Shown here: positions 1-64,000 of the stretch, piece by piece
Layout of the letters: each line of letters opens with the position of its first letter
Numbering within the stretch: position 1 is the first letter of the stretch
Source: Candidatus Methylomirabilota bacterium
GTDB taxonomy: Bacteria; Methylomirabilota; Methylomirabilia; Rokubacteriales; DASRDR01
Direction: 5' to 3'
Length of the DNA stretch: 64,000 nucleotides
Assembly: GCA_035550795.1 (NCBI GenBank)
Contig: DASZOL010000052.1
Location: 23,266-87,265, forward strand
Notes under the pieces: generated by a model
Seen by the model: only the letters and a program-made list of their open reading frames with translations
Told to the model about the DNA's origin: nothing
Databases searched by the model: none
Program-made: the position numbers and the translations under genes

Positions 1-323
1 ACGGCAAGGAGATGACCGAGGAGGAGTGGACGAGCGCGGCCACTCGCGCCTTCGGCCTCCGACTCGCCGGCGATGCGATCGAGGAGGTGGACGAGTCGGG
101 ACAGCCCATCCGGGACGACACGTTCCTGCTCCTGCTCAACGCCCATCACGAGCCGGTCGAGTTCGTGCTGCCCGCCCATCGAGCTCGAGTGCGATGGGAG
201 CTCCTCATCGACACGCGCGACTGGATGGCGCCCGCGCGAGCGTTCCGGGCCGGCGAACAGTATACGGTGGAGGCACGCAGCCTGGCGCTGCTGCGGCTCC
301 GAGCCTCGCGGACGGCGGCGTGA
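1..323 (+). CDS. glgX: Glycogen debranching enzyme GlgX/TreX family, C-terminal fragment (5' end lies outside the window)
   Basis: Frame ending at TGA 321-323. The tail ...DDTFLLLLNAHHEPVEFVLP...WELLIDTRD...YTVEARSLALLRL resembles GlgX C-termini. The stop overlaps the next gene's GTG start (GTGA). Confidence 0.6.
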   Translation, partial: GKEMTEEEWTSAATRAFGLRLAGDAIEEVDESGQPIRDDTFLLLLNAHHEPVEFVLPAHRARVRWELLIDTRDWMAPARAFRAGEQYTVEARSLALLRLRASRTAA

Positions 324-3322
324 CGGCGGCCGAGCAGAGCGCATTGCCGGCCGGCGGCGGTTCGGGCGGAGGGCGCTCCCCCCGGGGGGCACGAATCCCC
401 GGCGCCACGTATCGCCTCCAGCTCGGAGCGAACCTGACGTTCCGCGACGCCCGCGACCTCGTGCCCTACCTGGCCGATCTGGGGGTCACCGACTGCTACC
501 TCTCCCCGATTCTGGAGACGTGCGCGCCGGATTCCCACGGCTACGACGTGGCGAATCACGGGCAGCTCAATCTGGCCCTCGGCGGCGAGGCGGCTTACGA
601 GGCGCTCGCGGACGCACTCCGGACGCGCGGGATGGGTCAGCTGGTCGACGTGGTCCCGAACCACATGGGAATCGCGCGGGGGCGGAACGGATGGTGGCAA
701 GACGTCCTCGAGAACGGAGCGGCTTCGCCATTCGCGTCGTTCTTCGACATCGACTGGGAGCCTCCCAAGCCGGAGCTGCGGAACCAGGTCCTGCTTCCGA
801 TCCTCGAGGCCCATTACGGCCGCGTCCTCGAGAATCAGGGTCTGCGGCTGCACTACGAGGACGGCGCGTTCCTGGTCCGCTACCACGACTGGGTCCTCCC
901 CATCAGCCCCTGCACGTATCCTCAGATCCTGACCTGCCGGCTGCCCGAGCTGGAAGAAGCGCTCGGGCGCGACGATCCGCAGGTCCGGGAGCTGCAGAGC
1001 ATCGCCGCCGCCGCCGCACGCTTGCCTGCGCGCACGGAAACCGAGCCCGAGCGACAGGCGGAACGGGCCCGCCAGAAGGAGGTCGTGAAGCGCCGGCTCG
1101 ACACGCTCACGCGTGAGGCGCCGGGCGTCAAGGGGTTCGTCGACGAGACGCTGTGGCTCTTCAACGGCGTTCCCGGCCGGCCCGACAGCTTCGACCGGCT
1201 CGACGCGCTTCTGAGCGCCCAGGCCTATCGCGTGGCGTACTGGGGCGTCGCCGGGGACGAGATCAACTACCGGCGCTTCTTCGACATCAACGACCTGGCG
1301 GCGATCCGCATGGAGGACCCCGCCGTCTTCGAGGCGGCCCACCGGCTCCTCTTCCGCCTGATCCGCGAGGGGCGCATCACCGGGCTGCGGATCGATCATC
1401 CCGACGGTCTGTACGCACCGGCCGGCTACCTGGGCGCCCTCCAGGAGCGATGCGGCGGCGAGCACTCCGGCGCGCCCGAGGAGCCGCCGGCGGCTCGTCC
1501 CTTCTACGTGGTGGTGGAGAAGGTGCTGATGCCGGCCGAATCGCTTCCCGCGCACTGGCCGGTGCACGGCACCACCGGCTACGAGCTCCTGAATGCGCTG
1601 AACGGCCTCTTCGTGGATCCCAGGGGCGTGCGTTCGCTTGATCAGACATACCAGCGCTTCACCGGTCTGACCGCACCCTTCGTCGACGTCGTCCACGAGG
1701 CGAAGCGGCTCGTCACCGACACGACGATGGCGAGCGAGCTGAACGTCCTGGGCCGGCGTCTCGGACGCCTCGCGGAGCAGCGGCGCGAGTCACGGGACTT
1801 CACGGGGCGGAGTCTCACGGAGGGCCTGCGCGAAATCATCTCGTGCTTTCCGGTCTATCGGACCTACGTGGGCGACGACGGCCAGGCGGCCGGTGTGCGC
1901 GACCGCGACCACGTGGCGGCGGCCGTGGCGGCGGCCAAGCGCCGTAGCCCCGCCACGAACGCGTCAGTGTTCGACTTCATCAAGGACCTCCTCTGCCGCA
2001 CCGGCGACCTGGACTTCGTGCGGAGGTTCCAGCAGCTGACCGGACCGGTCACCGCCAAGGGCGTGGAGGACACCGCCTTCTACCGGTACAACCGTCTGCT
2101 CTCGCTGAACGAGGTCGGCGGCGCTCCCGACCACTTCGGCACGCCGGCGCCGGAGTTTCACCGGCTCAATGCAGAGCGACTGGCCCGCTGGCCGCACTCG
2201 CTCTCGGCCACCTCGACCCACGACACGAAGCGGAGCGAGGATGTGCGAGCCCGCATTAACGTGCTCTCGGAGTTGCCGCTCGAGTGGCGCGTCCGCCTCC
2301 GCACCTGGCATCGCCTGAACCGTCGTCATCGCACCCTGGTCGACGGTCACCCGGCGCCCGACCCGAACGAGGAATACCTCCTCTACCAGACGCTGATCGG
2401 CGCCTGGCCGATGGAGCCCGCGCCCGACGCCGAGCACGCGGTCTTCGTCGAGCGCATCCAGCAGCTCATGCTCAAGTCGCTCCGGGAGGCGAAGGTTCAC
2501 GCGAGCTGGGTGAATCCACATCCCGCCTACGACGCCGCCGTGGTCCGCTTCGTCGCGGCGATCCTCGACCGCGCCGGCCCGCCGCGGCGGGCACCGGGAC
2601 GGCTGCGCCGCCTCATCGGCGCCATCGTGACCGAGGACGACGGGAATCCCTTCCTCGCGGACTTTTTGGCGTTCCAGCAGCGCGTGGCGGAGGCGGGCAT
2701 CTACAATTCCCTCGCCCAGACGCTCCTCAAGCTCGTCCTGCCCGGCGTCCCGGACACGTACCAGGGAACCGAGACGTGGGACATGAGCCTGGTGGACCCG
2801 GACAACCGGCGGCCCGTGGACTACGCGCGTCTCCGCGCCGATCTGGACGCCATCCGCCGGACCCTGGCCCAGCCGGATCCCGACATTGCCGGACTCGCCC
2901 GCTCGCTCCTTGACACCAGGACGGACGGACGGATCAAGCTCTACGTGACGCACCGGGCCCTCGATAGCCGGCGGCGGAGACCGGGGCTGTTCGCCGAAGG
3001 CGCCTACCTTCCGCTCGAGACCCAGGGCCATCGCCGGGAGCACGTCGTGGCGATCGGGCGCGAGCGCGGGCGTGAAGCGGCCATCTCCGTCGTCCCCCGC
3101 TTCATCGCCCGGCTCCACCTGACGAGCCCACCGCTCGGGCCGTCGGTGTGGGGCGGGACGTGGCTGGCCCTCCCGGAGACGCTGGCATCGCGCGCCTACC
3201 GCAACGTGCTGACGGGGGAAGCGGTGCCGGTCGTGACCCGCGAGGGGCGTCCGGGCCTGGCTCTCGAGACGGCGCTCGCGATCTTGCCGGTGGCGCTCCT
3301 CGAGGCGACGGACGTTCACTGA
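320..3322 (+). CDS. treY: Malto-oligosyltrehalose synthase ((1->4)-alpha-D-glucan 1-alpha-D-glucosylmutase) TreY
   Basis: About 1000 aa in a single frame. The N-terminus ATYRLQLGANLTFRDARDLVPYLADLGVTDCYLSPIL...HGYDV...VDVVPNHMG is the classic TreY start. The start codon is uncertain: GTG 320 (GTGA overlap with glgX) or TTG 344; there is no ATG before YRLQL. Confidence 0.85.
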   Translation: MTAAEQSALPAGGGSGGGRSPRGARIPGATYRLQLGANLTFRDARDLVPYLADLGVTDCYLSPILETCAPDSHGYDVANHGQLNLALGGEAAYEALADALRTRGMGQLVDVVPNHMGIARGRNGWWQDVLENGAASPFASFFDIDWEPPKPELRNQVLLPILEAHYGRVLENQGLRLHYEDGAFLVRYHDWVLPISPCTYPQILTCRLPELEEALGRDDPQVRELQSIAAAAARLPARTETEPERQAERARQKEVVKRRLDTLTREAPGVKGFVDETLWLFNGVPGRPDSFDRLDALLSAQAYRVAYWGVAGDEINYRRFFDINDLAAIRMEDPAVFEAAHRLLFRLIREGRITGLRIDHPDGLYAPAGYLGALQERCGGEHSGAPEEPPAARPFYVVVEKVLMPAESLPAHWPVHGTTGYELLNALNGLFVDPRGVRSLDQTYQRFTGLTAPFVDVVHEAKRLVTDTTMASELNVLGRRLGRLAEQRRESRDFTGRSLTEGLREIISCFPVYRTYVGDDGQAAGVRDRDHVAAAVAAAKRRSPATNASVFDFIKDLLCRTGDLDFVRRFQQLTGPVTAKGVEDTAFYRYNRLLSLNEVGGAPDHFGTPAPEFHRLNAERLARWPHSLSATSTHDTKRSEDVRARINVLSELPLEWRVRLRTWHRLNRRHRTLVDGHPAPDPNEEYLLYQTLIGAWPMEPAPDAEHAVFVERIQQLMLKSLREAKVHASWVNPHPAYDAAVVRFVAAILDRAGPPRRAPGRLRRLIGAIVTEDDGNPFLADFLAFQQRVAEAGIYNSLAQTLLKLVLPGVPDTYQGTETWDMSLVDPDNRRPVDYARLRADLDAIRRTLAQPDPDIAGLARSLLDTRTDGRIKLYVTHRALDSRRRRPGLFAEGAYLPLETQGHRREHVVAIGRERGREAAISVVPRFIARLHLTSPPLGPSVWGGTWLALPETLASRAYRNVLTGEAVPVVTREGRPGLALETALAILPVALLEATDVH

Positions 3323-3365
3323 ACCGATCACGCGGGACCCGATCCAGTCCCGACGGAGGACGCTC

Positions 3366-3764
3366 ATGGCAGGCAGCTCGGCAGCGTTTCACGAGAGGGA
3401 AGACGCGCTCGCGCCGGCGACGCGAGACATGCACCGCGCCATCGTCAGCCTGATGGAGGAGCTGGAAGCCATCGACTGGTATCAGCAGCGCATCGAGGCG
3501 GCCGGGGACGGCGAGCTGCAGGAGATCCTCAGCCACAACCGGGATGAGGAGAAGGAGCACGCCGCCATGGTCCTGGAGTGGATCCGCCGGCGAGACCCGG
3601 GGTTCGACGAGGTCCTGCGGACCTTCCTGTTCACGGAGGGGCCCATCACCGCGCTTGAGCCGGGCTCACCGACCGGCAATGGGCAGCGCGGCTCCGGGAA
3701 GGGCGCCGGCGAGCCGTCCGTGACCGTGGGATCGCTCAGAGGAGCACGCCGATGGACATCCTGA
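3366..3764 (+). CDS. Encapsulated ferritin-like protein (EncFtn), an encapsulin cargo with a C-terminal cargo-loading peptide
   Basis: MHRAIVSLMEELEAIDWYQQRIEA...ELQEILSHNRDEEKEHAAMVLEWIRRRDP closely resembles Rhodospirillum rubrum EncFtn. The C-terminal tail has a TVGSLR-type targeting motif. RBS GGAGGA upstream. There is a 13-nt overlap with the downstream encapsulin gene. Confidence 0.85.
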   Translation: MAGSSAAFHEREDALAPATRDMHRAIVSLMEELEAIDWYQQRIEAAGDGELQEILSHNRDEEKEHAAMVLEWIRRRDPGFDEVLRTFLFTEGPITALEPGSPTGNGQRGSGKGAGEPSVTVGSLRGARRWTS

Positions 3765-4564
3765 GACGCAGCAGCGCCCAGCTGTCGGACCGGGTCTGGA
3801 AGGAACTGGACGAGGCGGCGGCCACCGCGGCCCGGAACGTCATGACCGCCCGGCGGGTCGCCACGTTCGACGGCCCGCGGGGTTGGGATTACATCGCGGC
3901 GCCGCTCGGCACCATGCAGGCCTGTGCGACGCGCGAGGGGAAGGCGGTCGTGTGCGTCCCGGAGATCGCGCTGCTCGCCCAGCTCCGCGCGGACTTCAGC
4001 CTGCCCTGGTCCGCGGTCGAGGCGTTCGAGCGGGGAGGTCCGGCGCTCGACGCGGCGCCCGCCGAGGGCGCCGCACGTGAGGTCGGGCTCGCGGAGGACC
4101 GCCTCGCGTACTCGGGGCAGCCCGTGGGCACCGGGTTCCTCGAGGACACGCGCTCGCCGCGGATCCGGCTGGGAGACTGGTCGGACCCGGCGCGCGTCAT
4201 CGCCGATCTCATCCGTGCCGTGGAGATGCTGGACCGACTCGCGATCCCCGGGCCGTACGAGGCGATCCTGTCCGCCGATCGCTACTACGCCTACCTCTCG
4301 GCCGCGAACCAGGGCTACCCGGTGCCCCGCCACACGAAGAACATCGTCGCCGAGGTTCACAGGTCCCTCGTGATGCAGGATGGCGGCGCGCTGTTCTCGA
4401 TGCGCGGTGGCGATTTCATCCTCACCGTGGGCGGTGATCTCGCGGTGGGCTACCGGTCACACGATCGTGACGCGCTCCACCTGTTCTGCGTGGAGACCCT
4501 CGCCCCTCAGACCCTCGATCCCGACGCGGTCTGCCTGCTGGAGGGAGGCGCCTCCAAAGCCTGA
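3752..4564 (+). CDS. Family 1 encapsulin nanocompartment shell protein (HK97 fold, linocin M18-like)
   Basis: MDILRRSSAQLSDRVWKELDEAA...FDGPRGWDYIAAPLG...ERGGP...GGDFILTVGGDLAVGYRSHDRDALHLFCVETL aligns along its full length with the Thermotoga maritima encapsulin pattern. Confidence 0.9.
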   Translation: MDILRRSSAQLSDRVWKELDEAAATAARNVMTARRVATFDGPRGWDYIAAPLGTMQACATREGKAVVCVPEIALLAQLRADFSLPWSAVEAFERGGPALDAAPAEGAAREVGLAEDRLAYSGQPVGTGFLEDTRSPRIRLGDWSDPARVIADLIRAVEMLDRLAIPGPYEAILSADRYYAYLSAANQGYPVPRHTKNIVAEVHRSLVMQDGGALFSMRGGDFILTVGGDLAVGYRSHDRDALHLFCVETLAPQTLDPDAVCLLEGGASKA

Positions 4565-4583
4565 TCCCACATCGCGATCCGTC

Positions 4584-4617
4584 GCGCCACCGAGTCGCCG
4601 GCTCGACACGGTGGCGC
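4584..4617 (+). terminator. GC-rich hairpin (9-bp stem GCGCCACCG/CGGTGGCGC, 16-nt loop) 20 nt after the encapsulin stop; possible intrinsic-terminator-like structure without a U-tract
   Basis: The inverted repeat is read directly from the sequence. Its position after a convergent-free operon end is suggestive only. Confidence 0.3.
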
Positions 4618-4678
4618 GCGATCCCCGCGCCCCAGCCGCGCCAAATCGCGCTCTCCAGCACGAGACGCCGGGCCCGCA

Positions 4679-4694
4679 TGGCACGTGCCTTGCT
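4679..4694 (+). promoter_or_regulatory. Candidate sigma54 promoter (TGGCAC-N5-TTGCT), about 245 nt upstream of the M48 peptidase gene
   Basis: Exact match to the -24/-12 consensus TGGCAC N5 TTGCW: tggcac gtgcc ttgc t. Confidence 0.4.
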
Positions 4695-4936
4695 CCCCTC
4701 CTTGTCATGGCAACTGGGAAACGCAACGCTCGAGGCCCGCTCGCTCCAAGCACGCGCTCAGCGAAGGCGCCTGCGCGGTCCGTCGTCGAGTCCCGGGCGC
4801 CCCAGAAGACTCGCCGACAGCGAAGCGCGACCGTGGCGGTCCGGAAGGACACGACGGTCTTGCAGACCGATCACGGACCGCGGGTCGCCTGGAGCGCCGC
4901 GAAACCCAAGTTCCCGAAACAGTAGGGGAGGAGACC

Positions 4937-5626
4937 ATGTGGCGGATACGGATGGTCCGAGCGTGGCACGCGGTCGTGGCCCTGACGGGGCTGCTCGTGA
5001 CGGGCTGTGCGCTGGGTCCCCTCCCCGACGGCTCGGGCTCCCCGACTGGGCAGAGCTCCCGGCCGGGTCCCGCCTTGGAGCGCGTGACTCCCCAGGACGC
5101 CGCCCGGCTCCGCCGGGTCATCGAGCCGCTCGCCCGGGCCGCGGACAAGCCGCCCGCCCAGGTGAAGGTCGGCATCCTCTCCGACCGCAGCATCAACGCC
5201 GCCAACGCCGGGGGCGGCGAGTTCTACGTCACGCGCGGCCTCCTGGATCAGGCGAACGACGAGCAGCTCCGCGCGATCATGGCACACGAGTTCGCGCACA
5301 ACGATCTCGGCCACGTGGTGAAGGCGCAACGGCTCCAGGCCGGCGTGGAGCTGGGCGCGGCGATTCTCGAGCAGGTGGTTCCCAATTCGGCGATCATCAC
5401 TCCCCTCGCCGGAACGCTGATCACACGTGCGCACAGCCGCTCCGAGGAGCTCGAGGCGGACCGCCACGCGGTGACGCTCCTCCGGCGAGTGGGATCGTCC
5501 AAGGAGGCGCTCCAGCGCACGCTCGCGTGGCTTGCCAGAGGCTCGGGCGACGGTGAGGGCGGTGGCTGGTTCGCCACGCATCCGGCGACGAACGACCGTA
5601 TCCAGGCGCTCCGTCAGCTGCCCTGA
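4937..5626 (+). CDS. M48 family zinc metallopeptidase, lipoprotein
   Basis: Signal peptide plus lipobox LLVTGC. Zinc motif HEFAHNDLGH and a downstream EELEAD third-ligand motif typical of M48 (HtpX/Ste24-like). RBS GGGGAGGAG before ATG 4937. Confidence 0.8.
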   Translation: MWRIRMVRAWHAVVALTGLLVTGCALGPLPDGSGSPTGQSSRPGPALERVTPQDAARLRRVIEPLARAADKPPAQVKVGILSDRSINAANAGGGEFYVTRGLLDQANDEQLRAIMAHEFAHNDLGHVVKAQRLQAGVELGAAILEQVVPNSAIITPLAGTLITRAHSRSEELEADRHAVTLLRRVGSSKEALQRTLAWLARGSGDGEGGGWFATHPATNDRIQALRQLP

Positions 5627-5668
5627 GGAGCAGGCGGCGCGCCGCTGGCCCCGCCACGTCGAGGCCCT

Positions 5669-6265
5669 GTGGCGCGTGAGCACGGGATGAGCCGCCGGCA
5701 CGGGTCCCCCGCAGCCCCGCCCGTGGAGGAGGACGCGCATCCCGCGCGTGACCCGATGCCGGCACGGGTCCCCGCCGACGCAGCGCCCGGGGGAATCCAT
5801 CCCGCGGTCCGCGAGCGGATCGCGCAGGGCTTCACTCGTGTGGAGGACGTCGTCTACGTCGGCCTCGGAGCGCTCCTGGCCGCCGGCGCGCTCGCGTTGC
5901 TGGTCGACGGGGCCGTGACTGTCGGCCGGCAGCTCGTCGCCGGTACCATGCCGGCGACGATAATCGACCTGCTCGATCGGATCCTGCTCATCGTCATGAT
6001 CGTCGAGCTCCTGTACACGGTCCAGGTGTCCTTTCGCGAGCACTCACTCGTGCCGGAGCCTTTTCTCATCGTCGGACTGATCGCTGCGACGCGCCGCATC
6101 CTCGTGCTGACGGCCGAGCTCGCGGAGCTCGCGGAGGCAGGGGAAGGCCTCTTCCGGCGGGCCATGATGGAGCTTGGGCTGCTCACGCTCATGGTGGTGC
6201 TCTTCGTCGTGGCGCTGGTTCTGCTGCGGAAGCGCTCTACCCAGGCGGTGGCCGACCGCGCGTAG
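5669..6265 (+). CDS. PsiE-like (phosphate-starvation-inducible E family) small multi-pass membrane protein; N-terminal start uncertain
   Basis: About 130-aa hydrophobic core IIDLLDRILLIVMIVELLYTV...LIVGLIAATRRILVL consistent with the PsiE fold. Alternative in-frame ATGs at 5687 and 5756. Confidence 0.45.
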   Translation: MAREHGMSRRHGSPAAPPVEEDAHPARDPMPARVPADAAPGGIHPAVRERIAQGFTRVEDVVYVGLGALLAAGALALLVDGAVTVGRQLVAGTMPATIIDLLDRILLIVMIVELLYTVQVSFREHSLVPEPFLIVGLIAATRRILVLTAELAELAEAGEGLFRRAMMELGLLTLMVVLFVVALVLLRKRSTQAVADRA

Positions 6266-6311
6266 GCTGGGTCGCCCCAGGCAGTAGCCGGCCGGGCCGG
6301 TCAGCCTGACG

Positions 6312-6611
6312 TCAGCGCGACCGGGTGTCGCGGTGCTGGTGGGCGGGGGGTGTGCCCGGTGGGTCCTGCGTGGACGGCAGGCCCCGGCGGCCGCGGCGCC
6401 GTGCTGCGATCGCGACCGCGTAACCGGCGATGATCGCCAGGAAGACGATCGGGATCCAGCCCGGCCAGCGATATCGTTCACGGGAGGCCAGCTCCGCCGG
6501 ATCCGGGTTCCCGGGCGCGGGCTGCGCGTAGAGGGCCGTTGCCGCCGCAATCAGGCAATACGCGGCAAGAACGAGCGCCACTACCGCCAGAATGCTGCGG
6601 ATGACTCGCAC
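6312..6611 (-). CDS. Hypothetical small membrane protein (2 TM helices), GTG start
   Basis: An ORF with two hydrophobic helices (ILAVVALVLAAYCLIAAATALYA; IPIVFLAIIAGYAVAIAA). The longer ORF version would abut the divergent gene start, so a shorter form is proposed. No homology recognised. Confidence 0.3.
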   Translation of the reverse strand: MRVIRSILAVVALVLAAYCLIAAATALYAQPAPGNPDPAELASRERYRWPGWIPIVFLAIIAGYAVAIAARRRGRRGLPSTQDPPGTPPAHQHRDTRSR

Positions 6612-6750
6612 GTCCCGGAATGCGGACAGCGATCGGTCGACCTGGAGACGGCGACCCTGGGCGGCCTCCGGGATCCTCCGGGACAACGTCAGACGCTTTG
6701 CCGGCCGACTTGTCACGATCTCTGGAGGTGCAACCACTATGCCGAACACG

Positions 6751-6766
6751 TGGCACTCCCCTTGCT
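6751..6766 (+). promoter_or_regulatory. Candidate sigma54 promoter (TGGCAC-N5-TTGCT), 47 nt upstream of the CDS at 6813
   Basis: tggcac tcccc ttgc t; exact -24/-12 consensus. Confidence 0.45.
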
Positions 6767-6812
6767 GGTTCATCCGAGAGCTGCAACCCCTTGCCCTGGG
6801 AGGAGACACGAC

Positions 6813-7640
6813 ATGCAGGCAGTGGTGGGCGTCGCTCGACGCAGTACCGATGCGAACCGGATTGTCGAGTCACTCCGGGAGCTCGGCATCTCCGATTTCC
6901 GCCTCAGCATCCTCGCGCCCGCGTCGTCGGAATCGGTACTGGGCGCGATCCCCACGACGGAGGCGGAGCAACCAGGTATCGGCGGGACGATCGGGAGCGT
7001 CGTGGGCGGGGCTGCGGGGACGGCGGGCGGCCTCGCCGTCGCGTCGCTGGCCCTTCCCGGAGTTGGTCTCGTGATCGCCGCTGGGGCAATCGCGCTGGGG
7101 GTCGTTGGCGCGGTGGCAGGCGGCGCCATCGGTGGTCAGCTCGACGACACGCTGTCGAAGGGGCTCCCCACCGACGAGCTGTACGTCTACCGCCACGCCT
7201 TGCGCACGGGACGGAGCCTGGTGGTCGTGACAGTCGCCGACGACGCCGAGGCCTCCAGGGTTCGCGAGCTCATGGCCGATCTGGGGGCGGAGAGCGTCGA
7301 CGCCGCGCGCGAGGAGTGGTGGATAGGTCTCCGTGACGCGGAGGAGGCAGAGTACACGCGTCAGGGAGGCGATTTTGGGAAGGACGAGGCGCTCTACCGG
7401 CTGGGGTTCGACGCTGCGTTCCGTCTGCCGGGCGAGGCCCCCCTGTTCGAGCAGGCGCGGCGGATCCTCCGAGACCGGCATGGGCCCAGCGCCGAGGCAT
7501 CGGCCTTCCGCACGGGCTACGAGCGCGGACGCGCTCATCGGGCTACGCACGACGAGGGAGCCGGCTGTCATCAGCCCGCCGAGGACCGTGACGAGGGGCC
7601 CGGCGTGCCCGAGGCCCATGGGCGACGCGGTCCGAGGTAG
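6813..7640 (+). CDS. Hypothetical glycine-zipper membrane protein
   Basis: RBS GGGAGGAG 5 nt before ATG 6813. Central Gly-rich transmembrane zipper GIGGTIGSVVGGAAGTAGGLAVASLALPGVGLVIAAGAIALGVVGAVAGGAIGG flanked by soluble domains. A sigma54 promoter lies upstream. Confidence 0.6.
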   Translation: MQAVVGVARRSTDANRIVESLRELGISDFRLSILAPASSESVLGAIPTTEAEQPGIGGTIGSVVGGAAGTAGGLAVASLALPGVGLVIAAGAIALGVVGAVAGGAIGGQLDDTLSKGLPTDELYVYRHALRTGRSLVVVTVADDAEASRVRELMADLGAESVDAAREEWWIGLRDAEEAEYTRQGGDFGKDEALYRLGFDAAFRLPGEAPLFEQARRILRDRHGPSAEASAFRTGYERGRAHRATHDEGAGCHQPAEDRDEGPGVPEAHGRRGPR

Positions 7641-8170
7641 GTCGCCGCGAAGATGACCAGCGCGGAGTCAACGAAGAAGTCCGGCACGAGCGCGGCGTTT
7701 CCCGAGCGCCGTGCGTCCGCGGACGTCGTCCGGCGCAAGGCGGGCCCCGCGGTCGCCGCCGTCGCGCGGATGGCCCGCACCAGGCGTACCAGAAGCCCGA
7801 ACGATCGAGCCAGGCTCGGTTGCAACCGTAGGCACTCGGTTGCGGCGCGACCTCCGTCGGCCGGTCGCATCACCTCCGTTCGAAGTCACCCCCACCCCCT
7901 GCAACGGTAGCTCCCCGCGGGCGACACTCATCTCGCGATGGCGAGGCACTCCGGGAGCCTGCGGTCGGAACCAGCACACCGCGATGCATCGAGGTGGCGC
8001 CTGTACCGCCGGGAATCGGGTTGGTCACTGCGAGGTGGTCACATTGTCTCAGGGACGACACGATGTCTCCGCGAGACGGGAGAGCGCCATGGAGCCAGAG
8101 GAAGGGCTGACTCCGTGAGCCACGACACCGCGGCACGCAGCTTGCTCCCGAAGAAGCAGAGGCGAGCCCC

Positions 8171-9175
8171 TTGCTGCACGTTGGCTACAAGCTCTCGAGT
8201 GAGGAGTTCGGCCCGAGCGACCTGGTCCGCCAGGCCGTTCAGGCCGAGACGGTAGGCTTCGACTTCGCCCTGATCTCCGACCATTTTCATCCCTGGACCG
8301 ATCGCCAAGGACAGAGTCCGTTTGTGTGGGCCGTGCTGGGCGCGATCGCCAACGCGACCGCGAGGCTCAAGGTGGGAACGGGCGTGACTTGCCCGATCAT
8401 CCGGACGCACCCCGTCATCGTGGCCCACGCCGCTGCCACGGTGGAGGCCATGATGCCGGGGCGCTTCTTCCTGGGCGTCGGGACGGGCGAGAACCTTAAC
8501 GAGCACGTCACCGGGTCGAAGTGGCCATCCGTCGACGTGCGGCGCGAGATGCTCGAGGAGGCGGTGGCAGTCATACGCCAGCTCTGGCGCGGCGGCGTCC
8601 AATCGCATCGCGGACGGCACTACACCGTGGAAGACGCGCAGCTCTACACGTTGCCCCCGAAGCCGCCGCCGATCATGGTGGCGGCCAGCGGCCCCAAGGC
8701 GGCGCGCCTGGCCGGCCAGGTCGGCGATGCCTTCATCACGACCGACCCCGACCCGGCCCTACTTCGCACGTTTCGGCGAGCGGGCGGCCGTCGCAAGCCG
8801 GGCTACGTCGAGGTCACGGTCTGCTGGGCCCGCACCGAGCAGGAGGCGCGTCGAACCGCCCACGAGGTCTGGGCACTGGCGGCCCTCGAGGGCGCGCTGT
8901 TCACCGAGATCGCTCAGCCCGCACACTTCGAAGCGGCCTTCAAGCCGATCACCGAGGCGCGGGTGGCCGAGGCCGTGGTCTGTGGACCTGACCCCGCGCA
9001 CCATCTGGCGGCGATCCGGCGAGCGAGCCGCGCGGGCTACGACCATGTCTGCGTTCATCAGATCGGCCCCGATCAAGAGGGCTTCCTCGGGTTCTACGAG
9101 TCCGAGGTCCTCCCGCGGCTGCGTCGACTCCGGGTCGCCAAGCGGCGTCAGCTCGCGGGACGGCGCGCCGCATGA
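8171..9175 (+). CDS. LLM-class (luciferase-like monooxygenase) F420-dependent oxidoreductase
   Basis: Typical LLM F420 family sequence: FDFALISDHFHPW...GTGVTCPIIRTHPVIVAHAAATVEAM...RFFLGVGTGE...TVEDAQLYTLPPKPPPIMVAASGPKAARLAG. TTG start. Confidence 0.8.
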   Translation: MLHVGYKLSSEEFGPSDLVRQAVQAETVGFDFALISDHFHPWTDRQGQSPFVWAVLGAIANATARLKVGTGVTCPIIRTHPVIVAHAAATVEAMMPGRFFLGVGTGENLNEHVTGSKWPSVDVRREMLEEAVAVIRQLWRGGVQSHRGRHYTVEDAQLYTLPPKPPPIMVAASGPKAARLAGQVGDAFITTDPDPALLRTFRRAGGRRKPGYVEVTVCWARTEQEARRTAHEVWALAALEGALFTEIAQPAHFEAAFKPITEARVAEAVVCGPDPAHHLAAIRRASRAGYDHVCVHQIGPDQEGFLGFYESEVLPRLRRLRVAKRRQLAGRRAA

Positions 9176-9855
9176 GAGACCATCGGAAAGCGCTGCCGCG
9201 CGCCGGGGACGCCCCGGTGTCCCTCAGAGGGAGGGCCGCTGAAGACGCGAGCCCCACGCAGACGGTCGCGGAGCTGCGTGATTCCGCAGCCGGATGCCGC
9301 GCGTGCGACCTCTGGAGGCGGGCGACCCAGACGGTGTTCGGCGAGGGGCCCGCCCCGGCGGACGTCATGCTGGTGGGCGAGCAGCCCGGCCACGAAGAGG
9401 ATCTGGCGGGCCGCCCGTTCGTCGGCCCCGCCGGGCGGCTTCTCGCCACGGCGCTCGAGGAGGCGGGCCTCGACCGGCGCCGTGTCTACGTCACAAACGT
9501 GGTGAAGCATTTCAGCTGGGAGCCGCGAGGGAAGCTGCGGATTCACAAGAAGCCCACGATCTGGCAGGTCCGCGCTTGCCGGCCATGGCTCATGTCCGAG
9601 CTCGACGTGGTGCGCGCGCGCGCGATCGTCTGCCTCGGCGCGACGGCCGCCCAGGCCCTGCTGGGGCGGGGCGTCCGTGTCACGCAGTCCCGGGGACAGG
9701 CGATACCGTCGGCGCTCGCACCGTACGCGTTCGCCACGCTCCATCCCTCGGCCGTGCTGCGAGCGCCGGACGAGGCCGCGCGCCGGGCGGCGATGGAGCG
9801 CCTGGTGAGCGACCTGGCGACGGTGGCGCGCCTGCTTGCCGGTGGGCCGAGGTGA
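9172..9855 (+). CDS. Family 4 uracil-DNA glycosylase of the UdgX type (covalent DNA-crosslinking UDG-like protein)
   Basis: CRACDLW (Fe-S Cys), GEQPGHEEDLAGRPFVGPAGRLL, VYVTNVVKHF, the loop RGKLRIHKKPT (UdgX KRRIH-like motif with the crosslinking His) and HPSAVLR. Near co-linear with the Mycobacterium smegmatis UdgX pattern. ATGA overlap with the upstream LLM gene. Confidence 0.8.
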   Translation: MRDHRKALPRAGDAPVSLRGRAAEDASPTQTVAELRDSAAGCRACDLWRRATQTVFGEGPAPADVMLVGEQPGHEEDLAGRPFVGPAGRLLATALEEAGLDRRRVYVTNVVKHFSWEPRGKLRIHKKPTIWQVRACRPWLMSELDVVRARAIVCLGATAAQALLGRGVRVTQSRGQAIPSALAPYAFATLHPSAVLRAPDEAARRAAMERLVSDLATVARLLAGGPR

Positions 9856-9871
9856 GAGGAAGGAGCCAAGC

Positions 9872-10039
9872 ATGGACCAGCGCACGTTGGACAGCATCGT
9901 CGAGTTGTTGCTGCGGCAACTCGGAGCGGCCTCCGACGGCAGCATGCTGCCGGAGAACGCCCAGATGGTGATCCGTCCAATCTTCACGTGGCCGGACGGC
10001 CAGCTGCGCGTGTGGATGGCCGTCAACTGGCCGAACTGA
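9872..10039 (+). CDS. Hypothetical small protein (55 aa)
   Basis: Strong RBS GAGGAAGGAG before ATG 9872. No recognisable family. Confidence 0.35.
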   Translation: MDQRTLDSIVELLLRQLGAASDGSMLPENAQMVIRPIFTWPDGQLRVWMAVNWPN

Positions 10040-10185
10040 GCGCGCGCGGACTCGCGCGGCGCGCCGCCCGTCGCCTTCTCGGACGACCTCGACCGCGGCG
10101 AGCCACACCGCGAGATCGCGCTCGCGGACACCGTCCGGGAGCTTCATCCTGCCCCGACTCGAGTCGGCTGAGGCGACTTCCAGGC

Positions 10186-10320
10186 TCAGTACACGACGGG
10201 CGTCGGCTCCATGCGCGCCTCGTCAGCCATGATCCTGGCGCCCTTCGACCGGCGGCGATCGACGAGCCAGGCCAGCACAATCGCGGCCGCCAGCCCGACA
10301 AGGCCATACCACGGCCTCAT
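10186..10320 (-). CDS. Hypothetical 44-aa single-TM peptide, start ATG overlapping the stop of the upstream gene (ATGA)
   Basis: Read manually: MRPWYGLVGLAAAIVLAWLVDRRRSKGARIMADEARMEPTPVVY. It falls below the ORF-track length cut-off. Hydrophobic helix plus basic anchor. Confidence 0.25.
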   Translation of the reverse strand: MRPWYGLVGLAAAIVLAWLVDRRRSKGARIMADEARMEPTPVVY

Positions 10321-10775
10321 CGCCGGCGTGCCTTCCGGGTCCGCGCGGCCTTCCGGGCGGCCGTGGAACGCTCTTGCGGGCTGCGCTTGGCGGCCACGGA
10401 ACGCGCCTGTCGCGACACCGCCTCGGGTGACGCCGCCCCATGGCCTTCGCGCTTCAGCGCCCGACCGATCGCCCGCGAGCGCCGCGCCGAGGGCGCCCGC
10501 CGCGGGGAAGCCCCGTGCCCGCGCGCGTAGGCACGTTCCGCACTCCTTCGCGTGCTCTCACTGACCTCCTTCCGGCCGGGCGGCGGCAGGTCCACTCCCG
10601 CTCGCCGCGCCTTCGAGAGGCCGATCGCGATGACCTGCTTCGTGGAGCGAGCGCCGTGCTTGCGTTTGCGAACATGGTGCATCTCTTCACGGATGAACTC
10701 GCCGGCCTGCGTGGTCGCGGCCTTGCCCTGACGCTTGTCCTGTCTGGCCCGCGCGATTGTCTTCTTCTCCGGCAT
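10317..10775 (-). CDS. Conserved hypothetical highly basic protein with histone H1-like Lys/Arg/Ala-rich C-terminal tail
   Basis: RBS AGGAGAGG before ATG 10775. N-terminal block AGEFIREEMHHVRKRKHGARSTKQVIAIGLSKARRAGV looks like a conserved small stress-associated family. C-terminus AARKAARTRKARRR. Confidence 0.5.
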   Translation of the reverse strand: MPEKKTIARARQDKRQGKAATTQAGEFIREEMHHVRKRKHGARSTKQVIAIGLSKARRAGVDLPPPGRKEVSESTRRSAERAYARGHGASPRRAPSARRSRAIGRALKREGHGAASPEAVSRQARSVAAKRSPQERSTAARKAARTRKARRR

Positions 10776-11112
10776 GATGCTGCCTCTCCTTCTTCCTGCT
10801 GCGGTCAACGGACCGCGTCAGGGCAGCGCGTCCAACCTCGACGGCACAAGAACGCGGAGTCCTGCTCGTCTCTGGGCGCCTCGTTCCCTATGCATCCTTG
10901 GGTTCATGCGTCGGCGCCCCGCGTGATAAGCGCGGCCCTTCCCGCGCAATCTTCCGGCGCCCCGGGCCCTTGGATGGGCCGCCTGCGGGCGCGGCGCCAT
11001 GCGGGCCTCGATGCCCGGCTGGCGGCGCTGGCGCTTGCGGCGGCCGGAGGACACGCTTGGATGAGGTTTCTGAGGCACGGGGAGGTTCTCCGCTCGCGGC
11101 GCGCTTCCCGGA

Positions 11113-12153
11113 TCAGATGACCCCGGGCACCTGGTTGTTCCGGCGCGCTGCGCGGTCTCCGAGGACGGTGAGCACCGACGGCGAGAGCGCGGAGGTGCTC
11201 GCCTCGCCCTTCCGACCCTTCTGTCCCGAATCAGCCTCGCTCGATGGAAGCAGCCGGTTGACACCGGCCAACAACTCCGCCGTCACCCCGGGAGCGAGCG
11301 CCCGCGCCATCGCCGCGATGTTCGCGGGCACCGATAACACGCGCTCGGCGTCGCCCCGCCGGATGGACTCGACGATCTGCCTGGCGGCCCGATTCGCGTC
11401 CATGGACAGGAACGGCAAGGCGTCGCTGATGCTGAACCAGGCGTACTCCGCCCGATGGCGACCCTTGAAGATCGCGTGGCGCGGGCTGCCGGTTCGCATC
11501 AGGCCAGGACAGATCGTGATGACCGAGATGCCGTCCTTGGCTAGCTCGGCCCGGAGGCCTTCCGAGAGCCCGAGCAAGGCGAACTTGCTCGCGCTGTAGG
11601 GGAGCAGATGCGGCACGCCGATCTTGCCTCCGATCGAGACGATGTTCGTGATGCGCCCTTCCCGTCGCCGCCGCATCTCGGGGAGAACCGCCAGCGTCGT
11701 GTAGAGCGGCCCCCAGAAGTTGACGGCCATCGCGTGCCGGAAGTCCTCGACGCTCATGGTCTGCACCGGCCCCACGCTGATGATGCCGGCGTTGTTGACC
11801 AGGACGTCGATCGGGCCCATCCGGTCGCGGACCTCGTGGACCAGCGCCTCCACGTCTCCACGAGCTGTGACATCGCACGCGACGGCCAATACGCGAGCTC
11901 CCCGTCGCTCCAGGTCCTCACGGGCCCGGTCGAGCGTGGCGGGGTCGCGTCCGCAGATCGCGACCCGAGCGCCCGCCTGCGCCACCGCGCGCGCCAGAAC
12001 CAGCCCCAGGCCGCGGGAGCCCCCCGTGATCAGCACGGTCCGGCCCTCGAGGTCGTACGGGCGCGGCCGGTGCGTCAGGAGGTAGGCCGCAACGAGTCCC
12101 GTGGCGCCGACGAGCAGTGGCGCCAGGGACGTTCGCGAGCGCGCAGTCGTCAT
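11113..12153 (-). CDS. SDR family oxidoreductase (short-chain dehydrogenase/reductase) with N-terminal membrane anchor
   Basis: TGGSRGLG Rossmann motif, NNAG, S...YSASK catalytic triad context. ATGA overlap with the upstream ADH. Confidence 0.85.
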
Positions 12154-13328
12154 GCAGCAGGGTCCAGCACGACCTTGGTGCAGTCGTCCCTCTTGTCGTT
12201 GAACATCCGGTAGGCCTCAGGCGCCCGGGACAGAGGCATGCGGTGACTGACGACGAACCCCGGATCGATGTCCCCGCGAACGATCCGATCGAGGAGCGGC
12301 CGGAGGTACGCGTGGACGTGCGTCTGACCCATGCGAAACGTCAGACCCTTGGCAAAGGCGGCACCGAACGGAACCTTGTCGAGAAACCCACCGTAGACCC
12401 CCGGAATCGACACGGTCCCGCCTTTGCGGCAAGCCTGGATTGCCTGGCGGAGCGCATGGGCCCGATCGGTCCCGAGTCGAACCGCGAGCTTGACGCGATC
12501 GTACCGCGCGTCGAGGCTTCGGCCATGGGCCTCCGTGCCCACCGCATCGATGCAGGCGTCGGGTCCTCGCCCGCCCGTGCGTTGCTTCAGTTCCTCGACC
12601 ACGTCTTCGACCACCTCGTAGTTGAGGGTCTCGGCTTTGCCGGCGGTCTCGGCCAGCCGCAAACGCGCCTGCCATCGGTCGATGGCGATCACCCGCTCGG
12701 CTCCGAGCAGGTAGGCGCTCTGGATGGCAAACTGACCGACGGGTCCGCATCCCCAGACCGCGACCACATCGCCCGGCTGGATCCCACAGTGCGCGGCGGC
12801 CATGTACCCCGTCGGGAAGATGTCGGACAGGAACAGGACCTGCTCGTTCGTCAGAGTCTCCGGCACTGCAATCGGCCCGACGTCCGCGAACGGCACCCGC
12901 ACGAACTCCGCCTGTCCACCCGCGTATCCGCCGTACAGGTGCGAGTAGCCGAACAATCCACCGCCGGAAAAGCCGTACACGCCTTCCGCCATCTCGGCGT
13001 TCGGATTCGAGTTGTCGCAGAGGGACGTGAGGCCCTGGCTACACGGCAGACACGTCCCGCAGGCGATCGCAAACGGGACGACGACACGTGACCCGCGAGG
13101 TAGCGAGGTGACTCCCGACCCGACCTCCACAACCTCGCCCATGAACTCGTGACCCAGAATGTCGCCCGCCTCCATCGTCGGGATGACGCCGTTGAAGAGG
13201 TGCAGATCAGAGCCGCAGATGGCGGTCGATGTCACCCGGATGATGGCATCCCGCGGGTTGAGGATCTCCGGCTCCGGAACCGATTCCACGCGAATATCAT
13301 GGGGGGCGTGCCAGCACACTGCTCTCAT
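12150..13328 (-). CDS. Zinc-dependent alcohol dehydrogenase family (glutathione-independent formaldehyde dehydrogenase-like)
   Basis: [15 protein letters not shown], structural-Zn Cys cluster [25 protein letters not shown] fold. Confidence 0.85.
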
Positions 13329-13330
13329 GG

Positions 13331-14083
13331 CTAGGCGCTCCGGGCGAGGTCCGGATCCGTCCCGTATCCCTCCTGCCTGGCCTCGCGGGACCTCGCGGCC
13401 ACGGAGATCTCACCTGTCTCCATCACTTGCTTGAAGCGTCGCAACGCCTCACGGACGAGGCGGTCGCCACCCTGTCCAAGGAGGGCCGCAACCGCCGCTC
13501 CGACCTTGCGCCCAGGCGGGGCATAGGTCAGGATCACCTTGATTTCGGTGCCGCGTTCGCCGGGCGCGGGCGTGAAGCGTACCGAGCCAGCGACGTCCAG
13601 GTCCGCGCCCGGGTCCGAGCGCCAGGCCAGAAGGCGGCCTGGCTCGTCGGCAGTCAGCTCGGCCTCCCAGATCATGGTGACCCCCCCGGGCCCCGTCATG
13701 ACCCAACGTGACTGTCCAGGGCCCAAGGCGGTCACCGACACGAGGTGCTCTGGCAGGAGGCGCGGCAGCCGCTCGAGGTCGCGCCACGCCTGGTAGACGT
13801 CGTCCGCGGAGCGCCGTACCGTCATCGTCCGCTCGACGTGCAGGCCTCGACCCGCTGCCAGCGTCGGCATGTCCGGGCGGCGCTTGGGGGATACGCGTCT
13901 GCGAGGACCCTTCGACCAGATCCAGAGGACCCCAAGGCCGGCTGCCACCGCCATCAGCGCGAGCTCCCGGCCCCGGTGGTCGACCGTCCTCCCGCCGAGC
14001 CCGCTCCCCCACATCTCGTGGTCAGGCGCGTCGGTCTGTTCGCCCCGGTGAGAGCGGGCGCCTGATGTCCTGGCACTGTCCAT
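13331..14083 (-). CDS. SRPBCC family protein (polyketide cyclase/dehydrase-like START fold) with N-terminal TM segment
   Basis: RBS GAGGAGGG before ATG 14083. Cyclase/dehydrase-like core ([22 protein letters not shown]...). First gene of the SRPBCC-ADH-SDR operon. Confidence 0.7.
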
Positions 14084-14277
14084 GAGTAGGATCCCTCCTC
14101 AGCTGACCGTGACCCGCCCGGTTGGTGTTCACCCGGCAGCGTTCGCGCCAAGATGGAGCTCATATTCCGGAGATCCGGCGCCACGTCCCAACGGACGAGC
14201 TAGCAAGGGGCGTGCCCTCACTTTTCTCCGCGTGAGGTCGGAGCCGGGGGGCCGGGGTCGCCCCGGCCGGCCTGACC

Positions 14278-14898
14278 GTGGCACTTGACGCGCCGACAGG
14301 CGCGGAGAGGAGGATCCGGTGCCAGGGTGTCGCGATCCAGGAATGCGCGCCTGGCGGATCGCCCGTGGCAGTCTCCTTGCACCAAGGCGTGGCTGAGGTG
14401 AAGGAACAGCTGGACTCGGCCGCCGTCGCGGTGTTCCAGCAACGAGTGTGGCGTGCCCAGCGCGTGGCTTGGGCGCTGATGGCTCTCATCGTCCTGGCTG
14501 CGGTCGCCGGGCTCCTGGGACCGGGTCCGCTCAGCTCGAGGACGGTGACGAGCGCCGATGGCGCGTTCCGGGTGGACTACGCGCGTTTCCTCCGGCGCGG
14601 GACCCGAACGACGCTTCGGATTCACGTCCGACCGGCGACCGCGGAGGCGTCGACCCTCGCCCTGTGGCTCGCGCGATCCTACCTGGAAACCATGAAGGTC
14701 GACGGCGTGGTCCCGCCACCGGGACGAGTCCAGGCCGGTCCCGACCGCATGACCTGGAGCTTCGAGGTGAACCCGCAGCCAGGGAAGCCGCTGACCGTGA
14801 CGTTCCATCTTCTCCCGGAGGGGAGCGGTGGGCTAAGGGCGGAGGTCGGCCTGGGGACGGGGCCCACACTCGGGTTCCGTCAGTGGGTCTACCCCTAG
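14278..14898 (+). CDS. Hypothetical membrane-anchored protein (start uncertain; alternative in-frame GTG at 14398)
   Basis: A single TM helix (WALMALIVLAAVAGLL) followed by a roughly 150-aa soluble domain. Immediately upstream of a DUF421 gene. No family recognised. Confidence 0.45.
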   Translation: MALDAPTGAERRIRCQGVAIQECAPGGSPVAVSLHQGVAEVKEQLDSAAVAVFQQRVWRAQRVAWALMALIVLAAVAGLLGPGPLSSRTVTSADGAFRVDYARFLRRGTRTTLRIHVRPATAEASTLALWLARSYLETMKVDGVVPPPGRVQAGPDRMTWSFEVNPQPGKPLTVTFHLLPEGSGGLRAEVGLGTGPTLGFRQWVYP

Positions 14899-14916
14899 CC
14901 GGGAAGGAGGGGCCGC

Positions 14917-15378
14917 GTGGACTCCGTCGTGCGGGCTGTGCTCGTGTACGCGCTGCTGCTGGGTCTCTTCCGGTCGGCCGGCAAGCGGACTCTCGCGCAC
15001 ACCACGACCTTTGACCTGGTGCTAGTCCTGATCATCAGCGAAGCGATCTCGACTGCGCTGGGAGGCGACGACTACTCCCTCACCAATGCCGCGATCATCG
15101 TGGTCACGCTCATCCTCCTGGACATCGCGTTGTCGGTGGTCAAGCGGCAGTCGCCGCGCGTGGAGGCGCTGATCGATGGCCTGCCGCTGGTCCTCTTCCA
15201 GGACGGCCGACCCCGAGCCGAGCACATGGCGCGCGAACGCCTCGATATCGACGACATCCTGGCTGCCGCCCGCGAGCGGCATGGGGTCACGCGCGTGGAG
15301 GATATTGAGGAGGCGATCCTCGAGCGGAGCGGAGAGATCTCGGTGATCCTCCGGAATCGCCCATCTTCAAAGGGATGA
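14917..15378 (+). CDS. DUF421 (YetF-like) domain membrane protein
   Basis: GTG start with RBS GGGAAGGAGGGG. Sequence pattern LLGLFR.AGKR......FDLVLVLIISEAIS....D typical of DUF421. Confidence 0.7.
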   Translation: MDSVVRAVLVYALLLGLFRSAGKRTLAHTTTFDLVLVLIISEAISTALGGDDYSLTNAAIIVVTLILLDIALSVVKRQSPRVEALIDGLPLVLFQDGRPRAEHMARERLDIDDILAAARERHGVTRVEDIEEAILERSGEISVILRNRPSSKG

Positions 15379-16126
15379 AACCCCCCAGGAGTCATGGGAC
15401 CACGTAGATCCTCCCGAGCGCTCGTCCCCCTCAGGTTCGTGATGACAGGGCGTCACCCCCGCGACATGTTGTCGCCAGGCGTACCGCAGCAAACTTAACG
15501 AGGTTGCCAGTCCGGCCGCGCCAGGCCAGCGTCCTTTCGACCTCATTCTTGACTGCCTCGGCGCGCGCGACTACCTCGGCGCGTTGTCGAGGCGACGGCA
15601 TTCACGCGGTTGGCGTGACGTGACCGTCCTCGTACCGCCGGCCGCCTCGGCCCTCTGAGCCGCTTCGCGCTGTGCCGCAACGCCTAAGGGACGCTGCCCG
15701 ACGTGGACTGTCAACGCGCCACGGCATCCGACTCACCCCGGGCATGCGTCTTGCTCCGATGCCGCCGGACATTGCGCGTGGAGGTTTCGCCATGACTAGC
15801 GAGGACGCGTGTCATCCCCTGACCCCCAAGCCGGCGCGTCAGGAAACCCGGGGCGGAGCCCGAGGGCTTGACAGGTCTGGCACGCCTTCGTGCGGCGCTC
15901 GGTCTTCCGAAGAGCAAGACGCACCGGTCAGGGCAAGACCCGCTCGCGTGAGCTTCTCGCGCGCGACCTCGCCTTGCGACTGTGTGGTGATTCGACTATC
16001 CTGGCTGCGCATCGGGAGTGTCGGGCGCCCTTCCCGACCTCGGAGCATGTCGGCACGCACGGGTATTGATCCCGCCGGCCCGTGAGGTCAGGCGGGTGAC
16101 TAGCGTGAAAGGAGTCGTCCCGAAAC

Positions 16127-16501
16127 GTGCGGACCGATCTGCCCGTGGGAGCGCAGCGAGGAACCGGTCTCGTCGACCTGCTCGATCGGGTCCTGGACAA
16201 GGGACTCCTCATCGCGGGGGACATCCGGATCTCGCTGGCCGAGGTCGAGCTCCTCACCATACGGATCCGGCTGATCGTGTGCTCCATCGACAAGGCTCAA
16301 GAGATCGGACTGGACTGGTGGAAGTACGATCGGCACCTGGCTCCAGGGACTCGAGCCCTGGCGGGGGAGACGGAGGCCCTGCGTCGCCAGGTCAGGGCCC
16401 TCGAACGCCGAATCGCTGCGCTCACCACGCGCCAGGCGCCCCCCGGGCGTCGGGTCGCGCGCAAGCGGACGGCCCCCACGGTGACCCCCACGGGAGGATG
16501 A
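16127..16501 (+). CDS. gvpJ: Gas vesicle protein, GvpA/GvpJ family (GvpJ-like, with C-terminal extension)
   Basis: [47 protein letters not shown] is the GvpA/J core. GTG start with RBS AAAGGAG. First gene of the gvp operon. Confidence 0.8.
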   Translation: MRTDLPVGAQRGTGLVDLLDRVLDKGLLIAGDIRISLAEVELLTIRIRLIVCSIDKAQEIGLDWWKYDRHLAPGTRALAGETEALRRQVRALERRIAALTTRQAPPGRRVARKRTAPTVTPTGG

Positions 16502-16504
16502 GCG

Positions 16505-16843
16505 ATGCCAATTGAGCGCACTACAGGCGGAACCAGCCTCATCGACGTCCTCGATCGCGTGCTCGACAAGGGCATCGTCATCGACGCCTGGGTCCGTGTG
16601 TCCCTCGTCGGCATCGACCTGATCACGGTCGAGGCCCGCGTCGTGGTGGCCTCCATCGACACCTACCTGAAGTACTCGGAATCGATGGCTCAGGTGGCTC
16701 CAGTGTCGCGACCGGCCGCGGTCGCGTCCCAGGAGGCCGTCCTCGCCGAGAACGTCGCTCTCAGGGCACAGCTCGCTGCGACCCCCTCGAGATCCTCGCG
16801 GTCTGGTCGCGCCCGGCGGCGACGGACCCCCCAGCCCGCCTGA
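16505..16843 (+). CDS. gvpA: Gas vesicle structural protein GvpA
   Basis: [49 protein letters not shown] is near-canonical GvpA. It lies 3 nt after the gvpJ stop. Confidence 0.85.
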
Positions 16844-16846
16844 GCC

Positions 16847-18991
16847 GTGAGCCGGGGCGCTGCGTCGGTGCGAGCGGCGCGACGGTCCGAGCCGCGATCC
16901 GAGCAGCGGCTCGGATTCCTGGAGTTCCTGCTCGCCTGTGAAAACCCGGCCGAGATGGCCGAGCGATCCCTGGAGTGGCTCAGCGAGCACGCAGGGGTGC
17001 GCGAGGGCCACTGTTTCCTGCTCAACGCGGACCGAACGCGGCTCATCCACCTGACGGCCCATGGCGTTTCGGTTACGGCCGTCAACGGCCGTACGGTGGA
17101 CCTGGAGTCCGGGGACCACCGGCTGACCCGGCTGCTATCCGCCTCCCGACCCGTCGTGCTCTCCAGAGACCTGGCCGGCCTGCTGCTCTCGCCGCGGGTC
17201 CCCGTCCTGGCCATGCCGCTTCATAGCACCGAGACTCAGGAGCAGGCGCCGGGAGGGCTGCTCGTGGTCCGCCCGGTGACCGCCAACCGGCAGGAGCTCG
17301 AGTGGGTGACCCAGTATCTCGGCTACCGGTTCACCCGCGCGCGGATGAGGGGGACCGTCATCGAGACCGAGCGTCGGCTTCGCCGAGAGCGCGATCTCCT
17401 CCAAAGCGTCCTTGACCGCGTCACCGATCCGATCATGCTGACCGATACCGAGGGCCGCATGGTCATCGCGAACGGGCTGGCCGAGCGCCTCTTCGCGACC
17501 CACGAAGACGAGAGCGAAGGCCGCCGCCGGGCGGTGGCCATCAACAACATGCTGTTCTCCTCGGCGCTGGGCCGGAGCGCCGTGGAGCAGCGGACGTCAG
17601 GGCCCCGCGAGCTCGCGCTGGTGGACCCCACCGAGGGATCGGATCTTCTCTTCGAGTTGATCAGCACGACCGCCGGAGACGTACGGATGGGCATGGGCAT
17701 CGTGTCGATCCTGCGGAACGTGTCCGACCTCCGGCGTGCGACCGAGGAGATCGAGAAGAACTACCAGAAGCTGCGCGCGGCGGAGGCGGAGGTCCGCGCC
17801 GAGCGCGATCGGCTGGGGCTCGTCATCGATTCGGTCGCAGACCCCATCTTGGTCACCGATCCCTCCGGCAACCTCGTCATGATGAACGCGCCGGCCGGAC
17901 GCCTGTTCTCCGCGTCCGAGCAGGCCAGCGTGGCTGAGATACAGCGCGTGCAGGCGAACGACGCCAACTTCAGCTCGTTCGTGTCGAACCTCCTCTTCGA
18001 CAAGAGCGGAGGGTCGAAGTACCAAGGCAGCGTGAGCCTCGTCGACCCGAGGACCGGCGAGCCGATCCCGGTGGAAGCGATATCGGGCAACGTGTACGGT
18101 GATGCCGCCAAGGTGTCGGGCATCGTCACCATTCTCCACGACCGGACCGAGGCCATCGAGCGCGAGCTGCTCTACGAGCAGCTCAAGGCGGCCTCGGCCC
18201 AGCTCGAGCGGCGGGTCCAGGAGGCGACGTCGGCCCTCGTTCACCAGAACGAGCTCCTCCGCCGGCAGGCCATCGAGCTGGAGCAGGCGTCGGTGGCCAA
18301 ATCCCAGTTCCTGGCTAACGTCTCGCACGACGTACGCACGCCGCTCAACGCCATCCTCGGCTATACGAGCCTGCTTCTTCGCGGCGTCTCGGGTCCGCTG
18401 GATCCCACCCAGCAGGAAGCCCTGTCCCGCATTGACGCCAACGGGCGTCACCTGTTGGCCTTGATCAACGAGATCCTCGACATCTCGCGCATCGAGGCGG
18501 GTAAGATGCCGGTCCGCTTCGCCTCGATCAAGCTGAACGACCTGATCCGCGAGATCATGAGCGAGGTCGAGCCGCTGATCGCCAGCTCGAATCTGACGGT
18601 GACTGCCAGTGTGCCCCACGGTCTCCCGATGATCCGGAGCGACCGCCAGAAGGTCAAGCAGATCCTGCTGAACCTCCTGACGAATGCGCTCAAGTTCACC
18701 CCGCGCGGCTCGGTATCCGTGTCGTGCACACACCGGCGAGCGCACCGGGAGATGGCCATCGCCGTCGCTGACACCGGCATCGGTATCGCGGCGACGGATC
18801 AGATGCGGATCTTCGAGGCCTTCTCCCAGGCCGACCCCACCCAGACGCGGGAAGTCGGCGGAACCGGTCTCGGGCTGGCCATCTGCCGTCGCCTCGCGAC
18901 CGTGCTCGACGGCCGGATCACGATTGAGAGCGAGCTCCGCCAGGGCTCGACCTTCACCCTGATCCTTCCTCTGGGGCCGAAGCGGACGTGA
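16847..18991 (+). CDS. Cytoplasmic sensor histidine kinase (multiple PAS/GAF-like sensory domains, HisKA, HATPase_c) embedded in the gas vesicle operon
   Basis: H-box SHDVRTPLNAILGYTSLL, N-box LLNLLTNALKF, G-boxes DTGIGI and GGTGLGLAICRRL. No TM helices. GTG start 3 nt after the gvpA stop. Confidence 0.75.
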   Translation: MSRGAASVRAARRSEPRSEQRLGFLEFLLACENPAEMAERSLEWLSEHAGVREGHCFLLNADRTRLIHLTAHGVSVTAVNGRTVDLESGDHRLTRLLSASRPVVLSRDLAGLLLSPRVPVLAMPLHSTETQEQAPGGLLVVRPVTANRQELEWVTQYLGYRFTRARMRGTVIETERRLRRERDLLQSVLDRVTDPIMLTDTEGRMVIANGLAERLFATHEDESEGRRRAVAINNMLFSSALGRSAVEQRTSGPRELALVDPTEGSDLLFELISTTAGDVRMGMGIVSILRNVSDLRRATEEIEKNYQKLRAAEAEVRAERDRLGLVIDSVADPILVTDPSGNLVMMNAPAGRLFSASEQASVAEIQRVQANDANFSSFVSNLLFDKSGGSKYQGSVSLVDPRTGEPIPVEAISGNVYGDAAKVSGIVTILHDRTEAIERELLYEQLKAASAQLERRVQEATSALVHQNELLRRQAIELEQASVAKSQFLANVSHDVRTPLNAILGYTSLLLRGVSGPLDPTQQEALSRIDANGRHLLALINEILDISRIEAGKMPVRFASIKLNDLIREIMSEVEPLIASSNLTVTASVPHGLPMIRSDRQKVKQILLNLLTNALKFTPRGSVSVSCTHRRAHREMAIAVADTGIGIAATDQMRIFEAFSQADPTQTREVGGTGLGLAICRRLATVLDGRITIESELRQGSTFTLILPLGPKRT

Positions 18992-19440
18992 CCAGGAAGG
19001 CCACCAAGCCTGAGGCGCGGAAGCCTCCGACGGCCGGCGGCGGGAAGGAACCGCTCGTCCTCATCGTGGACGACGTCCAGGACAACCGGACGGTGTACGT
19101 GCTGTTCCTCAGGTTCTCGGGCTTCCGGGTCGCCGAGGCCGAAAACGGCGTGGAAGCGCTTCGCCAGGCCGAGGCCCTCGTGCCGGACATCATCGTCATG
19201 GACCTGTCGCTCCCGGTGATGGACGGCTGGGAGGCCACCCGGCATTTGAAGCGGGGCCGCCGGACCGAGGGGATTCCGGTCATCGCACTGACCGGCCACG
19301 CCCTCCCGGAGCATGCGAAGGCGGCCCGCGAGGCCGGCTGCGACCTGGTCATCACGAAGCCATGTCTGCCCGATCAGCTCGTGGACGCGATTCGGCGTAT
19401 CCTTGACTCGTCGAAGCTCCGGCCGAAGGGCGGGAGGTGA
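18988..19440 (+). CDS. Single-domain response regulator (CheY-like receiver only)
   Basis: LIVDDVQDNR...IIVMDLSLPVMDGWE...ALTGHA...ITKP receiver signature. GTGA overlap with the kinase stop. Confidence 0.8.
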   Translation: MTRKATKPEARKPPTAGGGKEPLVLIVDDVQDNRTVYVLFLRFSGFRVAEAENGVEALRQAEALVPDIIVMDLSLPVMDGWEATRHLKRGRRTEGIPVIALTGHALPEHAKAAREAGCDLVITKPCLPDQLVDAIRRILDSSKLRPKGGR

Positions 19441-19444
19441 TGCC

Positions 19445-20425
19445 GTGAAGAGGAAGCGCTCGAAACCGGGGGCCCGGCGTGCGGGAGTCTCCCGTCCGGA
19501 CGCGCCCGGACGTGCGGCCCCGACGAAGCGCCCGACGTCCGCCACGCCCCCCGCGAAGCGGAAGCTGGGCGGGGTCGCGGCGCCGACTGGCGCCGTCGCT
19601 CGGAGCGCGTCTCCCCGGCGGCCGCCCGGCGTGGTCGACACCCCTTCGGCGAGCCGAGCGCGCGAAAGCCGCGGCAAGTACGTGTACTGCATCATCCAAA
19701 GCGGCGCGGCACGCCGCTTTGGGCCGATCGGTCTCGGTGGCACGCCGACCGAGGTCCATACCGTCAGCTTCCGGGAGATCGCCGCCGTCGTCTCGGATAC
19801 GCCCGAAGAGGTCCTGGACGCGACGCGCGAAAACGTTCTTGCGCACGAGCGGGTGAACGAGACGGTCATGAGGAGCTTCACGGTGATCCCGATGTCCTTC
19901 GGGACCGTGTTCAAGACGCGCGACGACATCGTGGAGCTCCTGCGGGGCGCCTACGACGCCTTCCGCGACGTTCTGGACAAGATGCAGGATAAGGTGGAAT
20001 TCGGCCTCAAGGTGCTGTGGGACCGGGATGTCATGATCCGGGAGATCGAGAACGACGACGACGACATCCGGCGGCTCAAGAACGAGATCTCCGACGTTCC
20101 CGGCTCGACCTACTTTGCGCGGATGCAGTACGGCCGGCAGATCGAGGCGGCGCTCCAGGGGCGGTCCGAGCAGTGCGTGGCCGACATCTTCGCGCAGCTT
20201 CGGGACGTGTCGGTGGCTGCCCGGGCCAACAAGCCCATCGGCGACAAGATGATCATGAACGCGGCCTTCCTGGTCTCGCGGGACAAGGAAACGGCCTTCG
20301 ACGCGAAGGTCAAGGAAGTCGGCGCCCTCTACGACAAGTTCAATTTCCGCTACACGGGGCCCTGGCCGCCGTACAACTTCGTCAACATCCGCCTCAAGCT
20401 CGAGCGCGCGCGGGAGTCCGAGTGA
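19445..20425 (+). CDS. gvpF: Gas vesicle protein GvpF/GvpL family (paralog 1) with Lys/Arg/Pro-rich N-terminal extension
   Basis: YVYCIIQS...FREIAAVVS...VIPMSFGTVF...RYTGPWPPYNFVNIRL (GvpF/L signatures). Proposed GTG start 4 nt after the response regulator stop; the start is uncertain. Confidence 0.75.
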   Translation: MKRKRSKPGARRAGVSRPDAPGRAAPTKRPTSATPPAKRKLGGVAAPTGAVARSASPRRPPGVVDTPSASRARESRGKYVYCIIQSGAARRFGPIGLGGTPTEVHTVSFREIAAVVSDTPEEVLDATRENVLAHERVNETVMRSFTVIPMSFGTVFKTRDDIVELLRGAYDAFRDVLDKMQDKVEFGLKVLWDRDVMIREIENDDDDIRRLKNEISDVPGSTYFARMQYGRQIEAALQGRSEQCVADIFAQLRDVSVAARANKPIGDKMIMNAAFLVSRDKETAFDAKVKEVGALYDKFNFRYTGPWPPYNFVNIRLKLERARESE

Positions 20426-20748
20426 TCATCCTCGACACGCTCCTCGTCGGCGGCCTCAAGTTCGTGCTGGGCAAGATCGCCGCCGCCGTAGACGCCGAGC
20501 TGGCCGACGACGCGGTGTGGCGCGAGGAGCTGCTGGCCGCCCAGATGCGCCTGGAGCTCGGCGAGATCACGGAGGACGAGTTCGCCCGGATCGAGCGTGA
20601 GCTGCTGGGCCGAATCCGGGAGATCCGTGAGCGTCAGCATGGACGCCCGGAGCCGCCGGGCACCTTCAGGGTCACCGGGGTGGAGGCGAGCGTCGTGGAC
20701 GACGACGCGTTCGTCGAGGGCCGCGACGGCGGCGCTTCCACCCGGTGA
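20422..20748 (+). CDS. gvpG: Gas vesicle protein GvpG
   Basis: IILDTLLVGGLKFVLGKIAAAVDAELADD...LLAAQMRLELGEITEDEFARIERELLGRIREIR matches the GvpG family. GTGA overlap with the gvpF stop. Confidence 0.7.
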   Translation: MIILDTLLVGGLKFVLGKIAAAVDAELADDAVWREELLAAQMRLELGEITEDEFARIERELLGRIREIRERQHGRPEPPGTFRVTGVEASVVDDDAFVEGRDGGASTR

Positions 20749-22757
20749 CGCGGCCGGTCCCCGGACGCCCGGCCCCCCGCTACGAGTTCATCGGGGGCAA
20801 GGGCGGGGTCGGCAAGACGACCGCGGCGGCGGCCGTCGCGCTCGCCGCCAGTGTCGCCCGCCGTCGGACCCTGGTGGTGTCGACCGATCCTGCGCACTCC
20901 CTCGGTGACGCGCTCGGTCGGCGGGTGGGTGCGCGGGTCACGCGGATCCCGGTGAAAGGCGCGGCCTTCGACGCCCTGGAGCTGGACGCGGACCGTGCCC
21001 TCGTCCGCTGGCTCCGCGCGCGCCGCGCGCCCCTTCAGCTGATCGCGGAGCGCGGCACGTATCTCGACCCCGCGGACGTGGACCGCTTCCTCGGATTGAG
21101 CTTCCCCGGCGTCGACGAGCTGGGGGGGCTCCTGGAGCTGACGCGAGTGGCGGAGGCAGGCCGCTACGAGACGGTGGTCGTCGACACCGCGCCCACCGGG
21201 CACACGCTCCGGCTCCTGGCGGTCCCGGAGGCCTTGCAGCGGATTGCGGCCGTGCTCGGGGAGATGCTGGCCAAGCACCACTTCCTGCTCACCCGGCTCT
21301 CGGGCCACGACCGCCGCGATGCCGCCGACCGCCTGGTCGCCGAGCTCGACACCGAGGCCACCCGCCTGGCGAGCCTCCTCCGCGATCCCCGTCGCTGCCG
21401 GTTCCGGTGGATGGTGGTGCCCGAGATGCTCGCGGTCGAGGAGGCGCGCGACGCGGTCCATGCGCTCGAGGTCAGCGGCATCGCGATCGGTGAGATCCTC
21501 GTGAACCGGGTGACGCGGCCCCGGGCTGCAGGCGGCGCGCTGGAGCGTCAACGGGTGCGCGCGGAGCGCGAGGCCATCGCCGCCGTCCGGGCGGCCTTCC
21601 CGGATCGACCGGTCCGGCTCGTTCCGGCGCTCCACGAGGAGCCAAGCGGGCCAGCCGCGCTGCGACGGCTTGTCCGCAGCCTCGGCCTGCGCACGCGCGC
21701 TCACCGGCTCACACCGCGTCGCCCGGTGCGGCCTGCCACTCCACGCCGCCCGGCGCCGCAGGCTCCCGGGATCGCGGTCGCCTGGGCGCCACTGCTCGCC
21801 CCCGCCGGTGTCCGCCTCCTTCTCGTCGCCGGCAAGGGTGGAGTGGGAAAGACGACCTGCGCGACCGCGGCGGCCCTCGCGCTCGGCGAGACCGCGCCCG
21901 GTCGTCGCATCTTGCTCCTGTCGACGGACCCGGCCCATTCGCTCGGCGACGTCCTGAGCACGCCCGTCGGCGACGAGGAACGGCGAGTGCCGGGCGGGCC
22001 CGCCGCCCTCGGCGTTCGGGAGCTCGACGCGGACCGCGCGTTTGCCGCCCGACGCGAGCGCTATCGGGCGGCGGTCGACCAGCTCTTCGACGCGATCCGT
22101 GGCGATTCCCGATTCGACGTCGCCTTCGACCGAGCCGTGGCGCGCGATCTGCTCGACCTGGCCCCCGGCGGCCTGGACGAGCTGTGTGCGCTCCTGACCG
22201 TGACGGAGGTGCTGTTCCCGCCCGGGTCCGGCACACCTCGCCACGACCTGGTGATCGTCGACACGGCGCCCACGGGCCACACGCTGCGGCTGCTCGCGAT
22301 GCCGGGCTTAGCCCTCGAGTGGGTGCGGGCACTGCTGACTACCCTGCTCAAGTATCGTCAGGCCCTTGGCCTGGGCGCCCTGGCGGCGGATCTCGTCGAG
22401 CTCTCGCGGGGCTGCCGGCAGCTCCAGACGCTTCTCACGGATCCCCGTCAGGCCCGTGCCGTCGTGGTGACCCGCGCGGCCGCACTTCCCCGTCTCGAAA
22501 CGGTCCGGCTGTTGCGCCGACTCGGCGCCCTCGGGCTCACGGTGTCCGCCGTCGTCGTGAATGCCCTCACGCCGTCAGCCGGCGCCCGCGCGGCGGTCAC
22601 GCGCATCGAGGCGGCCGAGGTGGGGCGTCTGCGCGCGGCCGTCCGTTCCCCTCTGGGCCGGACGTCCCTGCTCCTGGCGCCTGCCGTCGCTCCGCCACCG
22701 ACGGGCGTGGAGGCCCTTCGGAGCTGGGCGCGGACGTGGAGTCGAGCGGCCTCGTGA
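20745..22757 (+). CDS. Tandem (two-lobed) ArsA/Get3-family anion-transporting-type ATPase embedded in the gas vesicle operon
   Basis: Two repeats of the deviant Walker A GGKGGVGKTT plus VVSTDPAHSLGD plus the ArsA signature DTAPTGHTLRLL (first half about 20790-21230, second about 21830-22290). GTGA overlaps at both ends. Confidence 0.8.
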   Translation: MTRPVPGRPAPRYEFIGGKGGVGKTTAAAAVALAASVARRRTLVVSTDPAHSLGDALGRRVGARVTRIPVKGAAFDALELDADRALVRWLRARRAPLQLIAERGTYLDPADVDRFLGLSFPGVDELGGLLELTRVAEAGRYETVVVDTAPTGHTLRLLAVPEALQRIAAVLGEMLAKHHFLLTRLSGHDRRDAADRLVAELDTEATRLASLLRDPRRCRFRWMVVPEMLAVEEARDAVHALEVSGIAIGEILVNRVTRPRAAGGALERQRVRAEREAIAAVRAAFPDRPVRLVPALHEEPSGPAALRRLVRSLGLRTRAHRLTPRRPVRPATPRRPAPQAPGIAVAWAPLLAPAGVRLLLVAGKGGVGKTTCATAAALALGETAPGRRILLLSTDPAHSLGDVLSTPVGDEERRVPGGPAALGVRELDADRAFAARRERYRAAVDQLFDAIRGDSRFDVAFDRAVARDLLDLAPGGLDELCALLTVTEVLFPPGSGTPRHDLVIVDTAPTGHTLRLLAMPGLALEWVRALLTTLLKYRQALGLGALAADLVELSRGCRQLQTLLTDPRQARAVVVTRAAALPRLETVRLLRRLGALGLTVSAVVVNALTPSAGARAAVTRIEAAEVGRLRAAVRSPLGRTSLLLAPAVAPPPTGVEALRSWARTWSRAAS

Positions 22758-23599
22758 CCGGCTCACCGAGAGCCGCGACACGGCCGGGGGCCGGCGCGCC
22801 AGCGAGGGCGTCCGGCCGGACGGCGACGTACGCGTACTGCGTGGTGCGAAGCGCCCGCACCCCGGACCTTCGGAGCGCGCCTCGCGGGCTGCCGAGCACG
22901 GGACGGCCTCGCGCCGTCGCCGCGGGGCAGGCGCTCTGGCTGATCGTCGCCGACGCGCCGCTCCCCCACTACGGCGAGGAGGCGCTTGGGCGCGTCGTCC
23001 GCGACCTCGAGGCCGTGTCGAGGTGCGCGGTAGCCCACTCCGCGGTCATCGCTTACTGCGCCGGGCGGGGTCCCGTCCTGCCGCTGCGCCTCCTGACCCT
23101 CTTCGCAAGCGACGAGCGGGCGCTGGCCGAGGTGCGCCGGCGGCGGGCCGCCATCGAACGCCGGTTGACGCACGTGGCCGGCCGCGCGGAATGGGGCGTC
23201 CAGGTGCGGCTCGCCACGCAGGGCGGGCGCCCGGCCCGGCGCGCCCGGACAAGGGCCCGCCGGCAAACGGCCGGGCTCAGCCCGGGCACACGGTTTCTCG
23301 AGCTCCGCCGCCAGGAGCGCGAATCGACGCGCGGCCTTGCCGACGAGGCGCGGACCGCGGTGGCCGGTCTGTACCGGGCACTGGCCCGTAGGGCCGATGA
23401 CGCCCGCCAGCGGCCTCCGGTGGCCGTGGACGGCAGGCCGGCGCTGCTTCTCGACGCGGCGTTCCTCGTGCCGCGGGTCCGCGCCGCGGCCTTCCGGCAG
23501 GCCGTCCGGTCGGAGACGACGCGTCTGGCTGATCGCGGAGTGCACGTCCGGCTGACCGGCCCATGGCCGCCGTACAGCTTCGTCGCAGGACGTCTCTGA
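22754..23599 (+). CDS. gvpL: Gas vesicle protein GvpL/GvpF family (paralog 2)
   Basis: YAYCVVRS...LWLIVADAPL...LTGPWPPYSFVAGRL. Proposed GTG 22754 overlaps the ArsA TGA (GTGA); an alternative GTG lies at 22736. Confidence 0.7.
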   Translation: MTGSPRAATRPGAGAPARASGRTATYAYCVVRSARTPDLRSAPRGLPSTGRPRAVAAGQALWLIVADAPLPHYGEEALGRVVRDLEAVSRCAVAHSAVIAYCAGRGPVLPLRLLTLFASDERALAEVRRRRAAIERRLTHVAGRAEWGVQVRLATQGGRPARRARTRARRQTAGLSPGTRFLELRRQERESTRGLADEARTAVAGLYRALARRADDARQRPPVAVDGRPALLLDAAFLVPRVRAAAFRQAVRSETTRLADRGVHVRLTGPWPPYSFVAGRL

Positions 23600-23808
23600 C
23601 TCACCGCCGGCGCGCGCGGCGGACCCGCCCGCGTGCTCCCGACGCGTCTGCGTCGCTCCTGGACGTCGTGGATCACGTCCTCACCAAGGGCGTGGTCGTC
23701 TCGGGAGATGTCGTGCTCGCCCTAGCCGACGTCGACCTCGTATACCTGCGCTTGTCGGTGCTCCTGTGCGCCGCCGATCGACTGGCTCCGCGGCGGGGCC
23801 GAAGGTGA
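23563..23808 (+). CDS. gvpS: Small GvpA-family gas vesicle protein (GvpS/GvpJ-like) with Arg-rich N-terminus; start uncertain
   Basis: Core LLDVVDHVLTKGVVVSGDVVLALADVDLVYLRLSVLL is GvpA-family like. Confidence 0.6.
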   Translation: MAAVQLRRRTSLTHRRRARRTRPRAPDASASLLDVVDHVLTKGVVVSGDVVLALADVDLVYLRLSVLLCAADRLAPRRGRR

Positions 23809-24497
23809 GCGTCCTCTACATCTACGCGCTCGTCAGCGGCGGGCCGCGAGGCGACGTAGGCCGCGGGCTCCGGCGGGAGCGCCTGGAGGTACTCGCGGGC
23901 CGCGGATTCCACGTGATCGCGGGCCGGATGGACACGTCACCCGAGCCCGCGATGGCCGCTTTCCGGCGGCACGACGCCACGATCCGCCGGATCGCCGTCA
24001 GGGTCGACGCCATCCTGCCTGTCCGATTCGGCTCGACGGTGCCGGACGAGGGCGCGGTGGCGCGATTGCTCTCGGCGCGGGCGCCCGAGCTTGCGAGTCG
24101 GCTCGCGCACGTGCGGGGACACGAGCAGATGACGCTCCGCCTGTACGGGCCCCGCGGAGGAAGACCCCGGCCCACCGCGTTGCCAGCCGACACGCGCCCC
24201 AGAGCCCGGCTCGGCCCCGGCGCGCGCTACCTCGCCGCGCGGCAGCGCCTCGGCGCCCCGACCGTCCCCGAGCTCGACGCGATTCGCCCGCTGCTGCAGG
24301 GCCTCATCGCAGATGAGCGGGTTCAGCGCCACAAGACCCCGCCGCTTCTCGCCAGCGTGTATCACCTGGTGGCGCGAGATCGGCGGGCCCAGTATCGCGC
24401 GCGCGTCACCCGGGCCGCTGCCCGCCTCGCGCCGCTCCGCCTCACGGTGAGTGGTCCGTGGCCCCCGTATGCCTTCGGGACTGACCCGTGGCCGTGA
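23805..24497 (+). CDS. Gas vesicle protein GvpF/GvpL family (paralog 3)
   Basis: VSVLYIYALVSG...LTVSGPWPPYAFG. GTGA overlap with the gvpS-like stop. Confidence 0.7.
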   Translation: MSVLYIYALVSGGPRGDVGRGLRRERLEVLAGRGFHVIAGRMDTSPEPAMAAFRRHDATIRRIAVRVDAILPVRFGSTVPDEGAVARLLSARAPELASRLAHVRGHEQMTLRLYGPRGGRPRPTALPADTRPRARLGPGARYLAARQRLGAPTVPELDAIRPLLQGLIADERVQRHKTPPLLASVYHLVARDRRAQYRARVTRAAARLAPLRLTVSGPWPPYAFGTDPWP

Positions 24498-24850
24498 AGC
24501 GCCGCCGGATGAGCGTGAAGACCGTCAGGGCGAGGGAGCTCCGCGCGCTGCAGTCGGAGCTACGGCAGCGCCGCCCTACCGGCGGGCCCGCACGCTGGAA
24601 CGCTCATCCCGACGATGTGCAGCGCGCCATGGCACAGCTGGTGCTGACGCTCGTCGACTTCGTGCGTCAGCTTCTCGAGCGTCAAGCCATCCGGCGGCTC
24701 GAGGAGGGTACGCTGTCCCCCGCGGAGATCGAGGCCGTGGGACTTGCCCTGCTTCGTCTCGAGAAGGCGATTCGCGCCCTGGCCCGGCGTTTCGGTCTCA
24801 CGCCGAAGGACCTGACGCTGGACCTGGGTCCCCTGGGACGCCTGACCTGA
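24494..24850 (+). CDS. gvpK: Gas vesicle protein GvpK
   Basis: AMAQLVLTLVDFVRQLLERQAIRRLEEGTLSPAEIEAVGLALLRLEKAIRALARRFGLTPKDLTLDLGPLGRL is canonical GvpK. GTG 24494 overlaps the upstream TGA; an alternative GTG lies at 24488. Confidence 0.8.
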   Translation: MKRRRMSVKTVRARELRALQSELRQRRPTGGPARWNAHPDDVQRAMAQLVLTLVDFVRQLLERQAIRRLEEGTLSPAEIEAVGLALLRLEKAIRALARRFGLTPKDLTLDLGPLGRLT

Positions 24851-24878
24851 GGCGCCCCGCCCCTCCCGCGCGCCGGAG

Positions 24879-25706
24879 TCAGCCTCCGGGCGCAGGATGC
24901 TCGTAGTGGCGCCGGGCCCGCTGGAGAAGCGGCTCCACCGCCTCCGGAACGAACTCCTGCGCGGCAAAGATCGCTGCCTGCCCGTCCGGCATCACGACCG
25001 GACGTGCGTAGTGGGCGAGAAAGGCTCGACGAAGAAACCCCGCGTCCCGTGCGGACCCGAAGACCTCGGCGTAGGCGGATTTCACCGCGTGATCGAGTCG
25101 CGCGTAGTCCTCGACGGGCACGAGATACGAGTGCGCCGCGAGGACGCGCTGCAAGAGGCCCTGGTAGGCATGGGCATCGAATGCGTCGATGGAGTAGCCG
25201 CACAGGAGTGCGATCCGTTCGGCCGCCACCAGATGGTTCCACATCTCCTCGATCTGCAGCACGGCATCAAGGTTGGTCCGACGCAGCAGGTTCACCCACT
25301 CGCCGAACGCGCGAAGCTGCTGGTAGCCGGCGAGCCTCGCCGCCTTGACCATCCCGCCGATCACGGTCTGGAAGCGCTCCCGGTCGGGGAGGCTGCCAAC
25401 CAGCAGCTCGGACAGCGTCTGCGAGGCGTCGAGCATCGTCAGCTGCCCGCGACGAGACAGATCGGCCAGCGCGAACCCGTCTGCCTCGAGTCGGCGGACG
25501 ACGGCTTGACGGTGCGCGATCGTGGCGACCAGGATAACCGCCTCGTTCCGGCGAAGGCCCGCGCCGGCGAACTCGACGACCGCGCGGACCAAGCTGTCTT
25601 GCTCGGTGTAGAGCTGGGCGACGTGTTGCCCGTGCGGGGGCGCCCCGAGAACGCTCTCCCGGGTGCCGTCAGCTCGAAGCGAAGGCATGGCGTCGTCGCT
25701 GGCCAT
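24879..25706 (-). CDS. MEDS-domain protein (DcmR-like sensory domain), convergent with gvpK
   Basis: HVAQLYTEQDSLVRAVVEFAGAGLRRNEAVILVAT...GELLVGSLPDRERF pattern typical of MEDS. ATG 25706. Confidence 0.6.
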   Translation of the reverse strand: MASDDAMPSLRADGTRESVLGAPPHGQHVAQLYTEQDSLVRAVVEFAGAGLRRNEAVILVATIAHRQAVVRRLEADGFALADLSRRGQLTMLDASQTLSELLVGSLPDRERFQTVIGGMVKAARLAGYQQLRAFGEWVNLLRRTNLDAVLQIEEMWNHLVAAERIALLCGYSIDAFDAHAYQGLLQRVLAAHSYLVPVEDYARLDHAVKSAYAEVFGSARDAGFLRRAFLAHYARPVVMPDGQAAIFAAQEFVPEAVEPLLQRARRHYEHPAPGG

Positions 25707-25812
25707 GTGGCCCACTGTTACGATCGGCGCACGACCAGTCGGGGTGGATCGTCGGGCCGCATGTTGGCCGCGGAACTCGTGAGAGTTAAAGCGCATTGCG
25801 TGGCGACCGGGA

Positions 25813-26238
25813 TCACGGGGCATGCGGCAGACTCCGGGACCTGCGACGATGTGTCGCCTCCGCGTGTCGAATGGCGCGCGCGGCGGCGGCCGCGTGGACC
25901 AGGGCCTCATGGAGAGCGAGGGCCTCCTGGACCCGGGCGCGTGCAATCCGACGGGCCGTCTGTACCTCGGACCGGAGGTCCAGCGCCCGCTCCAGGGCCC
26001 CCTGTAGATAGGTGGCGCTCAGACCGCTGGCCCAGTACAACACGTGCTCGCGCTTCCCTTGCGTCGTTTCCCGATCGGTCGCGATGACGGCGTCCGTCGT
26101 CAACGAGAAAAAGACGAGCCACGCTTCCCACAGCCCGCCGGGTTGTCGATCCATGTAGGCCCGAGCCACGTACTGCTCGCCGGAAGAACCCCTCAGGACC
26201 GCGGTGTACTGCTGAACGAGCTGGAAATTCCTCGTCAT
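25813..26238 (-). CDS. Hypothetical protein
   Basis: Clean ORF with diverse composition upstream of, and co-oriented with, the MEDS gene. No family recognised. Confidence 0.4.
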   Translation of the reverse strand: MTRNFQLVQQYTAVLRGSSGEQYVARAYMDRQPGGLWEAWLVFFSLTTDAVIATDRETTQGKREHVLYWASGLSATYLQGALERALDLRSEVQTARRIARARVQEALALHEALVHAAAAARAIRHAEATHRRRSRSLPHAP

Positions 26239-26355
26239 CAGTCAGCCCTGCCCGCCGCCGCAAGCCGGGGGTCGGGCCTCGCACCTCGACCGCCGCGCGG
26301 GCCGTGACATCGCGTCCTCGGCCGCCCCGGCGTCGTGGACACCGTGGCCCTTGGA

Positions 26356-26925
26356 CTATCCATGGACCGACACGCCCGCGGCTTCCGACTCCTCCAGCTC
26401 CTGTCGCCCGGAAGATCCTCGCCCGGCTCTCTTGACCGGCTCGGCGCGCGACGATCCCGGCGTCTCGACGAGCATCGAGACGACCAGCGCGCAGAATCCG
26501 GCCAGCTGGATGACAAAGCCTGCGGCGTGTCCATACTCCCATCGGATGCGCAGCTGCATCCACAGGTCCGGTACCGAATCCGGGGACACGCGCAAGGCTT
26601 CCGCGATCTGCTGGTTCGCGGGCGCAACGAGGGCCAGCCACGATCCGAAGGCCATCAGGAGACAGGCCGCACCGGCCAGGGTCCAGCCGAAGGCGAGCCG
26701 GCGCCGGCGAACAAGGAACGCCAGGATACCCGCGGCGGTGATCGAGCCGAGCGTATAGACGGCGCCGACGATCGCGAAATACCGGTACAGGGTCGTGTTA
26801 ACGGCCGAGTACAGCTCCGCGTCGTACAGCATCTTCTGAGGCAACTCTAAGACGTGGGCCGAGGTCATGGTCAGCGCGAGCGCGGTGCAGACGAGCGTGA
26901 GGAAGCGCCAGACGCGCAGAAGCAT
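26356..26925 (-). CDS. DUF1772 (anthrone oxygenase-like) membrane protein
   Basis: Four TM helices. N-terminal HVLELPQKMLYDAELY motif characteristic of DUF1772. Confidence 0.6.
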   Translation of the reverse strand: MLLRVWRFLTLVCTALALTMTSAHVLELPQKMLYDAELYSAVNTTLYRYFAIVGAVYTLGSITAAGILAFLVRRRRLAFGWTLAGAACLLMAFGSWLALVAPANQQIAEALRVSPDSVPDLWMQLRIRWEYGHAAGFVIQLAGFCALVVSMLVETPGSSRAEPVKRAGRGSSGRQELEESEAAGVSVHG

Positions 26926-27182
26926 CAGTAGTCCCGAAGGATCGGCAAGCCGTTACTCGGTCCGGAAAGCGGCCGCCAGCCCATCGGCCGGTGGGCCGCT
27001 TCTGGATGCCTCACGCGGCCGCGACCGGTCACTCCGTGGCCTCGACGCTGTTCGTCGCCCCAGGCGACCATGGCGGCGGCGCCGACCCCGAGCGCCAGCG
27101 TGGCGAGCGACGCCATTCGCGTCCGCGCCATCGCGCGCCCCACTCCCCTCAGCCCGACCGGCGTCGCCGCCGCAGCACGGTG

Positions 27183-27650
27183 TCAGTGTCCCTCTACGAT
27201 GTCGAACCGCACCGGAGCGACGCCACGCTCCAGCATGCCGAGTGCCCGGGCGGCCTCCCGGCTCAGGTCGAGCACGCGGCCGTCGATGTACGGGCCTCGG
27301 TCGTTCACTCGCACCAGGACGACTCGTCCGGTCTCAAGATTCATGACCCGGAGGCGGGTACCGAGCGGCAGGGTGCGATGAGCTGCCGTGAGCCGGGTCA
27401 TGTCGAAGATCTCGCCCGACGCCGTGGGCTGGCCGTGATGGTACGAACCGTACCAAGAGGCGAGCCCGACCTCGGATCGAGCCAGCCCAGTCGATCCATC
27501 CCAGCCCTGGCTGGCCGGCGTGGGAGCACGCATCGATGTCCTGCCTTCGACGCAGCCCGAGGTCGTCAGCAGAAGCGACGCGGCGCCCGCGAGCAGCGCT
27601 GCACCATGCCGAACCCGTCCTCGGGGCGACTCTGCCGGGTGGTACCCGCC
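27183..27650 (-). CDS. RlpA-like double-psi beta-barrel (DPBB) lipoprotein; 5' boundary approximate (no canonical start codon immediately upstream of the lipobox)
   Basis: ASWYGSYHHGQPTASGEIFDMTRLTAAHRTLPLGTRLRVMNLETGRVVLVRVNDRGPYIDGRVLDLSREAA is an RlpA/DPBB signature. Lipobox LLLTTSGC upstream. The ORF is open up to 28082. Confidence 0.55.
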   Translation of the reverse strand, partial: GGYHPAESPRGRVRHGAALLAGAASLLLTTSGCVEGRTSMRAPTPASQGWDGSTGLARSEVGLASWYGSYHHGQPTASGEIFDMTRLTAAHRTLPLGTRLRVMNLETGRVVLVRVNDRGPYIDGRVLDLSREAARALGMLERGVAPVRFDIVEGH

Positions 27651-28062
27651 CGTCCGGCTGGCTGTCAGCGCTCGCCGGCCCGCTTCCAGCGTCTGCCGCG
27701 GTGAGGACGCTGTCTCGCGCCTCTCTCCGTGTCGGCGGCGATCGTCATGCGTCACGCGCACCACGGCCCGTCGTCGGGATCGTCCGTGGAGGGGACCCCC
27801 GTTCCGATCAACAGGGCACGGGATACCCTTGTCCGCGGGGGCCAGCACCGCTCGGTTCGACTCCCGGATAGCAGCGATAGGCGGGGCGCCAGCCGGAGGG
27901 GGACGCCCCTTCCAGTGGCCAAGCGCGGCCGACGCCAGGCCGTCAGACGCGGGGCCATCAGAGGCGGGGCGTCGGTCGCCAGTGGCGGCACTTCGCAAGC
28001 AACGGACCGAAGAACGGGACCGCCCGGGAAGGTACGGCGCGAGCTCATGGCGAGGGGTGGTC

Positions 28063-28077
28063 GCAAGCCACGTGCCA
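28063..28077 (-). promoter_or_regulatory. Candidate sigma54 promoter on the minus strand (reverse complement reads TGGCAC-gtggc-TTGC)
   Basis: The plus strand reads GCAA gccac GTGCCA. This would drive leftward transcription toward the RlpA-like gene about 400 nt downstream. Confidence 0.3.
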
Positions 28078-28253
28078 CGCATCTACTTCCAGAGGCGAAA
28101 CCTCACGCGATCAGGGCTTCCGCTCCGGCCGGTCGGAAACGCAGGGCGAGCCCCGGCGACGAGGTGTCACGGAGGCGACAGGTTGACGCTCGAGCGGTCC
28201 GAGTCATCCTTGCCTCCATCCCACCTTCCCGATATCCTGAAAAGTGAGGATCC

Positions 28254-28985
28254 GTGACCGTCTCCAAACCGCCTCTCACGCGCATCGTCCCTCGGGAACT
28301 AGTTCGCGTCGCGACCTACAACATTCATCGAGGCCGGGGACTGGATGGCCGGATCAGCCTGCCACGCATCGCCGACGTCCTCCGCGAGCTCGATGCCGAC
28401 GTGGTCGGGGTCCAGGAGGTCTACAAGGCCCAGGCCGAGAATCTGGCGCGCGACCTCGGCATGCAGCTCGTTACCGGCGTCACGATGCACCGGCACGACG
28501 GTGCGTATGGTAATGCCATCCTCACGCATCTTCCGCTCCAGGGAGTCGTCACCTTCGACCTATCCGTCCGCACGCGCGAGGCTCGCGGAGGGATACGTGT
28601 GGACCTAGGCTTCCAGGAGCAGACGCTCCACATCTTCAACGTTCACCTGGGTCTCAGGGGGCACGAGCGCGCAGAGCAGGTGAAGTGGCTGGTCGAGCGT
28701 CACATCCTCTGGGACGACCGCAGCGGGCCGCGCATCGTGGTGGGTGACCTCAACGAGTGGTTCCCGGGCCAAGTGGGCCGGGCCCTGAAGCGAGAGTTCA
28801 CGAGCCTTCGGCGGCGCCGCACCCACCCTGCCCTGTTGCCGCTGTGGGCCCTGGACCGCATCTACTGGGACCGCGCGGTCCGGGCCGAGGGGTTGAGGGT
28901 CCATCGGACGCGCCTGGCGCGCGTCGCGTCCGATCACCTGCCGCTGGTCGCCACCCTTCGGATCATGCCGGGCCCATCAGGGTGA
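28254..28985 (+). CDS. Endonuclease/exonuclease/phosphatase (EEP) family protein
   Basis: VATYNIHRG...DVVGVQEV...GDLNEW...ASDHLPLVATL (EEP catalytic motifs). GTG start with an AGGA RBS. Confidence 0.75.
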   Translation: MTVSKPPLTRIVPRELVRVATYNIHRGRGLDGRISLPRIADVLRELDADVVGVQEVYKAQAENLARDLGMQLVTGVTMHRHDGAYGNAILTHLPLQGVVTFDLSVRTREARGGIRVDLGFQEQTLHIFNVHLGLRGHERAEQVKWLVERHILWDDRSGPRIVVGDLNEWFPGQVGRALKREFTSLRRRRTHPALLPLWALDRIYWDRAVRAEGLRVHRTRLARVASDHLPLVATLRIMPGPSG

Positions 28986-29084
28986 GCCGCTAGCTGCCCT
29001 TTCGGACTCTCCCGGCACGCGTCAAACTGCAGGGGGCACCGACGGCCCCGTCCAGCCCGGAGTGCGTGGCAGGATCCGGCCAGG

Positions 29085-30389
29085 TCAGAACCCGCGCGCG
29101 GCCACCTGGCGCACGACGTCATCGACCGCCAGCATCGTGCGCGGCCCCTGATCGACCAGCGCCTCGATGGAGGGGATCAGCCCCGCCAGGCGAGACGAGA
29201 TCATAGCGGCCTCCCCGGTCACGCCGTTCCCCGTGGGCGTGTCACCCCCGGGGCGTGGATGGCGACGCGTCGCGGCGTGACGGCGGCGCCGGAACTGCCA
29301 CAGTGCGAGCATTGCCCGGGCTCGAACGCGTGGGCTGGCCAGCGTCAGATTGACGACCGAGTGCGCCTGGCCGCCCCACCGGAGCTTCTCCTGGTCGTGG
29401 CCAAGCCCGAGGTCCAGCTCGCTGAACCCTTCGATGATGGCCCGCTCCACACAGCGGCGGAACAGAAACATCATGACTGCGTGCCAGGCCCACGCCGGGT
29501 CGTAGCCCGAGTAGGAGGCGTGGAACCGCCGCTCGAGACCGAAGCAGAGCTGAGTCGCTACCGGCTGGCCACCGATCTTGAGCTGGCCGAACCACAGGCA
29601 TCCACGCTCGGCCAGCCGGCCCACTACGGCTCGGAGGAACGCACGACTCCGCGGGGAGCGGAATCGGTCGGAGTGGCCTTCCCCCAGGTCCATGGCAGCC
29701 CGCCGTCGGTGAAGGTCGAACAACACATCGAGGGCTCCGTCGACGGCGCTGGCTTCACGGACGAACAGCACCTCGGGCTCCCGGCTGTCCCGCTCGAGCC
29801 GGTTCGCGAACTTCCGCAGGTGCTTCTTCATGTTACGTCCGAGAGCCGCCTGGAACGCTTCCCAGCTAGCCGGCAGCGGCACCCTGATCCGCGTGGTCTC
29901 CTCGGCGACCATCGCATAGCCTGCCCGCCTCGCCCGCTCGGAGAGCCGCCGCACGAGCGGACTCTCGACGGGTGCCCACGGCAGCGTCCACAGATCCCAG
30001 TGCCGACGCTCGCGGTCCCAGCGCTCGAAGACCGCGTCGACGACGGCGCTCGCGAGGTCGGGGCGGAGCAGGGCATCCACGTACTCAGTCAGCTCCTTGC
30101 CGCGACCGAGGAAGTGAAGCAGCCGGGGCCCCACGGGCGTCAGAGACGTGGTCGAGAGCGGGACGACGCCCACGAGCCGACCGTCCTCGTCACGAGCCGC
30201 AAGTACCTGAAGCTCCTTGCCCGTGCCGAAGTGCTCGTACCAGCTGACCACCCAGGCCCAGGTCTGGTAGATGGTCGCGGTATCGACCTCACGCTCGAGT
30301 CGCTCCCATTCCGGGCGCAACTCATGGAGGGCCGCCAGAGACGTCGCCAGTTCGAAACGGAGGGGCGGGGACGCCGGGCTGGTTCTCAT
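29085..30389 (-). CDS. GNAT-fold acyltransferase of the CelD/BioF2-like (FemAB-like) family
   Basis: About 435 aa. Pattern LHELRPEWERLE...YQTWAWVVSWYEHFG...FLGRGKELTEYVD...FLFRRCVERAIIEGFSELDLG typical of the cellulose-biosynthesis CelD-like acetyltransferase domain. ATG 30389. Confidence 0.65.
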   Translation of the reverse strand: MRTSPASPPLRFELATSLAALHELRPEWERLEREVDTATIYQTWAWVVSWYEHFGTGKELQVLAARDEDGRLVGVVPLSTTSLTPVGPRLLHFLGRGKELTEYVDALLRPDLASAVVDAVFERWDRERRHWDLWTLPWAPVESPLVRRLSERARRAGYAMVAEETTRIRVPLPASWEAFQAALGRNMKKHLRKFANRLERDSREPEVLFVREASAVDGALDVLFDLHRRRAAMDLGEGHSDRFRSPRSRAFLRAVVGRLAERGCLWFGQLKIGGQPVATQLCFGLERRFHASYSGYDPAWAWHAVMMFLFRRCVERAIIEGFSELDLGLGHDQEKLRWGGQAHSVVNLTLASPRVRARAMLALWQFRRRRHAATRRHPRPGGDTPTGNGVTGEAAMISSRLAGLIPSIEALVDQGPRTMLAVDDVVRQVAARGF

Positions 30390-30955
30390 GCTAGTCGTCG
30401 TGGCATTGCCACTGCTCCCTAGCCGACTCGATCGCCAACCGCCGTCGCGAGGGGGCCGGGAGAGCGCCCCGCCGATCCGACCCGCGCCCGCGAGATCCTG
30501 GGGGGAGCCGGAGTCACCTGCCGCCGTTCTCAGTTCGGTCGCCAGCTGCTTCATGACGGATCCTTGTCGGGTCAATTGCCAGTTTCGCACATCGGCCACG
30601 AGACCGTCGAGCTATTCCACCCGGAGTCACAGCAAATGAGATACCAGACGTCCAAAACCTCGACATTCCTAGTATTTACTACCGAATCGCGGCATCAGAC
30701 GAGGAAATCCCCACCGAGAGCGGTTACAGAACACGCGAGATTATTACCATGGTGTCTGGATTTTTTCCCATCTAGGGGTTCCTCCTCGAGCCTGGTCGTG
30801 ATCGTTCGCGCCGGGGCGTTTGCCCAGTGGCGGTTCCCGTCGCGACGCCTGTCTGAGCGACGGCATGTCGGCCCGGCGACAGAGTGGCGCCTCACCCGGC
30901 TCGTTGGACCGTTGCGGAACTGCGCAAAAGGTTGCCTCAGGGCAGCCGCACCGCG

Positions 30956-30971
30956 TGGCACTCCGCTTGCT
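30956..30971 (+). promoter_or_regulatory. Candidate sigma54 promoter (TGGCAC-N5-TTGCT), 27 nt upstream of the lipid kinase gene
   Basis: tggcac tccgc ttgc t; exact -24/-12 consensus. RBS GAGAGGAA follows before ATG 30998. Confidence 0.45.
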
Positions 30972-30997
30972 CCACGCCCGCCGAGAGGAACCACACG

Positions 30998-31990
30998 ATG
31001 GAGATGCTCAATCAGACTCCGCCCGGCCAGACTCCGCCAGGCTCGCACGTGCGACCGACACGGTCTCGGCCTATCCAGATCGTCGTCACGCCGGGGTCCG
31101 GGGATGGCCGTGCCATGGCCACGGCTCTCGAGCTGCGGAATGCCCTCGCCGCGCACCGTTACCTTTCCAGCCTCGAGGTCTTCCCCACTCTGGGGGCGCT
31201 CCGCAAGTGGACGGAGACCCCGTCCAAAGACTTCTCGGTCCTCCTGTGCGTTGGCGGCGATGGCACGCAGAGCACAACCGCCCTGGCCGCCCTCCGCCGG
31301 TCGGTACCGTTCTTGCCAGTGTCGTCTGGGTTCGGCAATCTATTCGCGCAAGCATTCGGCCACCACGGCCGGGTCGAAGAGGTGCTGAGCCTCCTCAAGC
31401 ACGGCCGGATCGTCCATTCTGACGTGGGAACGTGCAACGACGAGCTGTTCCTGTGCCAGCAAAGCTACGGCCTGATCCCTGAAGTGCAGGACGCCGTCGA
31501 GGCCGCTGCCGACAGGCCCCGTGCCCGGTGGCAACGCTGGCTCGCGTACTACGGGGCGGCGGTCCGGCATCTGCGGGACGCGCCGCCCAGGCGGCTGCGG
31601 GTGCTCGTGGACGGCCGCGTGGTGGCGGTCGACGCGGCACTCGTCATCGTGGCCAACGTCAAGACGTACGGGGCCTGGCTCCCGCTCGCCCCGAACGCCT
31701 CGCCGGTCGACGGCCTGCTCGACGTCTTCGTCATGAGCGCGGCCACGCACCGGGAGGTGATCGCAAAGCTGCTCCGGCGACACCTGCGCATTCCCGGGTC
31801 CGATGCGGGAACCCTCCTGTGCCGCGGCCAGCGGGTGTCAGTGTCCGGCCTGAAATGGGGGCGCGACCAGATCGAGGTGCTGCGGCATCGGCTGCCGGTC
31901 GTCGTGTCACCGGCTACGGCCGCCGCTCTCGAACGGGACCGGACCTGGAATGAGCACCAGGTCCCGCTCGTCTCGGGCCTGATGGCGTGA
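30998..31990 (+). CDS. Diacylglycerol kinase catalytic-domain family lipid kinase (YegS/LCB5-like)
   Basis: IQIVVTPGSGDGRA...VLLCVGGDGTQSTTALAA (DAGK_cat GGDG motif). Confidence 0.75.
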   Translation: MEMLNQTPPGQTPPGSHVRPTRSRPIQIVVTPGSGDGRAMATALELRNALAAHRYLSSLEVFPTLGALRKWTETPSKDFSVLLCVGGDGTQSTTALAALRRSVPFLPVSSGFGNLFAQAFGHHGRVEEVLSLLKHGRIVHSDVGTCNDELFLCQQSYGLIPEVQDAVEAAADRPRARWQRWLAYYGAAVRHLRDAPPRRLRVLVDGRVVAVDAALVIVANVKTYGAWLPLAPNASPVDGLLDVFVMSAATHREVIAKLLRRHLRIPGSDAGTLLCRGQRVSVSGLKWGRDQIEVLRHRLPVVVSPATAAALERDRTWNEHQVPLVSGLMA

Positions 31991-31996
31991 GTCCGC

Positions 31997-32998
31997 TCAG
32001 TCGGCGCGGGCCGACACGGGCACGGCCGGTTTCCCCCCGGCGGCCCCGCTGGCTCCCATCGCGCCCAGGATCGCCAGCCCGAGACCGATCCACACGGCCT
32101 GACGACCGCGGCGCACCAGACTGAAGGCTAATCCATCGCTCGCAGCCCATCCGAGGGCCGCGAACGCCGCCGCGATGGCCCCCTCGAGGGTACCCAGGCT
32201 GGCCGGAACGAAGAACGTGGCGAAGCGCACACCGGTCCCCAGCCCCTCGATGATCGTGGCCGTCACGACCGAGCCCGGCACGTGCAGGCTGTGCAGAACG
32301 AGCAGAACCTCGACAATCCCCACGAGCCAGCCGGCAAAGTGGAATCCGATCGCGACAAGGAGCGCTCGCCAGTGCACGCGGTAGAATGCACGGACGGCCC
32401 CATCGACCCGCCGGGCGCCGCGCCCGGCGCCTACCCACGCCAGGAGGCGGCCGACCCGCCCGACCCCTCCCGCCACCTGCGCCACGATGAATCCGCTCAC
32501 GCCGACCACCTCGACCAGGAGCAGGTAGCACATCGGGCCGAGGAGGTTCGCGCCGACGGCGCCCGTCGCCCACCCGACGAGGATCCCAGTGGCGAGGAGC
32601 AGCGTCTGCCCCACTACCTCGGCGGTCTTCGCGAGGATGAGCGACGGCACGCTGGCCTCGTAGGGGAGGTCTCGACGCAGCAGCCACGCCTTGATCGCCT
32701 CGCCGCCGAGGCCGCCCAGCGCGGTGGCCACGTTGACGGCCTGGCCCGCGCAGCGGGCCGCCAGGAGCTTGAAGAAGGGCGGCTGGTCAACAACGAAGGT
32801 GAATCGCCATCCCAGCGTATCGAGGACCAGGCTGGCGGCGTAGACGAGGCAGATCAGGACGAACTGCCACCACGTGATTCGCGTGAGGGCGGAGGCAACG
32901 GAGTCCAGGCCGAAGTGGCGAATCAGCAAGACGAGCGCGAGGACTCCGGCGGCGAGAGGGAGGATGCGGAGGATTCGCACTTCCACCTCGTGGAGCAA
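31997..32998 (-). CDS. Lysylphosphatidylglycerol-synthase-type transmembrane (flippase-like, UPF0104) domain protein
   Basis: About 8 TM helices. Pattern RWRFTFVV...LAARCAGQAVNVATALGGLGGEAIKAWLL typical of the MprF N-terminal/UPF0104 family. Confidence 0.6.
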   Translation of the reverse strand: MLHEVEVRILRILPLAAGVLALVLLIRHFGLDSVASALTRITWWQFVLICLVYAASLVLDTLGWRFTFVVDQPPFFKLLAARCAGQAVNVATALGGLGGEAIKAWLLRRDLPYEASVPSLILAKTAEVVGQTLLLATGILVGWATGAVGANLLGPMCYLLLVEVVGVSGFIVAQVAGGVGRVGRLLAWVGAGRGARRVDGAVRAFYRVHWRALLVAIGFHFAGWLVGIVEVLLVLHSLHVPGSVVTATIIEGLGTGVRFATFFVPASLGTLEGAIAAAFAALGWAASDGLAFSLVRRGRQAVWIGLGLAILGAMGASGAAGGKPAVPVSARAD

Positions 32999-33089
32999 GA
33001 ACCATGCCTCATTCGGGGCCGGCTATCGAGCGCGCTTTCCCGGCTGTTGTCCCGAGCCTTCACCATGCTAGTGTGGATCGGTCATTCTC

Positions 33090-33851
33090 ATGGCACTGGA
33101 GTCGCCGCCCAGGATAGATGCGGGTCGAGTGGTGCTCCCGGGCGGACTCCTGTGCGTGCTCGCCTTCCTGATCCTGACCGCCGCCGTCGCCCACAACCGC
33201 CTGGACCACGTGGACCTGGCGGCCCGATCCCTGGTTCAGCAGTCGCATCGCCCCTCCCTCCTGGGCTTGATGGCGGGTGCCTCCTATCTTGGCGGGCAGC
33301 CGGGTCAAGTCGTGGCCGTCGTGGTGGGTGTCGCGATGCTCTGGCCCAGGCGGCGTCGATGGGCGCTGGCGCTGCCCCTCGTGATGGCGGGCGCGGGAGT
33401 CGTCCAGTACCTGGCGAAGTGGTCGGTCGACCGGCCCCGCCCGAACCTCGAGTCGTGGGGCTTCCCCAGCGCCCACGTGCTCAGTCTCGTCGTGCTGTGT
33501 GGGTACCTCGCCTACGCGGTCAGCATCGGACGGTCCCGGCGGCGACGGCGGCGCCTGGCGATGGCCGCGTGCGTGCTGATCATCAGCACCGTGGCGTACA
33601 GCCGCCTGTATCTCGACGCCCACTGGCTCTCCGACGTCCTCGGCGGTGTCACGGCCGGCATGGCCTATCTCCTGGGCGCGATCTGGCTCGTCGAATCGGC
33701 TCCGCGCCTCGGTCGCGCCCTGAGAGGAGCGCCTCTCGCGAGCGGCACCGATGGCGGTCCGTTGATCCCGGCTCCCGCTGGGTTGCCCGCGGCCTCGCTG
33801 GTCGCCGCCGCGACGACTCCTGCAGCGCCCGCCGACGGGGCGCCCGTCTAG
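33090..33851 (+). CDS. PAP2 family phosphatase (membrane)
   Basis: KWSVDRPRP...GFPSAHV...SRLYLDAHWLSDVLGG are the three PAP2 motifs. Confidence 0.75.
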   Translation: MALESPPRIDAGRVVLPGGLLCVLAFLILTAAVAHNRLDHVDLAARSLVQQSHRPSLLGLMAGASYLGGQPGQVVAVVVGVAMLWPRRRRWALALPLVMAGAGVVQYLAKWSVDRPRPNLESWGFPSAHVLSLVVLCGYLAYAVSIGRSRRRRRRLAMAACVLIISTVAYSRLYLDAHWLSDVLGGVTAGMAYLLGAIWLVESAPRLGRALRGAPLASGTDGGPLIPAPAGLPAASLVAAATTPAAPADGAPV

Positions 33852-33913
33852 GCTTCCCCCCCGGGGAACTGCGCCAGCTCCGCCTGGAGCCGGCGCCCCG
33901 CCCTGCTTCGCCC

Positions 33914-34900
33914 TTGAGGCTTGCGCGCGTCATCCCGACGCTGTGTCTCCTGAGTCTCTGGGCCCTCCCGGCCCAGGCTCAGGAGGAGTTCATGAACCTG
34001 TTCTCTCCCGAGCTCGGCGGCGCTCCGATCCGCTCCGACTACCGAGTCACGTTCTTCCCGGACCAGCCGGTGGCAGGCCAGCAGGCCGAGCTCGGCCTGG
34101 TCCAGCAGGATTTTTCTCTCCGAGGACCTCTCCGGCAAAGCGTCACCGACGAGTTGTCAGCCTCCGTCCGAGTCCGGAATCAGGAGTTCGCCACCGGAGC
34201 CGAGCTTCCGGATACCGGAGAGCCGTTCCCGGACGAGCTGTGGAACGTCCGGATCGGCGCGAGCTATCGACACCGTTTCGACTCGGGCTGGATCGGGGCC
34301 CTCGACGTCAACGTCGGATCGCCCAGTGACCGACCCTTCGCGAGCGTGCACGAGCTGGACGTGAGCGCGACGGCCATCCTGCGCGTCCCCGCGCGCGATC
34401 GCGACGCGTGGGTCTTCTTCCTGAACTACGGAAGCAACCGCGAGTTCCTGCCGCACGTCCCGATCCCGGGCTTCGGATACTCGTACCAGCCATCCGATCA
34501 GCTGACGGCCGTGGTCACCACGGGCTTGGTATCGCTGGAATACCGCCCGGTGGAGGCGCTGACGCTCACGGCGTCGTACGTGGCCGTCCGGACCGTGGAC
34601 GTCCGGCTCACCTACCAGGTCGCCCGTCCGGTTCGTGTCTGGATCGGTTTTGACTGGACGAACGAGCGCTATCTCCGTGCGAATCGGGCCGATCCCGATG
34701 ACCGCCTTTTCTACTACGAGAAGCGCGTCCGGGCCGGTGCCATCATCGGCCTCGCCCGGCAGCTCTTCGTCGACGTCGCCGTGGGCTACAGCTTCGACCG
34801 CTTCTACTTCGAAGGCGAAGGGTACAGCGATCGCAACCGGAACCGTATCGACGTCGGCGACGGTCCATTCACCCAGGTACGGCTGGGGACGAGGTTCTGA
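33914..34900 (+). CDS. Outer-membrane beta-barrel protein (hypothetical), TTG start
   Basis: Signal peptide LCLLSLWALPAQA. Alternating amphipathic beta-strands. C-terminal ...VRLGTRF ending in Phe, typical of OMPs. Confidence 0.6.
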   Translation: MRLARVIPTLCLLSLWALPAQAQEEFMNLFSPELGGAPIRSDYRVTFFPDQPVAGQQAELGLVQQDFSLRGPLRQSVTDELSASVRVRNQEFATGAELPDTGEPFPDELWNVRIGASYRHRFDSGWIGALDVNVGSPSDRPFASVHELDVSATAILRVPARDRDAWVFFLNYGSNREFLPHVPIPGFGYSYQPSDQLTAVVTTGLVSLEYRPVEALTLTASYVAVRTVDVRLTYQVARPVRVWIGFDWTNERYLRANRADPDDRLFYYEKRVRAGAIIGLARQLFVDVAVGYSFDRFYFEGEGYSDRNRNRIDVGDGPFTQVRLGTRF

Positions 34901-35063
34901 CTAGCATGGAGGCCTTCGCGCGCCGCCGCCCGTCGTGGCACCCGTAACGCCCCCCGCACGACCGGTCGACCGGACCGCGGAGCGTCTGCAGGCTGACGAT
35001 CGCCGCGGCATGCGGGTTGCAGCGGCTAGTGGTGATCCCAGATCGGATCGTGGAGCCGTCGAA

Positions 35064-35378
35064 ATGCCAACACACTGCCGAGCCCTGCTCGTGGCGCTCG
35101 CCCTCGGGATGCTCCCCGCACCCGGTGAGGCGCAGGCACCGAGCCGGCCGCCGATGCACCTCGCCGGACCGACGGTCGAGGGGCAGGAGGTCGAGGGGAC
35201 GATCACGCGGATCGACCCGGAGTCGGGCACGATCACGCTGGACAACGGAGTGGACTACGTGATCCCCGGCGCGGTGCTGGCGGATCCTCGGGTGCTGGGC
35301 GAAGGGACCGTCGTCCGACTTCGTTATGCCGTGGATGGCGGACAGAATCTCGTCACGTTCGTCCAGGCTCGTCTCTGA
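35064..35378 (+). CDS. Hypothetical small secreted protein
   Basis: Signal peptide MPTHCRALLVALALGMLPAPGEAQA. RBS GGAG. Confidence 0.5.
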   Translation: MPTHCRALLVALALGMLPAPGEAQAPSRPPMHLAGPTVEGQEVEGTITRIDPESGTITLDNGVDYVIPGAVLADPRVLGEGTVVRLRYAVDGGQNLVTFVQARL

Positions 35379-35396
35379 CCGCTCGGGTCTCGCGAC

Positions 35397-36572
35397 TCAT
35401 CGAGCCGGAGGCTCGGCGGCCCCGGGCCGGATCGCCGGCTCCCCATCGAGCCAGATGGCCAGCGCATCGCCGATTCGCCGGTGGCCCTCGCGGTTCCAGT
35501 GCGAGTCGTGCGCGAACGTGAACCGCGCGGTGTCGGCCGCGGAGATCACCCGCGCAGTGTCGAAGCATGACGCTTGACGGGCCGCGCACGCGGCATGGAG
35601 GCCCGCGAGCGCGGGGTCGGTGGGCCGTGTCTCGCCGCTGTGGGCGACGAGCAGGATCCGGAGCGGGACGCTTCGCCCGCGCGCCTCGCGCTCCATGGCT
35701 TCCATCAGGAAGTGGTGATACCGGAGACGGAAGCCGGCGCTGGCGGCCAGGGCGCGTTGCAGCTCGCCTGATGACAGGCGATCGATCGGACGGGCGGGGT
35801 CCCGGACGAGCCACTCCGGCTCCGGTGGCCGGGCTCGCCGGACGGCTACGGCCGCCGACAGCTTCGCCAGGCGAAAGCGCAGCCAGTGGTAGACGAGGGA
35901 GTGATCCTGCAGCCAGGCCTCTCCCGGCCATGGCTGACGCGGCAGGGCCGATCGCCCCGAGCCGATGTAGCGCATGCGCCCGGCCGCGTCGATGATCCGC
36001 CACATGGGCTCGATGCGGACGGGCAGTCGGTTCTCGTCGAGCGTGAGCCGGTTGAAGCCAATCTCCTGGATGTCGTTCTCGCTCGCGGCGAGCAGGATGA
36101 GATCCGGCCCGAGGGCCAGACCCTGGGTCCGCAGGTAGAGGTACTGCTGGTCGGTGCTCCAGCCCGGCACCGCGGCCGATAGCACCTCGACGGGACCCGC
36201 GCGCTCGCTCAGGCGTCGTTCGAGACGCGCCCCGAAGGTCTCGTCCTGCTCGACGCCCCAGCCGAACGCAAACGAGTCTCCCAGGAGAAGGATCCTCGCG
36301 GTGCCGGGCGGCTTGAGCCTCTCACGCTCCGGCCCGCGCCCGCCGAGCGCATTGATCGCGACCGAGACGGAAAAGTCCCGGTCGGCGTGCCGGACCCGGA
36401 CGCCCGGGCGCAGGGTGAAGCCCAGACGGCCGTCGGGGCGGTAGGGATTGAAGGCGAAGCGCTCGTCCCGCGTCGTCGCGCGGCTCCACGCCGGCAGGAG
36501 CCGCAGCGCGGCCTCGACAAGCCCGAGCGTGGCCACGCACGAGACGACGACGAGGGCCAGGCGGCCCCGCAT
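35397..36572 (-). CDS. SGNH/GDSL-type hydrolase family protein, membrane anchored
   Basis: N-terminal TM anchor. ILLLGDSFAFGWGV (GDSL block I) and ...FAHDSHWNREGH (block V DxxH). Confidence 0.6.
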   Translation of the reverse strand: MRGRLALVVVSCVATLGLVEAALRLLPAWSRATTRDERFAFNPYRPDGRLGFTLRPGVRVRHADRDFSVSVAINALGGRGPERERLKPPGTARILLLGDSFAFGWGVEQDETFGARLERRLSERAGPVEVLSAAVPGWSTDQQYLYLRTQGLALGPDLILLAASENDIQEIGFNRLTLDENRLPVRIEPMWRIIDAAGRMRYIGSGRSALPRQPWPGEAWLQDHSLVYHWLRFRLAKLSAAVAVRRARPPEPEWLVRDPARPIDRLSSGELQRALAASAGFRLRYHHFLMEAMEREARGRSVPLRILLVAHSGETRPTDPALAGLHAACAARQASCFDTARVISAADTARFTFAHDSHWNREGHRRIGDALAIWLDGEPAIRPGAAEPPAR

Positions 36573-36791
36573 GCTCTCCAGTGGGGCGCGCCGCCGACTC
36601 GCGGTCCGGGTCACGGCCGATCGGGCCTGCGCCGGGCCGGTCACTCCGACCGCGCGGGCCGGAACGTGGTCATCGGCGGCAGCACCATGCTTCGGTTCCC
36701 AGCGCGGTCGCCGGCGGGAAACCAGTCACGGCGTGGCCGCGCCCGGAGGCCAACCGGTCCGGCTCCCGATGGCCCGGGGTCCGGCCCGTCC

Positions 36792-37265
36792 CTACCCGGT
36801 CTTGGCCATCGCGGCCGCTCGGCGCGCCATCTCCTCTGGCGGCACGTCCTCCGTGTGGGTCGAGACGTGCCAGTGGTGTCCGAAGGGATCCTCGATGCTG
36901 CCGGACCGATCGCCGTAGAACTTGTCCTCCACGGCCCGGAGAAGCTTGGCGCCCGCGGCCACCGCCGTCTTCACCGTGGCATCCACGTCCGCCACGTAGA
37001 GCATGATGCTCACCGGGGAGCCCCCGAACGCCCGAGGTCCGCGCGCCCCCATCTCCGGGTGCTCGTCCGCGAGCATGATCACCGAATCGCCGATGCCGAT
37101 CTCGGCGTGGCCCACCTTGCCGCCGGGGCCCGGCATGCGCATCCGCTCGGTCGCGCCAAAGACCCTCCCGTAAAAGTCCAGGGCCTTCGCCGCGCCGTCG
37201 ACGATGAGGTAGGGGGTCACGCTGTGATACCCGTGGGGAACCGGCTTCACCTGGGTCTTGCTCAT
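36792..37265 (-). CDS. VOC family protein (glyoxalase/bleomycin resistance fold, PhnB-like)
   Basis: VTPYLIVDGAAKALDFYGRVFGA...HAEIGIGDSVIMLADEHPE...HHWHV pattern. Confidence 0.75.
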   Translation of the reverse strand: MSKTQVKPVPHGYHSVTPYLIVDGAAKALDFYGRVFGATERMRMPGPGGKVGHAEIGIGDSVIMLADEHPEMGARGPRAFGGSPVSIMLYVADVDATVKTAVAAGAKLLRAVEDKFYGDRSGSIEDPFGHHWHVSTHTEDVPPEEMARRAAAMAKTG

Positions 37266-37479
37266 CCCGGGTCCTCCTCTCGCGATCGCTCCGCCGCTCA
37301 GGGAACGGACCAGAGCGGCGGCTTGGGCCGGAGCGCGTGAACGCGGCTCACGAATCCATACTACGCCCTCCGGGACCGATCGCACGGGCCACGGGCACGT
37401 CGCACCGACGTGGCATCCGCGCCCTCCATGTATTATGGTCGAGGCCGCGCCGTGACCGCCCTGCGGCGAGGGAGACTCC

Positions 37480-38559
37480 GTGAATCGCAGCGACGGGGGC
37501 TTATATCCGAAGGTCTTCGCGCTCATCACCGCAGGCCTGCTCGCGTACGCCCTGGTGCGCATGGCCCTGCCATTCGTGGGGCCGATCTGCTGGGCGCTCC
37601 TCCTGGCCTTCCTGCTCCACCCGCTGAACGACGCGCTCGGGCGTGCCCTGCGGGACCGGCCCGGCCTGGCCGCGCTCCTGGTGACGCTCGTAGGAATCGT
37701 CCTCATCGTCCTGCCGGCGTCGCTCGTCGCAGTGGCCTTTGCCGCCCAAGCCGCGGAGCTCGTGCACCACATCCAGGATCTCGCCGAGCGTCACCACATC
37801 GCGCAGCTGAGCGACCTGCTCTACATCCCGTTTGCCACGCGGGCTATCCAGTGGCTCGGGTCGTACATGCCGATCACCGTCGATCAGATCCAGACCTGGC
37901 TGGTCGAGAACGGCCGCGGCCTCCTCCTGACGCTGATGGGAGCGAGCGGGGCCGCGCTGGCCAGCGTGGTCGGTGCGGTGGTCGGTCTCGCGCTTGTGCT
38001 GTTCCTGCTCTTCTTCTTGCTTCGGGACGGTGAGGTGATCGTGCGCAGGGTGATGCGCCTGGTGCCCATGGAGGAGGAGCAAAAGGCCGGCCTTCTCGAC
38101 CACCTGTCGGCCGTCACCCGGGCGCTTGTGCTCGGCACCCTGCTCACCGCGGCGGCGCAGGGTGCCCTCCTCGGAATCGGCTTCGCGATCGTCCGCTTGC
38201 CTTCACCGGTGGTGTTCGGCGTCCTGTCCGCCCTGGCGTCCGTCGTGCCATTCGTCGGCACCTCGCTCGTCTGGGTCCCGGCCGTGATCGTCCTGCTCGC
38301 CCAGGGGCGCCCGGGAGCCGCGATCTTCTTCGCCATCTGGTCGATCGCCCTGGTGACCTCCGTCGACAACGTCATCAAGCCGCTCGTCGTGTCCGGCCGT
38401 GCCGGGCTGCCGACCTTCGCCGTCTTCCTCGGTCTCGTGGGGGGGCTCGCGGCCTTCGGGGCTATCGGGATGTTCCTGGGGCCCGTCATCGTCGCTCTCA
38501 CGATCGCACTCCTCCGGTTCGCCGAGGAATCCCTGGCCGCGGAGGGATCGGGCCGCTGA
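37480..38559 (+). CDS. AI-2E family transporter (PerM/UPF0118)
   Basis: 8-TM topology with the typical ...PFVGPICWALLLAFLLHPL... and ...VIKPLVVSGRAGLP... blocks. Confidence 0.8.
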   Translation: MNRSDGGLYPKVFALITAGLLAYALVRMALPFVGPICWALLLAFLLHPLNDALGRALRDRPGLAALLVTLVGIVLIVLPASLVAVAFAAQAAELVHHIQDLAERHHIAQLSDLLYIPFATRAIQWLGSYMPITVDQIQTWLVENGRGLLLTLMGASGAALASVVGAVVGLALVLFLLFFLLRDGEVIVRRVMRLVPMEEEQKAGLLDHLSAVTRALVLGTLLTAAAQGALLGIGFAIVRLPSPVVFGVLSALASVVPFVGTSLVWVPAVIVLLAQGRPGAAIFFAIWSIALVTSVDNVIKPLVVSGRAGLPTFAVFLGLVGGLAAFGAIGMFLGPVIVALTIALLRFAEESLAAEGSGR

Positions 38560-38686
38560 GCCGGGCGGGCTGGGAGCCGGCGCCCCGGCGACGCACGAGC
38601 GGGGCGCCGGTCCGCGGCCCGGGCCGCCCGGCGCGAGCGACCGGGCAGCCGCGACGGCGCCGCAGCTCGATGATTCGGTGAGAGAT

Positions 38687-39487
38687 CTACCTCCGGGCGG
38701 CGACGAGGTGCCCTTCCAGGGGGATCTCGACCTCCCCGGCTGACCCGGTGAAGGGTCGCAGTGCCTCCCGGGCGCCGGCGCGGATCCGCTCGTAGACGTC
38801 CGGGCTGATCCGGCTGACGAGAGGAGTGCTCTCGACCTCGGTGGCCACGAACTCGTCAACGGACGCGAACCGCGCACGGCCGAGGCGGCTCCGTGTCCCC
38901 GTCACTGCCAGCCCGGCCGACTCCACCAGGGCCGTGAGCTCCGCAAGATCGCCACAGACGAAGTAGGCGCCGAGCAACGACGCCGCCTCGGGGCCTGCGT
39001 GGCGGGCCGCCATCTCGACGAACGGCGCGTATGCGGGCTGCGCGTCCAGACGGCCGGGGACCAGGACGGCGACGGTGCCGCCGGGCGCGGCGACCCGCCT
39101 CATCTCCCGCAGCGCCCGAGACCGATCCGGAAAGAACATGAGCGCCATCTGGCACAGCACCACGTCAAAGGTCGCGTCCGGGAAGGGCAACGCCGCGACG
39201 TCCCCTTGCCGCCACGTGACGTCCGGACGAACCCGGCGGGCGACGGTCAGCATGGCCTCATTGAGGTCGAGCCCGACCACCCGGCCCGAGCCCGCCTGGC
39301 GCGCGGCGACGGTGCGAGCGACGATGCCGGTGCCGCACGCCACGTCGAGCACGGCCTGACCCGGAGCCACACCCGCGAACTCGACCAGGTGCGGCGCCCA
39401 ATCCGCGAAGAACACCGGCACGAACTTCGCCTCGTACATTTCCGCCGTTGCGAGCGACAGCTGGAAGGTCTCAGTGGACGTTCCCAT
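38687..39487 (-). CDS. Class I SAM-dependent methyltransferase
   Basis: VLDVACGTGIVAR (motif I), VVGLDLNEAM, FDVVLCQMALMF. Confidence 0.8.
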   Translation of the reverse strand: MGTSTETFQLSLATAEMYEAKFVPVFFADWAPHLVEFAGVAPGQAVLDVACGTGIVARTVAARQAGSGRVVGLDLNEAMLTVARRVRPDVTWRQGDVAALPFPDATFDVVLCQMALMFFPDRSRALREMRRVAAPGGTVAVLVPGRLDAQPAYAPFVEMAARHAGPEAASLLGAYFVCGDLAELTALVESAGLAVTGTRSRLGRARFASVDEFVATEVESTPLVSRISPDVYERIRAGAREALRPFTGSAGEVEIPLEGHLVAARR

Positions 39488-39575
39488 CGTGGCCTCCTCC
39501 GGACCGTTGGACGTGCCATCGCGCGTTCCCGAGCCACCCGGCAGACCGGTCTACGCCGCAGTGTATGATCGCGCC

Positions 39576-40691
39576 GTGAACTCACGCGATGACCGAGCGT
39601 CCAGATTGCGTGCCTCGCCATCCAGGGCGGCGGCGCCGCTTGCCCACGCGTCCGGCGAGCTTGCTCCGCCGTCCAGCCTCGGCGGGTTCGCAGGCGCCGA
39701 CGCGCTGTCGGACGTGCTGCGGACCGTGAGGCTCACGGGAGCAGTGTTCTTCCTGGTGGAAGCGTCGTCCCCGTGGCGCATCGCGCTGCCGGACAGCAGA
39801 GCCCTCGCCCCCCTCATCCTGCCGCAGGCCCAGCACATCATCTCGTACCACGTCGTGACCGACGGCTCGGGATGGGGCGGACTCCTGGACGACTCCCCGG
39901 TGCGGCTGGAATCCGGCGACGTCCTCGTGTTCCCGCACGGCGACGCGTACGCCATGTCGATCGATTCCGGCGCGCGCGGAGGGCCGGACATTGCGGAGGT
40001 CATGACGTTCATGCGGGAGATCGCCGCCCGACACTTGCCGTTCACGATCCGAGAGGGCGGCGGCGGCTCGGGCCGCCTCCATCTGGCGTGCGGCTTCCTC
40101 GGCTGTGACGTGCGGCCCTTCAATCCGCTCCTGGCGACCCTGCCCCGGCTGCTTCACGTGCGCCGGGACGCCCATTCGCCGGGCGATCCACTCGGCCAGC
40201 TGGTCGACTTCACCCTCGCGGAATCGCGCGAGCCCCGCGCGGGCGGCGAGTGCGTGCGGCTGCGCCTTGGCGAGCTCATGTTCGTCGAAGTGGTGCGGCG
40301 CTATCTCGCGACCCTTCCAGCCGAGCAGACCGGCTGGCTCGCGGGCTTGCGCGATCCCAAGATCGGGCGCGCCTTGGGCCTGCTCCACGAGCGGCCTGCT
40401 CGCCCCTGGACGCTGGGCGGCCTGGCAAGGGACGTCGGGCTGTCGCGCTCGGCGCTGGCGGACCGCTTCACGCACTTCGTCGGCCAGCCGCCGATGCAGT
40501 ACCTCACGCGCTGGCGGATGCAGGTCGCGGCACGCCACCTCGCCGAGGGCGTGACTAAGGTCGCCGCGGTCGCCGCCGAGGTCGGCTACGACTCGGAGGC
40601 CGCCTTCAATCGCGCATTCAAGAAAGCGGCCGGCGTCCCACCCGGAGCCTGGCGTCGCCGACACGCGGGAGGTCTCCCCTCGCCGGGATAG
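39576..40691 (+). CDS. AraC family transcriptional regulator with N-terminal cupin-like sensing domain (start uncertain; GTG 39576 proposed)
   Basis: N-terminus DALSDVLRTVRLTGAVFF typical of cupin-AraC. C-terminal AraC HTH ...LARDVGLSRSALADRFTHFVGQPPMQYLTRWRMQVAARHL...VGYDSEAAFNRAFKK. Confidence 0.75.
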   Translation: MNSRDDRASRLRASPSRAAAPLAHASGELAPPSSLGGFAGADALSDVLRTVRLTGAVFFLVEASSPWRIALPDSRALAPLILPQAQHIISYHVVTDGSGWGGLLDDSPVRLESGDVLVFPHGDAYAMSIDSGARGGPDIAEVMTFMREIAARHLPFTIREGGGGSGRLHLACGFLGCDVRPFNPLLATLPRLLHVRRDAHSPGDPLGQLVDFTLAESREPRAGGECVRLRLGELMFVEVVRRYLATLPAEQTGWLAGLRDPKIGRALGLLHERPARPWTLGGLARDVGLSRSALADRFTHFVGQPPMQYLTRWRMQVAARHLAEGVTKVAAVAAEVGYDSEAAFNRAFKKAAGVPPGAWRRRHAGGLPSPG

Positions 40692-40827
40692 GCCCAGCCG
40701 CTCCGCTCCCGAGCGATCCGGCTGCGCCCGTTGTTTGACACCCGCGGTCGCGTCATGCTCCATTGGTGGCCATGGACGCCGCAGCCAACCGGCGGCCGTC
40801 GCGGCCTCGGCTCGACGCGACGGGCCG

Positions 40828-42171
40828 GTGATCGGGTCCTTCACCCGGCGCATCGCGGCAACCGGCGTCCTCGTCCCTCTCGCCATCCTGGCTGCCCTCG
40901 CGCCTGGCCCGAGTTGTGCCCAGCCTCGGTACGGCGCGCCGCTCTCGGAGGTCTTCGATCCGGACGAGCCGCCCGAGACCAACTACCGCCTGGCGCCCTA
41001 CCTCACCTTCGGCGCCGAGATCGAGCTCCAGTACGAGTACCGGAAGAACCTGAGCCTGGACGATCGCCCCGACAACGAGGCGGCGTTCTTCGAGCCCGAG
41101 CTGTCCCTGGCGTTCTCCTTCGACCCGGATCCGCGGTTCCAGGCGTTCCTGAACGTCGTGGTCTCGCGCGAGGTCGCCTGGAAGATCGAGGCCCATCAGT
41201 CCAAGCCGAGCGACGACGTCGCGCTGACGATCCAGGAGGCCTTCGTCTGGGTGCGAGCGCTCCCGAGCGGGCTGTCCCTTCAGCTCGGGCGCCAGCGCTT
41301 CGAGGACGAGCGCCAGTGGCTCTACGACGAGGAGCTCGACGCCTTGAGGGTTCGATACGAGCGCGAGGCCCTTGCGGCCGAGCTCTCGGCGAGCCGCGAT
41401 GGGCTCGTCCGGAAGAACGTGCTCAGCGGACACACCCCGGATCGGATCAACAACTACATGCTCCTCGCGAGCTATCGTCCGCTCGAGGATCTCACGCTCG
41501 AGGGGTATGCCATCGCGCGCGACAACCGGGACGCGGATCGATCACGTCCCGTCTTCGTCGGCCTGCGCTCGTGGGGCGAGCCCATCGAGGACCTCGATTA
41601 CTGGATCGAGCTCGGATACGCGGCGGGCCGTGACGGCTCGAACCGGATCCGCGGGTGGGGCGTCGATCTCGGCGCCACCTACGAGTTCCAGGTCGGACCG
41701 AAGCCGGCTCTGACGCTCGGCATCGCCTTCGGCTCCGGCGACCGCAATCCGGATGACGGCACCGACCGGAGCTTCCGGCAGACCGGGCTCCAGGAGAACG
41801 AGGCCGACTTCGGAGGCGCGACGGAGTTCAAGTACTACGGCGAGGTTCTCGATCCCGAGCTGAGCAACCTCGCCGTCCTCACGGCCGGGATCGGGATCCG
41901 GCCGAGCGACAACGTCTCCGTGGACCTCGTCTATCACTACTACCTGCAGCATCGGGCGTCGTCGACCCTCCGCAATGCCGGGCTCGAGGCCGAGCCGTCC
42001 GGCCGCAGCCGACGGCTCGGCAGCGAAGTCGATCTCATCCTCGGCCTTCAGAACCTCTTCGACCGTCTCGAGGTCCGGGCCGTGCTCGGGTACTTCTCCC
42101 CGGGCGCGGCCTTTGCGGAGCGGAACGGCGGCGCGTGGGTCGCGCGCACCGAGGTGCAGTTTCGCTTCTGA
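40828..42171 (+). CDS. Alginate-export (AlgE-like) family outer-membrane beta-barrel protein
   Basis: Signal peptide IAATGVLVPLAILAALAPGPSCAQ. N-terminal YRLAPYLTFGAEIELQYEYR. C-terminal ...EVQFRF. GTG start proposed. Confidence 0.65.
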   Translation: MIGSFTRRIAATGVLVPLAILAALAPGPSCAQPRYGAPLSEVFDPDEPPETNYRLAPYLTFGAEIELQYEYRKNLSLDDRPDNEAAFFEPELSLAFSFDPDPRFQAFLNVVVSREVAWKIEAHQSKPSDDVALTIQEAFVWVRALPSGLSLQLGRQRFEDERQWLYDEELDALRVRYEREALAAELSASRDGLVRKNVLSGHTPDRINNYMLLASYRPLEDLTLEGYAIARDNRDADRSRPVFVGLRSWGEPIEDLDYWIELGYAAGRDGSNRIRGWGVDLGATYEFQVGPKPALTLGIAFGSGDRNPDDGTDRSFRQTGLQENEADFGGATEFKYYGEVLDPELSNLAVLTAGIGIRPSDNVSVDLVYHYYLQHRASSTLRNAGLEAEPSGRSRRLGSEVDLILGLQNLFDRLEVRAVLGYFSPGAAFAERNGGAWVARTEVQFRF

Positions 42172-42177
42172 TGCGGC

Positions 42178-43641
42178 TCACCCGCCGGCGGGCATCGACA
42201 GCGTGACGCGGAACGTCCGGTCGGGGAGGAGGAGCCGTGTCTCGATCTCGATGCCCAAGAGGTCGGCGAGAGCGCGCACGAGGGCCAGTCCGAGGCCGAC
42301 CCGGTGGACGCCGGCGCGGGCCTCGTCCTTTCGCCAGAATCGATCGAACATCACGCCGAGGTCCTCCGGCTCGAGATTGGCGGCTCGGTTGCTGAAGCTC
42401 ACCGAGGCGCGGCCGCGGGTCTCCTCCGAGGCGCAGACCACCGGCGTGTCCGGCAGGCTGTAGGCGACCGCGTTGGCCAGGAGGTTGGACACCGCCAGCG
42501 CGAACTTCTCCGCGTCCGTCTCGAATCGAAGCTCGCGCGAGATCTCCTGCCTGAACTCGATGCCCCGGGCCGCCGCCTCCCTGGCGAGCGGTTTCCAGGC
42601 GGCGTCGACGACCTCCGCCACGTGGACCGGAGTCGTCCAGATCTGCTCCCGACCCTCATCGTAGCGCGCCAGGGCCAGCAGGTGCACGACGACGCGCTCC
42701 ATCTGCTGAGCGATCGCCCCCGCATCCTCGAAGAACTGGCGGACGACCGCCTTGTCATCGGGCCAGCGCACGCCGACCTCGCTCAGGTTCCGGAGCTCGG
42801 TGATCGGGGTCTTGAGCTCGTGGGCGATGTCGCTCGACAGCCGCCGCTCCCGCTTGAAGCCCGCTTCCACGCGAGCGAGCAGGGCGTTGACCTGCTCGAC
42901 GACGACCGCGATCTCCTCGGGCGGCGCCCTCACGGCGATCCGAGTGTCGAGGGAGGTCACCTCGAGCGCCCGCACCTGGCCGGTCATCTGGTCCAGCGCG
43001 CGGAGGCCAATTCGCAGCCCGAACTGCATGAGCGCGGCGAGCGCCACGATGAGGCCCGTCCCGAGGCCGGCGACCGTCAGCTCCATGCGCCGGATCCCGG
43101 CATCGAACTGCTCACGCTCGCGCGCGACGAGAAGCGTGAGGGTCGGGGTGCCGGACGCCGTCGGGGCCGGAGCGGGAGCGTCCTTCGCCTCCGCCGGGTC
43201 CTCCTCGACGTCCAAGGGTGGAATGAAGTCGACCTGGACCTGGCGCCCCCGGCGGCCGTCAGGCAGACGCACGTCGCCGAAGCGCGGCATCGGCGCGGGC
43301 TCCAGGGACCGGGCAAGACCCGCCTGGCGGGTCTCTTCGCTTGCGTCGAATGACGGGGATCGCTGGAGGAGGGAGCCGTCCGCCATCCACAGCTCGAAGT
43401 ACTCGGGGCTGGAGCCCGCCCCGAACTCGGGCATGTGCTCGCGCTCGAACTCGAACTCGATCTGGTCGGCTTCCTGCTCGGTCAGCGCGATGAGCCCTTG
43501 CGCCCTGGCGAGCAGCGCCCGGTCGTACTCGCGCTGCAGCGCGTCGGCGACGACCGTCCTGAGCGCGAATCCCGCCACGAGGAGAGCCGCCGCGGTGCCG
43601 CCGAGGAGGTACACGAACAGACGCGCGCGGAGCGAGCGCAT
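42178..43641 (-). CDS. Two-component sensor histidine kinase (periplasmic sensor, HAMP, HisKA, HATPase_c)
   Basis: Two TM helices. H-box SSDIAHELKTPITEL. C-terminal G-boxes. Confidence 0.85.
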   Translation of the reverse strand: MRSLRARLFVYLLGGTAAALLVAGFALRTVVADALQREYDRALLARAQGLIALTEQEADQIEFEFEREHMPEFGAGSSPEYFELWMADGSLLQRSPSFDASEETRQAGLARSLEPAPMPRFGDVRLPDGRRGRQVQVDFIPPLDVEEDPAEAKDAPAPAPTASGTPTLTLLVAREREQFDAGIRRMELTVAGLGTGLIVALAALMQFGLRIGLRALDQMTGQVRALEVTSLDTRIAVRAPPEEIAVVVEQVNALLARVEAGFKRERRLSSDIAHELKTPITELRNLSEVGVRWPDDKAVVRQFFEDAGAIAQQMERVVVHLLALARYDEGREQIWTTPVHVAEVVDAAWKPLAREAAARGIEFRQEISRELRFETDAEKFALAVSNLLANAVAYSLPDTPVVCASEETRGRASVSFSNRAANLEPEDLGVMFDRFWRKDEARAGVHRVGLGLALVRALADLLGIEIETRLLLPDRTFRVTLSMPAGG

Positions 43642-43642
43642 G

Positions 43643-44308
43643 CTACTCGACGAAGTACCCGAAGCCCCGTCGTGTCTGCACGATCGGAGGCTCCCCCTGG
43701 ACGTGGATCTTCCTGCGAAGGCCGGAGACCAGCACCTCGATGACGTTGCTCGACACGTCCGAGTCGCTCCGGTGCAGGTGCTCGACCAGCTGCTCCTGCG
43801 AGAAGACCTGGCCGCGCTGGTAGGCGAGGAACTCCAGCAGCGCGTACTCCCTCGGCGTCAGGCGGAGCACGGACCCGAGCCGCGAGACCTGTCGGCGGGC
43901 GGCGTCGATCTCGAGGGAGCCCAGCCGGAGGATCGGGTTCTTCGCCTGGTGCCGGCGGCGCACGAGAGCCTGGATCCGCGCGCAGAGCTCCTCGAACGCG
44001 AAGGGCTTGACCAGGTAGTCGTCGGCGCCCAGCTGGAGACCCTTCACCCGATCGTCCACCCGGTCCCGGGCCGACAGGATCAGGACGTGGGTGCTGCGCC
44101 CCTGGGCCCGGAGCCGGAGCAACACCTCCAGCCCGGACAGGCCGGGGAGCATGAGGTCGAGCACGATGACGTCGTACTCGTAGGTCTCGGCGAGGGCGAG
44201 CCCGTCCTCACCGTCGCCGGCCAGATCGACGGCGTAGCCGAGCTTCCTCAGGCCCTGGCTGAGGGACCGGAGGAGGCGCTGGGAATCGTCGACGAGCAGG
44301 ATCTTCAC
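43643..44308 (-). CDS. OmpR-family response regulator
   Basis: MKILLVDD...VIVLDLMLPGLSG receiver. Winged-helix C-terminus LTPREYALLEFL...RRGFGY. Confidence 0.9.
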   Translation of the reverse strand: MKILLVDDSQRLLRSLSQGLRKLGYAVDLAGDGEDGLALAETYEYDVIVLDLMLPGLSGLEVLLRLRAQGRSTHVLILSARDRVDDRVKGLQLGADDYLVKPFAFEELCARIQALVRRRHQAKNPILRLGSLEIDAARRQVSRLGSVLRLTPREYALLEFLAYQRGQVFSQEQLVEHLHRSDSDVSSNVIEVLVSGLRRKIHVQGEPPIVQTRRGFGYFVE

Positions 44309-44581
44309 GGGCTCCTCGACGGCCGAGGCCGGCCGTCTTGTCCGGCGAGCGGAGGGCGAGACGCGGGAACCCTGCCCCGTCCACGCCGGGTGGTCCGGCG
44401 CCGCTAGGGTAAGCGAGGAGAGGAGGCGCAGGCAACGACAGACCCGGGGATCCTTCGAGGGCGGCTCGGCGCCGATCCGGAGCGGCCGGAGACCGGCTCC
44501 CGGCGAACCCTCGAAGGCGGCCGGGAACCGATCTCTCCTACCCGCACCGGCGCGTCACCCCGGCGGCATGCCGCCGGAGCC

Positions 44582-45355
44582 TCACTCGTCGAAGTCCGCG
44601 ACCTGAAACCGAATCAGCCTCGTGACGCCGTCCGCGACGAGCCCGACCTCGGCGCAGTACAGCTTGATGCTCTCGGCACCCGGCTCGAGCGGCGACGTCT
44701 CCGTAATCTGGACGCACTCCTCGAACGTCCCGGCCGGGGTCTCCACGGTGAGCCCCATGCTGACGTGCTCCGCCCGGTCCAGCGCCACCGGGGCCGCCTG
44801 CTCCTGCGCATAGCGCGCCCCGAGCAGGAACGATCCGGGCATGATCAGGCCCGGGCGCGCCTTGCCCTCCTCGGTGTCCCTCCCCGCCAGCCAGGCACCC
44901 TCGTGGCTCACGACCTCCCCGTCCTCGTAGATGTCGACGGCCTCGCCGAAGTAGTAGATGTCGTTCGTCTCCTCGCATCGCGCGTAGTAGTTCCGCGAGA
45001 CCTCGACGAGCTCCCCGTCCTTCCACTCCCGTTCCTCGACCACCCGGGCGTTCACGGACAGGGGCTCCCCTTCCTCGTCCTTGAACCGGATCGTCTTCGT
45101 CTCATTGAGGACACTGATCAGCACCCGCACGGTCTCCCCATCCTCGTCCCCCTTGAACAGAAGCCAGTCGCCGGGCCTGATGCTGAAGTAGAGATTCCGT
45201 CCCGTGTTCGAGAACGTGCACTCGTCCAGCGGGAACTGGGTCGTGAACTGCGGCTCGGCTTGCGCCCGGGCCGTCCCCAGCCCCCCGCCTAACAGCATGA
45301 GGGTCAGGACCACCGTCACCGCGCTCGACTGCGCGATCCTCCGCTGCCGCTTCAT
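44582..45355 (-). CDS. Hypothetical secreted protein (upstream of, and co-oriented with, the OmpR two-component system)
   Basis: Signal peptide AVTVVLTLMLLGGGLGTARAQA. Acidic, Cys-containing domain. No family recognised. Confidence 0.5.
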   Translation of the reverse strand: MKRQRRIAQSSAVTVVLTLMLLGGGLGTARAQAEPQFTTQFPLDECTFSNTGRNLYFSIRPGDWLLFKGDEDGETVRVLISVLNETKTIRFKDEEGEPLSVNARVVEEREWKDGELVEVSRNYYARCEETNDIYYFGEAVDIYEDGEVVSHEGAWLAGRDTEEGKARPGLIMPGSFLLGARYAQEQAAPVALDRAEHVSMGLTVETPAGTFEECVQITETSPLEPGAESIKLYCAEVGLVADGVTRLIRFQVADFDE

Positions 45356-45508
45356 GTGCCATCTCCCCTCTCCGGGACGGGCATGGGAGAAACCCATCCC
45401 GCGGGCATCGTGCGGCGGCAGCCTGAGGATTCCCTGAGGACTCGGCGGATTTCTTCCGGCGGGCAGGGACCCGGGCCCGGCGATGGCCCGGCGCCGATGG
45501 GCGCCGGC

Positions 45509-46207
45509 CTATCTTGGCGGCTTAACCACGACCGTCTCGGAGGGCGGTCGGCTCAGGAACCGGGCAGGGCTCAAGAGGAACTGATCGAAGCCGACGCCTT
45601 CCATCCCCGCCTGCACGCGAACGCTGACCTCGCCGCTGGCCCGAAAGTGGACGTGCGACCCGGGTGCTCCGCCGTCCGCCGAGTCGCACCCCACCCAGGT
45701 CCAGCCCTCGCGCGCCGGCCCCTGCGCGGCCAGGTAGCTCCCCGTCGCTGGCCGGAGCACGTCCCGACCCTCCCGGTCGACCGCGTCGGTGAACTGCACG
45801 TAGAGCAGGTTCGCCCGGGACTTGCCCTTGGGCTTGCCCACCTTCATGTGAATCCAGCACCGGTAGGGCACGCCGCCCTGAACCCTGACCCTGAACCGCA
45901 CGTGGGGGTCGTTCTCGGGCGGAGGGTCCAGCTCGTCGCCGGTGTTTGGCGTGCCGACCAGCCTGCCTCCGGGCGAGGCAGAATCCGTCCAGAAGTCGAA
46001 CTCGTAGAGGGCGCTCCTCGGCAAGTCCGCCACGTGAACGACGACGTCGAGGAGAGGCCCCGCGGGCGCCGGCCCCTGCGCCCTTGCCGGGCTGAGGCCC
46101 GTCCCCAGGCCCATCAGGCCGAGGACTCCCGCAGCCGCGAGGATCGACGTGGGGAGCCGGCGGCCCCGCGTCGGCCGCACCGGAGCCCTGAGGCCATCAG
46201 GCTTCAT
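45509..46207 (-). CDS. Hypothetical secreted protein
   Basis: N-terminal signal-like segment ILAAAGVLGLMGLGTGL...ARAQG. No family recognised. Confidence 0.45.
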   Translation of the reverse strand: MKPDGLRAPVRPTRGRRLPTSILAAAGVLGLMGLGTGLSPARAQGPAPAGPLLDVVVHVADLPRSALYEFDFWTDSASPGGRLVGTPNTGDELDPPPENDPHVRFRVRVQGGVPYRCWIHMKVGKPKGKSRANLLYVQFTDAVDREGRDVLRPATGSYLAAQGPAREGWTWVGCDSADGGAPGSHVHFRASGEVSVRVQAGMEGVGFDQFLLSPARFLSRPPSETVVVKPPR

Positions 46208-46811
46208 CCGCCGGCGCTCCGTGGCAACCCCTTGCCCGGGCGCCGTCCGGCCGTCACGTCCGCGGGTGCAGGGGGAGGGACGGGCGGCATCCCGGCGGGC
46301 CTACCGCTGGCGGCTCCACAGCTTCCTCCCGCCTGCATCGTAGGTGATCCGCATCGTCTGCCCGTCCTCCGTGACGCCATACCGTCCGACACGCTGCCAC
46401 TGGCCGCTCGGACCCGCCAGGTAGAGCACGCCGTCCTCTCCCGCCAGTCCCGGCGCCTGGCCACCGGACCGTTCTCGTCGGCGCTAGCGCCTTGCGGCGC
46501 GCGCTCCGCAGCGGCCGGCACCCTCCCCGGGGGCCCCGGCCGCGGAGCCGCCAGGCCCCCGACCCTCGGACGTCGCCGCGCCGGCCTCCCCGGGCTGGCC
46601 GAGCGCCAGCGGAATCAGGTTCCTGGCCTCTGAAGACGGCATCCCCGAGAACGCTCCCGGCGCGCTGGGGGCGCCGGAGCCGGTCGCCGGATCGAGTGCC
46701 AGGGCGGCGCTCCCTGCCGCATCAGGCTCCGCGTGTCCTGTACCAGTAGTGCGACGGTCGACAAGGATGACGCCAGCCGTCATCGGGCTCATCTCACGTC
46801 TCCCGCTTCTG

Positions 46812-48200
46812 CTACCGGCCTCTGCGCGCGCCGGTCCAGGTGCCTCCGCCGGCGAACGCGTCACCGTAGCCCCACGTCCCGTTGAACTCGACACCCCCCG
46901 GAGTCGTCCGGACCCGGCCGCGTCCGCGCTGGCCGCCCGACTGCCAGACGAAGATCAGCGTATCGCCCCGGGCGATCCCCGAGATCTCGCCCTGGCCCGC
47001 GCCGTAGCTGTAGACGCCCGTCACCCGGTCACCCTGCCGCCGCAGGGCGGTCCGCGCCGGCAACGCGCCCGTGTTGTCGCTCAGCTGGCCATCGAAGACG
47101 CCGTCGAACGACGGCGCCGGCCGGCCCGGAAATGGCGCGGACGGCTCCGGCGCCGCCATCGTCTCCCCGGGCCGACGGGGTGCCAGCGTCTCGAGGCTCA
47201 CCCGCTGCCCCTTCATCGCCATGAGCCGTTGCTGATCCGGATCGGCCAGAACGGGCAGGACTTCCAGCTCGATCGCATCCGCGGTCCCGCGAATGACCTC
47301 GGCCGCCCGCGCCGGGTTCGCCTGGAGCCGGCCGTAGTCGGCCGCGTGCATGCGGAGGTACTCGCTGAGCCGCCGCGCCCGCTCAGTGGTCAGCGGGTGG
47401 GTGTCCGTCCGGAGATAGGCCTGGTACTCCGCATCGGAGCCGAAATCGGCCCGGTGCGCCACGAAGTGCGCCGCGGACAGGAACCAGAACAGGAGGCCGT
47501 CAACCGGCTGGCCGACCCGCCGCAGCACCTCGAGCGCGAATCGGTCGGCCTGGTCCTCGTTCTCGCGGGCGCGCTCGCGAGGCACGCCAGGGCCATACCC
47601 AGGGTGCCGAAAGAGGATGTGGCCGACCTCGTGCAGGAGCACGAAGCTGAGCGATTCGTTGAGGATCTTACCCGAGATCAGGTCGACGCGCGGGTCGTCG
47701 GTGGCGTTGGACGGAATCTGCAGCGCCGCCCTCGGATCGGGGTAGCGGCCCCCGAATCGCGACGACGGCTGGTACTTGAGCATCGACACGTAGTCGGTGA
47801 CGGTCTCGAGCGTATAGTTCTGGCTCTGGAGCCAAGCGTACGCCACCGAGAGGTCCGCCAGGAAGCGGATGGCCATGACGGGCAGGACGACACGCGCCGG
47901 AGCCGTAGCGAAGTACTCGAAGAGCTGACGCTCAGGGCCGCGGAGCGGGAACTGGACATCCAGTCCCTGGAGACGTCGGCGCTCCTCGGGCGTGAGCTTG
48001 GGCAGGAAGACGCTGTTGAGGTTCCAGAGAACCACGTCACGGTAGCCGGACTGCTTCTCCTGCAGCAGCCGGTCCTCGTACATCGAGCCGTAGTCGCGGT
48101 CCGGGGCCCGGGTCTGTGCGCGCGCCTCGCCGGCGCCGGACCCGACGACGCAGAGGGCCGCCGCGAGCGTCGGGACAAGGCCGGCCCATCGCCGGCGCAT
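46812..48200 (-). CDS. Secreted M48-like zinc metallopeptidase domain protein
   Basis: Signal peptide. LLHEVGHILFRH followed by ENEDQADRFA (the HExxH ... ExxxAD arrangement of the M48 family). C-terminal Gly-rich domain. ATG 48200 shares 1 nt with the upstream gene's stop. Confidence 0.55.
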   Translation of the reverse strand: MRRRWAGLVPTLAAALCVVGSGAGEARAQTRAPDRDYGSMYEDRLLQEKQSGYRDVVLWNLNSVFLPKLTPEERRRLQGLDVQFPLRGPERQLFEYFATAPARVVLPVMAIRFLADLSVAYAWLQSQNYTLETVTDYVSMLKYQPSSRFGGRYPDPRAALQIPSNATDDPRVDLISGKILNESLSFVLLHEVGHILFRHPGYGPGVPRERARENEDQADRFALEVLRRVGQPVDGLLFWFLSAAHFVAHRADFGSDAEYQAYLRTDTHPLTTERARRLSEYLRMHAADYGRLQANPARAAEVIRGTADAIELEVLPVLADPDQQRLMAMKGQRVSLETLAPRRPGETMAAPEPSAPFPGRPAPSFDGVFDGQLSDNTGALPARTALRRQGDRVTGVYSYGAGQGEISGIARGDTLIFVWQSGGQRGRGRVRTTPGGVEFNGTWGYGDAFAGGGTWTGARRGR

Positions 48201-48853
48201 CACCGGCCCCTGAAGGCCCGCACGCCGCCCGCGATGGCGCGCGGCGGCGGCTCCGGCTCTCCGTCGCGGATCCAGCGCCGGAACTCGGCGAAGGGGCCCC
48301 ACGCTTCCGAGTCCCAGACGCTGGCGAGCAGGCGCACACGGGCATCGGCAAGCGCGAGCTCGAAGTCCAGGCGCTGCTCCGGCGACACGGCGGGCGTCGC
48401 CTGCTGCCTGATCGTCTCTGCGACCCTCGTCAGCGTGCCAGCCAGCAGCACAACGTTGTTGCGTTCGGCCGTGCGGTCCTCCGGCGCCGTCTGGGCGCTC
48501 TGGGCGCCGCTGTAGCGGAGGCCGCTGACGTCCGTCGGCCCCGGGACGGTCGCGCCCGCCCAATCCCCGGACACCGCCACCGTGCGCGCCGGATTCACCT
48601 CAATCTGCACCGCCTGGTGCAGACCGTAGGCCAGCACGCCTGCCCCGAACAGCGCGAAGAACACCCCGGGTCCTACCCGCGAGATGAAGATCGACACGCC
48701 GCCCGGGAGCTGGAGCTTCCCCGTTCCCTTCTCCGCCAGCGGCATGCTCACAAACAGCCGGTAGCCAAGCCAGATGGCGAGAGCCCCCGACAGCGCGATG
48801 ACGAGCCGCTCGAGGTGTCTCGCCCCGATCCCGATCAGTTGCGGCTCAAGCAT
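48200..48853 (-). CDS. Hypothetical membrane protein
   Basis: Two or three TM helices. Sandwiched in an operon between the heme dioxygenase and the M48-like gene. Confidence 0.5.
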   Translation of the reverse strand: MLEPQLIGIGARHLERLVIALSGALAIWLGYRLFVSMPLAEKGTGKLQLPGGVSIFISRVGPGVFFALFGAGVLAYGLHQAVQIEVNPARTVAVSGDWAGATVPGPTDVSGLRYSGAQSAQTAPEDRTAERNNVVLLAGTLTRVAETIRQQATPAVSPEQRLDFELALADARVRLLASVWDSEAWGPFAEFRRWIRDGEPEPPPRAIAGGVRAFRGR

Positions 48854-48864
48854 GTCCTAACCTC

Positions 48865-51732
48865 CTATCTGAAGGCTTCGTCGGCCTCGGCCCCCCTACG
48901 CGGCTTCCAGTCCAGCGCGTAGTAGTCGCCGCGGTCCCGCGCCCATGGATCGAAGACGTTGACGACTCCGGCCAGCTCGGGCTCGAGCTCCGGGATCGTC
49001 CGGAGAAGCACACGCTTCAAGGGAGAGACCTCCACCTTACGACCGCCCGGTCTCCCCTGCTCCACCATCTTTCCGTCCGGACCGTTGTCTGTGACCCATC
49101 GCACGCCGAGGTGGCTGTAGAATTCGGGCCGGAAGCTGGAGGTGAAGAAGCGATCGCTGAACAGCCGGCGGGAGGCGTTGAGGATGAATACCTGGAGCTG
49201 CGTCTCCGAGATCGCGAACCCGTGAGGACGGGGGAACTCCGCGAGCCAGCCGACGACGGTGTCGATGTCCTCGACGTTGTCCACGATGCTCCCGTCAGGA
49301 TGACCCAGGCAGTCGTTGATCGGTGTGCCGTCGTCGTTCACCTGTGCGCTCGTGATCGGCTTAGAGGCGTCGCATCGATGCCGCCCGTACACGTCGCGCA
49401 GGACTCCGGTCAGACGCTCCTGCTCGATGCGCTCCGGGGTCCCCGCAACCAGCCGCCGATCCACGAAGTCGTCGAAGCTCGTCAGATGCCGGAGCCCGTA
49501 CTGCCGCCGGAACTCGTTGAACCTCGGGACGCCGCGCTCGCGGTCTCGAATCAGGTCGAGGGCGGCCACGTCGATCTTGCCCGTCGGACTCCCGGCCCCA
49601 GGCCGCTCGAGGGCCTGCAGAAACCGGGGGTGGTTCTGGAGCGTGAGGCGGCCGGCTCGCTGGCGCCCCAGGGAGACCACCCAGCTCACGAGCCCGTGCG
49701 CATGCATCGCGGCCGTCGCCTGGCCGCGGACGGTATCCACGACCGGGACCTTCATCCGGATGGCGGCGGGCCCGCCGTCCATCGTGCGGAGCTCGATGAG
49801 ATCCGGAAGCATGGGGTGCAGTCGGTAGACGGTGACGAACTCCTCGGGAAAGCTGAACGGCGAGCCGAAGTGGTTCGTCCCGCCGTTGACGTGCTCGGGG
49901 TTCCGAAGGCTCCAGACGTCCGTCCTCGCGGGGTCGTGGCGGCTGAAGGGCCGGCCGTCGGCGTACACGCGGCTGCCGAGCCCGAAGATGCCCGGGCCCG
50001 ACGCGAGGACCGAGTACCAGGCGGTCGCCTTGTCGGCGTCCCGGGACCGGGCGAGGGACTGGAGGACCTTCGCGAGCGCAACCCGGACGAGCTCGCTGTC
50101 GCTGGCGAGCAGACCGGACCAGTTGGCCTGCAGGGCCAGGTGGAGGGGCTCGTTGTAGAGGAGCTGCGGGGTCCACTCGATCGTGTGGATCTTCGCGATC
50201 TCCGCCGCGACGACCAGGCGCGCGACCTCGAAGAGCTCGCCGGCCCCGACGTCCCGGTAGCGCAGGACCCGCTCGGGCTGCCCGGGGTTCCGCAGGCCCG
50301 AGTCGGCGGCGGGGGTGGCGGCCGCCTGCCGCCGGAACGCGTCCACGAACAGGTTGTGCTCGCGCGCGAAGACGTTGTGGAGCACGCTGAGCCCGATGCT
50401 CCAGTTGTCAGGGAATGCTGCCGCTTCCTGGCCGGACCACCTAGCGTTGATCGGATCATCGGCCCCGAACACGGGGAGATAGCCGAGACGATCACCCGCG
50501 GCGGCGCGAGTGTCGAGAGGCAGCAGACGCAGCCTGGCCGGGTCGGCGGGATCGCGCTTGACACGGCGGCGGGACGCCTCGTCGTAGCCGTAGAGCTGAG
50601 AGGCGTCCCACCAAGCGGTGACGGTGTTGCCGGTGGTTCGAAAGGCGCGCGCGAGGTGCGCCCGGCCCCGGTGGTCGAAGATGGGCGGATCCGCCGCCTC
50701 CGCCAGCGTGGCGACGTCGACTCGGTCCGCCGCACGGCAGCCGAGCCGGGCCTCCGCCTCGGGCGTCAACGGCCGCTCGGCCTCATCGCTCCGCTCCGTC
50801 GCGCACCCCATGCCCATCGTCTCCGACCCGTTGCGACCCTCGGTGAGGTGGGAGAACCAGTCATGCGTCATGAACTGGATCCAGAAGGCCGCCAGCACAT
50901 TGAGGGCCGGCGCCTTCTTGTAGTCGCAGCTCGCCTCGGGAGCGTTGCCGGGCAGTCCACGGCCCGCGCGGCAGGAGTCGGGCGACGGCGATACCCGGCC
51001 GAGCAGCCGGCGGCTGATCACCTGGGGGTCTGGCCTCAGCAGGCCGAGACGCGCGCCGTGGCGGTTCCGCGCGAGGTCGGTGCGGCCAAGCTCCGGAAAC
51101 GTCGCCTCGAACTCCACGTTGCGGGCGAACGGCATGCCGGTGGAGCCCATGAGGGGATTCCGGATGTCGTTGCAGATCCCGGTGAGCGCGCGGTGGCGAA
51201 TCAGGTCGCCGGTGCACAGCTGCGCACCGGCTCCGCCCACGGCGGCGAAGTCCGGATGGCCCGGGGGTAGCCGCATCGCGGGCCATACCCTCAGCGCGGG
51301 ACCGAGGACCCCGTCGCGCCCGCGGACGTAGTCCCGATACGTCCCGCTGTTGTCGAAGAGGTTGAAACGGATCAGCTCGACGCGCTGGTACTCCAGGTCG
51401 ATGAGGGCCCCGTCGATCCCTCGCTGGTCGGGCCGCAACAGGCGAATGCCCAGGTCGGGCGAGGGCATCCGGCTGCCCCCGTCACCGGTCGCCCAGTAGC
51501 GGGGCCAGTCGACCCACGGGCCGCGGCGGACCTCCAGCGCCCGGGCTCCGCCTCGACAGCGGGCGCGCTCGTCGCCAACCTGGCCGAGAAACCGGTGAAC
51601 CCGGTCCTCCGCGACCGGGCGCAGCCCGGCCCACACGGTGCGGAGACAGGCCTCGAGATCCGCCGGCGTGTTGCCGCATCCGGCGATGAGCAGCCCCGCA
51701 CCCAGGACGAGCCAGAGCGCGCGGCAGTTCAC
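48865..51732 (-). CDS. Peroxidase-cyclooxygenase superfamily heme protein (animal heme peroxidase fold); alpha-dioxygenase/cyclooxygenase-like fatty acid dioxygenase, lipoprotein
   Basis: Lipobox LLIAGCG. Distal-His block LAAFWIQFMTHDWFSH. Catalytic Tyr/proximal His block EEFVTVYRLHPMLPD (Y-R-x-H as in plant alpha-DOX and COX). Confidence 0.8.
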   Translation of the reverse strand: MNCRALWLVLGAGLLIAGCGNTPADLEACLRTVWAGLRPVAEDRVHRFLGQVGDERARCRGGARALEVRRGPWVDWPRYWATGDGGSRMPSPDLGIRLLRPDQRGIDGALIDLEYQRVELIRFNLFDNSGTYRDYVRGRDGVLGPALRVWPAMRLPPGHPDFAAVGGAGAQLCTGDLIRHRALTGICNDIRNPLMGSTGMPFARNVEFEATFPELGRTDLARNRHGARLGLLRPDPQVISRRLLGRVSPSPDSCRAGRGLPGNAPEASCDYKKAPALNVLAAFWIQFMTHDWFSHLTEGRNGSETMGMGCATERSDEAERPLTPEAEARLGCRAADRVDVATLAEAADPPIFDHRGRAHLARAFRTTGNTVTAWWDASQLYGYDEASRRRVKRDPADPARLRLLPLDTRAAAGDRLGYLPVFGADDPINARWSGQEAAAFPDNWSIGLSVLHNVFAREHNLFVDAFRRQAAATPAADSGLRNPGQPERVLRYRDVGAGELFEVARLVVAAEIAKIHTIEWTPQLLYNEPLHLALQANWSGLLASDSELVRVALAKVLQSLARSRDADKATAWYSVLASGPGIFGLGSRVYADGRPFSRHDPARTDVWSLRNPEHVNGGTNHFGSPFSFPEEFVTVYRLHPMLPDLIELRTMDGGPAAIRMKVPVVDTVRGQATAAMHAHGLVSWVVSLGRQRAGRLTLQNHPRFLQALERPGAGSPTGKIDVAALDLIRDRERGVPRFNEFRRQYGLRHLTSFDDFVDRRLVAGTPERIEQERLTGVLRDVYGRHRCDASKPITSAQVNDDGTPINDCLGHPDGSIVDNVEDIDTVVGWLAEFPRPHGFAISETQLQVFILNASRRLFSDRFFTSSFRPEFYSHLGVRWVTDNGPDGKMVEQGRPGGRKVEVSPLKRVLLRTIPELEPELAGVVNVFDPWARDRGDYYALDWKPRRGAEADEAFR

Positions 51733-51842
51733 CGGACCGCGTCCCCCTCCCCGCCCGAACGACGGGACGGCCGGATCGGGTGGAACCCGACATACAATGA
51801 GACACGCGCAGACTGGACGGCTCGGCCCGGGGGAAAGGCAAG

Positions 51843-53057
51843 GTGACGCTCCTCAAGGCATTCCACGACGCGGTCATCGAGCTCACCAAGCTGGAGCGCC
51901 GAATCGATCCGTTCTTTCGCCCGGCCCTCGACGGCCTTCTGCGGGAGCCGCTGGCGGCGCTGACCCAGTTCCTCATCAACCTCGGGCGCCGGGACGAGGG
52001 GCTCCGGCTCGCCGAGGAGAGAGCCTTGCCAGGCGAGGAGGCGTTCCTCGACTCGATCATCGCGGACATGGCCGCGTACATGCGCGCCCACTACTCGCCG
52101 GGCCAGTTCGAGCGCGCCGGGAACACCAAGACCCATGGCGTGCTTCGCGGCGAGTTCACCGTGCGTGACGACGTGCCCGGGGAGTGGCGCCACGGCGTCT
52201 TCGCCGAGCCCCGGACCTACCGCGCCTGGGTTCGGTTCGCCGGGCCGGGCCCGGCGAGTCCGCCGGACATCGAGGAGGTGGGCGTCCTGAGCATCGGCGT
52301 CAAGCTGATGGGCGTGCCGGGGCCGAAGCTCCTCAGCGACGAGCGCTTCACCCAGGACTTCAGCGGCATCAGCGCGCCGACCTTCACGACGCCGGACGTC
52401 CGGGAGAACGCCAAGCTGCAGGCGGCCAGCCTGAAGGGCACGCCCCTCTTCTACTTCATCAATCCGTTCGATTCGCACCTCCTCGACGGCGTGATGCAGG
52501 GACTGTGGGCCCGGACGCACTCCAGTCCGCTGGAGACCCCGTACTGGAGCTGCGTCGCGTATCTCCTCGGGGAGGGACGGGCCATGCAGTACTCCTTCCG
52601 GCCCCGCCCGCGGACCCGGAGCCGGGTGCCCCGGCTGCCGCTGCGCCCACCAGACCACTACTTGCGGGAAACCATGGCGGCCACCCTCCGGCAACAGGAC
52701 GCCGAGTTCGACTTTCTCGTGCAGGTGCAGACCGACGCCCACCGCATGCCCGTGGAGAACGCGTCCGTGCGCTGGCCCGAGCGGCTCTCGCGGCCGGTGC
52801 CCGTCGCGCGCCTCCGCTTGCCGCGCCAGACGTTCGATTCCCCGGCGCAGCTGGCGTTCGCGCACAACCTGTCGTTCAATCCCTGGCACTGTGTCCCCGC
52901 CCACCGTCCGCTCGGGAACCAGAACCGGGGACGGCGTCGCCTCTACGGCGAGCTGTCTCGCCTGCGGCAGTCCATGAATGGCACGCCGCACCGCGAGCCG
53001 ACCGGCGACGAGGTGTTCGAGGATTCCTCGGATCAGTCACCGAAGCTCGTGAGGTAG
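51843..53057 (+). CDS. Catalase-related heme protein (mini-catalase of the allene-oxide-synthase / hydroperoxide-lyase type, Thr-His distal pair)
   Basis: ERAGNTKTHGVLRGEF has a distal His preceded by Thr rather than Val, as in catalase-related AOS. VRFAGPG resembles catalase VRFST. C-terminal RRRLYGELSRLR resembles the proximal-Tyr RLF.Y block. The opposite-strand ORF is low-complexity. Confidence 0.55.
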   Translation: MTLLKAFHDAVIELTKLERRIDPFFRPALDGLLREPLAALTQFLINLGRRDEGLRLAEERALPGEEAFLDSIIADMAAYMRAHYSPGQFERAGNTKTHGVLRGEFTVRDDVPGEWRHGVFAEPRTYRAWVRFAGPGPASPPDIEEVGVLSIGVKLMGVPGPKLLSDERFTQDFSGISAPTFTTPDVRENAKLQAASLKGTPLFYFINPFDSHLLDGVMQGLWARTHSSPLETPYWSCVAYLLGEGRAMQYSFRPRPRTRSRVPRLPLRPPDHYLRETMAATLRQQDAEFDFLVQVQTDAHRMPVENASVRWPERLSRPVPVARLRLPRQTFDSPAQLAFAHNLSFNPWHCVPAHRPLGNQNRGRRRLYGELSRLRQSMNGTPHREPTGDEVFEDSSDQSPKLVR

Positions 53058-54544
53058 CGCAGGGCGCGCAGGCCCGGCAGGAAGAAGTACGCGCCGCCCC
53101 GGACCGTGACGAACTGCGGGAGGCCGGTGATGCGCCGGCGCACCCCCCCCGCCTGCGGGAGGGAGAACGTGCTCGTGACGGGACAGCCGGAAATGGGCCC
53201 CCGACCCCCGACGATCGGGTCGCTCTCTTCGGCGAGGCCGTCGAACTTGGTGCCCATGATCCAGGCGCTCTGCACGAACTCGAACTGCCGGGCGATGTTG
53301 GCGCCAAGGCCGATGAAGTAGAGTCCGCGCTCCGCGTCCCCCGCGCCGCCGGGCCGAAGCGCCTCCTCGACCGGCAGCGACGTGCCGTACTCTCGCCCTC
53401 GCCGGAGGATCCGATGGAAGCGGGTGGACGCGACCACGTCCTCGCGAAAGCTCTTCCGGCCGAACCCGAGCGTCCGGATCAGGCGGCGAATGAAGCCCGC
53501 CGGGCCACCGGGCAGGTCGGCGTTGCGCGGGTTGGCGCGGCGAATGTGGGCCCCGAGCGGGCAACGCGTGCCCGCGGCATCGGAGTCGAACGTGAACTGA
53601 TTGTACCGAACCCCGTCCGGCGAGCCGGTCGCGAGCCCGGCGATCGGCCGGCCGCCGACTGTGATGAGCGGCTCACCCGTCATTGCGCGGCCGACCATGG
53701 CCTCGGCCAGCGCCCGCCGCGCCTGTGGATCGCCGTTCGTCTGCCGGTGCAGGAACTGCCAGAAGCCCCGCACGTCCTGCCGGAGCTGGCGGACGACGAG
53801 ATAGGTTCCGTTGCGGCCAACGTCCCGGCGGCCGGGAGCGCTGGCCGCCGGAGGCAGGTCGGCCACACGGTCGCCCTTCGGATCGATCAGCGGTCGGTCC
53901 GTGTACTTTCCGTACTCGTTGGGGTAACCGAGCAGGAACTCCCCGAGCGACACGACGTTCCCGTACTCGAGCAGGTCGCTTCCGTTCGCGGTCCTCCGCC
54001 CCTCCCAGTCGAGCACGGGCTGGCTGATGCCGTCGACGAAGCCGAACGGCTCGACGTCGTCGAGAGGGGCCGGGACCGGGCTCTCAAGCACCTGGAACGC
54101 CCTCGCCCAGGGATCGCACGTCGCCGTCAGCGTCCAGGACTCGATCTGCCCGGGCTCGGCATAGAGGAGGACCGCGACGTGAGGCACGTTGCCGGGTCCG
54201 CCCCAGTCCCAGTGCGCGGGGTCGCTGCCGCCAACGTCGCCCAGACGGCGGGAGCGGCTCTCCTCACCGGTCATGCCGGAGATGAACTCGGCGGAGAAAC
54301 CGCGGACGACCGCCGCCGGCACCGCCAGCGCCTCCAGCCCCTCGCGCGTGAAGGCCACCTGGAGGGCCGTCCTCGGCGGGGGGGCCGTCCGGACAGCCGT
54401 GGTGACCGGGGCCGCCCGCAGCCACGCCCGGGCGGCGCCGGGATCGACGACCCGGAGGAGGAAGAAGCGTGCCTCGGTCATGTGACCGTAGCCGTAGCGC
54501 ACGAGCCCCTGCACGTCCCCGTACTCGACCGCGAAAGGCGTCAT
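53033..54544 (-). CDS. Dyp-type peroxidase
   Basis: FGFVDGISQP (DyP GxxDG motif) and RCPLGAHIRRANPR (proximal His region). Confidence 0.8.
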   Translation of the reverse strand: MTPFAVEYGDVQGLVRYGYGHMTEARFFLLRVVDPGAARAWLRAAPVTTAVRTAPPPRTALQVAFTREGLEALAVPAAVVRGFSAEFISGMTGEESRSRRLGDVGGSDPAHWDWGGPGNVPHVAVLLYAEPGQIESWTLTATCDPWARAFQVLESPVPAPLDDVEPFGFVDGISQPVLDWEGRRTANGSDLLEYGNVVSLGEFLLGYPNEYGKYTDRPLIDPKGDRVADLPPAASAPGRRDVGRNGTYLVVRQLRQDVRGFWQFLHRQTNGDPQARRALAEAMVGRAMTGEPLITVGGRPIAGLATGSPDGVRYNQFTFDSDAAGTRCPLGAHIRRANPRNADLPGGPAGFIRRLIRTLGFGRKSFREDVVASTRFHRILRRGREYGTSLPVEEALRPGGAGDAERGLYFIGLGANIARQFEFVQSAWIMGTKFDGLAEESDPIVGGRGPISGCPVTSTFSLPQAGGVRRRITGLPQFVTVRGGAYFFLPGLRALRYLTSFGD

Positions 54545-54557
54545 CGGCAGGCCTCCA

Positions 54558-55859
54558 TCACAGGAGCAGGAGCCACTCCCGCGCCTCGGCGTCGGTCATC
54601 GGAGGGCGCTCCAGGCCCGTCCGAATGCGGCTGTTTCGCTCCAGCTCGAAGGCCGTGAGACCGGGATGGGCGTTGTACCAGACCTCGGTCGCCAGCTCGT
54701 GTCGGCGAATGAAGTACTTGAACTTCTGCTCGTCCTTGGCGCCGTCGAGGACGAGCCATCGCGTCCGCGGGTACCCAACGCCGTTGGTGAACACCACGTT
54801 CAGACCGAAGGCGACCTTGTTGATGAAGTCGTCCATGTAGCTCTCGAGGCTGCCGTCGTAGTTGCTGACGAAGAGCAACCGCCGCTTGTCGTCCAGGAAA
54901 GTCCAGCGAGCGAAGTGGATGGTGTTGACGCGCGCGAGGAACCCTCGCGTGTAGACGTGGCGGGTCGTGTAGGCCACGATCCAGAGGACGAAGATCAGGG
55001 TCGTGCGACGGAACCGACCCGGCTTGAGCGTGCCCATCGCGCTGAACTGATTGGTGACGTCGTGATCCTCGAGGTCGGCCAGACGCTTCACGTGCTCGAG
55101 GTCCGGCCGCGGCGCGATCTCCGGGTCCGTCCGCTCCCGACGGCGGAGCAGAAACGCAAACAGCGGGAGGTACAGCAGGAGGAGGGGCAGGGCGAGCAGC
55201 AGCGCCAGGGGCACGCCCGCCGCGTGGAGAAGCTTGCGGACTCGCCAGCCGGGCGGGGTGGGCCCGGGCGGGGTCAGGGCGAGGCGGCCGGCCTGGCGCT
55301 CCCGGCCGACGAAGGCGCGCAGATCGTCGTAGACCTGCGCGGGCGCCCGCCCGGCGAGGGCCCGCGCGTTCGCGTCCAGGTACGTCTCCAGCGCCTGGCG
55401 CAGCGCGCTCTCCTCCCGGACCTGCCGGACCGTTCGTCCCACCCAGTTCACGTAGTGGGCGGCCGCCGGGTGGTCGTGCGCCTTCATCCAGGCGAGCAGG
55501 TCACCGTCCGCCGGGCGTCCCCGACAGTGTGCGAATATGCGGTGGAGCCCCGGTCCGGCGCGCTCGCTCAGGTCCGCGAGGAGCTCGTCCGCCGGCCCGT
55601 CGCAGTCCCCCACGAAGGCGAGCGAGACGGCGTCGCGCGGCGGGGTCACTCCGTGGGCGGCGACGTCGTCCGCCGCGGGGTCGTCGAGCACGACGAAGCG
55701 TGCGAAGTGCAGACGCTCGAAGCGACCGAACGGAACGAGGTCGTTCTCCGGATCGACCACGCCGGGCCGGCGGTTCATGGAGGCGAGCAGCGTCCGGAGG
55801 TAGCCCTCGCGTCCGGGCTCGATCGCCGCCACGACCGCGAAGCTCGATTGAGGCGTCAT
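54558..55859 (-). CDS. Hypothetical membrane-associated protein (central TM segment)
   Basis: Conserved-looking blocks IHFARWTFLDDKRRLLFVSNYDGSLESYMDDFINKVAFGLN. Between the DyP and GMC genes. No family recognised. Confidence 0.5.
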   Translation of the reverse strand: MTPQSSFAVVAAIEPGREGYLRTLLASMNRRPGVVDPENDLVPFGRFERLHFARFVVLDDPAADDVAAHGVTPPRDAVSLAFVGDCDGPADELLADLSERAGPGLHRIFAHCRGRPADGDLLAWMKAHDHPAAAHYVNWVGRTVRQVREESALRQALETYLDANARALAGRAPAQVYDDLRAFVGRERQAGRLALTPPGPTPPGWRVRKLLHAAGVPLALLLALPLLLLYLPLFAFLLRRRERTDPEIAPRPDLEHVKRLADLEDHDVTNQFSAMGTLKPGRFRRTTLIFVLWIVAYTTRHVYTRGFLARVNTIHFARWTFLDDKRRLLFVSNYDGSLESYMDDFINKVAFGLNVVFTNGVGYPRTRWLVLDGAKDEQKFKYFIRRHELATEVWYNAHPGLTAFELERNSRIRTGLERPPMTDAEAREWLLLL

Positions 55860-55864
55860 CGTCC

Positions 55865-56296
55865 TCAGAACTTCAGCGCGAAGTCCATCAGGCGCTTCTG
55901 GTTCCAGTAGACCTTGCCCAGGTAGAGTCCCGGCCCGATCTGGCGGATCTCGTCGCGGATCCACTGCGCGATGATCGACGTGTCCGAGTAGTCGAGGACG
56001 ATGCACTCCTTGCCGTCGAGCCAACTCGGTCCCTTGTAGATCCGGGCGAGGATGGCGTTGAATCCGAAGGGGAGGATCCGGTTCTTCAGCAGGCCCTTCT
56101 TCCCGTCGAACGTCTTGCCCTGCCACGCGAAATGGCTGATGAGCGTCGCGACGTCCGCGCTGTAACTCGTGCCGGGGGCGACGATCGCGGTGCCCTGCGC
56201 CTCGCCGTCGGGAATCTCCCCCGCCGGGCTGTTCGTGAAGAGGTCGTCAAGCTCCTTCTGGGACATCGTCAGGAGCTTCGGGACGTCGTATGTCAT
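55865..56296 (-). CDS. Hypothetical protein (143 aa)
   Basis: Clean ORF 5 nt upstream of the next gene. It may be the N-terminal portion of a domain fused to the downstream gene in other genomes. Confidence 0.45.
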   Translation of the reverse strand: MTYDVPKLLTMSQKELDDLFTNSPAGEIPDGEAQGTAIVAPGTSYSADVATLISHFAWQGKTFDGKKGLLKNRILPFGFNAILARIYKGPSWLDGKECIVLDYSDTSIIAQWIRDEIRQIGPGLYLGKVYWNQKRLMDFALKF

Positions 56297-56327
56297 GTCG
56301 GTGATCTCCTCCGCGGGCGACCGCTCG

Positions 56328-58220
56328 TCAATCGCCCCGCTCCGCGAGAATGTCGTCGGCCGCCTTCTCGGCGACCATGTAGACCGCGCTGACCGGAAAG
56401 AAGCCGGGGATCCGCGGGAAGACCGACGCGTCGACGACCCGCAGACCTCGGGTACCGTGCACGCGGAAGTCGCCGCTGAGCACGCCGCCGTCGTCGCGCG
56501 GTCCGATCGGGCAGCTACAGGACGCGTGGTGGCCCCAGGCGTTGGCTCGCACGAACTCTCGGAGCTCTGCGTCCGATTGCCGATGGTCGCCAGGCTGCTC
56601 CTCCGCGACGATGAGCCCGCCGCGTCTGAGGTGCGCGTTGATGCGACGCACGAGCTTGATCCCGGCGACGACGGAGTCCAGATCCTCGCCAGCCGCGTCG
56701 TCGCCCTCCTCGAAGTAGCGGAAGCTGACGTGTGGCGGCTCCCGCGGATCGGGCGAGCGGAGCGTGACCTCGCCCGCCCGGTTACGGGTGTGGGCCTTGA
56801 GGATCGTCCACGTGAGGTAGTTGAGGCGCGTGGCGACGAGCGTCGAGTAGCTCGGGAAGTAGCCGTCGAACGGGGCCAGAAGGCCGAAGCAGTAGAGGTC
56901 CGGCAGCACCCGCTCCGGGGCGGAGCGCGCGCTCACGCCGAGGATCGCGCCGTTGCTCGCATACACCCCTCTCCGCCGGTTCGCCCACTCGCGGTGCTGC
57001 GGATCCCCCTCCGCGAACCGGGCGCCTTCGAGCACCTTCCACTGCGCGAAGGCCATGCGGCTCACCACTCCGATCTCGTAGCGGTCCTGGAGGTTCTGGC
57101 CCACGCCGGGGAGGTCAACTCGGACCCCGATGCCGTACCGCTCGAGCACGCCGCGCGGCCCCACCCCGGAAAGCATCAACAGCTGCGGCGTGTTGAAGGC
57201 CCCGCCCGCCAGGATGACCTCCGCGGAGGCACGGATCTCCCGGCGCTCCCCCGCCTCGCCGCTTGGGAACCGGTGCGCGCGGTAGAGCCGTTCTCCGCGC
57301 AGGTACTCCACGCCGAGCGCCCGGTTTCCCGCGCCGAAGAGCACGCGCGTGACCAGCGCGTCGAGCTCCAGCCGGAGACGGTCCGGATGCCGCCGGGCCA
57401 CGTCGAGGACGCGCTCTCGCGCGCCCATCCGCGCGTGGTCGCGGGTGGCGAGGGGCAGGTACCCGACGCCCACGGCGTTTTGCTTCACCAGGCGCCAGTC
57501 GTTCGGATCGGCCTTGCCCTGGAGCAGCCACCACAGCCGGGTGATCGGCGGTGCAACCTCGCGGATCGCCAGGCGTGCCGAGCGCTTCATCACCTTGGCC
57601 AGCGCCCGGTCCCGCAAGATGGGCCGGATGTCTGCCCGCTCGGTGTGGAGCCAACCCGCCCAGCCGTGATGCGTGGGATCGATCCCGAGCTTGGCGAGCC
57701 AGCGGTAGACCGGGCGATGGTGGCAGTTCTCGACGCGCCGGAGGTAGCGGCGCATGTTGCCGGCGCTCCACGAGCGATCCCCGGTGAGTGCGGCGATGCC
57801 ATCCCAGTCGGCGTCGTGGGGATAGACGAAGATCAGCGCGTTGTGCGCGGTGCAGCCTCCCAGCGTCCCCGCCCGCGGGTACAGCACGCCGTTGACCTTC
57901 CGGCCGTCCCAGGTCTCCCGGTATTTCGGGTCCCGGCGCTGCTCCGCGTCGCTCTCGTAGTGCCGGACGAAGAAGTTCCAGGCGAGCGCGTCGTTCTCGG
58001 ACGCGAAGGCGTGGAAGGCCGGGACGTCGTAGGCGGCGGGGAGGCGGTTGCCGCCCGGGTCGACCGGGTCCCCTCCCGTCAGCCGGCGCGGATCGCCGCC
58101 GGCCTCGAGCAGCGTCACCGTGCGTCCCGCCTCGGCGAGCCGGGCGGCCACCGTCCCTCCGCCGGCGCCGGAGCCGACGACGACGTATTCGCACTCCGTG
58201 GAGCGAGGGTCAGCTGCCAT
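56328..58220 (-). CDS. GMC family FAD-dependent oxidoreductase (choline dehydrogenase-like, probably H2O2-forming)
   Basis: YVVVGSGAGGGTVAARLAE (FAD Rossmann). GMC signature blocks and C-terminal active-site region ...HASCSCPIG...VVDASVFP. Confidence 0.85.
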   Translation of the reverse strand: MAADPRSTECEYVVVGSGAGGGTVAARLAEAGRTVTLLEAGGDPRRLTGGDPVDPGGNRLPAAYDVPAFHAFASENDALAWNFFVRHYESDAEQRRDPKYRETWDGRKVNGVLYPRAGTLGGCTAHNALIFVYPHDADWDGIAALTGDRSWSAGNMRRYLRRVENCHHRPVYRWLAKLGIDPTHHGWAGWLHTERADIRPILRDRALAKVMKRSARLAIREVAPPITRLWWLLQGKADPNDWRLVKQNAVGVGYLPLATRDHARMGARERVLDVARRHPDRLRLELDALVTRVLFGAGNRALGVEYLRGERLYRAHRFPSGEAGERREIRASAEVILAGGAFNTPQLLMLSGVGPRGVLERYGIGVRVDLPGVGQNLQDRYEIGVVSRMAFAQWKVLEGARFAEGDPQHREWANRRRGVYASNGAILGVSARSAPERVLPDLYCFGLLAPFDGYFPSYSTLVATRLNYLTWTILKAHTRNRAGEVTLRSPDPREPPHVSFRYFEEGDDAAGEDLDSVVAGIKLVRRINAHLRRGGLIVAEEQPGDHRQSDAELREFVRANAWGHHASCSCPIGPRDDGGVLSGDFRVHGTRGLRVVDASVFPRIPGFFPVSAVYMVAEKAADDILAERGD

Positions 58221-58236
58221 CAGAGCCCGTGCCGCC

Positions 58237-60696
58237 TTAGAAGGTCTTGAGGAACTCGATCAAGGCGCGCTTGTCCTCGTCGCTCAGCCCCGGCTCCTCC
58301 GTGAAGACGCTCGTGCCGAAGTAGTGGCCCCGGTCGACGACGAAGTCGGGGCACTTGCTGAGAGCGAGCAGCCGGGGCACGAGTGGGGCGAAGGCGCGGC
58401 GCGCCTCCTCGTCGCTGCCCTTTCCGTCCAGCTTCTTCAGGTCCCGAATGAGCTCGTGCAGCAACGGGAGCATTCGCTTCAGGTGCGCCGCGCGCTGCGC
58501 CAGGTCGGCGCCGTCGGGCATGAGCTCCAGGTTCGCCAGCAGGTTCACTGGAGTGCCGGCGGGAATGGGCCCGATCTGGACGCCGCCCTCCCCGAAGAGC
58601 CAGGGCGCGTGCCGGTTGAGCCGCCCGAGCAACGGCGCCAGCTCGTCGGGGAGGTACCCCGCCGGCACTCGGAGGAAGCTCTGGGCCGTCGTCCGATCGA
58701 TGGTTCCCGGCACCTTGTCGCCCAGCACCGCGTCCTTGTCGCGGCGCTCCGGCCAGAGCAGCTTCTCGATCGAGTCCTGGAAGGATCCCAGGCGGGCCTC
58801 GACCGACGGGCTCGGGTCGAAGCGCCCCAGGCTGTTGTTCTGGAGGAAGGGCGCCGTCGACCAGACGCTCACGAGCGAGGACGGGCGCGTGTACCCGCGG
58901 CCGCCGGCCGGCATCTGGTAAGGCCGCGGCGCGCCGGTGAAGGGATCGTGCACGGTGATCGTGCCGACCGACGGGAGATCCTTGTAGGACTGGGAGGAGA
59001 AGTTGTCCCAGATGTTGCCGCCGATCGCGTTCGTCGCGAGCGGGCTGCACGCGTTGGTCTCGAGGAGCGTGACCGGCACCCGAATCTCGTTCGACAGGAA
59101 ATTTCCCTCGAGGAAGTCGTCGGCGAGCACGATCTGCCGCATCTTCTGCTTGTACTCGTCGGTCTTGGTCCAGTCCCAGTAGCGGTTCCAGCAGGTGAGG
59201 TAGCCCGGCCCCGCGCAGCCACCCGGGTCCATGCCGGGGGCGGGCTCGGGGCCCTTGCTCGAATGGCAGCGAGCGCAGCGGTCGGCGAACGCGAGCTTCC
59301 CGCGCCGGAGCGCGGCTTGGTCCTTGGTCAGGAAGGCGGCGCCCCCCGGGGCGTCCCGCAGGCGGTGCGGGGTCGCCGCCCTCAGGAAGAAGAGCGCCAT
59401 GGCCGGCGACTGGGCCTCGGTCGCCAGCCAGTAGTTGGAGTTCTTGCGGGCGACGCTGATCTCAATCGGCGTGATGGGCTTGCCGCCGACCAAGGCCTTG
59501 AAGTGCAGCAGCCACTCCTCGCTGAACAGGCCGATATTCAGGTACACACGGTTGAGCGCTCCAAGCGCGCCCACCGAGTCCGAGCCGTCCTTGAGGACGC
59601 GCGGCGTCCAGACCGTGTCAGGCTTCTGGAAGAACTCCGTCAGCGGGCCGGTCGTGACGTAGTCGTTCAGCTGGCGGTTGTGGAGAGCTCCTCCTGTGAG
59701 CGTTTCCTTCCCCCACCGCTTCGCGAGCTCCAGGCGCGGGCCCAGTTGGTAGACCGCGTTCATCGTGCGAGGGTTGTTGATGTAGTCGGTCGACACGAGG
59801 GAGGTGTCGAGGGCGCCCGGCCGGGACGTGTTGAGCAGCTGGTACATGTAGTTCGTCCGGTCGTACTTCCAGCTGAAGATGCGCTGGACCCAGAAGTACT
59901 GGGCGCCCACGTTGGAGGCCAGGTTCTCCCACCTGGGGTTCTCGGCGTCGCTCGGCGGCTTCGTGGGGCTGGGGCCTACGTGGCAGAAGCCGCACGACAT
60001 GCCCACGCGGTAGGGCCGAACCAGGTCCTTCGAGTTGTAGTACTTCTCGTCCGTGTAGTACTTCACCGGATCCCACTTCTTGGCGGCCGCCTCGTCGAAG
60101 TCAGGGTTCGGGAACAGCCGGAGACCCACGATCCCGGAGGCGTGTCCGTAGTAGGACCCGACCGGGATGCTCCGGCCGCGGGCGCCGATCCGCACGCCGG
60201 GGTACTTCTGTTCGTTCTCGAAGGGATCGGGAGGGCAGTCCGCGCGGCGATTGTCGAGCCACAGCCCGTATCGCCGGGGATCCGGCCCGGTCGGCTTTTC
60301 GAAGCAGGGCTCGTTGATCAGCCCGAGATACGACCAGCGGTTGTGCCGGCCGAAATGCTTGAGGGTCGGATCGGGATGGGACGACACGATCTTGAGGAGG
60401 TCGAAGACCCCGAAGCTCGATACGCTGATCGCATCCCAGAAGCGGTCGTTCCCGCCCGTCCAGACGATCCAGGTATTGCGGCCCTGGACCTCTTCGGGAG
60501 TCAGACTGCCGCCGCCGTCCATGTCATGGAAGTAGTCCTCGGTCGCCGCGGGAAACGAGGCGACCGGCCGGCCGGCCCGGCTGGCCTCGTCGAGGACCTC
60601 CCCCGGCCGTGGCTCGGTCTTCCCGCAGGCCGCCAGCAAGAGCGTGACGCACAGGAACAGCAGCACTCCACGCCGGCATGAGCCACGGTCGGCCAT
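58237..60696 (-). CDS. Large diheme c-type cytochrome lipoprotein (two CxxCH), RoxA / CCP-MauG-like superfamily
   Basis: Lipobox LLLAACG. Heme-binding motifs CGFCH (about residue 235) and CARCH (about 474). RBS AAGGAGA before ATG 60696. About 820 aa. Confidence 0.6.
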   Translation of the reverse strand: MADRGSCRRGVLLFLCVTLLLAACGKTEPRPGEVLDEASRAGRPVASFPAATEDYFHDMDGGGSLTPEEVQGRNTWIVWTGGNDRFWDAISVSSFGVFDLLKIVSSHPDPTLKHFGRHNRWSYLGLINEPCFEKPTGPDPRRYGLWLDNRRADCPPDPFENEQKYPGVRIGARGRSIPVGSYYGHASGIVGLRLFPNPDFDEAAAKKWDPVKYYTDEKYYNSKDLVRPYRVGMSCGFCHVGPSPTKPPSDAENPRWENLASNVGAQYFWVQRIFSWKYDRTNYMYQLLNTSRPGALDTSLVSTDYINNPRTMNAVYQLGPRLELAKRWGKETLTGGALHNRQLNDYVTTGPLTEFFQKPDTVWTPRVLKDGSDSVGALGALNRVYLNIGLFSEEWLLHFKALVGGKPITPIEISVARKNSNYWLATEAQSPAMALFFLRAATPHRLRDAPGGAAFLTKDQAALRRGKLAFADRCARCHSSKGPEPAPGMDPGGCAGPGYLTCWNRYWDWTKTDEYKQKMRQIVLADDFLEGNFLSNEIRVPVTLLETNACSPLATNAIGGNIWDNFSSQSYKDLPSVGTITVHDPFTGAPRPYQMPAGGRGYTRPSSLVSVWSTAPFLQNNSLGRFDPSPSVEARLGSFQDSIEKLLWPERRDKDAVLGDKVPGTIDRTTAQSFLRVPAGYLPDELAPLLGRLNRHAPWLFGEGGVQIGPIPAGTPVNLLANLELMPDGADLAQRAAHLKRMLPLLHELIRDLKKLDGKGSDEEARRAFAPLVPRLLALSKCPDFVVDRGHYFGTSVFTEEPGLSDEDKRALIEFLKTF

Positions 60697-60971
60697 GTAG
60701 GTCTCCTTGAGCGCTTCGTGTCCGCTCGGTCGCACGAGCCGCGACACCCCCGGACGCTGAGCGTGAACGGTGTCCCGCTGTGGTACCCAGCCGAGCGAGG
60801 GCAGTCCCCCGGTCGCCCGGGGCCGGCGCCGGCCCCGGCCGGCCGGGCGGCGGGGGCGGCGCGTCGAGCCGATCAGGCGCGCCTCCGTGTCGTCGAGGCC
60901 CCTCCGCGGCGCCCGACCGCGCGGGACATCGCCGAAGCACGGCGACATCGGCGCCCTTCCATCCCGCACCC

Positions 60972-61811
60972 TCAGCCCAGCCGGCCCGCCGGACGTCGGG
61001 GGGCGAGGCGCTGCACGACGGCCACGGCGCGTGACGCGTCTCCGTGCACCGCCGTCACGCGCTCGAGGCCGCGGTCCAGGAGCACGCCGAGGTCGGGATT
61101 CGCGGGATCCAGGGCCTGGACGAGCGCGTCGAGGTCCTTCTCATCGAGATCGACCCCCTGCGTCCGCGCGTAGATGATCACGGCAAGCCGGACCGTCCGG
61201 TTCTCCGGCCCGATCAGATCCCGGATCGTCTCGACGAGCACACCCGGGGTGGAGTCGACGAGCAGAACCTGCAGCGTGTTCGTGAGGACCCGCCGGCGGT
61301 GGTCGAGCTTGCCGTCCCGGAGATCGAGCACCACGTCACGCGGGCGTCGCGACGCATCGTCCTTGAGGTCAGCCCGGATCGCCTCCACGATCTCGCGCGG
61401 AAGCTCCGGGAGGGTCAGCACGTCTCGCGTGACCGCGACGGGTACCCGCGGCACGAGCGTCAGCACGACGCGGAGGCCCCCGATGGTGTCCCCCACGAAC
61501 TCGCCGGTGGTCAAGAGCTCCGTGGCGGCCCGGGCCTCGTCTACTCCGATCGGGCTTCCCGCGAGTCGACCGAGCTTGGACATCGCGCGGGCGATCGTGG
61601 CCGGGTCGATGTCGTCGGGCACCAGGGCCTGCCGCGGTCGATCCCTTGCACCCGCCGCCAGGAGCGCGATCAGCCCGGGCAGGGTGAAGCGGCCGGCCGC
61701 CGCCTCGTCGGCCGGATCGGAGGCAGACCCCCCGAGGCGGCTCAAGAAAGCATCCGTCCGGCGACTGATCCGGTCCAGCAGCTCACGCGCTCTCGTCATG
61801 GTCACCTCCAT
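60972..61811 (-). CDS. Hypothetical protein
   Basis: Clean ORF of diverse composition. No family recognised. Confidence 0.45.
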   Translation of the reverse strand: MEVTMTRARELLDRISRRTDAFLSRLGGSASDPADEAAAGRFTLPGLIALLAAGARDRPRQALVPDDIDPATIARAMSKLGRLAGSPIGVDEARAATELLTTGEFVGDTIGGLRVVLTLVPRVPVAVTRDVLTLPELPREIVEAIRADLKDDASRRPRDVVLDLRDGKLDHRRRVLTNTLQVLLVDSTPGVLVETIRDLIGPENRTVRLAVIIYARTQGVDLDEKDLDALVQALDPANPDLGVLLDRGLERVTAVHGDASRAVAVVQRLAPRRPAGRLG

Positions 61812-61881
61812 CCCGAGCCGGCTCGGGCAGGCGCGATGCGCAGCGTCCCCGACGGCGCCCTGCCCGGCCGCGGCACGTTTT

Positions 61882-62791
61882 TCAGACTCCCAGCTCGCTC
61901 AGGAGCACGTGCTGGGCGGCTTTCCGGGCGGCCGTCCCGGCGAACGCACCGGCTGCGGCCGCGATCAGGGGGTTCGACTGAAAGGTCGAGACGCCCAGCG
62001 TCGCTTGCTCGACCGCGCTCACCGCCTGCGACTCGGCGACTCCCGACACGCCCCGAAACCACCGCATCAGCTTGTCGGAGTGGCCCTGGGCCTGCTCCCG
62101 CGCAGCTTGATCCGCGCCTCCATGTCTCCATAGCGGATGTCGTCCACGGACTCGACCAGGAGGCGCACCAGGTCACGGAGATACCGCTCGCCCGTGCGCT
62201 CCGCCAGGATGGCGCGAAGCGCGGCGAGCCCCTCGGGCCCCGGGCTCGCGACCTGCACCGGGGACACGATCCGCGTTCCGTCCACCGCGGGGTAGCCGTC
62301 CCCGAAGAAGTAGCCGAGATAGGCCGCCGGACCGCGTCGGGAACCCGGCCGTCGGTGAGGTTCCGGAGCGTCGTCACGAACGAGAGCACGATCCCCGGAT
62401 GGCCGCCGACCAGCCGCGCAACACCGCCGAGGGCCGGCCGCACCAGCGCCGTCCCGAGGTCGCCCCCGACCGCGAGGATCGCGTCGGGGTGCCGGGCCGC
62501 GAACAGCCGATCGATGACGTCGCGGGATCGGTTGAACACGCGGGGCCGATCGAGCAGGTTATCCTCGTCCAGGAGGTCAAGCAGGTTGAGCTCGTGGAAC
62601 GACGTGAGCGCGTCCAGGATCTCCATGTCCGGCATCTCGGAGGGGCTTCGAAGCAATCGCCAGAGCGGACTCTGAGCGCCCCGCGTCGTCGAGCCGCCCG
62701 CCTTCGTCCGCGCCCCCCTCTCCAGAGCCTCGCCAACCTCCATCTGGAGGCGGGCAGCGCGCGCATGCAGCCTGTTCGACAGATCGCTCAC
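61882..62791 (-). pseudogene. Gene disrupted by two frameshifts (three consecutive frames, about 62791-62320, 62320-62100 and 62100-61882)
   Basis: The N-terminal part MSDLSNRLH...LSFVTTLRNLTDG continues in a second frame as ...AAYLGYFFGDGYPAVDGTRIVSPVQVASPGPEGL...DIRYGDMEARIKL, then in a third frame as REQAQGHSDKLMRWF...QHVLLSELGV. Each frame beyond its shift point is R/G/S-rich junk. Confidence 0.4.
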
Positions 62792-62808
62792 TGGCCTCGC
62801 CTCCCGCG

Positions 62809-63984
62809 CTATTTCCCGGCGCTTCCCAGACGAGGCACCAGGACCGAGGCGAACCGAGTGGCCGCCCCGTCCTCCGGTGGGCCCATGATGATTCGGCCGC
62901 GCTCGGCGCGGATCGCCCGTCCGGTCCGGGAATCCACCAGGGAGAACGCGTCACCCTCGCGAATGACCTCCGCCGGGCTGCCCGCTCGCTTGTCGAGGCG
63001 GAATAGCGTGGCCTCGGCCGGGCCCCGGAACGCCACGAGCCGCCCGTCCGGCTCCGCATTCACGTACGGATCACCCCACACCCCGCGCAGCGACACCAGG
63101 TCGCCGCTCTGCAGGGGGCCTCGCGAGCCGCCCCGCTTGCCGAACACCCAGGAGCTCGCGGCATCGGCCCCTCGGTCCGCCTTGACGTCCCTGTCCTCGA
63201 TCCGGAGCCAGGCCTCGCTGGTCGCGGCCGCCGAAGACGAGACGGCGCCCGGCGGTCGCCAGCCGTGGATCAGCACGAGATCGCCCGCGGCGATCGTCCG
63301 CGGCTCGGTGTTGGAGACGGACAAGGCTCTGGCGTCGGCGAATCGCGGGTTCAGGGTGAGGATGGCGACGTAACCGAACTCGCGCCCCGTCCGAAGCTCC
63401 TTGTTCGGGTAAACCTCCTCCACCCGGGCGAAGCGCTCGACGTACTCGCGAAACGACTCCGCCGGGCGCCGGCCGCCGCCTTGCCGCGCCAGGTACTGGG
63501 AGGCCTGCCCGACCGCCCCCTGCAGGGCGTTCTGCCGGGCCTGGTCGGGGTAGGTGCTCCGGCCGACCCCGGAGAAGCACAGGCTCCCGGCGGCGGGCCA
63601 GCGCGCACACTCCGCAGACTGCTGGGCCCCCGGCGCGGCCGCCCAGGCCGTCGACGGTGCGAGCGACGCCCGCTTCGAATCCGGACCGAGGGCGCCGATG
63701 ATCGCAGCGTAGCGCGCCTGCACCTGTTGCTCCAGCTGCAGCAGGGCCTCGCCGCTCGCCGACAGGTCGGCCGACTCGGCCACGACCTTGCCCAGCTCGC
63801 GCTCGTGTCGGGCCCGGTCGATGTTCCGCCTGAGCGCACGGTGATCGTCCGAGAACAGGGTGTTCGTGGCGAAGGTCACGGCGGAGATGACCACGCCCAT
63901 GACGAGCGTGGACACACGGGCCCTGGTGCCCTCGAACTTCTGGACCGCCGCGCTGGTGGCCCCCAGGATGCCAACCACCAGCAC
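62809..63984 (-). CDS. Hypothetical protein with N-terminal TM helices (N-terminus may extend beyond the window end)
   Basis: Long clean ORF. N-terminal hydrophobic segments, then a coiled region and a C-terminal domain. No family recognised. Confidence 0.4.
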   Translation of the reverse strand: MLVVGILGATSAAVQKFEGTRARVSTLVMGVVISAVTFATNTLFSDDHRALRRNIDRARHERELGKVVAESADLSASGEALLQLEQQVQARYAAIIGALGPDSKRASLAPSTAWAAAPGAQQSAECARWPAAGSLCFSGVGRSTYPDQARQNALQGAVGQASQYLARQGGGRRPAESFREYVERFARVEEVYPNKELRTGREFGYVAILTLNPRFADARALSVSNTEPRTIAAGDLVLIHGWRPPGAVSSSAAATSEAWLRIEDRDVKADRGADAASSWVFGKRGGSRGPLQSGDLVSLRGVWGDPYVNAEPDGRLVAFRGPAEATLFRLDKRAGSPAEVIREGDAFSLVDSRTGRAIRAERGRIIMGPPEDGAATRFASVLVPRLGSAGK

Positions 63985-64000
63985 CAGCGAGAGCAGGATT

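Follow-up and report, generated by a model that had tools for sequence, protein, structure and literature searches.

The 64,000-nucleotide stretch of DNA analysed here (the window) carries a gene cluster that is widespread among bacteria, here in one copy of full size. Read from sequence, its function may be to make and process lipid hydroperoxides, most likely fatty-acid ones of the oxylipin type, a reading that we hold with about even confidence. The conserved heart of the system comprises a catalase-family protein (CAT), a dye-decolorizing-type peroxidase (DyP) and two further proteins, u433 and u143. Two heme modules that activate O2 accompany this core, singly or together: an alpha-dioxygenase-type protein (DOX), and a diheme cytochrome (CYT) that is mostly paired with a GMC flavoprotein (GMC). 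The genes of the window copy are:

48200..48853, minus strand: predicted membrane protein, 217 aa (GC3 0.89)
48865..51732, minus strand: DOX, 955 aa (Pfam An_peroxidase)
51733..51842, unstranded: DOX/CAT divergent intergenic region, 110 bp (from ORF coordinates)
51843..53057, plus strand: CAT, 404 aa, y4iL-type catalase-family hemoprotein
53033..54544, minus strand: DyP, 503 aa, long (C/D-like) dye-decolorizing-type heme peroxidase
54558..55859, minus strand: u433, 433 aa (tandem ABM-type model)
55865..56296, minus strand: u143, 143 aa, family without Pfam match
56328..58220, minus strand: GMC, 630 aa (GMC_oxred_N and GMC_oxred_C)
58237..60696, minus strand: CYT, 819 aa, predicted diheme cytochrome lipoprotein (CGFCH and CARCH)

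All seven ORFs that the initial annotation had grouped are present where it placed them, and codon-position GC supports the strand of each gene (GC3 of 0.89-0.93 vs 0.64-0.75 for antisense ORFs). Five of them, CYT-GMC-u143-u433-DyP, form a minus-strand operon with gaps of 5-31 bp and DyP as its last gene. CAT is convergent on this operon, with a 3' overlap of 25 bp, and divergent from DOX; the intergenic region between these two is presumed to be the site of both promoters and of any regulatory sites. A consensus scan of positions 48000-62000 found no sigma-70-type promoter, this consensus being uninformative for the lineage. The cluster spans 11.8 kb (12.5 kb with the 48200-48853 gene), less than the thirteen kilobases first given. 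GC content is flat throughout the window (~0.70), so the cluster is not a compositional island, and the window resembles Rokubacteria (Methylomirabilota) and not myxobacteria, the group first named for comparison.

A CAT relative is encoded in 362 genome loci; those flanked by ~10 kb on either side, 56 in number, are called full here. Of these 56, which span ~12 phyla, 53 have all four core genes, showing that the core is kept together across them. Gene order and orientation vary between phyla; u143>u433>DyP remains together, and no families other than these seven recur in the loci. CYT with GMC and DOX are interchangeable add-ons: CYT is found in 39 full loci (35 of them with GMC), GMC in 35 and DOX in 17. 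Most core clusters (49/53) have CYT and/or DOX, while four have no oxygenase within 10 kb, which argues against the lipid-peroxide reading. The grouping of heme enzymes that the initial annotation pointed out is hence real, and the recurrent synteny supports its proposal of a dedicated unit acting on a lipophilic substrate. Four heme-protein families and a GMC flavoprotein are indeed present, with the An_peroxidase, DyP and GMC calls being solid.

DOX is predicted to be an alpha-dioxygenase-like lipoprotein of the peroxidase-cyclooxygenase superfamily. It matches Pfam An_peroxidase (E 8e-59), and its best solved relatives are the alpha-dioxygenases of rice (4kvj, E 3e-51) and Arabidopsis (4hhr, E 6e-46). 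Among DOX proteins of the clusters, 18 of 21 retain the distal His290 (THDW), 21 of 21 the proximal His516 (KIHTIEW) and 20 of 20 the catalytic Tyr636 (VYRLH); the heme ligands and this Tyr are common to cluster DOX, the two plant enzymes, CalDOX and LepDOX. The window protein is a long form, lipoprotein-anchored, with an N-terminal extension of ~180 aa and large internal insertions, and is ~29-38% identical to CalDOX/LepDOX in aligned segments. The Microseira cluster has a short DOX that matches rice alpha-DOX from one end to the other (E 1.5e-124) and is ~43% identical to LepDOX, a characterised cyanobacterial enzyme that converts C10-C14 acids to aldehydes (PMC8720084). For characterised alpha-dioxygenases no DyP or catalase partners are reported, and gene clusters are not mentioned (PMC8720084). 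We propose that DOX is an optional input module acting as a fatty-acid dioxygenase. The 2-hydroperoxides produced by alpha-dioxygenases decompose spontaneously, so that it is not evident why heme enzymes would be needed downstream, a point against the lipid-peroxide reading.

CAT bears a distal Thr-His motif (GNTKTHG) and a proximal-side motif, R364-x3-Y368; residues T97, N189, R364 and Y368 are kept in 71/71 orthologs, and H98 in 67/71. It has no match in Pfam (Catalase included) or NCBIfam, and no significant match to E. coli KatE in a profile comparison. Its >6500 homologs are named 'catalase family protein' by NCBI, and it shares 36.6% identity (E 2e-34) with the NGR234 y4iL locus, annotated 'catalase'. 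The AF2 model is of low confidence (pLDDT 46). Searched against the PDB, a profile of 27 orthologs recovered only three chains: 1u5u (E 0.014, over ~60 residues, a remote similarity) and 3dy5, both coral allene oxide synthase (AOS), and 3e4w, the mini-catalase MAP_2744c. Together, the weak profile match, the motifs and the NCBI naming suggest that CAT is a distant member of the catalase fold; the catalase-related call thus stands as a distant relationship, by profile and motifs, and fails at the Pfam Catalase match. We take coral AOS and MAP_2744c to share with CAT the Thr-His distal motif and the proximal Tyr ligand, and their substrates to be fatty-acid hydroperoxides, not H2O2. Coral AOS is the catalase-related domain of an AOS-lipoxygenase fusion; CAT is set apart by ~85 aa of additional helical sequence at its N-terminus and by a partner that is no lipoxygenase. 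We propose CAT as the core component that transforms hydroperoxides.

DyP is recognised by Pfam Dyp_perox_C (23.7 bits; cut-off 20 bits) and, under the model's cut-off, by TIGR01413 (E 1e-18), and it matches PDB 8re3 (E 2.7e-41) and DyP2 (4g2c, E 6e-20). Aligned to 8re3, it has GXXDG (as GFVDG), AHIRRANPR around the proximal His, and RRG with the distal Arg at matching places. The core component u433 represents a previously unannotated family. Its confident model (pLDDT 92), a tandem ABM-type alpha+beta barrel plus a hydrophobic helix, points to two ferredoxin-like (ABM, dimeric alpha+beta barrel) domains linked by long helices, the strongly hydrophobic helix ~213-236 being probably a monotopic membrane anchor. 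It shows no sequence similarity to known ABM proteins and no match to Pfam ABM. Structurally, its closest neighbours are ABM enzymes of polyketide tailoring and not of lipid metabolism, which speaks against the lipid-peroxide reading. Compared to WhiE-ORFI (9lmn), AbxO (9ltx), ActVA-Orf6-type monooxygenases and IsdG/MhuD, u433 differs in its inserted pair of long helices with the hydrophobic anchor, in its coupling to DyP (by fusion and synteny) and in lacking a polyketide context. As for u143, none of 34 orthologs has a Pfam match, even at E 10, and no NCBIfam or PDB match was found. It has 25 invariant residues (including W57, G59, K60 and an RDEIR motif), is present in 54/56 full loci and lies nearly always directly upstream of u433. 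Natural fusions join u433 to DyP in five cluster representatives and u143 to u433 in two (P0371 and P0401). This, together with the near-invariant gene order, shows that u143, u433 and DyP behave as one unit.

GMC is an FAD-dependent oxidoreductase (GMC_oxred_C, E 9e-29; GMC_oxred_N, E 4e-19) and an optional module travelling with CYT. Its nearest NCBIfam model, a choline dehydrogenase subfamily, scores 221 bits, far under the 605-bit cut-off. That it produces H2O2 is an assumption, and many bacterial GMC enzymes are dehydrogenases.

Judging by its motifs and profile matches, CYT belongs to the diheme cytochrome c peroxidase (CCP)/MauG/RoxA superfamily, within which it is divergent. Both CxxCH motifs, CGFCH (235-239) and CARCH (474-478), are invariant in 33 orthologs. 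All 33 match NF040606 (di-heme cytochrome c peroxidase; best 2e-15, below cut-off) and 20 match Pfam RoxA-like_Cyt-c, while the NCBIfam models of RoxC, RoxB and RoxA are matched by 11, 5 and 4 of them, always below cut-off. No RoxA, CCP or MauG chain was recovered from the PDB by sequence or profile. A degenerate CCP/MauG motif, RPSSLVSVWSTAPFLQNNSLG, can be read in the sequence, with Gln or Leu in place of the missing MauG-motif His, and the heme motifs are 239 aa apart vs 199 aa in RoxA. The RoxA-like assignment first made hence holds at superfamily level, and does not at that of the RoxA/RoxB/RoxC cut-offs, heme spacing and His. RoxA, RoxB and RoxC resemble CYT in having two covalent c-type hemes, Sec-type export, distant CCP/MauG kinship and weak HMM similarity (PMC6311187, PMC10837239). 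Their heme motifs are CSACH/CASCH, and CYT, unlike them, has a genomic context without rubber-catabolic genes. Another comparison is offered by the PA2078-PA2077 oleate-diol synthase operon of Pseudomonas aeruginosa, encoding fatty-acid diheme cytochrome c peroxidases (FadCcp). These are a periplasmic oleate 10S-dioxygenase and a diol synthase, which dioxygenate the free fatty acid and go on to transform the resulting hydroperoxide (PMC4496055). All are exported diheme CxxCH proteins of the CCP/RoxA superfamily, and by the spacing of its heme motifs CYT resembles PA2077/PA2078 (245/235 aa; PMC4496055). The Pseudomonas proteins are of ~630 aa, each with a second diheme paralog as partner, whereas CYT is an 819-aa lipoprotein partnered by GMC. 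We propose that CYT is an optional module working as a periplasmic oxygenase.

Among the proteins of the window cluster, only DOX and CYT carry a signal peptide or lipobox. The window DOX has the lipobox LLIAGC, and 8/10 long-form orthologs have one too. The CYT ORF extends to 60969, and a start at ATG 60696 yields the lipoprotein signal MADRGSCRRGVLLFLCVTLLLAAC; a signal peptide or lipobox was found in 39/50 CYT ORFs. For CAT, DyP, GMC and u143, an export signal was found in none of 43-82 orthologs each, and CAT, DyP and u143 are predicted to be cytoplasmic. Describing the enzymes as extracytoplasmic was therefore mostly wrong, given that three of the five named (CAT, DyP and GMC) have no export signal. 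This topology is awkward for the lipid-peroxide reading, with the proposed oxygenases being periplasmic lipoproteins and the other three enzymes lacking export signals.

Accessory genes and paralogous systems provide a lipid context. Epoxide-hydrolase-type genes (HGFP + SHDWGG) lie inside or beside seven clusters, their products having only epoxide hydrolases among the top 14 PDB matches (best 2.4e-30). Lipase_3 genes are in or beside four clusters, ABHD18 in two and patatin in or near two. Lipolytic or epoxide-hydrolase genes reach only ~1/4 of the clusters, the window having none, which counts against the lipid-peroxide reading. In the paralogous y4iL system of NGR234, a catalase is followed by a diheme CCP and a patatin. 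An An_peroxidase-type gene precedes a catalase-family gene in Methylobacterium currus, and in Methylobacterium sp. NMS14P such a gene precedes an epoxide hydrolase. Plasmids of Roseomonas, Agrobacterium, Paracoccus and Brucella carry a trio in which a catalase-family gene is followed by one homologous to the C-terminal domain of u433 (HMM E 1e-18 to 3e-20) and then by a DyP gene. In Roseomonas and Agrobacterium the trio is divergent from oleate hydratase, 3-hydroxyacyl-CoA dehydrogenase and acyl-CoA thioesterase genes. The embedded lipases, patatins and epoxide hydrolases, and the trio beside oleate hydratase, point to fatty-acid hydroperoxide and epoxide chemistry, not to an attack on rubber or lignin.

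In such a pathway, a fatty acid released by a lipase would receive O2 from DOX and/or CYT (predicted periplasmic-side lipoproteins in the window), and the resulting lipophilic hydroperoxide would reach the cytoplasmic face of the membrane. There CAT could rearrange or cleave this hydroperoxide, giving an epoxide, epoxy-alcohol, allene oxide or aldehyde, by analogy with the catalase-related enzymes of corals and Nostoc. The membrane-tethered u143-u433-DyP unit might then reduce the product or oxidise it further, and GMC might oxidise a resulting alcohol or provide the peroxide that primes the heme enzymes.

We found no report of the full cluster or its core in the open-access literature, in agreement with the earlier claim that it had not been described as a unit. 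What qualifies this claim is the tandem of Nostoc punctiforme, where published accounts describe a linoleate 10S-dioxygenase (Npun_R5469) and a catalase-related 10S-hydroperoxide lyase (Npun_R5468) (Brash et al., 2014, via PMC13049297, PMC6307994). In both the tandem and the window a dioxygenase gene of the peroxidase-cyclooxygenase superfamily adjoins a catalase-related gene, whose product in Nostoc uses the hydroperoxide of its partner. The likeness of CAT to Npun_R5468 is one of family and gene pairing. The window DOX is alpha-dioxygenase-like (4kvj, 4hhr), with no cyclooxygenase among its PDB matches, while the Nostoc 10S-DOX is cyclooxygenase-like. Moreover, the dioxygenase is optional in the cluster and CAT is tied to DyP, u433 and u143, which are no part of the tandem as those accounts present it.

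Chance juxtaposition of unrelated redox genes has in its favour only the prior that such genes abound in soil-bacterial genomes. The synteny data refute it, the core being complete despite reordering, the window operon tightly spaced and core genes fused in some clusters, and we regard it as practically negligible. An extracellular oxidative attack on polyisoprene (rubber, polyprenols) or lignin-like aromatics, combining RoxA-like cleavage with DyP and H2O2 from GMC, would suit the superfamily of CYT, its weak RoxC matches and the pairing of DyP with GMC oxidases, described in the literature as classically ligninolytic in fungi. We find it highly improbable. DyP, GMC and CAT lack export signals in all orthologs, CYT departs from Rox proteins in cut-offs, heme spacing and the missing His, cores without CYT or GMC are common in cyanobacteria and actinobacteria, and the flanks hold no recurrent genes for oligo-isoprenoid uptake or beta-oxidation, or for aromatic catabolism. 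Among the three substrates originally suggested, unsaturated lipid is the best supported, polyisoprenoid and aromatic polymer being less so.

It seems improbable too that the cluster tailors or turns over a hydrophobic metabolite other than a lipid (such as an aromatic polyketide, quinone, pigment or tetrapyrrole). In that case the ABM-fold u433, alongside DyP, would serve as an oxygenase without cofactor, a decarboxylase or a heme degrader of the IsdG kind. Across 82 loci, the +/-10 kb neighbourhoods show no recurrence of PKS, NRPS, terpene, tetrapyrrole or iron-uptake genes; accessory genes that do recur encode lipases, patatins, epoxide hydrolases and fatty-acid dioxygenases, and u433 is <13% identical to polyketide enzymes. 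Unlikely, yet deserving more weight, is membrane repair or detoxification, in which CAT and the membrane-tethered DyP unit would clear lipid or organic hydroperoxides arising from oxidative stress or from unsaturated fatty acids that are toxic and of exogenous origin; the oxygenase modules would then be secondary additions. Every core enzyme consumes peroxide, four core clusters have no nearby oxygenase, and the paralogous CAT-ABM-DyP trio adjoins a TetR regulator, efflux genes and oleate hydratase, which is a detoxifier of unsaturated fatty acids. Fatty-acid hydroperoxides are also toxic when they accumulate (PMC4496055). However, 49/53 core clusters encode their own O2-activating enzyme, which would itself be a source of the peroxides to be removed. 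Among neighbouring regulators, response regulators of the OmpR or LuxR type and histidine kinases recur, but no peroxide-stress family does, and a pathway of defined intermediates is suggested by the lipases and epoxide hydrolases embedded in clusters.

The 48200-48853 gene starts 11 bp downstream of DOX and is probably co-transcribed with it. Its 217-aa product has no match in Pfam or NCBIfam; tblastn matches are confined to the Rokubacteria/Methylomirabilota-type loci L001 and L003-L007, and the protein is an accessory of Rokubacteria-type clusters.

The genes named in the initial annotation of this locus, which had proposed an island of oxidative heme enzymes, all exist as open reading frames (ORFs) where it had placed them. 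With a GC content of ~70%, long ORFs occur on either strand of the window, yet the strand assignments held: GC3 is 0.89-0.93 on the strand originally chosen and 0.64-0.75 on the other, for every gene. GC content is flat along the window, so the locus is not an island in the compositional sense. The genes are arranged as follows:

58237-60696, minus strand: CYT, a diheme cytochrome lipoprotein; first gene of the minus-strand operon
56328-58220, minus strand: GMC, a flavoenzyme; second operon gene
55865-56296, minus strand: u143, a 143-aa protein; third operon gene
54558-55859, minus strand: u433, a 433-aa protein; fourth operon gene
53033-54544, minus strand: DyP, a dye-decolorizing-type peroxidase; last operon gene
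51843-53057, plus strand: CAT, a catalase-family (y4iL-type) protein; convergent with DyP, which it overlaps by 25 bp
48865-51732, minus strand: DOX, an alpha-dioxygenase-like lipoprotein; divergent from CAT, with 110 bp between them
48200-48853, minus strand: a membrane protein of 217 aa; comes after DOX

The CYT-GMC-u143-u433-DyP operon is tight, with gaps of 5-31 bp. A scan of positions 48000-62000 for sigma-70 promoters and terminators gave nothing exceeding shuffled expectation.

A synteny scan anchored on CAT, with one genome per species, yielded 362 loci. The best 80 of these span Methylomirabilota, Pseudomonadota, Acidobacteriota, Cyanobacteriota, Actinomycetota, Chloroflexota, Planctomycetota, Eremiobacterota, Gemmatimonadota, Binatia, Thermodesulfobacteriota and Myxococcota. 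Among these 80, CAT from Rokubacteria (Methylomirabilota) is 88% identical to that of the window, so that Rokubacteria, and not the myxobacteria initially proposed for comparison, are the likely source lineage. Only seven families recur across the loci when these are analysed by tblastn and ORF clustering. Module counts come from the 56 loci flanked by about 10 kb on either side: a complete core of CAT, DyP, u433 and u143 is found in 53 of them, CYT in 39, GMC in 35 and DOX in 17. By type, 28 core clusters carry CYT and GMC, 11 carry DOX, four carry CYT, four consist of the core only and six have everything, the window being of this last type. Both proteins initially left as unknowns therefore belong to the core, and the cytochrome, the GMC enzyme and the dioxygenase are optional. 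Across phyla, CAT, CYT, GMC and DOX change places and orientation; the succession u143>u433>DyP is nearly fixed. Recurrent synteny despite such shuffling is strong evidence for functional linkage: the genes are a conserved unit, and their chance juxtaposition is excluded.

Some loci depart from this scheme. In L073 and L074 (Acidobacteriaceae, Bryobacterales) no partner gene accompanies the CAT ortholog over a distance of 10 kb. Four Terriglobales loci (L060:14047-15027, L064, L065:14116-15054 and L067) share a gene of ~310 aa directly after DyP, which in L060 and L065 stands between DyP and DOX; this gene matches nothing in Pfam and resembles none of the other families of the cluster.

The annotation of CAT as a catalase-related protein with a Thr-His motif survived in part. 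At a threshold of E 0.01 CAT matches no Pfam or NCBIfam model, those for catalases included, and as a single-sequence query it retrieves nothing from the PDB. A profile of 27 orthologs gives only weak PDB matches, to 1u5u (E 0.014), 3dy5 (0.08) and 3e4w (2.1); these are coral allene oxide synthase (the first two) and MAP_2744c, all catalase relatives using fatty-acid hydroperoxides. CAT is 36.6% identical to the product of the y4iL locus of NGR234, annotated 'catalase', and its homologs are named 'catalase family protein' by NCBI. Conservation among orthologs is high (T97 71/71, H98 67/71, N189 71/71, R364 and Y368 71/71) and follows the catalase-related pattern (a distal His, with Thr before it in the hydroperoxide-specific members, an Asn likewise distal, and Arg four positions ahead of the proximal Tyr), these heme-position roles being assigned by motif and not from a structure. 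The AF2 model, built on a shallow alignment of 12 sequences (68-88% identity), is unusable (pLDDT 46), and comparison with E. coli KatE by hhalign is not significant, so that the assignment of CAT as a catalase-related hemoprotein is probable, not proven.

The putative distal His98 is replaced in four of the 71 orthologs (L030, L039, L080 and L082), by Gln in three and by Tyr in one. These proteins still keep Thr97 and the Arg-x3-Tyr motif, and may have a changed chemistry or be inactive copies. Another ~310-aa gene, c14, lies between the alpha-dioxygenase and u143 genes in three cyanobacterial loci (L045:5325-6272, L023:5456-6373 and L038:5592-6524) and at L012:10897-12213. Its motifs KKAIHAHASVAK and SSYGDSRLFFRH resemble the distal and proximal signatures of catalases. 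It has no Pfam match; hhalign against KatE aligns the distal-His motif but is not significant (E 0.17), and neither is the comparison with the CAT profile. If the resemblance is real, these clusters would carry two different catalase-like proteins, with c14 placed like the catalase-related lyase gene of Nostoc.

The DyP call is genuine: the protein matches PDB entry 8re3 with an E of 2.7e-41 over both halves, and the motifs GFVDG (GXXDG), AHIRRANPR (proximal His) and RRG (distal Arg) are aligned. It scores 23.7 bits against Pfam Dyp_perox_C (cut-off 20) and 67.7 bits against TIGR01413, under the cut-off of 100.5. The GMC assignment is equally sound, with GMC_oxred_N and GMC_oxred_C both above the Pfam cut-off and the N-terminal FAD-binding GxGxxG motif present (VVGSGAGGG, residues 14-22). 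Among NCBIfam models, that of the choline dehydrogenase subfamily comes nearest, at a score far under its cut-off.

For u143 and u433, searches of Pfam, NCBIfam and the PDB were empty even at permissive thresholds; in particular, u433 matches no Pfam family, ABM or related, even at E 1. In its predicted structure, u433 has two ferredoxin-like beta-alpha-beta domains forming a barrel, as in the ABM fold. The family is large, with ~2700 representatives of 50%-identity clusters. Natural fusions follow gene order: five representatives join u433 to DyP (P0389, P0435, P0475, P0487 and P0419) and two join u143 to u433 (P0371 and P0401). An apparent homology between u433 and DyP (hhalign E 2e-43) was an artefact of read-through ORFs, and clean alignments show no similarity. 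P0390 (692 aa) and P0370 (602 aa) bear other unexplained extensions or insertions.

DOX belongs without difficulty to the peroxidase-like dioxygenases, scoring 200 bits against Pfam An_peroxidase (cut-off 25, E 8e-59), and its closest solved relatives in a PDB search are plant alpha-dioxygenases (E 3e-51). The distal His290, proximal His516 and catalytic Tyr636 fall on the corresponding motifs when DOX is aligned with rice alpha-DOX, and are kept in 18/21, 21/21 and 20/20 cluster proteins, respectively. At 955 aa and with a lipobox, the window DOX represents the long form; it is not colinear end to end with the ~620-aa alpha-DOX, matching it in five separate stretches, and has an N-terminal extension of ~180 aa and insertions relative to it. 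The short form of L038 aligns with rice alpha-DOX over its full length (E 1.5e-124). LepDOX, which turns C10-C14 fatty acids into aldehydes (PMC8720084), is ~43% identical to this short cluster DOX. We considered whether LepDOX and CalDOX could be the Leptolyngbya cluster genes themselves; with identities of only ~43% and ~36% they are homologs of cluster DOX and different genes.

CYT had been described as a RoxA-like diheme protein. The two heme motifs stand: CGFCH and CARCH, 239 aa apart, are invariant CxxCH motifs among orthologs, and CYT resembles RoxA-type rubber oxygenases in its N-terminal export signal (lipobox LLLAAC). The resemblance to RoxA itself is slight. The hallmarks of RoxA are CSACH and CASCH motifs ~199 aa apart and the MauG motif P-Y/F-x-H-N-G/S-S-V-P (PMC6311187); in CYT both the heme motifs and their spacing differ, and the His of the MauG motif is absent (PFLQNNSLG in the window, PFLLNNSVG in the ortholog consensus). 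None of the curated NCBIfam models for RoxA, RoxB and RoxC matched the window protein, and in the PDB, sequence and profile searches matched nothing beyond the heme motif common to c-type cytochromes, with no RoxA, CCP or MauG chain. A relationship to the Rox and CCP proteins surfaced only on scanning all 33 orthologs against NCBIfam and Pfam. RoxC is matched by 11 of them, RoxB by five and RoxA by four (best E 4e-7, 8e-8 and 5e-4, all partial, weak and below cut-off), Pfam RoxA-like_Cyt-c by 20, below cut-off, and the diheme CCP model NF040606 by 33/33 (best E 2e-15, below the 150-bit cut-off), a similarity at superfamily level only. The 239-aa spacing falls within that of the Pseudomonas FadCcp enzymes PA2077 and PA2078, which is 245 and 235 aa, respectively (PMC4496055); CYT has a signal peptide. 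In one locus, two CYT paralogs stand in tandem (L048:3816-8696).

Signal peptides or lipoboxes were seen in 39 of 50 CYT ORFs and in eight of ten long-form DOX orthologs. Short-form DOX, from cyanobacteria, actinobacteria and Chloroflexota, has neither, and the CAT, DyP, GMC and u143 ORFs are without a signal-like N-terminal hydrophobic segment, bar one DyP ORF. Since export signals are restricted to CYT and long DOX, the extracytoplasmic battery of enzymes imagined at the outset is wrong for most components.

Lipid genes accompany several clusters. Lipid-ester hydrolases of three unrelated families lie in or beside them: Lipase_3 with a GHSLG motif (four loci), ABHD18 (two) and patatin (two). 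An alpha/beta hydrolase of epoxide-hydrolase type, absent from the window, is found in or beside seven clusters: inside at L008:11442-12329, L012:12233-13117, L013:8975-9952 and L018:11248-12087, and adjoining at L019:18970-19869 and in L021 and L022. In four clusters it stands between CAT and DyP. The protein has HGFP and SHDWGG with an Asp nucleophile and lacks GxSxG, and every one of its top 14 PDB matches is an epoxide hydrolase (best E 2.4e-30). Hydroperoxides are turned into epoxides (allene oxides, epoxy-alcohols) by the catalase-related enzymes already known.

Similar associations occur around more distant, plasmid-borne paralogs of CAT. On pNGR234a of Sinorhizobium fredii NGR234 (L085:5908-11961), the y4iL 'catalase' is followed by genes for a hypothetical protein, a 'di-heme-cytochrome C peroxidase' and a patatin-like phospholipase, an arrangement that recalls the CAT, CYT and lipase logic in miniature on a symbiosis plasmid. 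In one Methylobacterium a catalase-family gene is preceded by a peroxidase-family gene, and in another it is followed by one for an 'epoxide hydrolase family protein'. Roseomonas, Agrobacterium, Paracoccus and Brucella carry an operon, divergent from a TetR gene, in which a catalase-family gene is followed by one for a 203-248-aa protein and then by DyP (alphaproteobacterial plasmids, L088:4947-8064, L091:4947-8064, L089:4953-8209 and L092:5034-8100). The protein in the middle has a single ABM domain, homologous to the C-terminal one of u433 (E 1e-18 to 3e-20). In Roseomonas and Agrobacterium the trio lies beside, and is divergent from, TetR, acyl-CoA thioesterase, 3-hydroxyacyl-CoA dehydrogenase and oleate hydratase genes, and in Paracoccus it lies beside acyl-CoA dehydrogenase, ETF and efflux genes. 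Being plasmid-borne and flanked by IS elements, the operon is probably mobile.

We read the cluster as a pathway of oxylipin type, a reading to which we give an even chance. In such a pathway the alpha-dioxygenase, the diheme cytochrome or both would oxygenate a fatty acid, and CAT would then convert the hydroperoxide (2-hydroperoxides decay on their own). Further processing would fall to the GMC enzyme and to u143, u433 and DyP, acting as a unit tethered to the membrane. In the window, a hydroperoxide made in the periplasm would have to reach cytoplasmic enzymes. Precedents are the tandem of 10S-DOX and catalase-related lyase in Nostoc (PMC13049297) and the Pseudomonas operon of diheme dioxygenase and diol synthase (PMC4496055). 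The closest rival, detoxification or repair of lipid hydroperoxides, involves the same chemistry with a different purpose, and we find it rather unlikely. Tailoring of a non-lipid hydrophobic metabolite, to which only the structural neighbours of u433 point, is improbable, and attack on a polymer such as rubber or lignin even more so: the localisation data and the failed RoxA tests speak against it, and with it against the polyisoprene or aromatic polymer substrates first envisaged.

The initial claim that these genes had not been described as a unit is only partly true. The pairing of a dioxygenase with a catalase-related protein and diheme fatty-acid oxygenases are of already known kinds. 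In the open-access literature we found the core (y4iL-type CAT, ABM-fold u433, u143 and long DyP) nowhere described, nor its fusions, nor the modular oxygenase add-ons, and nothing on the cluster among work on DyP combined with GMC and catalase family protein, on y4iL, or on operons of alpha-dioxygenase and DyP. The core stands a substantial chance of being a new system by itself. More tentatively, it might be an unrecognised machine spanning phyla, in which a DyP tethered to the membrane by u433 and u143, together with the Thr-His catalase-like protein CAT, would handle lipid hydroperoxides and epoxides there, with DOX or CYT-GMC as swappable front ends, making up a family of bacterial oxylipin pathways.

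To our knowledge only a handful of bacterial oxylipin systems are known (the Pseudomonas oleate-diol synthase, the Nostoc 10S-DOX and lyase, and scattered lipoxygenases and alpha-dioxygenases). If the oxylipin reading is true, the cluster adds a far more widespread one (362 loci with a CAT relative), places three large protein groups, now hypothetical or vaguely named (u433, u143 and the 'catalase family proteins' of y4iL type), in a physiological setting and gives a role to a class of cytoplasmic, membrane-tethered DyP peroxidases; the natural substrates of DyP enzymes are, as far as we know, a long-standing open question. The pathway products might serve soil bacteria and cyanobacteria as signals, as defence compounds or as intermediates of membrane repair. 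The enzyme sets can be tested in cultured strains of Paraburkholderia, Rhizobium, Streptomyces, Microseira and Scytonema, and possible uses in biocatalysis include production of fatty aldehydes, epoxy-fatty acids and hydroxy-fatty acids.

Several further features border the cluster in the window, all on the minus strand. About 4.5 kb away, 43643-44308 encodes an OmpR-type response regulator (of a family with Response_reg and Trans_reg_C domains), adjoined by a large ORF at 42178-43857. Members of this family are also found close to the cluster in six other loci, at distances varying from 1 to 8 kb, so linkage to the cluster is uncertain. An ORF of up to 583 aa at 46812-48563 has a HEVGH zinc-peptidase motif and a weak Peptidase_M48 match (E 1e-5), and is conserved beside the cluster only in Rokubacteria-type loci (L006 and L007); its GC3 is only 0.83 and its N-terminal part looks non-coding, so the true start is probably later. 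On the other side, the CYT ORF stays open for 91 further codons upstream of its probable ATG (60697-60969), an Arg- and Pro-rich stretch that is unlikely to be translated. Upstream of CYT, 60972-61811 holds a 279-aa gene without family match, common only to L003 and L004.

Follow-up and report, generated by a model that had tools for sequence, protein, structure and literature searches.

A predicted alpha-dioxygenase lipoprotein and a catalase-fold haem protein encoded side by side in a candidate modular multi-haem cluster of Candidatus Methylomirabilota

The alpha-dioxygenases (alpha-DOXs) of plants and cyanobacteria include the rice (4KVJ/4KVK) and Arabidopsis (4HHR/4HHS) enzymes, CalDOX, LepDOX, and the Crocosphaera enzyme; they are cytosolic or monotopic proteins of ~590–650 aa, and gene-neighbourhood partners have been reported in the literature for none of them. 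Their residue roles in carboxylate binding and C-2 positioning have been described, the characterised cyanobacterial enzymes yield Cn-1 aldehydes, and bacterial homologs have been noted in Proteobacteria, Actinobacteria, and Acidobacteria (PMC8720084). In Nostoc punctiforme, linoleate 10S-dioxygenase (10S-DOX; B2J5P4), whose substrate motifs have been listed, is encoded beside a catalase-related 10S-hydroperoxide lyase (PMC13049297). Other haem proteins compared here are coral cAOS (1U5U/3DY5), the fungal chanoclavine synthase EasC (9JDB/9JDC), which has an alkaloid substrate, and MAP-2744c, the 33-kDa 'minicatalase' of Mycobacterium avium (3E4W). MAP-2744c was reportedly described by Pakhomova et al. 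in 2009 as an organic-hydroperoxide peroxidase and proposed to mitigate reactive oxygen species, and we know of no DyP/ABM cassette around its gene.

The locus studied here lies in a 64,000-nucleotide stretch of Candidatus Methylomirabilota DNA (the window), and its features are listed in Table 1. It had been predicted to hold a fatty-acid dioxygenase (A) and a catalase-related Thr-His haem protein (B) as a candidate oxylipin module. Both ORFs, their divergent orientation, and the 110-bp gap between them were confirmed from the sequence, as were the membrane protein and peptidase genes expected downstream of A. A search of the 110-bp intergenic region for a sigma-70-like site or terminator found none. 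A two-component system is encoded nearby (42178–44308).

Table 1. Positions of the features of the locus within the window
Feature	Position	Strand	Size	Description
HExxH (M48/Lit-like) metallopeptidase	46812..48200	-	~462 aa	Signal peptide; lineage-specific
Predicted membrane protein	48200..48853	-	217 aa	Lineage-specific
ORF A	48865..51732	-	955 aa	Predicted alpha-dioxygenase-type fatty-acid dioxygenase, lipoprotein
A/B intergenic region	51733..51842	.	110 bp	Divergent; read from sequence
ORF B	51843..53057	+	404 aa	Predicted catalase-fold haem protein, without signal peptide
DyP-type peroxidase (predicted)	53033..54544	-	503 aa	Core partner of B
Tandem ABM-like protein	54558..55859	-	433 aa	Core partner of B
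143-aa protein	55865..56296	-	143 aa	Highly conserved; core partner of B
GMC-family FAD oxidoreductase	56328..58220	-	630 aa	Accessory module
Dihaem c lipoprotein	58237..60696	-	~819 aa	Accessory module

ORF A contains the two expected dioxygenase blocks, WIQFMTHDW (distal His290) and VYRLHPMLPD (catalytic Tyr636 and proximal His639), and matched Pfam An_peroxidase (PF03098) with an E-value of 8e-59. Its best sequence matches were the plant and cyanobacterial alpha-DOXs (E 3e-51). Its PDB matches at E ≤ 1e-3 comprised three alpha-DOX sequences (3e-51 to 5e-46; residue-level alignments to rice 4kvj at 3.3e-51 and Arabidopsis 4hhr at 5.5e-46), lactoperoxidase (1.7e-5), and myeloperoxidase (5e-4), with no COX chains among them. 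In the rice alignment, WIQFMVHDW corresponded to WIQFMTHDW and VYRMH (VFRMH in the Y379F mutant 4kvl) to VYRLH, placing Tyr636 at rice Tyr379. Rice His157, His311, Trp315, Thr316, Tyr379, His382, and Arg559 were all conserved in A, as His290, His516, Trp520, Thr521, Tyr636, His639, and the Arg of ASRR, and the rice motifs with the carboxylate-binding His/Arg and the C-2-positioning Thr aligned to IAKIHTIEWT and FILNASRRL. Across 80 orthologs the key motifs were kept in 71–79 overall: the distal His, Tyr, and proximal His motifs in 78–79, ASRR in 74, and H-T-x-E-W-T in at least 71. Neither A nor any cluster-linked homolog contains the 10S-DOX motifs (IMxxYIxxITP and GRxxSxIPAxxARxIGxDA). The description of A as COX/alpha-DOX-like therefore stood for the peroxidase-cyclooxygenase superfamily, with Tyr636/His639, and for the alpha-DOX type, whereas COX-like and 10S-DOX-like assignments, including any likeness to the Nostoc enzyme, were rejected.

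Compared with known alpha-DOXs, A is much longer, with a ~160-aa N-terminal extension, several insertions, and a lipoprotein signal. The N-terminus, MNCRALWLVLGAGLLIAG followed by C, is a lipobox, and orthologs retain either a lipobox or a Sec signal peptide, in agreement with the predicted lipoprotein. On these features A belongs to the plant/cyanobacterial alpha-DOX clade and is exported as a lipoprotein; the affiliation implies C-2 oxygenation as its predicted activity. Short cluster-linked forms from cyanobacteria and Actinomycetota fit the usual alpha-DOX length and lack an export signal, the cyanobacterial ones having the same key-residue numbering as characterised CalDOX. In cluster-linked Streptomyces homologs the distal His is replaced by Arg, so front-end chemistry may differ among lineages.

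Searches of Pfam, NCBIfam, and PDB with the sequence of ORF B returned no match. Structure searches recovered the catalase fold, with coral cAOS as the best structural match (14% sequence identity), and B has the proximal Tyr and Arg partners of the catalase beta-barrel fold in the motif R364-x3-Y368-x6-R375, its R-x3-Y-x6-R pattern being invariant. Its paralog B', which is adjacent to A in other loci, matched Pfam Catalase and also linked to cAOS and MAP-2744c. B contains GNTKTHG, and the original prediction took its T97-H98 as the Thr-His that replaces catalase Val-His. B' aligned to catalase 4e37 as R-F-N-Q-x-K-T against R-R-M-H-A-K-G, and B aligned to B' by hhalign (probability 100%, E 1.8e-48) over R91-A-G93-N94-T-K96-T97; together, these alignments assign the catalytic His position to Asn94 in B, with Gln in B'. 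Profile alignments put Gly93 at the Thr/Val position that precedes it, and Thr66-His67 of cAOS aligned to Gly93-Asn94. T97-H98 would thus sit at His+3/+4, with His98 four residues downstream of the catalytic position, and its equivalence to Val-His was rejected as out of register.

Relative to catalase, the distal Val-His, Asn148, and Ser114 correspond, via B' and hhalign, to Gly93-Asn94, Ile176, and Ala133 in B. The idea that B is related to catalases without being a true one was therefore borne out: with distal His, Asn, and Ser all missing, B is predicted to be a catalase-fold haem protein that could not act as a catalase, and a His-dependent cAOS mechanism is unlikely from the same alignments. 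B differs from cAOS further, which retains the distal Asn (Asn137), in an additional N-terminal helical region of ~85 aa. His98 was kept in 70 of 82 B orthologs and replaced with Tyr or Gln in the other 12, and its position is Val/Ile in B'. Given this conservation, a remodelled pocket might still bring His98 within reach of the haem. In the predicted model, pLDDT was ~66 in the segment around T97-H98. B had no detectable sequence match to MAP-2744c, which is of a different subfamily, and no sequence-level relation to EasC.

To place B in its genomic context, we surveyed 82 B loci/genomes from more than 10 phyla. Genes for a DyP-type peroxidase, a tandem-ABM membrane protein, and the 143-aa protein (48–88% identity) were present in 79, 77, and 73 of the 82 loci, respectively, and no further conserved neighbours were found in these loci beyond this core and two accessory modules. 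In the window, the DyP gene is convergent with B and overlaps its 3' end by 25 bp. Its product matched PDB entries 8re3 (E 2.7e-41) and DyP2 4g2c (E 6e-20), and TIGR01413 at E 1e-18 (67.7 bits, under the 100.5 cutoff); the alignments cover the GxxDG motif and the proximal His, with FGFVDGISQP and PLGAHIRRANPR matching DyP motifs, which identifies it by sequence as a DyP-type peroxidase. The 433-aa protein, with no match in sequence searches of Pfam, NCBIfam, and PDB, has two ABM-like domains of the ferredoxin-like alpha+beta type, with a long hydrophobic helix (residues 203–244) between them; its AF2 model (pLDDT 79.5) gave Foldseek matches to tandem ABM proteins (9ltx, 5e-5; WhiE-ORFI 9lmn, 1.4e-4), and all of its more than 5400 homologs are named 'hypothetical'. 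Family searches with the 143-aa protein gave no match. The B-DyP-ABM-143-aa core is part of a larger haem-enzyme cluster that occurs in many bacterial phyla and has never been characterised.

This core may be joined by either or both of two accessory modules, and the window carries both: one is an alpha-DOX (29/82), and the other pairs a GMC flavoprotein with a dihaem c lipoprotein (>40/82). The GMC gene was found in 43 loci and the lipoprotein, described as always with GMC, in 48. By pattern, GMC and cytochrome only occurred in 34 loci, short alpha-DOX only in 16, long alpha-DOX with both in 7, and long alpha-DOX only in 6. The GMC protein has Pfam GMC_oxred_N and GMC_oxred_C domains, its best PDB matches being choline oxidase/dehydrogenase and fatty acid photodecarboxylase. 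The ~819-aa lipoprotein has an LLAAC lipobox and two CxxCH haem-c motifs read from its sequence (CGFCH and CARCH), with a weak match to Pfam Cytochrom_C and one under the cutoff to NF040606 (di-haem cytochrome c peroxidase; 4.8e-7).

In 29 of the 82 species, drawn from at least six phyla, B has an alpha-DOX-type gene less than 10 kb away, and the linked genes are of two very different forms (28–31% versus 59–83% identity). The linkage between the alpha-DOX and catalase-fold families was seen in Rokubacteria, Binatia/Deltaproteobacteria, Acidobacteria, Actinomycetota, Cyanobacteria, and Chloroflexota, a recurrence well beyond what chance would give for a gene that few genomes carry. In locus L001 the coupling is tighter still, A and B running in the same direction and overlapping. 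Eight metagenome loci have the arrangement A-B'-u143-u433-DyP(-B), u143 and u433 being the 143-aa and 433-aa proteins; the median distance from A to the downstream B' is 41 bp, and the recurrent neighbours of A were cassette members only. Only about 20 of 80 long-form A loci had cassette parts; most long-form A genes in metagenomes lack a nearby cassette, and at several loci with at least 8 kb on each side A stood alone, indicating that A can function without the cassette. A and B probably work together, and the A/B pair is a piece of the larger uncharacterised cluster, with A as one of the two accessory modules. The oxylipin-module idea is accordingly partly supported: its linkage recurs across phyla, and in several lineages B' follows A directly, but the pair is not self-contained, the core around B being DyP, ABM, and 143-aa proteins. 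Export signals were found in A and the dihaem protein, whereas none were seen in B, B', DyP, GMC, or the 143-aa protein. Direct hand-over of an unstable hydroperoxide from A to B would therefore not be straightforward; the 2-hydroperoxide would need to cross the membrane, or localisation differs from that predicted from the N-termini.

Our best explanation, held with moderate confidence, is that a widespread modular multi-haem cluster, a four-gene core with two accessory modules, is present in the window as a single copy, and that its core haem proteins would act on a product of the accessory module. B would be a Tyr-ligated catalase-fold haem protein with Asn in place of the catalytic His, accompanied by the C/D-type DyP, the membrane-associated tandem-ABM protein, and the 143-aa protein. 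A, anchored on the periplasmic side, would oxygenate free fatty acids at C-2 via a Tyr636 radical, giving 2-hydroperoxy acids that would decay to Cn-1 aldehydes. B and DyP may consume or convert the accessory-module product, which by analogy with MAP-2744c would most likely be an organic hydroperoxide serving as substrate or oxidant.

A peroxide-defence island, made up of A, B, DyP, and the CCP-like dihaem protein as separate scavengers placed together for co-regulation and with no biosynthetic flow, is unlikely. The four peroxidase-type folds within one cluster, the two-component system near it, and the closest small relative, MAP-2744c, reportedly an organic-hydroperoxide peroxidase, fit such an island; however, A retains all of the fatty-acid alpha-dioxygenation residues beyond the peroxidase ones, there is no precedent for the ABM and 143-aa proteins as scavengers, and the strict co-inheritance across phyla of four overlapping or tightly spaced genes is more suggestive of a pathway or complex than of redundant scavenging.

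That B is a Thr-His allene oxide synthase or hydroperoxide lyase using A's hydroperoxide is improbable. The Nostoc pair resembles A/B in placing a fatty-acid dioxygenase of the same superfamily beside a small catalase-fold haem protein (PMC13049297), and the structural match to cAOS and the frequent retention of His98 point the same way. However, A is of the alpha-DOX type, B has no His at the catalytic position and, unlike A, is not exported, and the pair lies inside a larger DyP/ABM cassette; His98 varies among orthologs and in B', and, on the alignments above, the analogy is unsupported because it rests on a mis-registered motif. We know of no catalase-related enzyme that acts on 2-hydroperoxides.

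It is quite doubtful that the shared intermediate is instead an aldehyde, made by alpha-DOX via 2-hydroperoxide decay and by GMC via alcohol oxidation and converted by the core, perhaps through haem-dependent deformylation or oxidation. The modules are mostly alternative (34 versus 22 loci, 7 with both), GMC relatives include alcohol oxidases, and cyanobacterial alpha-DOXs give Cn-1 aldehydes (PMC8720084); yet the proposal is purely inferential, the top GMC matches are choline-type enzymes, the presence of a dihaem partner points to dehydrogenase or peroxidase function, and the cluster has no aldehyde-specific enzyme fold. Adjacency without function, with A having landed beside the cassette in this lineage, is highly improbable: most long-form A genes lack the cassette, and among close relatives A/B orientation varies (divergent in loci L003–L007; co-directional with a 4-bp overlap in L001), but the linkage recurs across phyla in two forms, and eight further loci have B' immediately after A.

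The remaining neighbours are lineage-specific. The 217-aa membrane protein gene, which begins 11 bp downstream of A, gave no match in family searches and was found in only 5 of the 82 loci, all of the Rokubacteria/Methylomirabilota type. Its stop overlaps the start of the metallopeptidase gene, likewise found in 5 of the 82 loci, whose product matched Pfam Peptidase_M48 (1.1e-5) and, under the cutoff, NF007238 Lit (6.6e-6).

ORF lists for all six frames of the window were crowded with shadow ORFs because of its G+C content of approximately 70%, and homology supported two ORFs, A (the predicted alpha-dioxygenase (alpha-DOX)-type lipoprotein) and B (the predicted catalase-fold haem protein), as real genes. 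Their physical arrangement had been described correctly in the original prediction, including both ORFs with their motifs, their divergence, and the membrane protein and peptidase genes following ORF A; the gap between A and B is exactly 110 bp. Neither a sigma-70-like promoter nor a terminator was found in this intergenic region, which carries little weight given the G+C content of about 70% and the non-model phylum. ORF B and the DyP-type peroxidase gene are convergent, their 3′ ends sharing 25 bp (window 53033–53057). Tail-to-tail overlap or abutment of these two genes was common among related loci (e.g., L003–L005 and L019–L022). The genes from the DyP peroxidase through the dihaem lipoprotein (53033–60696) all lie on the minus strand.

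Coordinates of the window features and of the B′ paralogs of ORF B, with the number of related loci (out of 82) in which a window protein was matched
Feature	Position	Strand	Description	Loci matched
Histidine kinase and OmpR-type response regulator	42178–44308	minus	487 aa and 221 aa; ~2.5 kb past the peptidase gene	
Peptidase		minus	HExxH, M48/Lit-like; next after the 217-aa gene, likely start overlapping that gene's stop	
Membrane protein		minus	217 aa; 11 bp after A	
ORF A, alpha-DOX-type gene	48865–51732	minus	GTG start, 955 aa; WIQFMTHDW and VYRLHPMLPD	30 (29 at E<1e-30)
ORF B	51843–53057	plus	GTG start, 404 aa; GNTKTHG	
DyP-type peroxidase	53033–54544			79
433-aa protein	54558–55859			77
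143-aa protein	55865–56296			73
GMC flavoprotein	56328–58220			43
Dihaem c lipoprotein	58237–60696	minus	~819 aa; lipobox, widely spaced CxxCH motifs CGFCH and CARCH	48
Three ORFs	60972–63984	minus	279, 329 and 391 aa; upstream of the dihaem gene	
B′	L118:12840–13805			
B′	L129:12858–13805			
B′	L132:3903–4850			
B′	L133:3458–4414			
B′	L134:6017–6985			
B′	L135:12854–13798			
B′	L136:13068–14027			
B′	L146:6495–7436			

In all, 294 loci with relatives of ORF B were confirmed, and the best 80 were kept and combined with two from contig look-ups; the window proteins were compared with these 82 loci using tblastn. A and B belong to a larger conserved cluster, the core of which (B, the DyP peroxidase, the membrane-associated 433-aa protein with tandem ferredoxin-like alpha+beta (ABM) domains, and the 143-aa protein) was kept at 40–88% identity in, for example, Rokubacteria, Proteobacteria, Acidobacteria, Actinomycetota, Cyanobacteria, Chloroflexota, Eremiobacterota, and Planctomycetota. 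Among the best 80 of the 294 loci, the closest were Rokubacteria/Methylomirabilota MAGs with 88% identity and identical synteny, and culturable carriers of the core included Paraburkholderia, Rhizobium (plasmid-borne), and Streptomyces, for example P. sacchari LMG 19450, R. grahamii, and S. cinnamoneus. All-against-all clustering of every ORF in the 82 loci revealed no further conserved family; the three ORFs upstream of the dihaem gene had no family match and were conserved in only 0–2 of the 82 loci. A response-regulator family recurred in just 6 related loci, so that any regulatory link to the cluster is tentative. In Deltaproteobacteria/Binatia loci, a conserved ORF of ~299 aa separates B from the DyP gene, and in Actinomycetota one of ~134 aa separates B from the short alpha-DOX gene (L008, L012, and L018 for the two ORFs together).

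The DyP neighbor matched PDB 8re3 (2.7e-41) with the GxxDG motif and the proximal His aligned, and by this alignment is a genuine DyP-type peroxidase. The 433-aa protein had no sequence relatives with known function, and its profile gave no PDB sequence match. Its structural model (pLDDT 79.5) showed a long hydrophobic helix flanked by two ABM/ferredoxin-like domains, and a structure search with the model matched tandem-ABM proteins. Both ABM-like halves contain an H-F-A-R-[FW] motif, five His residues (His51, His266, His301, His315, and His387) are invariant, and helix 203–244 is strongly hydrophobic and Pro-rich, either transmembrane or re-entrant. A 3-kb JGI metagenome contig (P0121) encodes a protein identical to the 433-aa protein. 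The 143-aa protein was considered as the small, Tat-signal-bearing subunit of a dehydrogenase of the GMC/cytochrome c type, an idea rejected because it is present with the core even without the GMC gene and has no signal sequence. Matches of the GMC enzyme were generic, and the dihaem gene was always accompanied by the GMC gene. The dihaem protein scored weakly, below threshold, against a model of di-haem cytochrome c peroxidases and had no relative among PDB sequences, leaving a likeness to the Pseudomonas fatty-acid dihaem dioxygenases or RoxA unsupported.

ORF A matched the Pfam family An_peroxidase (E 8e-59), and its only strong matches among all PDB sequences were alpha-DOXs (rice 4kvj, 3.3e-51; Arabidopsis 4hhr, 5.5e-46), followed by lactoperoxidase and myeloperoxidase (1e-5 to 5e-4); no cyclooxygenase appeared among these matches. 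In the alignment to rice alpha-DOX, corrected for a +3 chain offset, His290 corresponds to the distal His157, Tyr636 to the catalytic Tyr379, and His639 to the proximal His382, while His516, Trp520, and Thr521 correspond to His311, Trp315, and Thr316 (carboxylate binding, with the Thr positioning C-2), and the second Arg of ASRR to Arg559 (carboxylate binding). In the alignment to the Y379F mutant 4kvl, Tyr636 falls on the substituted Phe. The functions of these residues in alpha-DOX have been described (PMC8720084), and they were kept in 71–79 of 80 metagenomic orthologs. ORF A is thus predicted to be an alpha-dioxygenase-type enzyme; of the earlier label "COX/alpha-DOX-like", the alpha-DOX half and the conserved Tyr held, and the COX half did not. 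A motif search of A for the Nostoc 10S-DOX motifs (described in PMC13049297) was negative. ORF A exceeds known alpha-DOXs by approximately 330 residues, which fall in an N-terminal extension and insertions, and its N-terminal lipobox (MNCRALWLVLGAGLLIAG|C) predicts export. Orthologs from Rokubacteria, Deltaproteobacteria, and Binatia also carry a lipobox, and acidobacterial and other orthologs carry a Sec signal.

The ORF B sequence had no match in Pfam, NCBIfam, or PDB, and a 40-sequence profile of its family yielded coral allene oxide synthase (cAOS) as the sole, non-significant match. It has more than 6500 homologs, and NCBI labels some of them "catalase family protein". A "y4iL-like" catalase-fold group of CDD has been mentioned as uncharacterized (PMC4417212). 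An AlphaFold2 model (pLDDT 73, pTM 0.79) retrieved cAOS 1u5u (1.2e-10), the M. avium minicatalase 3e4y, and then true catalases in Foldseek, indicating a predicted catalase fold. The invariant proximal motif R364-x3-Y368-x6-R375 lies within a helix of the model, its residues spaced like catalase Arg354/Tyr358/Arg365.

The distal side differs from that of catalase, as judged through B′, a paralog of ~315 aa found among the neighbors of A relatives, with 28–34% identity to B and without the N-terminal helical region of B. It adjoins long-form alpha-DOX genes, immediately downstream, and occurs together with B in four loci. At 27.6 bits, B′ exceeds the gathering cutoff of Pfam Catalase (25), and its profile matched cAOS (5e-6), MAP-2744c (1.3e-3), and catalases (0.01). 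Profile alignment placed the conserved R-R-M-H-A-K-G of catalase 4e37 opposite R-F-N-Q-x-K-T of B′, and hhalign placed R91-A-G93-N94-T95-K96-T97 of B opposite the same B′ segment (probability 100%, E 1.8e-48); together, these alignments equate the catalase catalytic His and cAOS Thr66-His67 with Gly93-Asn94 of B. By this register, the Thr-His of B is out of place and His98 lies four residues past the catalytic position, which is Gln in B′. Aligning the B family directly with catalases in hhalign gave this register as well, at low probability and as supporting evidence only. Asn94, Lys96, and Thr97 are invariant across the 82 genomes, and position 98 is Tyr in 11, Gln in one, and Val/Ile in B′, a pattern that agrees with the Asn94 register. 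The Tyr variants (GNTKTY) came from Actinomycetota and Chloroflexota (L038, L046, L049, L059, L072, L074, L075, L077, L078, L080, and L082) and the Gln variant from one cyanobacterium (L030), with the remaining motif residues unaltered. The position of distal Asn148 is Ile176 in B and Asn in B′, and that of Ser114 is Ala, Gly, or Ser.

Given its Asn in the catalytic position and a hydrophobic residue where catalase has Asn148, B should be unable to act as a catalase. A peroxide-defence island, as a rival reading of the cluster, appears unlikely. The proposed replacement of the catalase Val-His by Thr-His could not be upheld, and of the "catalase-related" assignment the fold stands (Foldseek; Pfam Catalase for B′) and the Thr-His hallmark of an allene oxide synthase or lyase does not. 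That B is a literal Thr-His lyase is therefore quite doubtful, and a His-dependent cAOS route is unlikely; pLDDT is modest near residues 90–100 of the model, and a remodelled pocket may let His98 reach the haem. A diagnostic dipeptide read by eye can be mis-registered despite a right fold assignment.

Two accessory modules accompany the core, the alpha-DOX-type gene and the GMC flavoprotein with the dihaem c lipoprotein. GMC and cytochrome alone were found in 34 of the 82 loci, a short alpha-DOX alone (~590 aa, 28–31% identity to A) in 16, long alpha-DOX with GMC and cytochrome, as in the window, in seven, and long alpha-DOX alone in six. Eleven loci had no accessory gene, six of them being short contigs, and GMC/cytochrome matches were divergent or partial in the other eight.

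A would make 2-hydroperoxy fatty acids on the periplasmic face, from which Cn-1 aldehydes would arise, and the core haem proteins may consume the product of the variable front end, most plausibly an organic hydroperoxide serving as substrate or oxidant. CYP74 enzymes use an amide side chain to assist direct iron-peroxide homolysis, and by reasonable analogy B may perform such homolysis aided by its own amide side chain. We tentatively consider it possible that the four core genes encode a widespread haem machine of a new sort, one that carries the peroxides or aldehydes of interchangeable front ends into an undescribed lipid transformation. This would be the first physiological pathway for bacterial alpha-dioxygenases and a new reaction type in the catalase fold. 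A pathway centered on the aldehydes would draw on the same predicted chemistry of A; we regard it as quite unlikely.

Alpha-DOX homologs are known from several bacterial phyla, and three cyanobacterial enzymes have been characterized (PMC8720084, PMC9305512); bacterial alpha-DOXs have been studied solely as biocatalysts, and partners and physiology are absent from these two papers. The locus and its relatives offer a concrete conserved partner set for testing their role. The comparable cyanobacterial pairing named in the original prediction exists, as a Nostoc dioxygenase and a catalase-related protein (PMC13049297). What we rate as new is the combination of an alpha-DOX-type enzyme and a catalase-fold protein without the catalytic His, inside a conserved DyP/ABM cassette; no description of the cluster was found in the literature searched, and we give a minority chance to the cassette being new in kind. 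The defining residue of catalase and cAOS chemistry is missing from the B family, whose function would widen a catalase-fold repertoire already extended by cAOS, MAP-2744c, and EasC.

Several observations favor a link between A and B. In L001 (B 84% identical), every gene runs in the same direction, with a 4-bp overlap between B and A; eight metagenome loci show the order A-B′-143-aa-433-aa-DyP, sometimes followed by B, with a median of 41 bp from A to the B′ start; and cassette members were the sole recurrent neighbors of long-form A. Against it, cassette parts lay in only ~20 of 80 long-form A loci, A stood alone in several others that extend 8 kb or more to each side of it, and export signals were present in A and the dihaem protein and not recognizable in B, B′, DyP, GMC, or the 143-aa protein. 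Adjacency of A and B by chance is extremely improbable.

The loci with short alpha-DOX alone came from Cyanobacteria, Actinomycetota, Chloroflexota, and Polyangiales. Those of Cyanobacteria match the biochemically characterized CalDOX in the numbering of their key residues (His131, His290, Trp294, Thr295, Phe354, and His361; PMC8720084). The distal His of alpha-DOX is only partly conserved (PMC8720084), and in the two cluster-linked short sequences inspected, from Streptomyces cinnamoneus (L070) and Polyangiales (L058), it is replaced by Arg (WLQFMIRDW and WIQFMTRDW, respectively), with the Tyr and proximal His kept.
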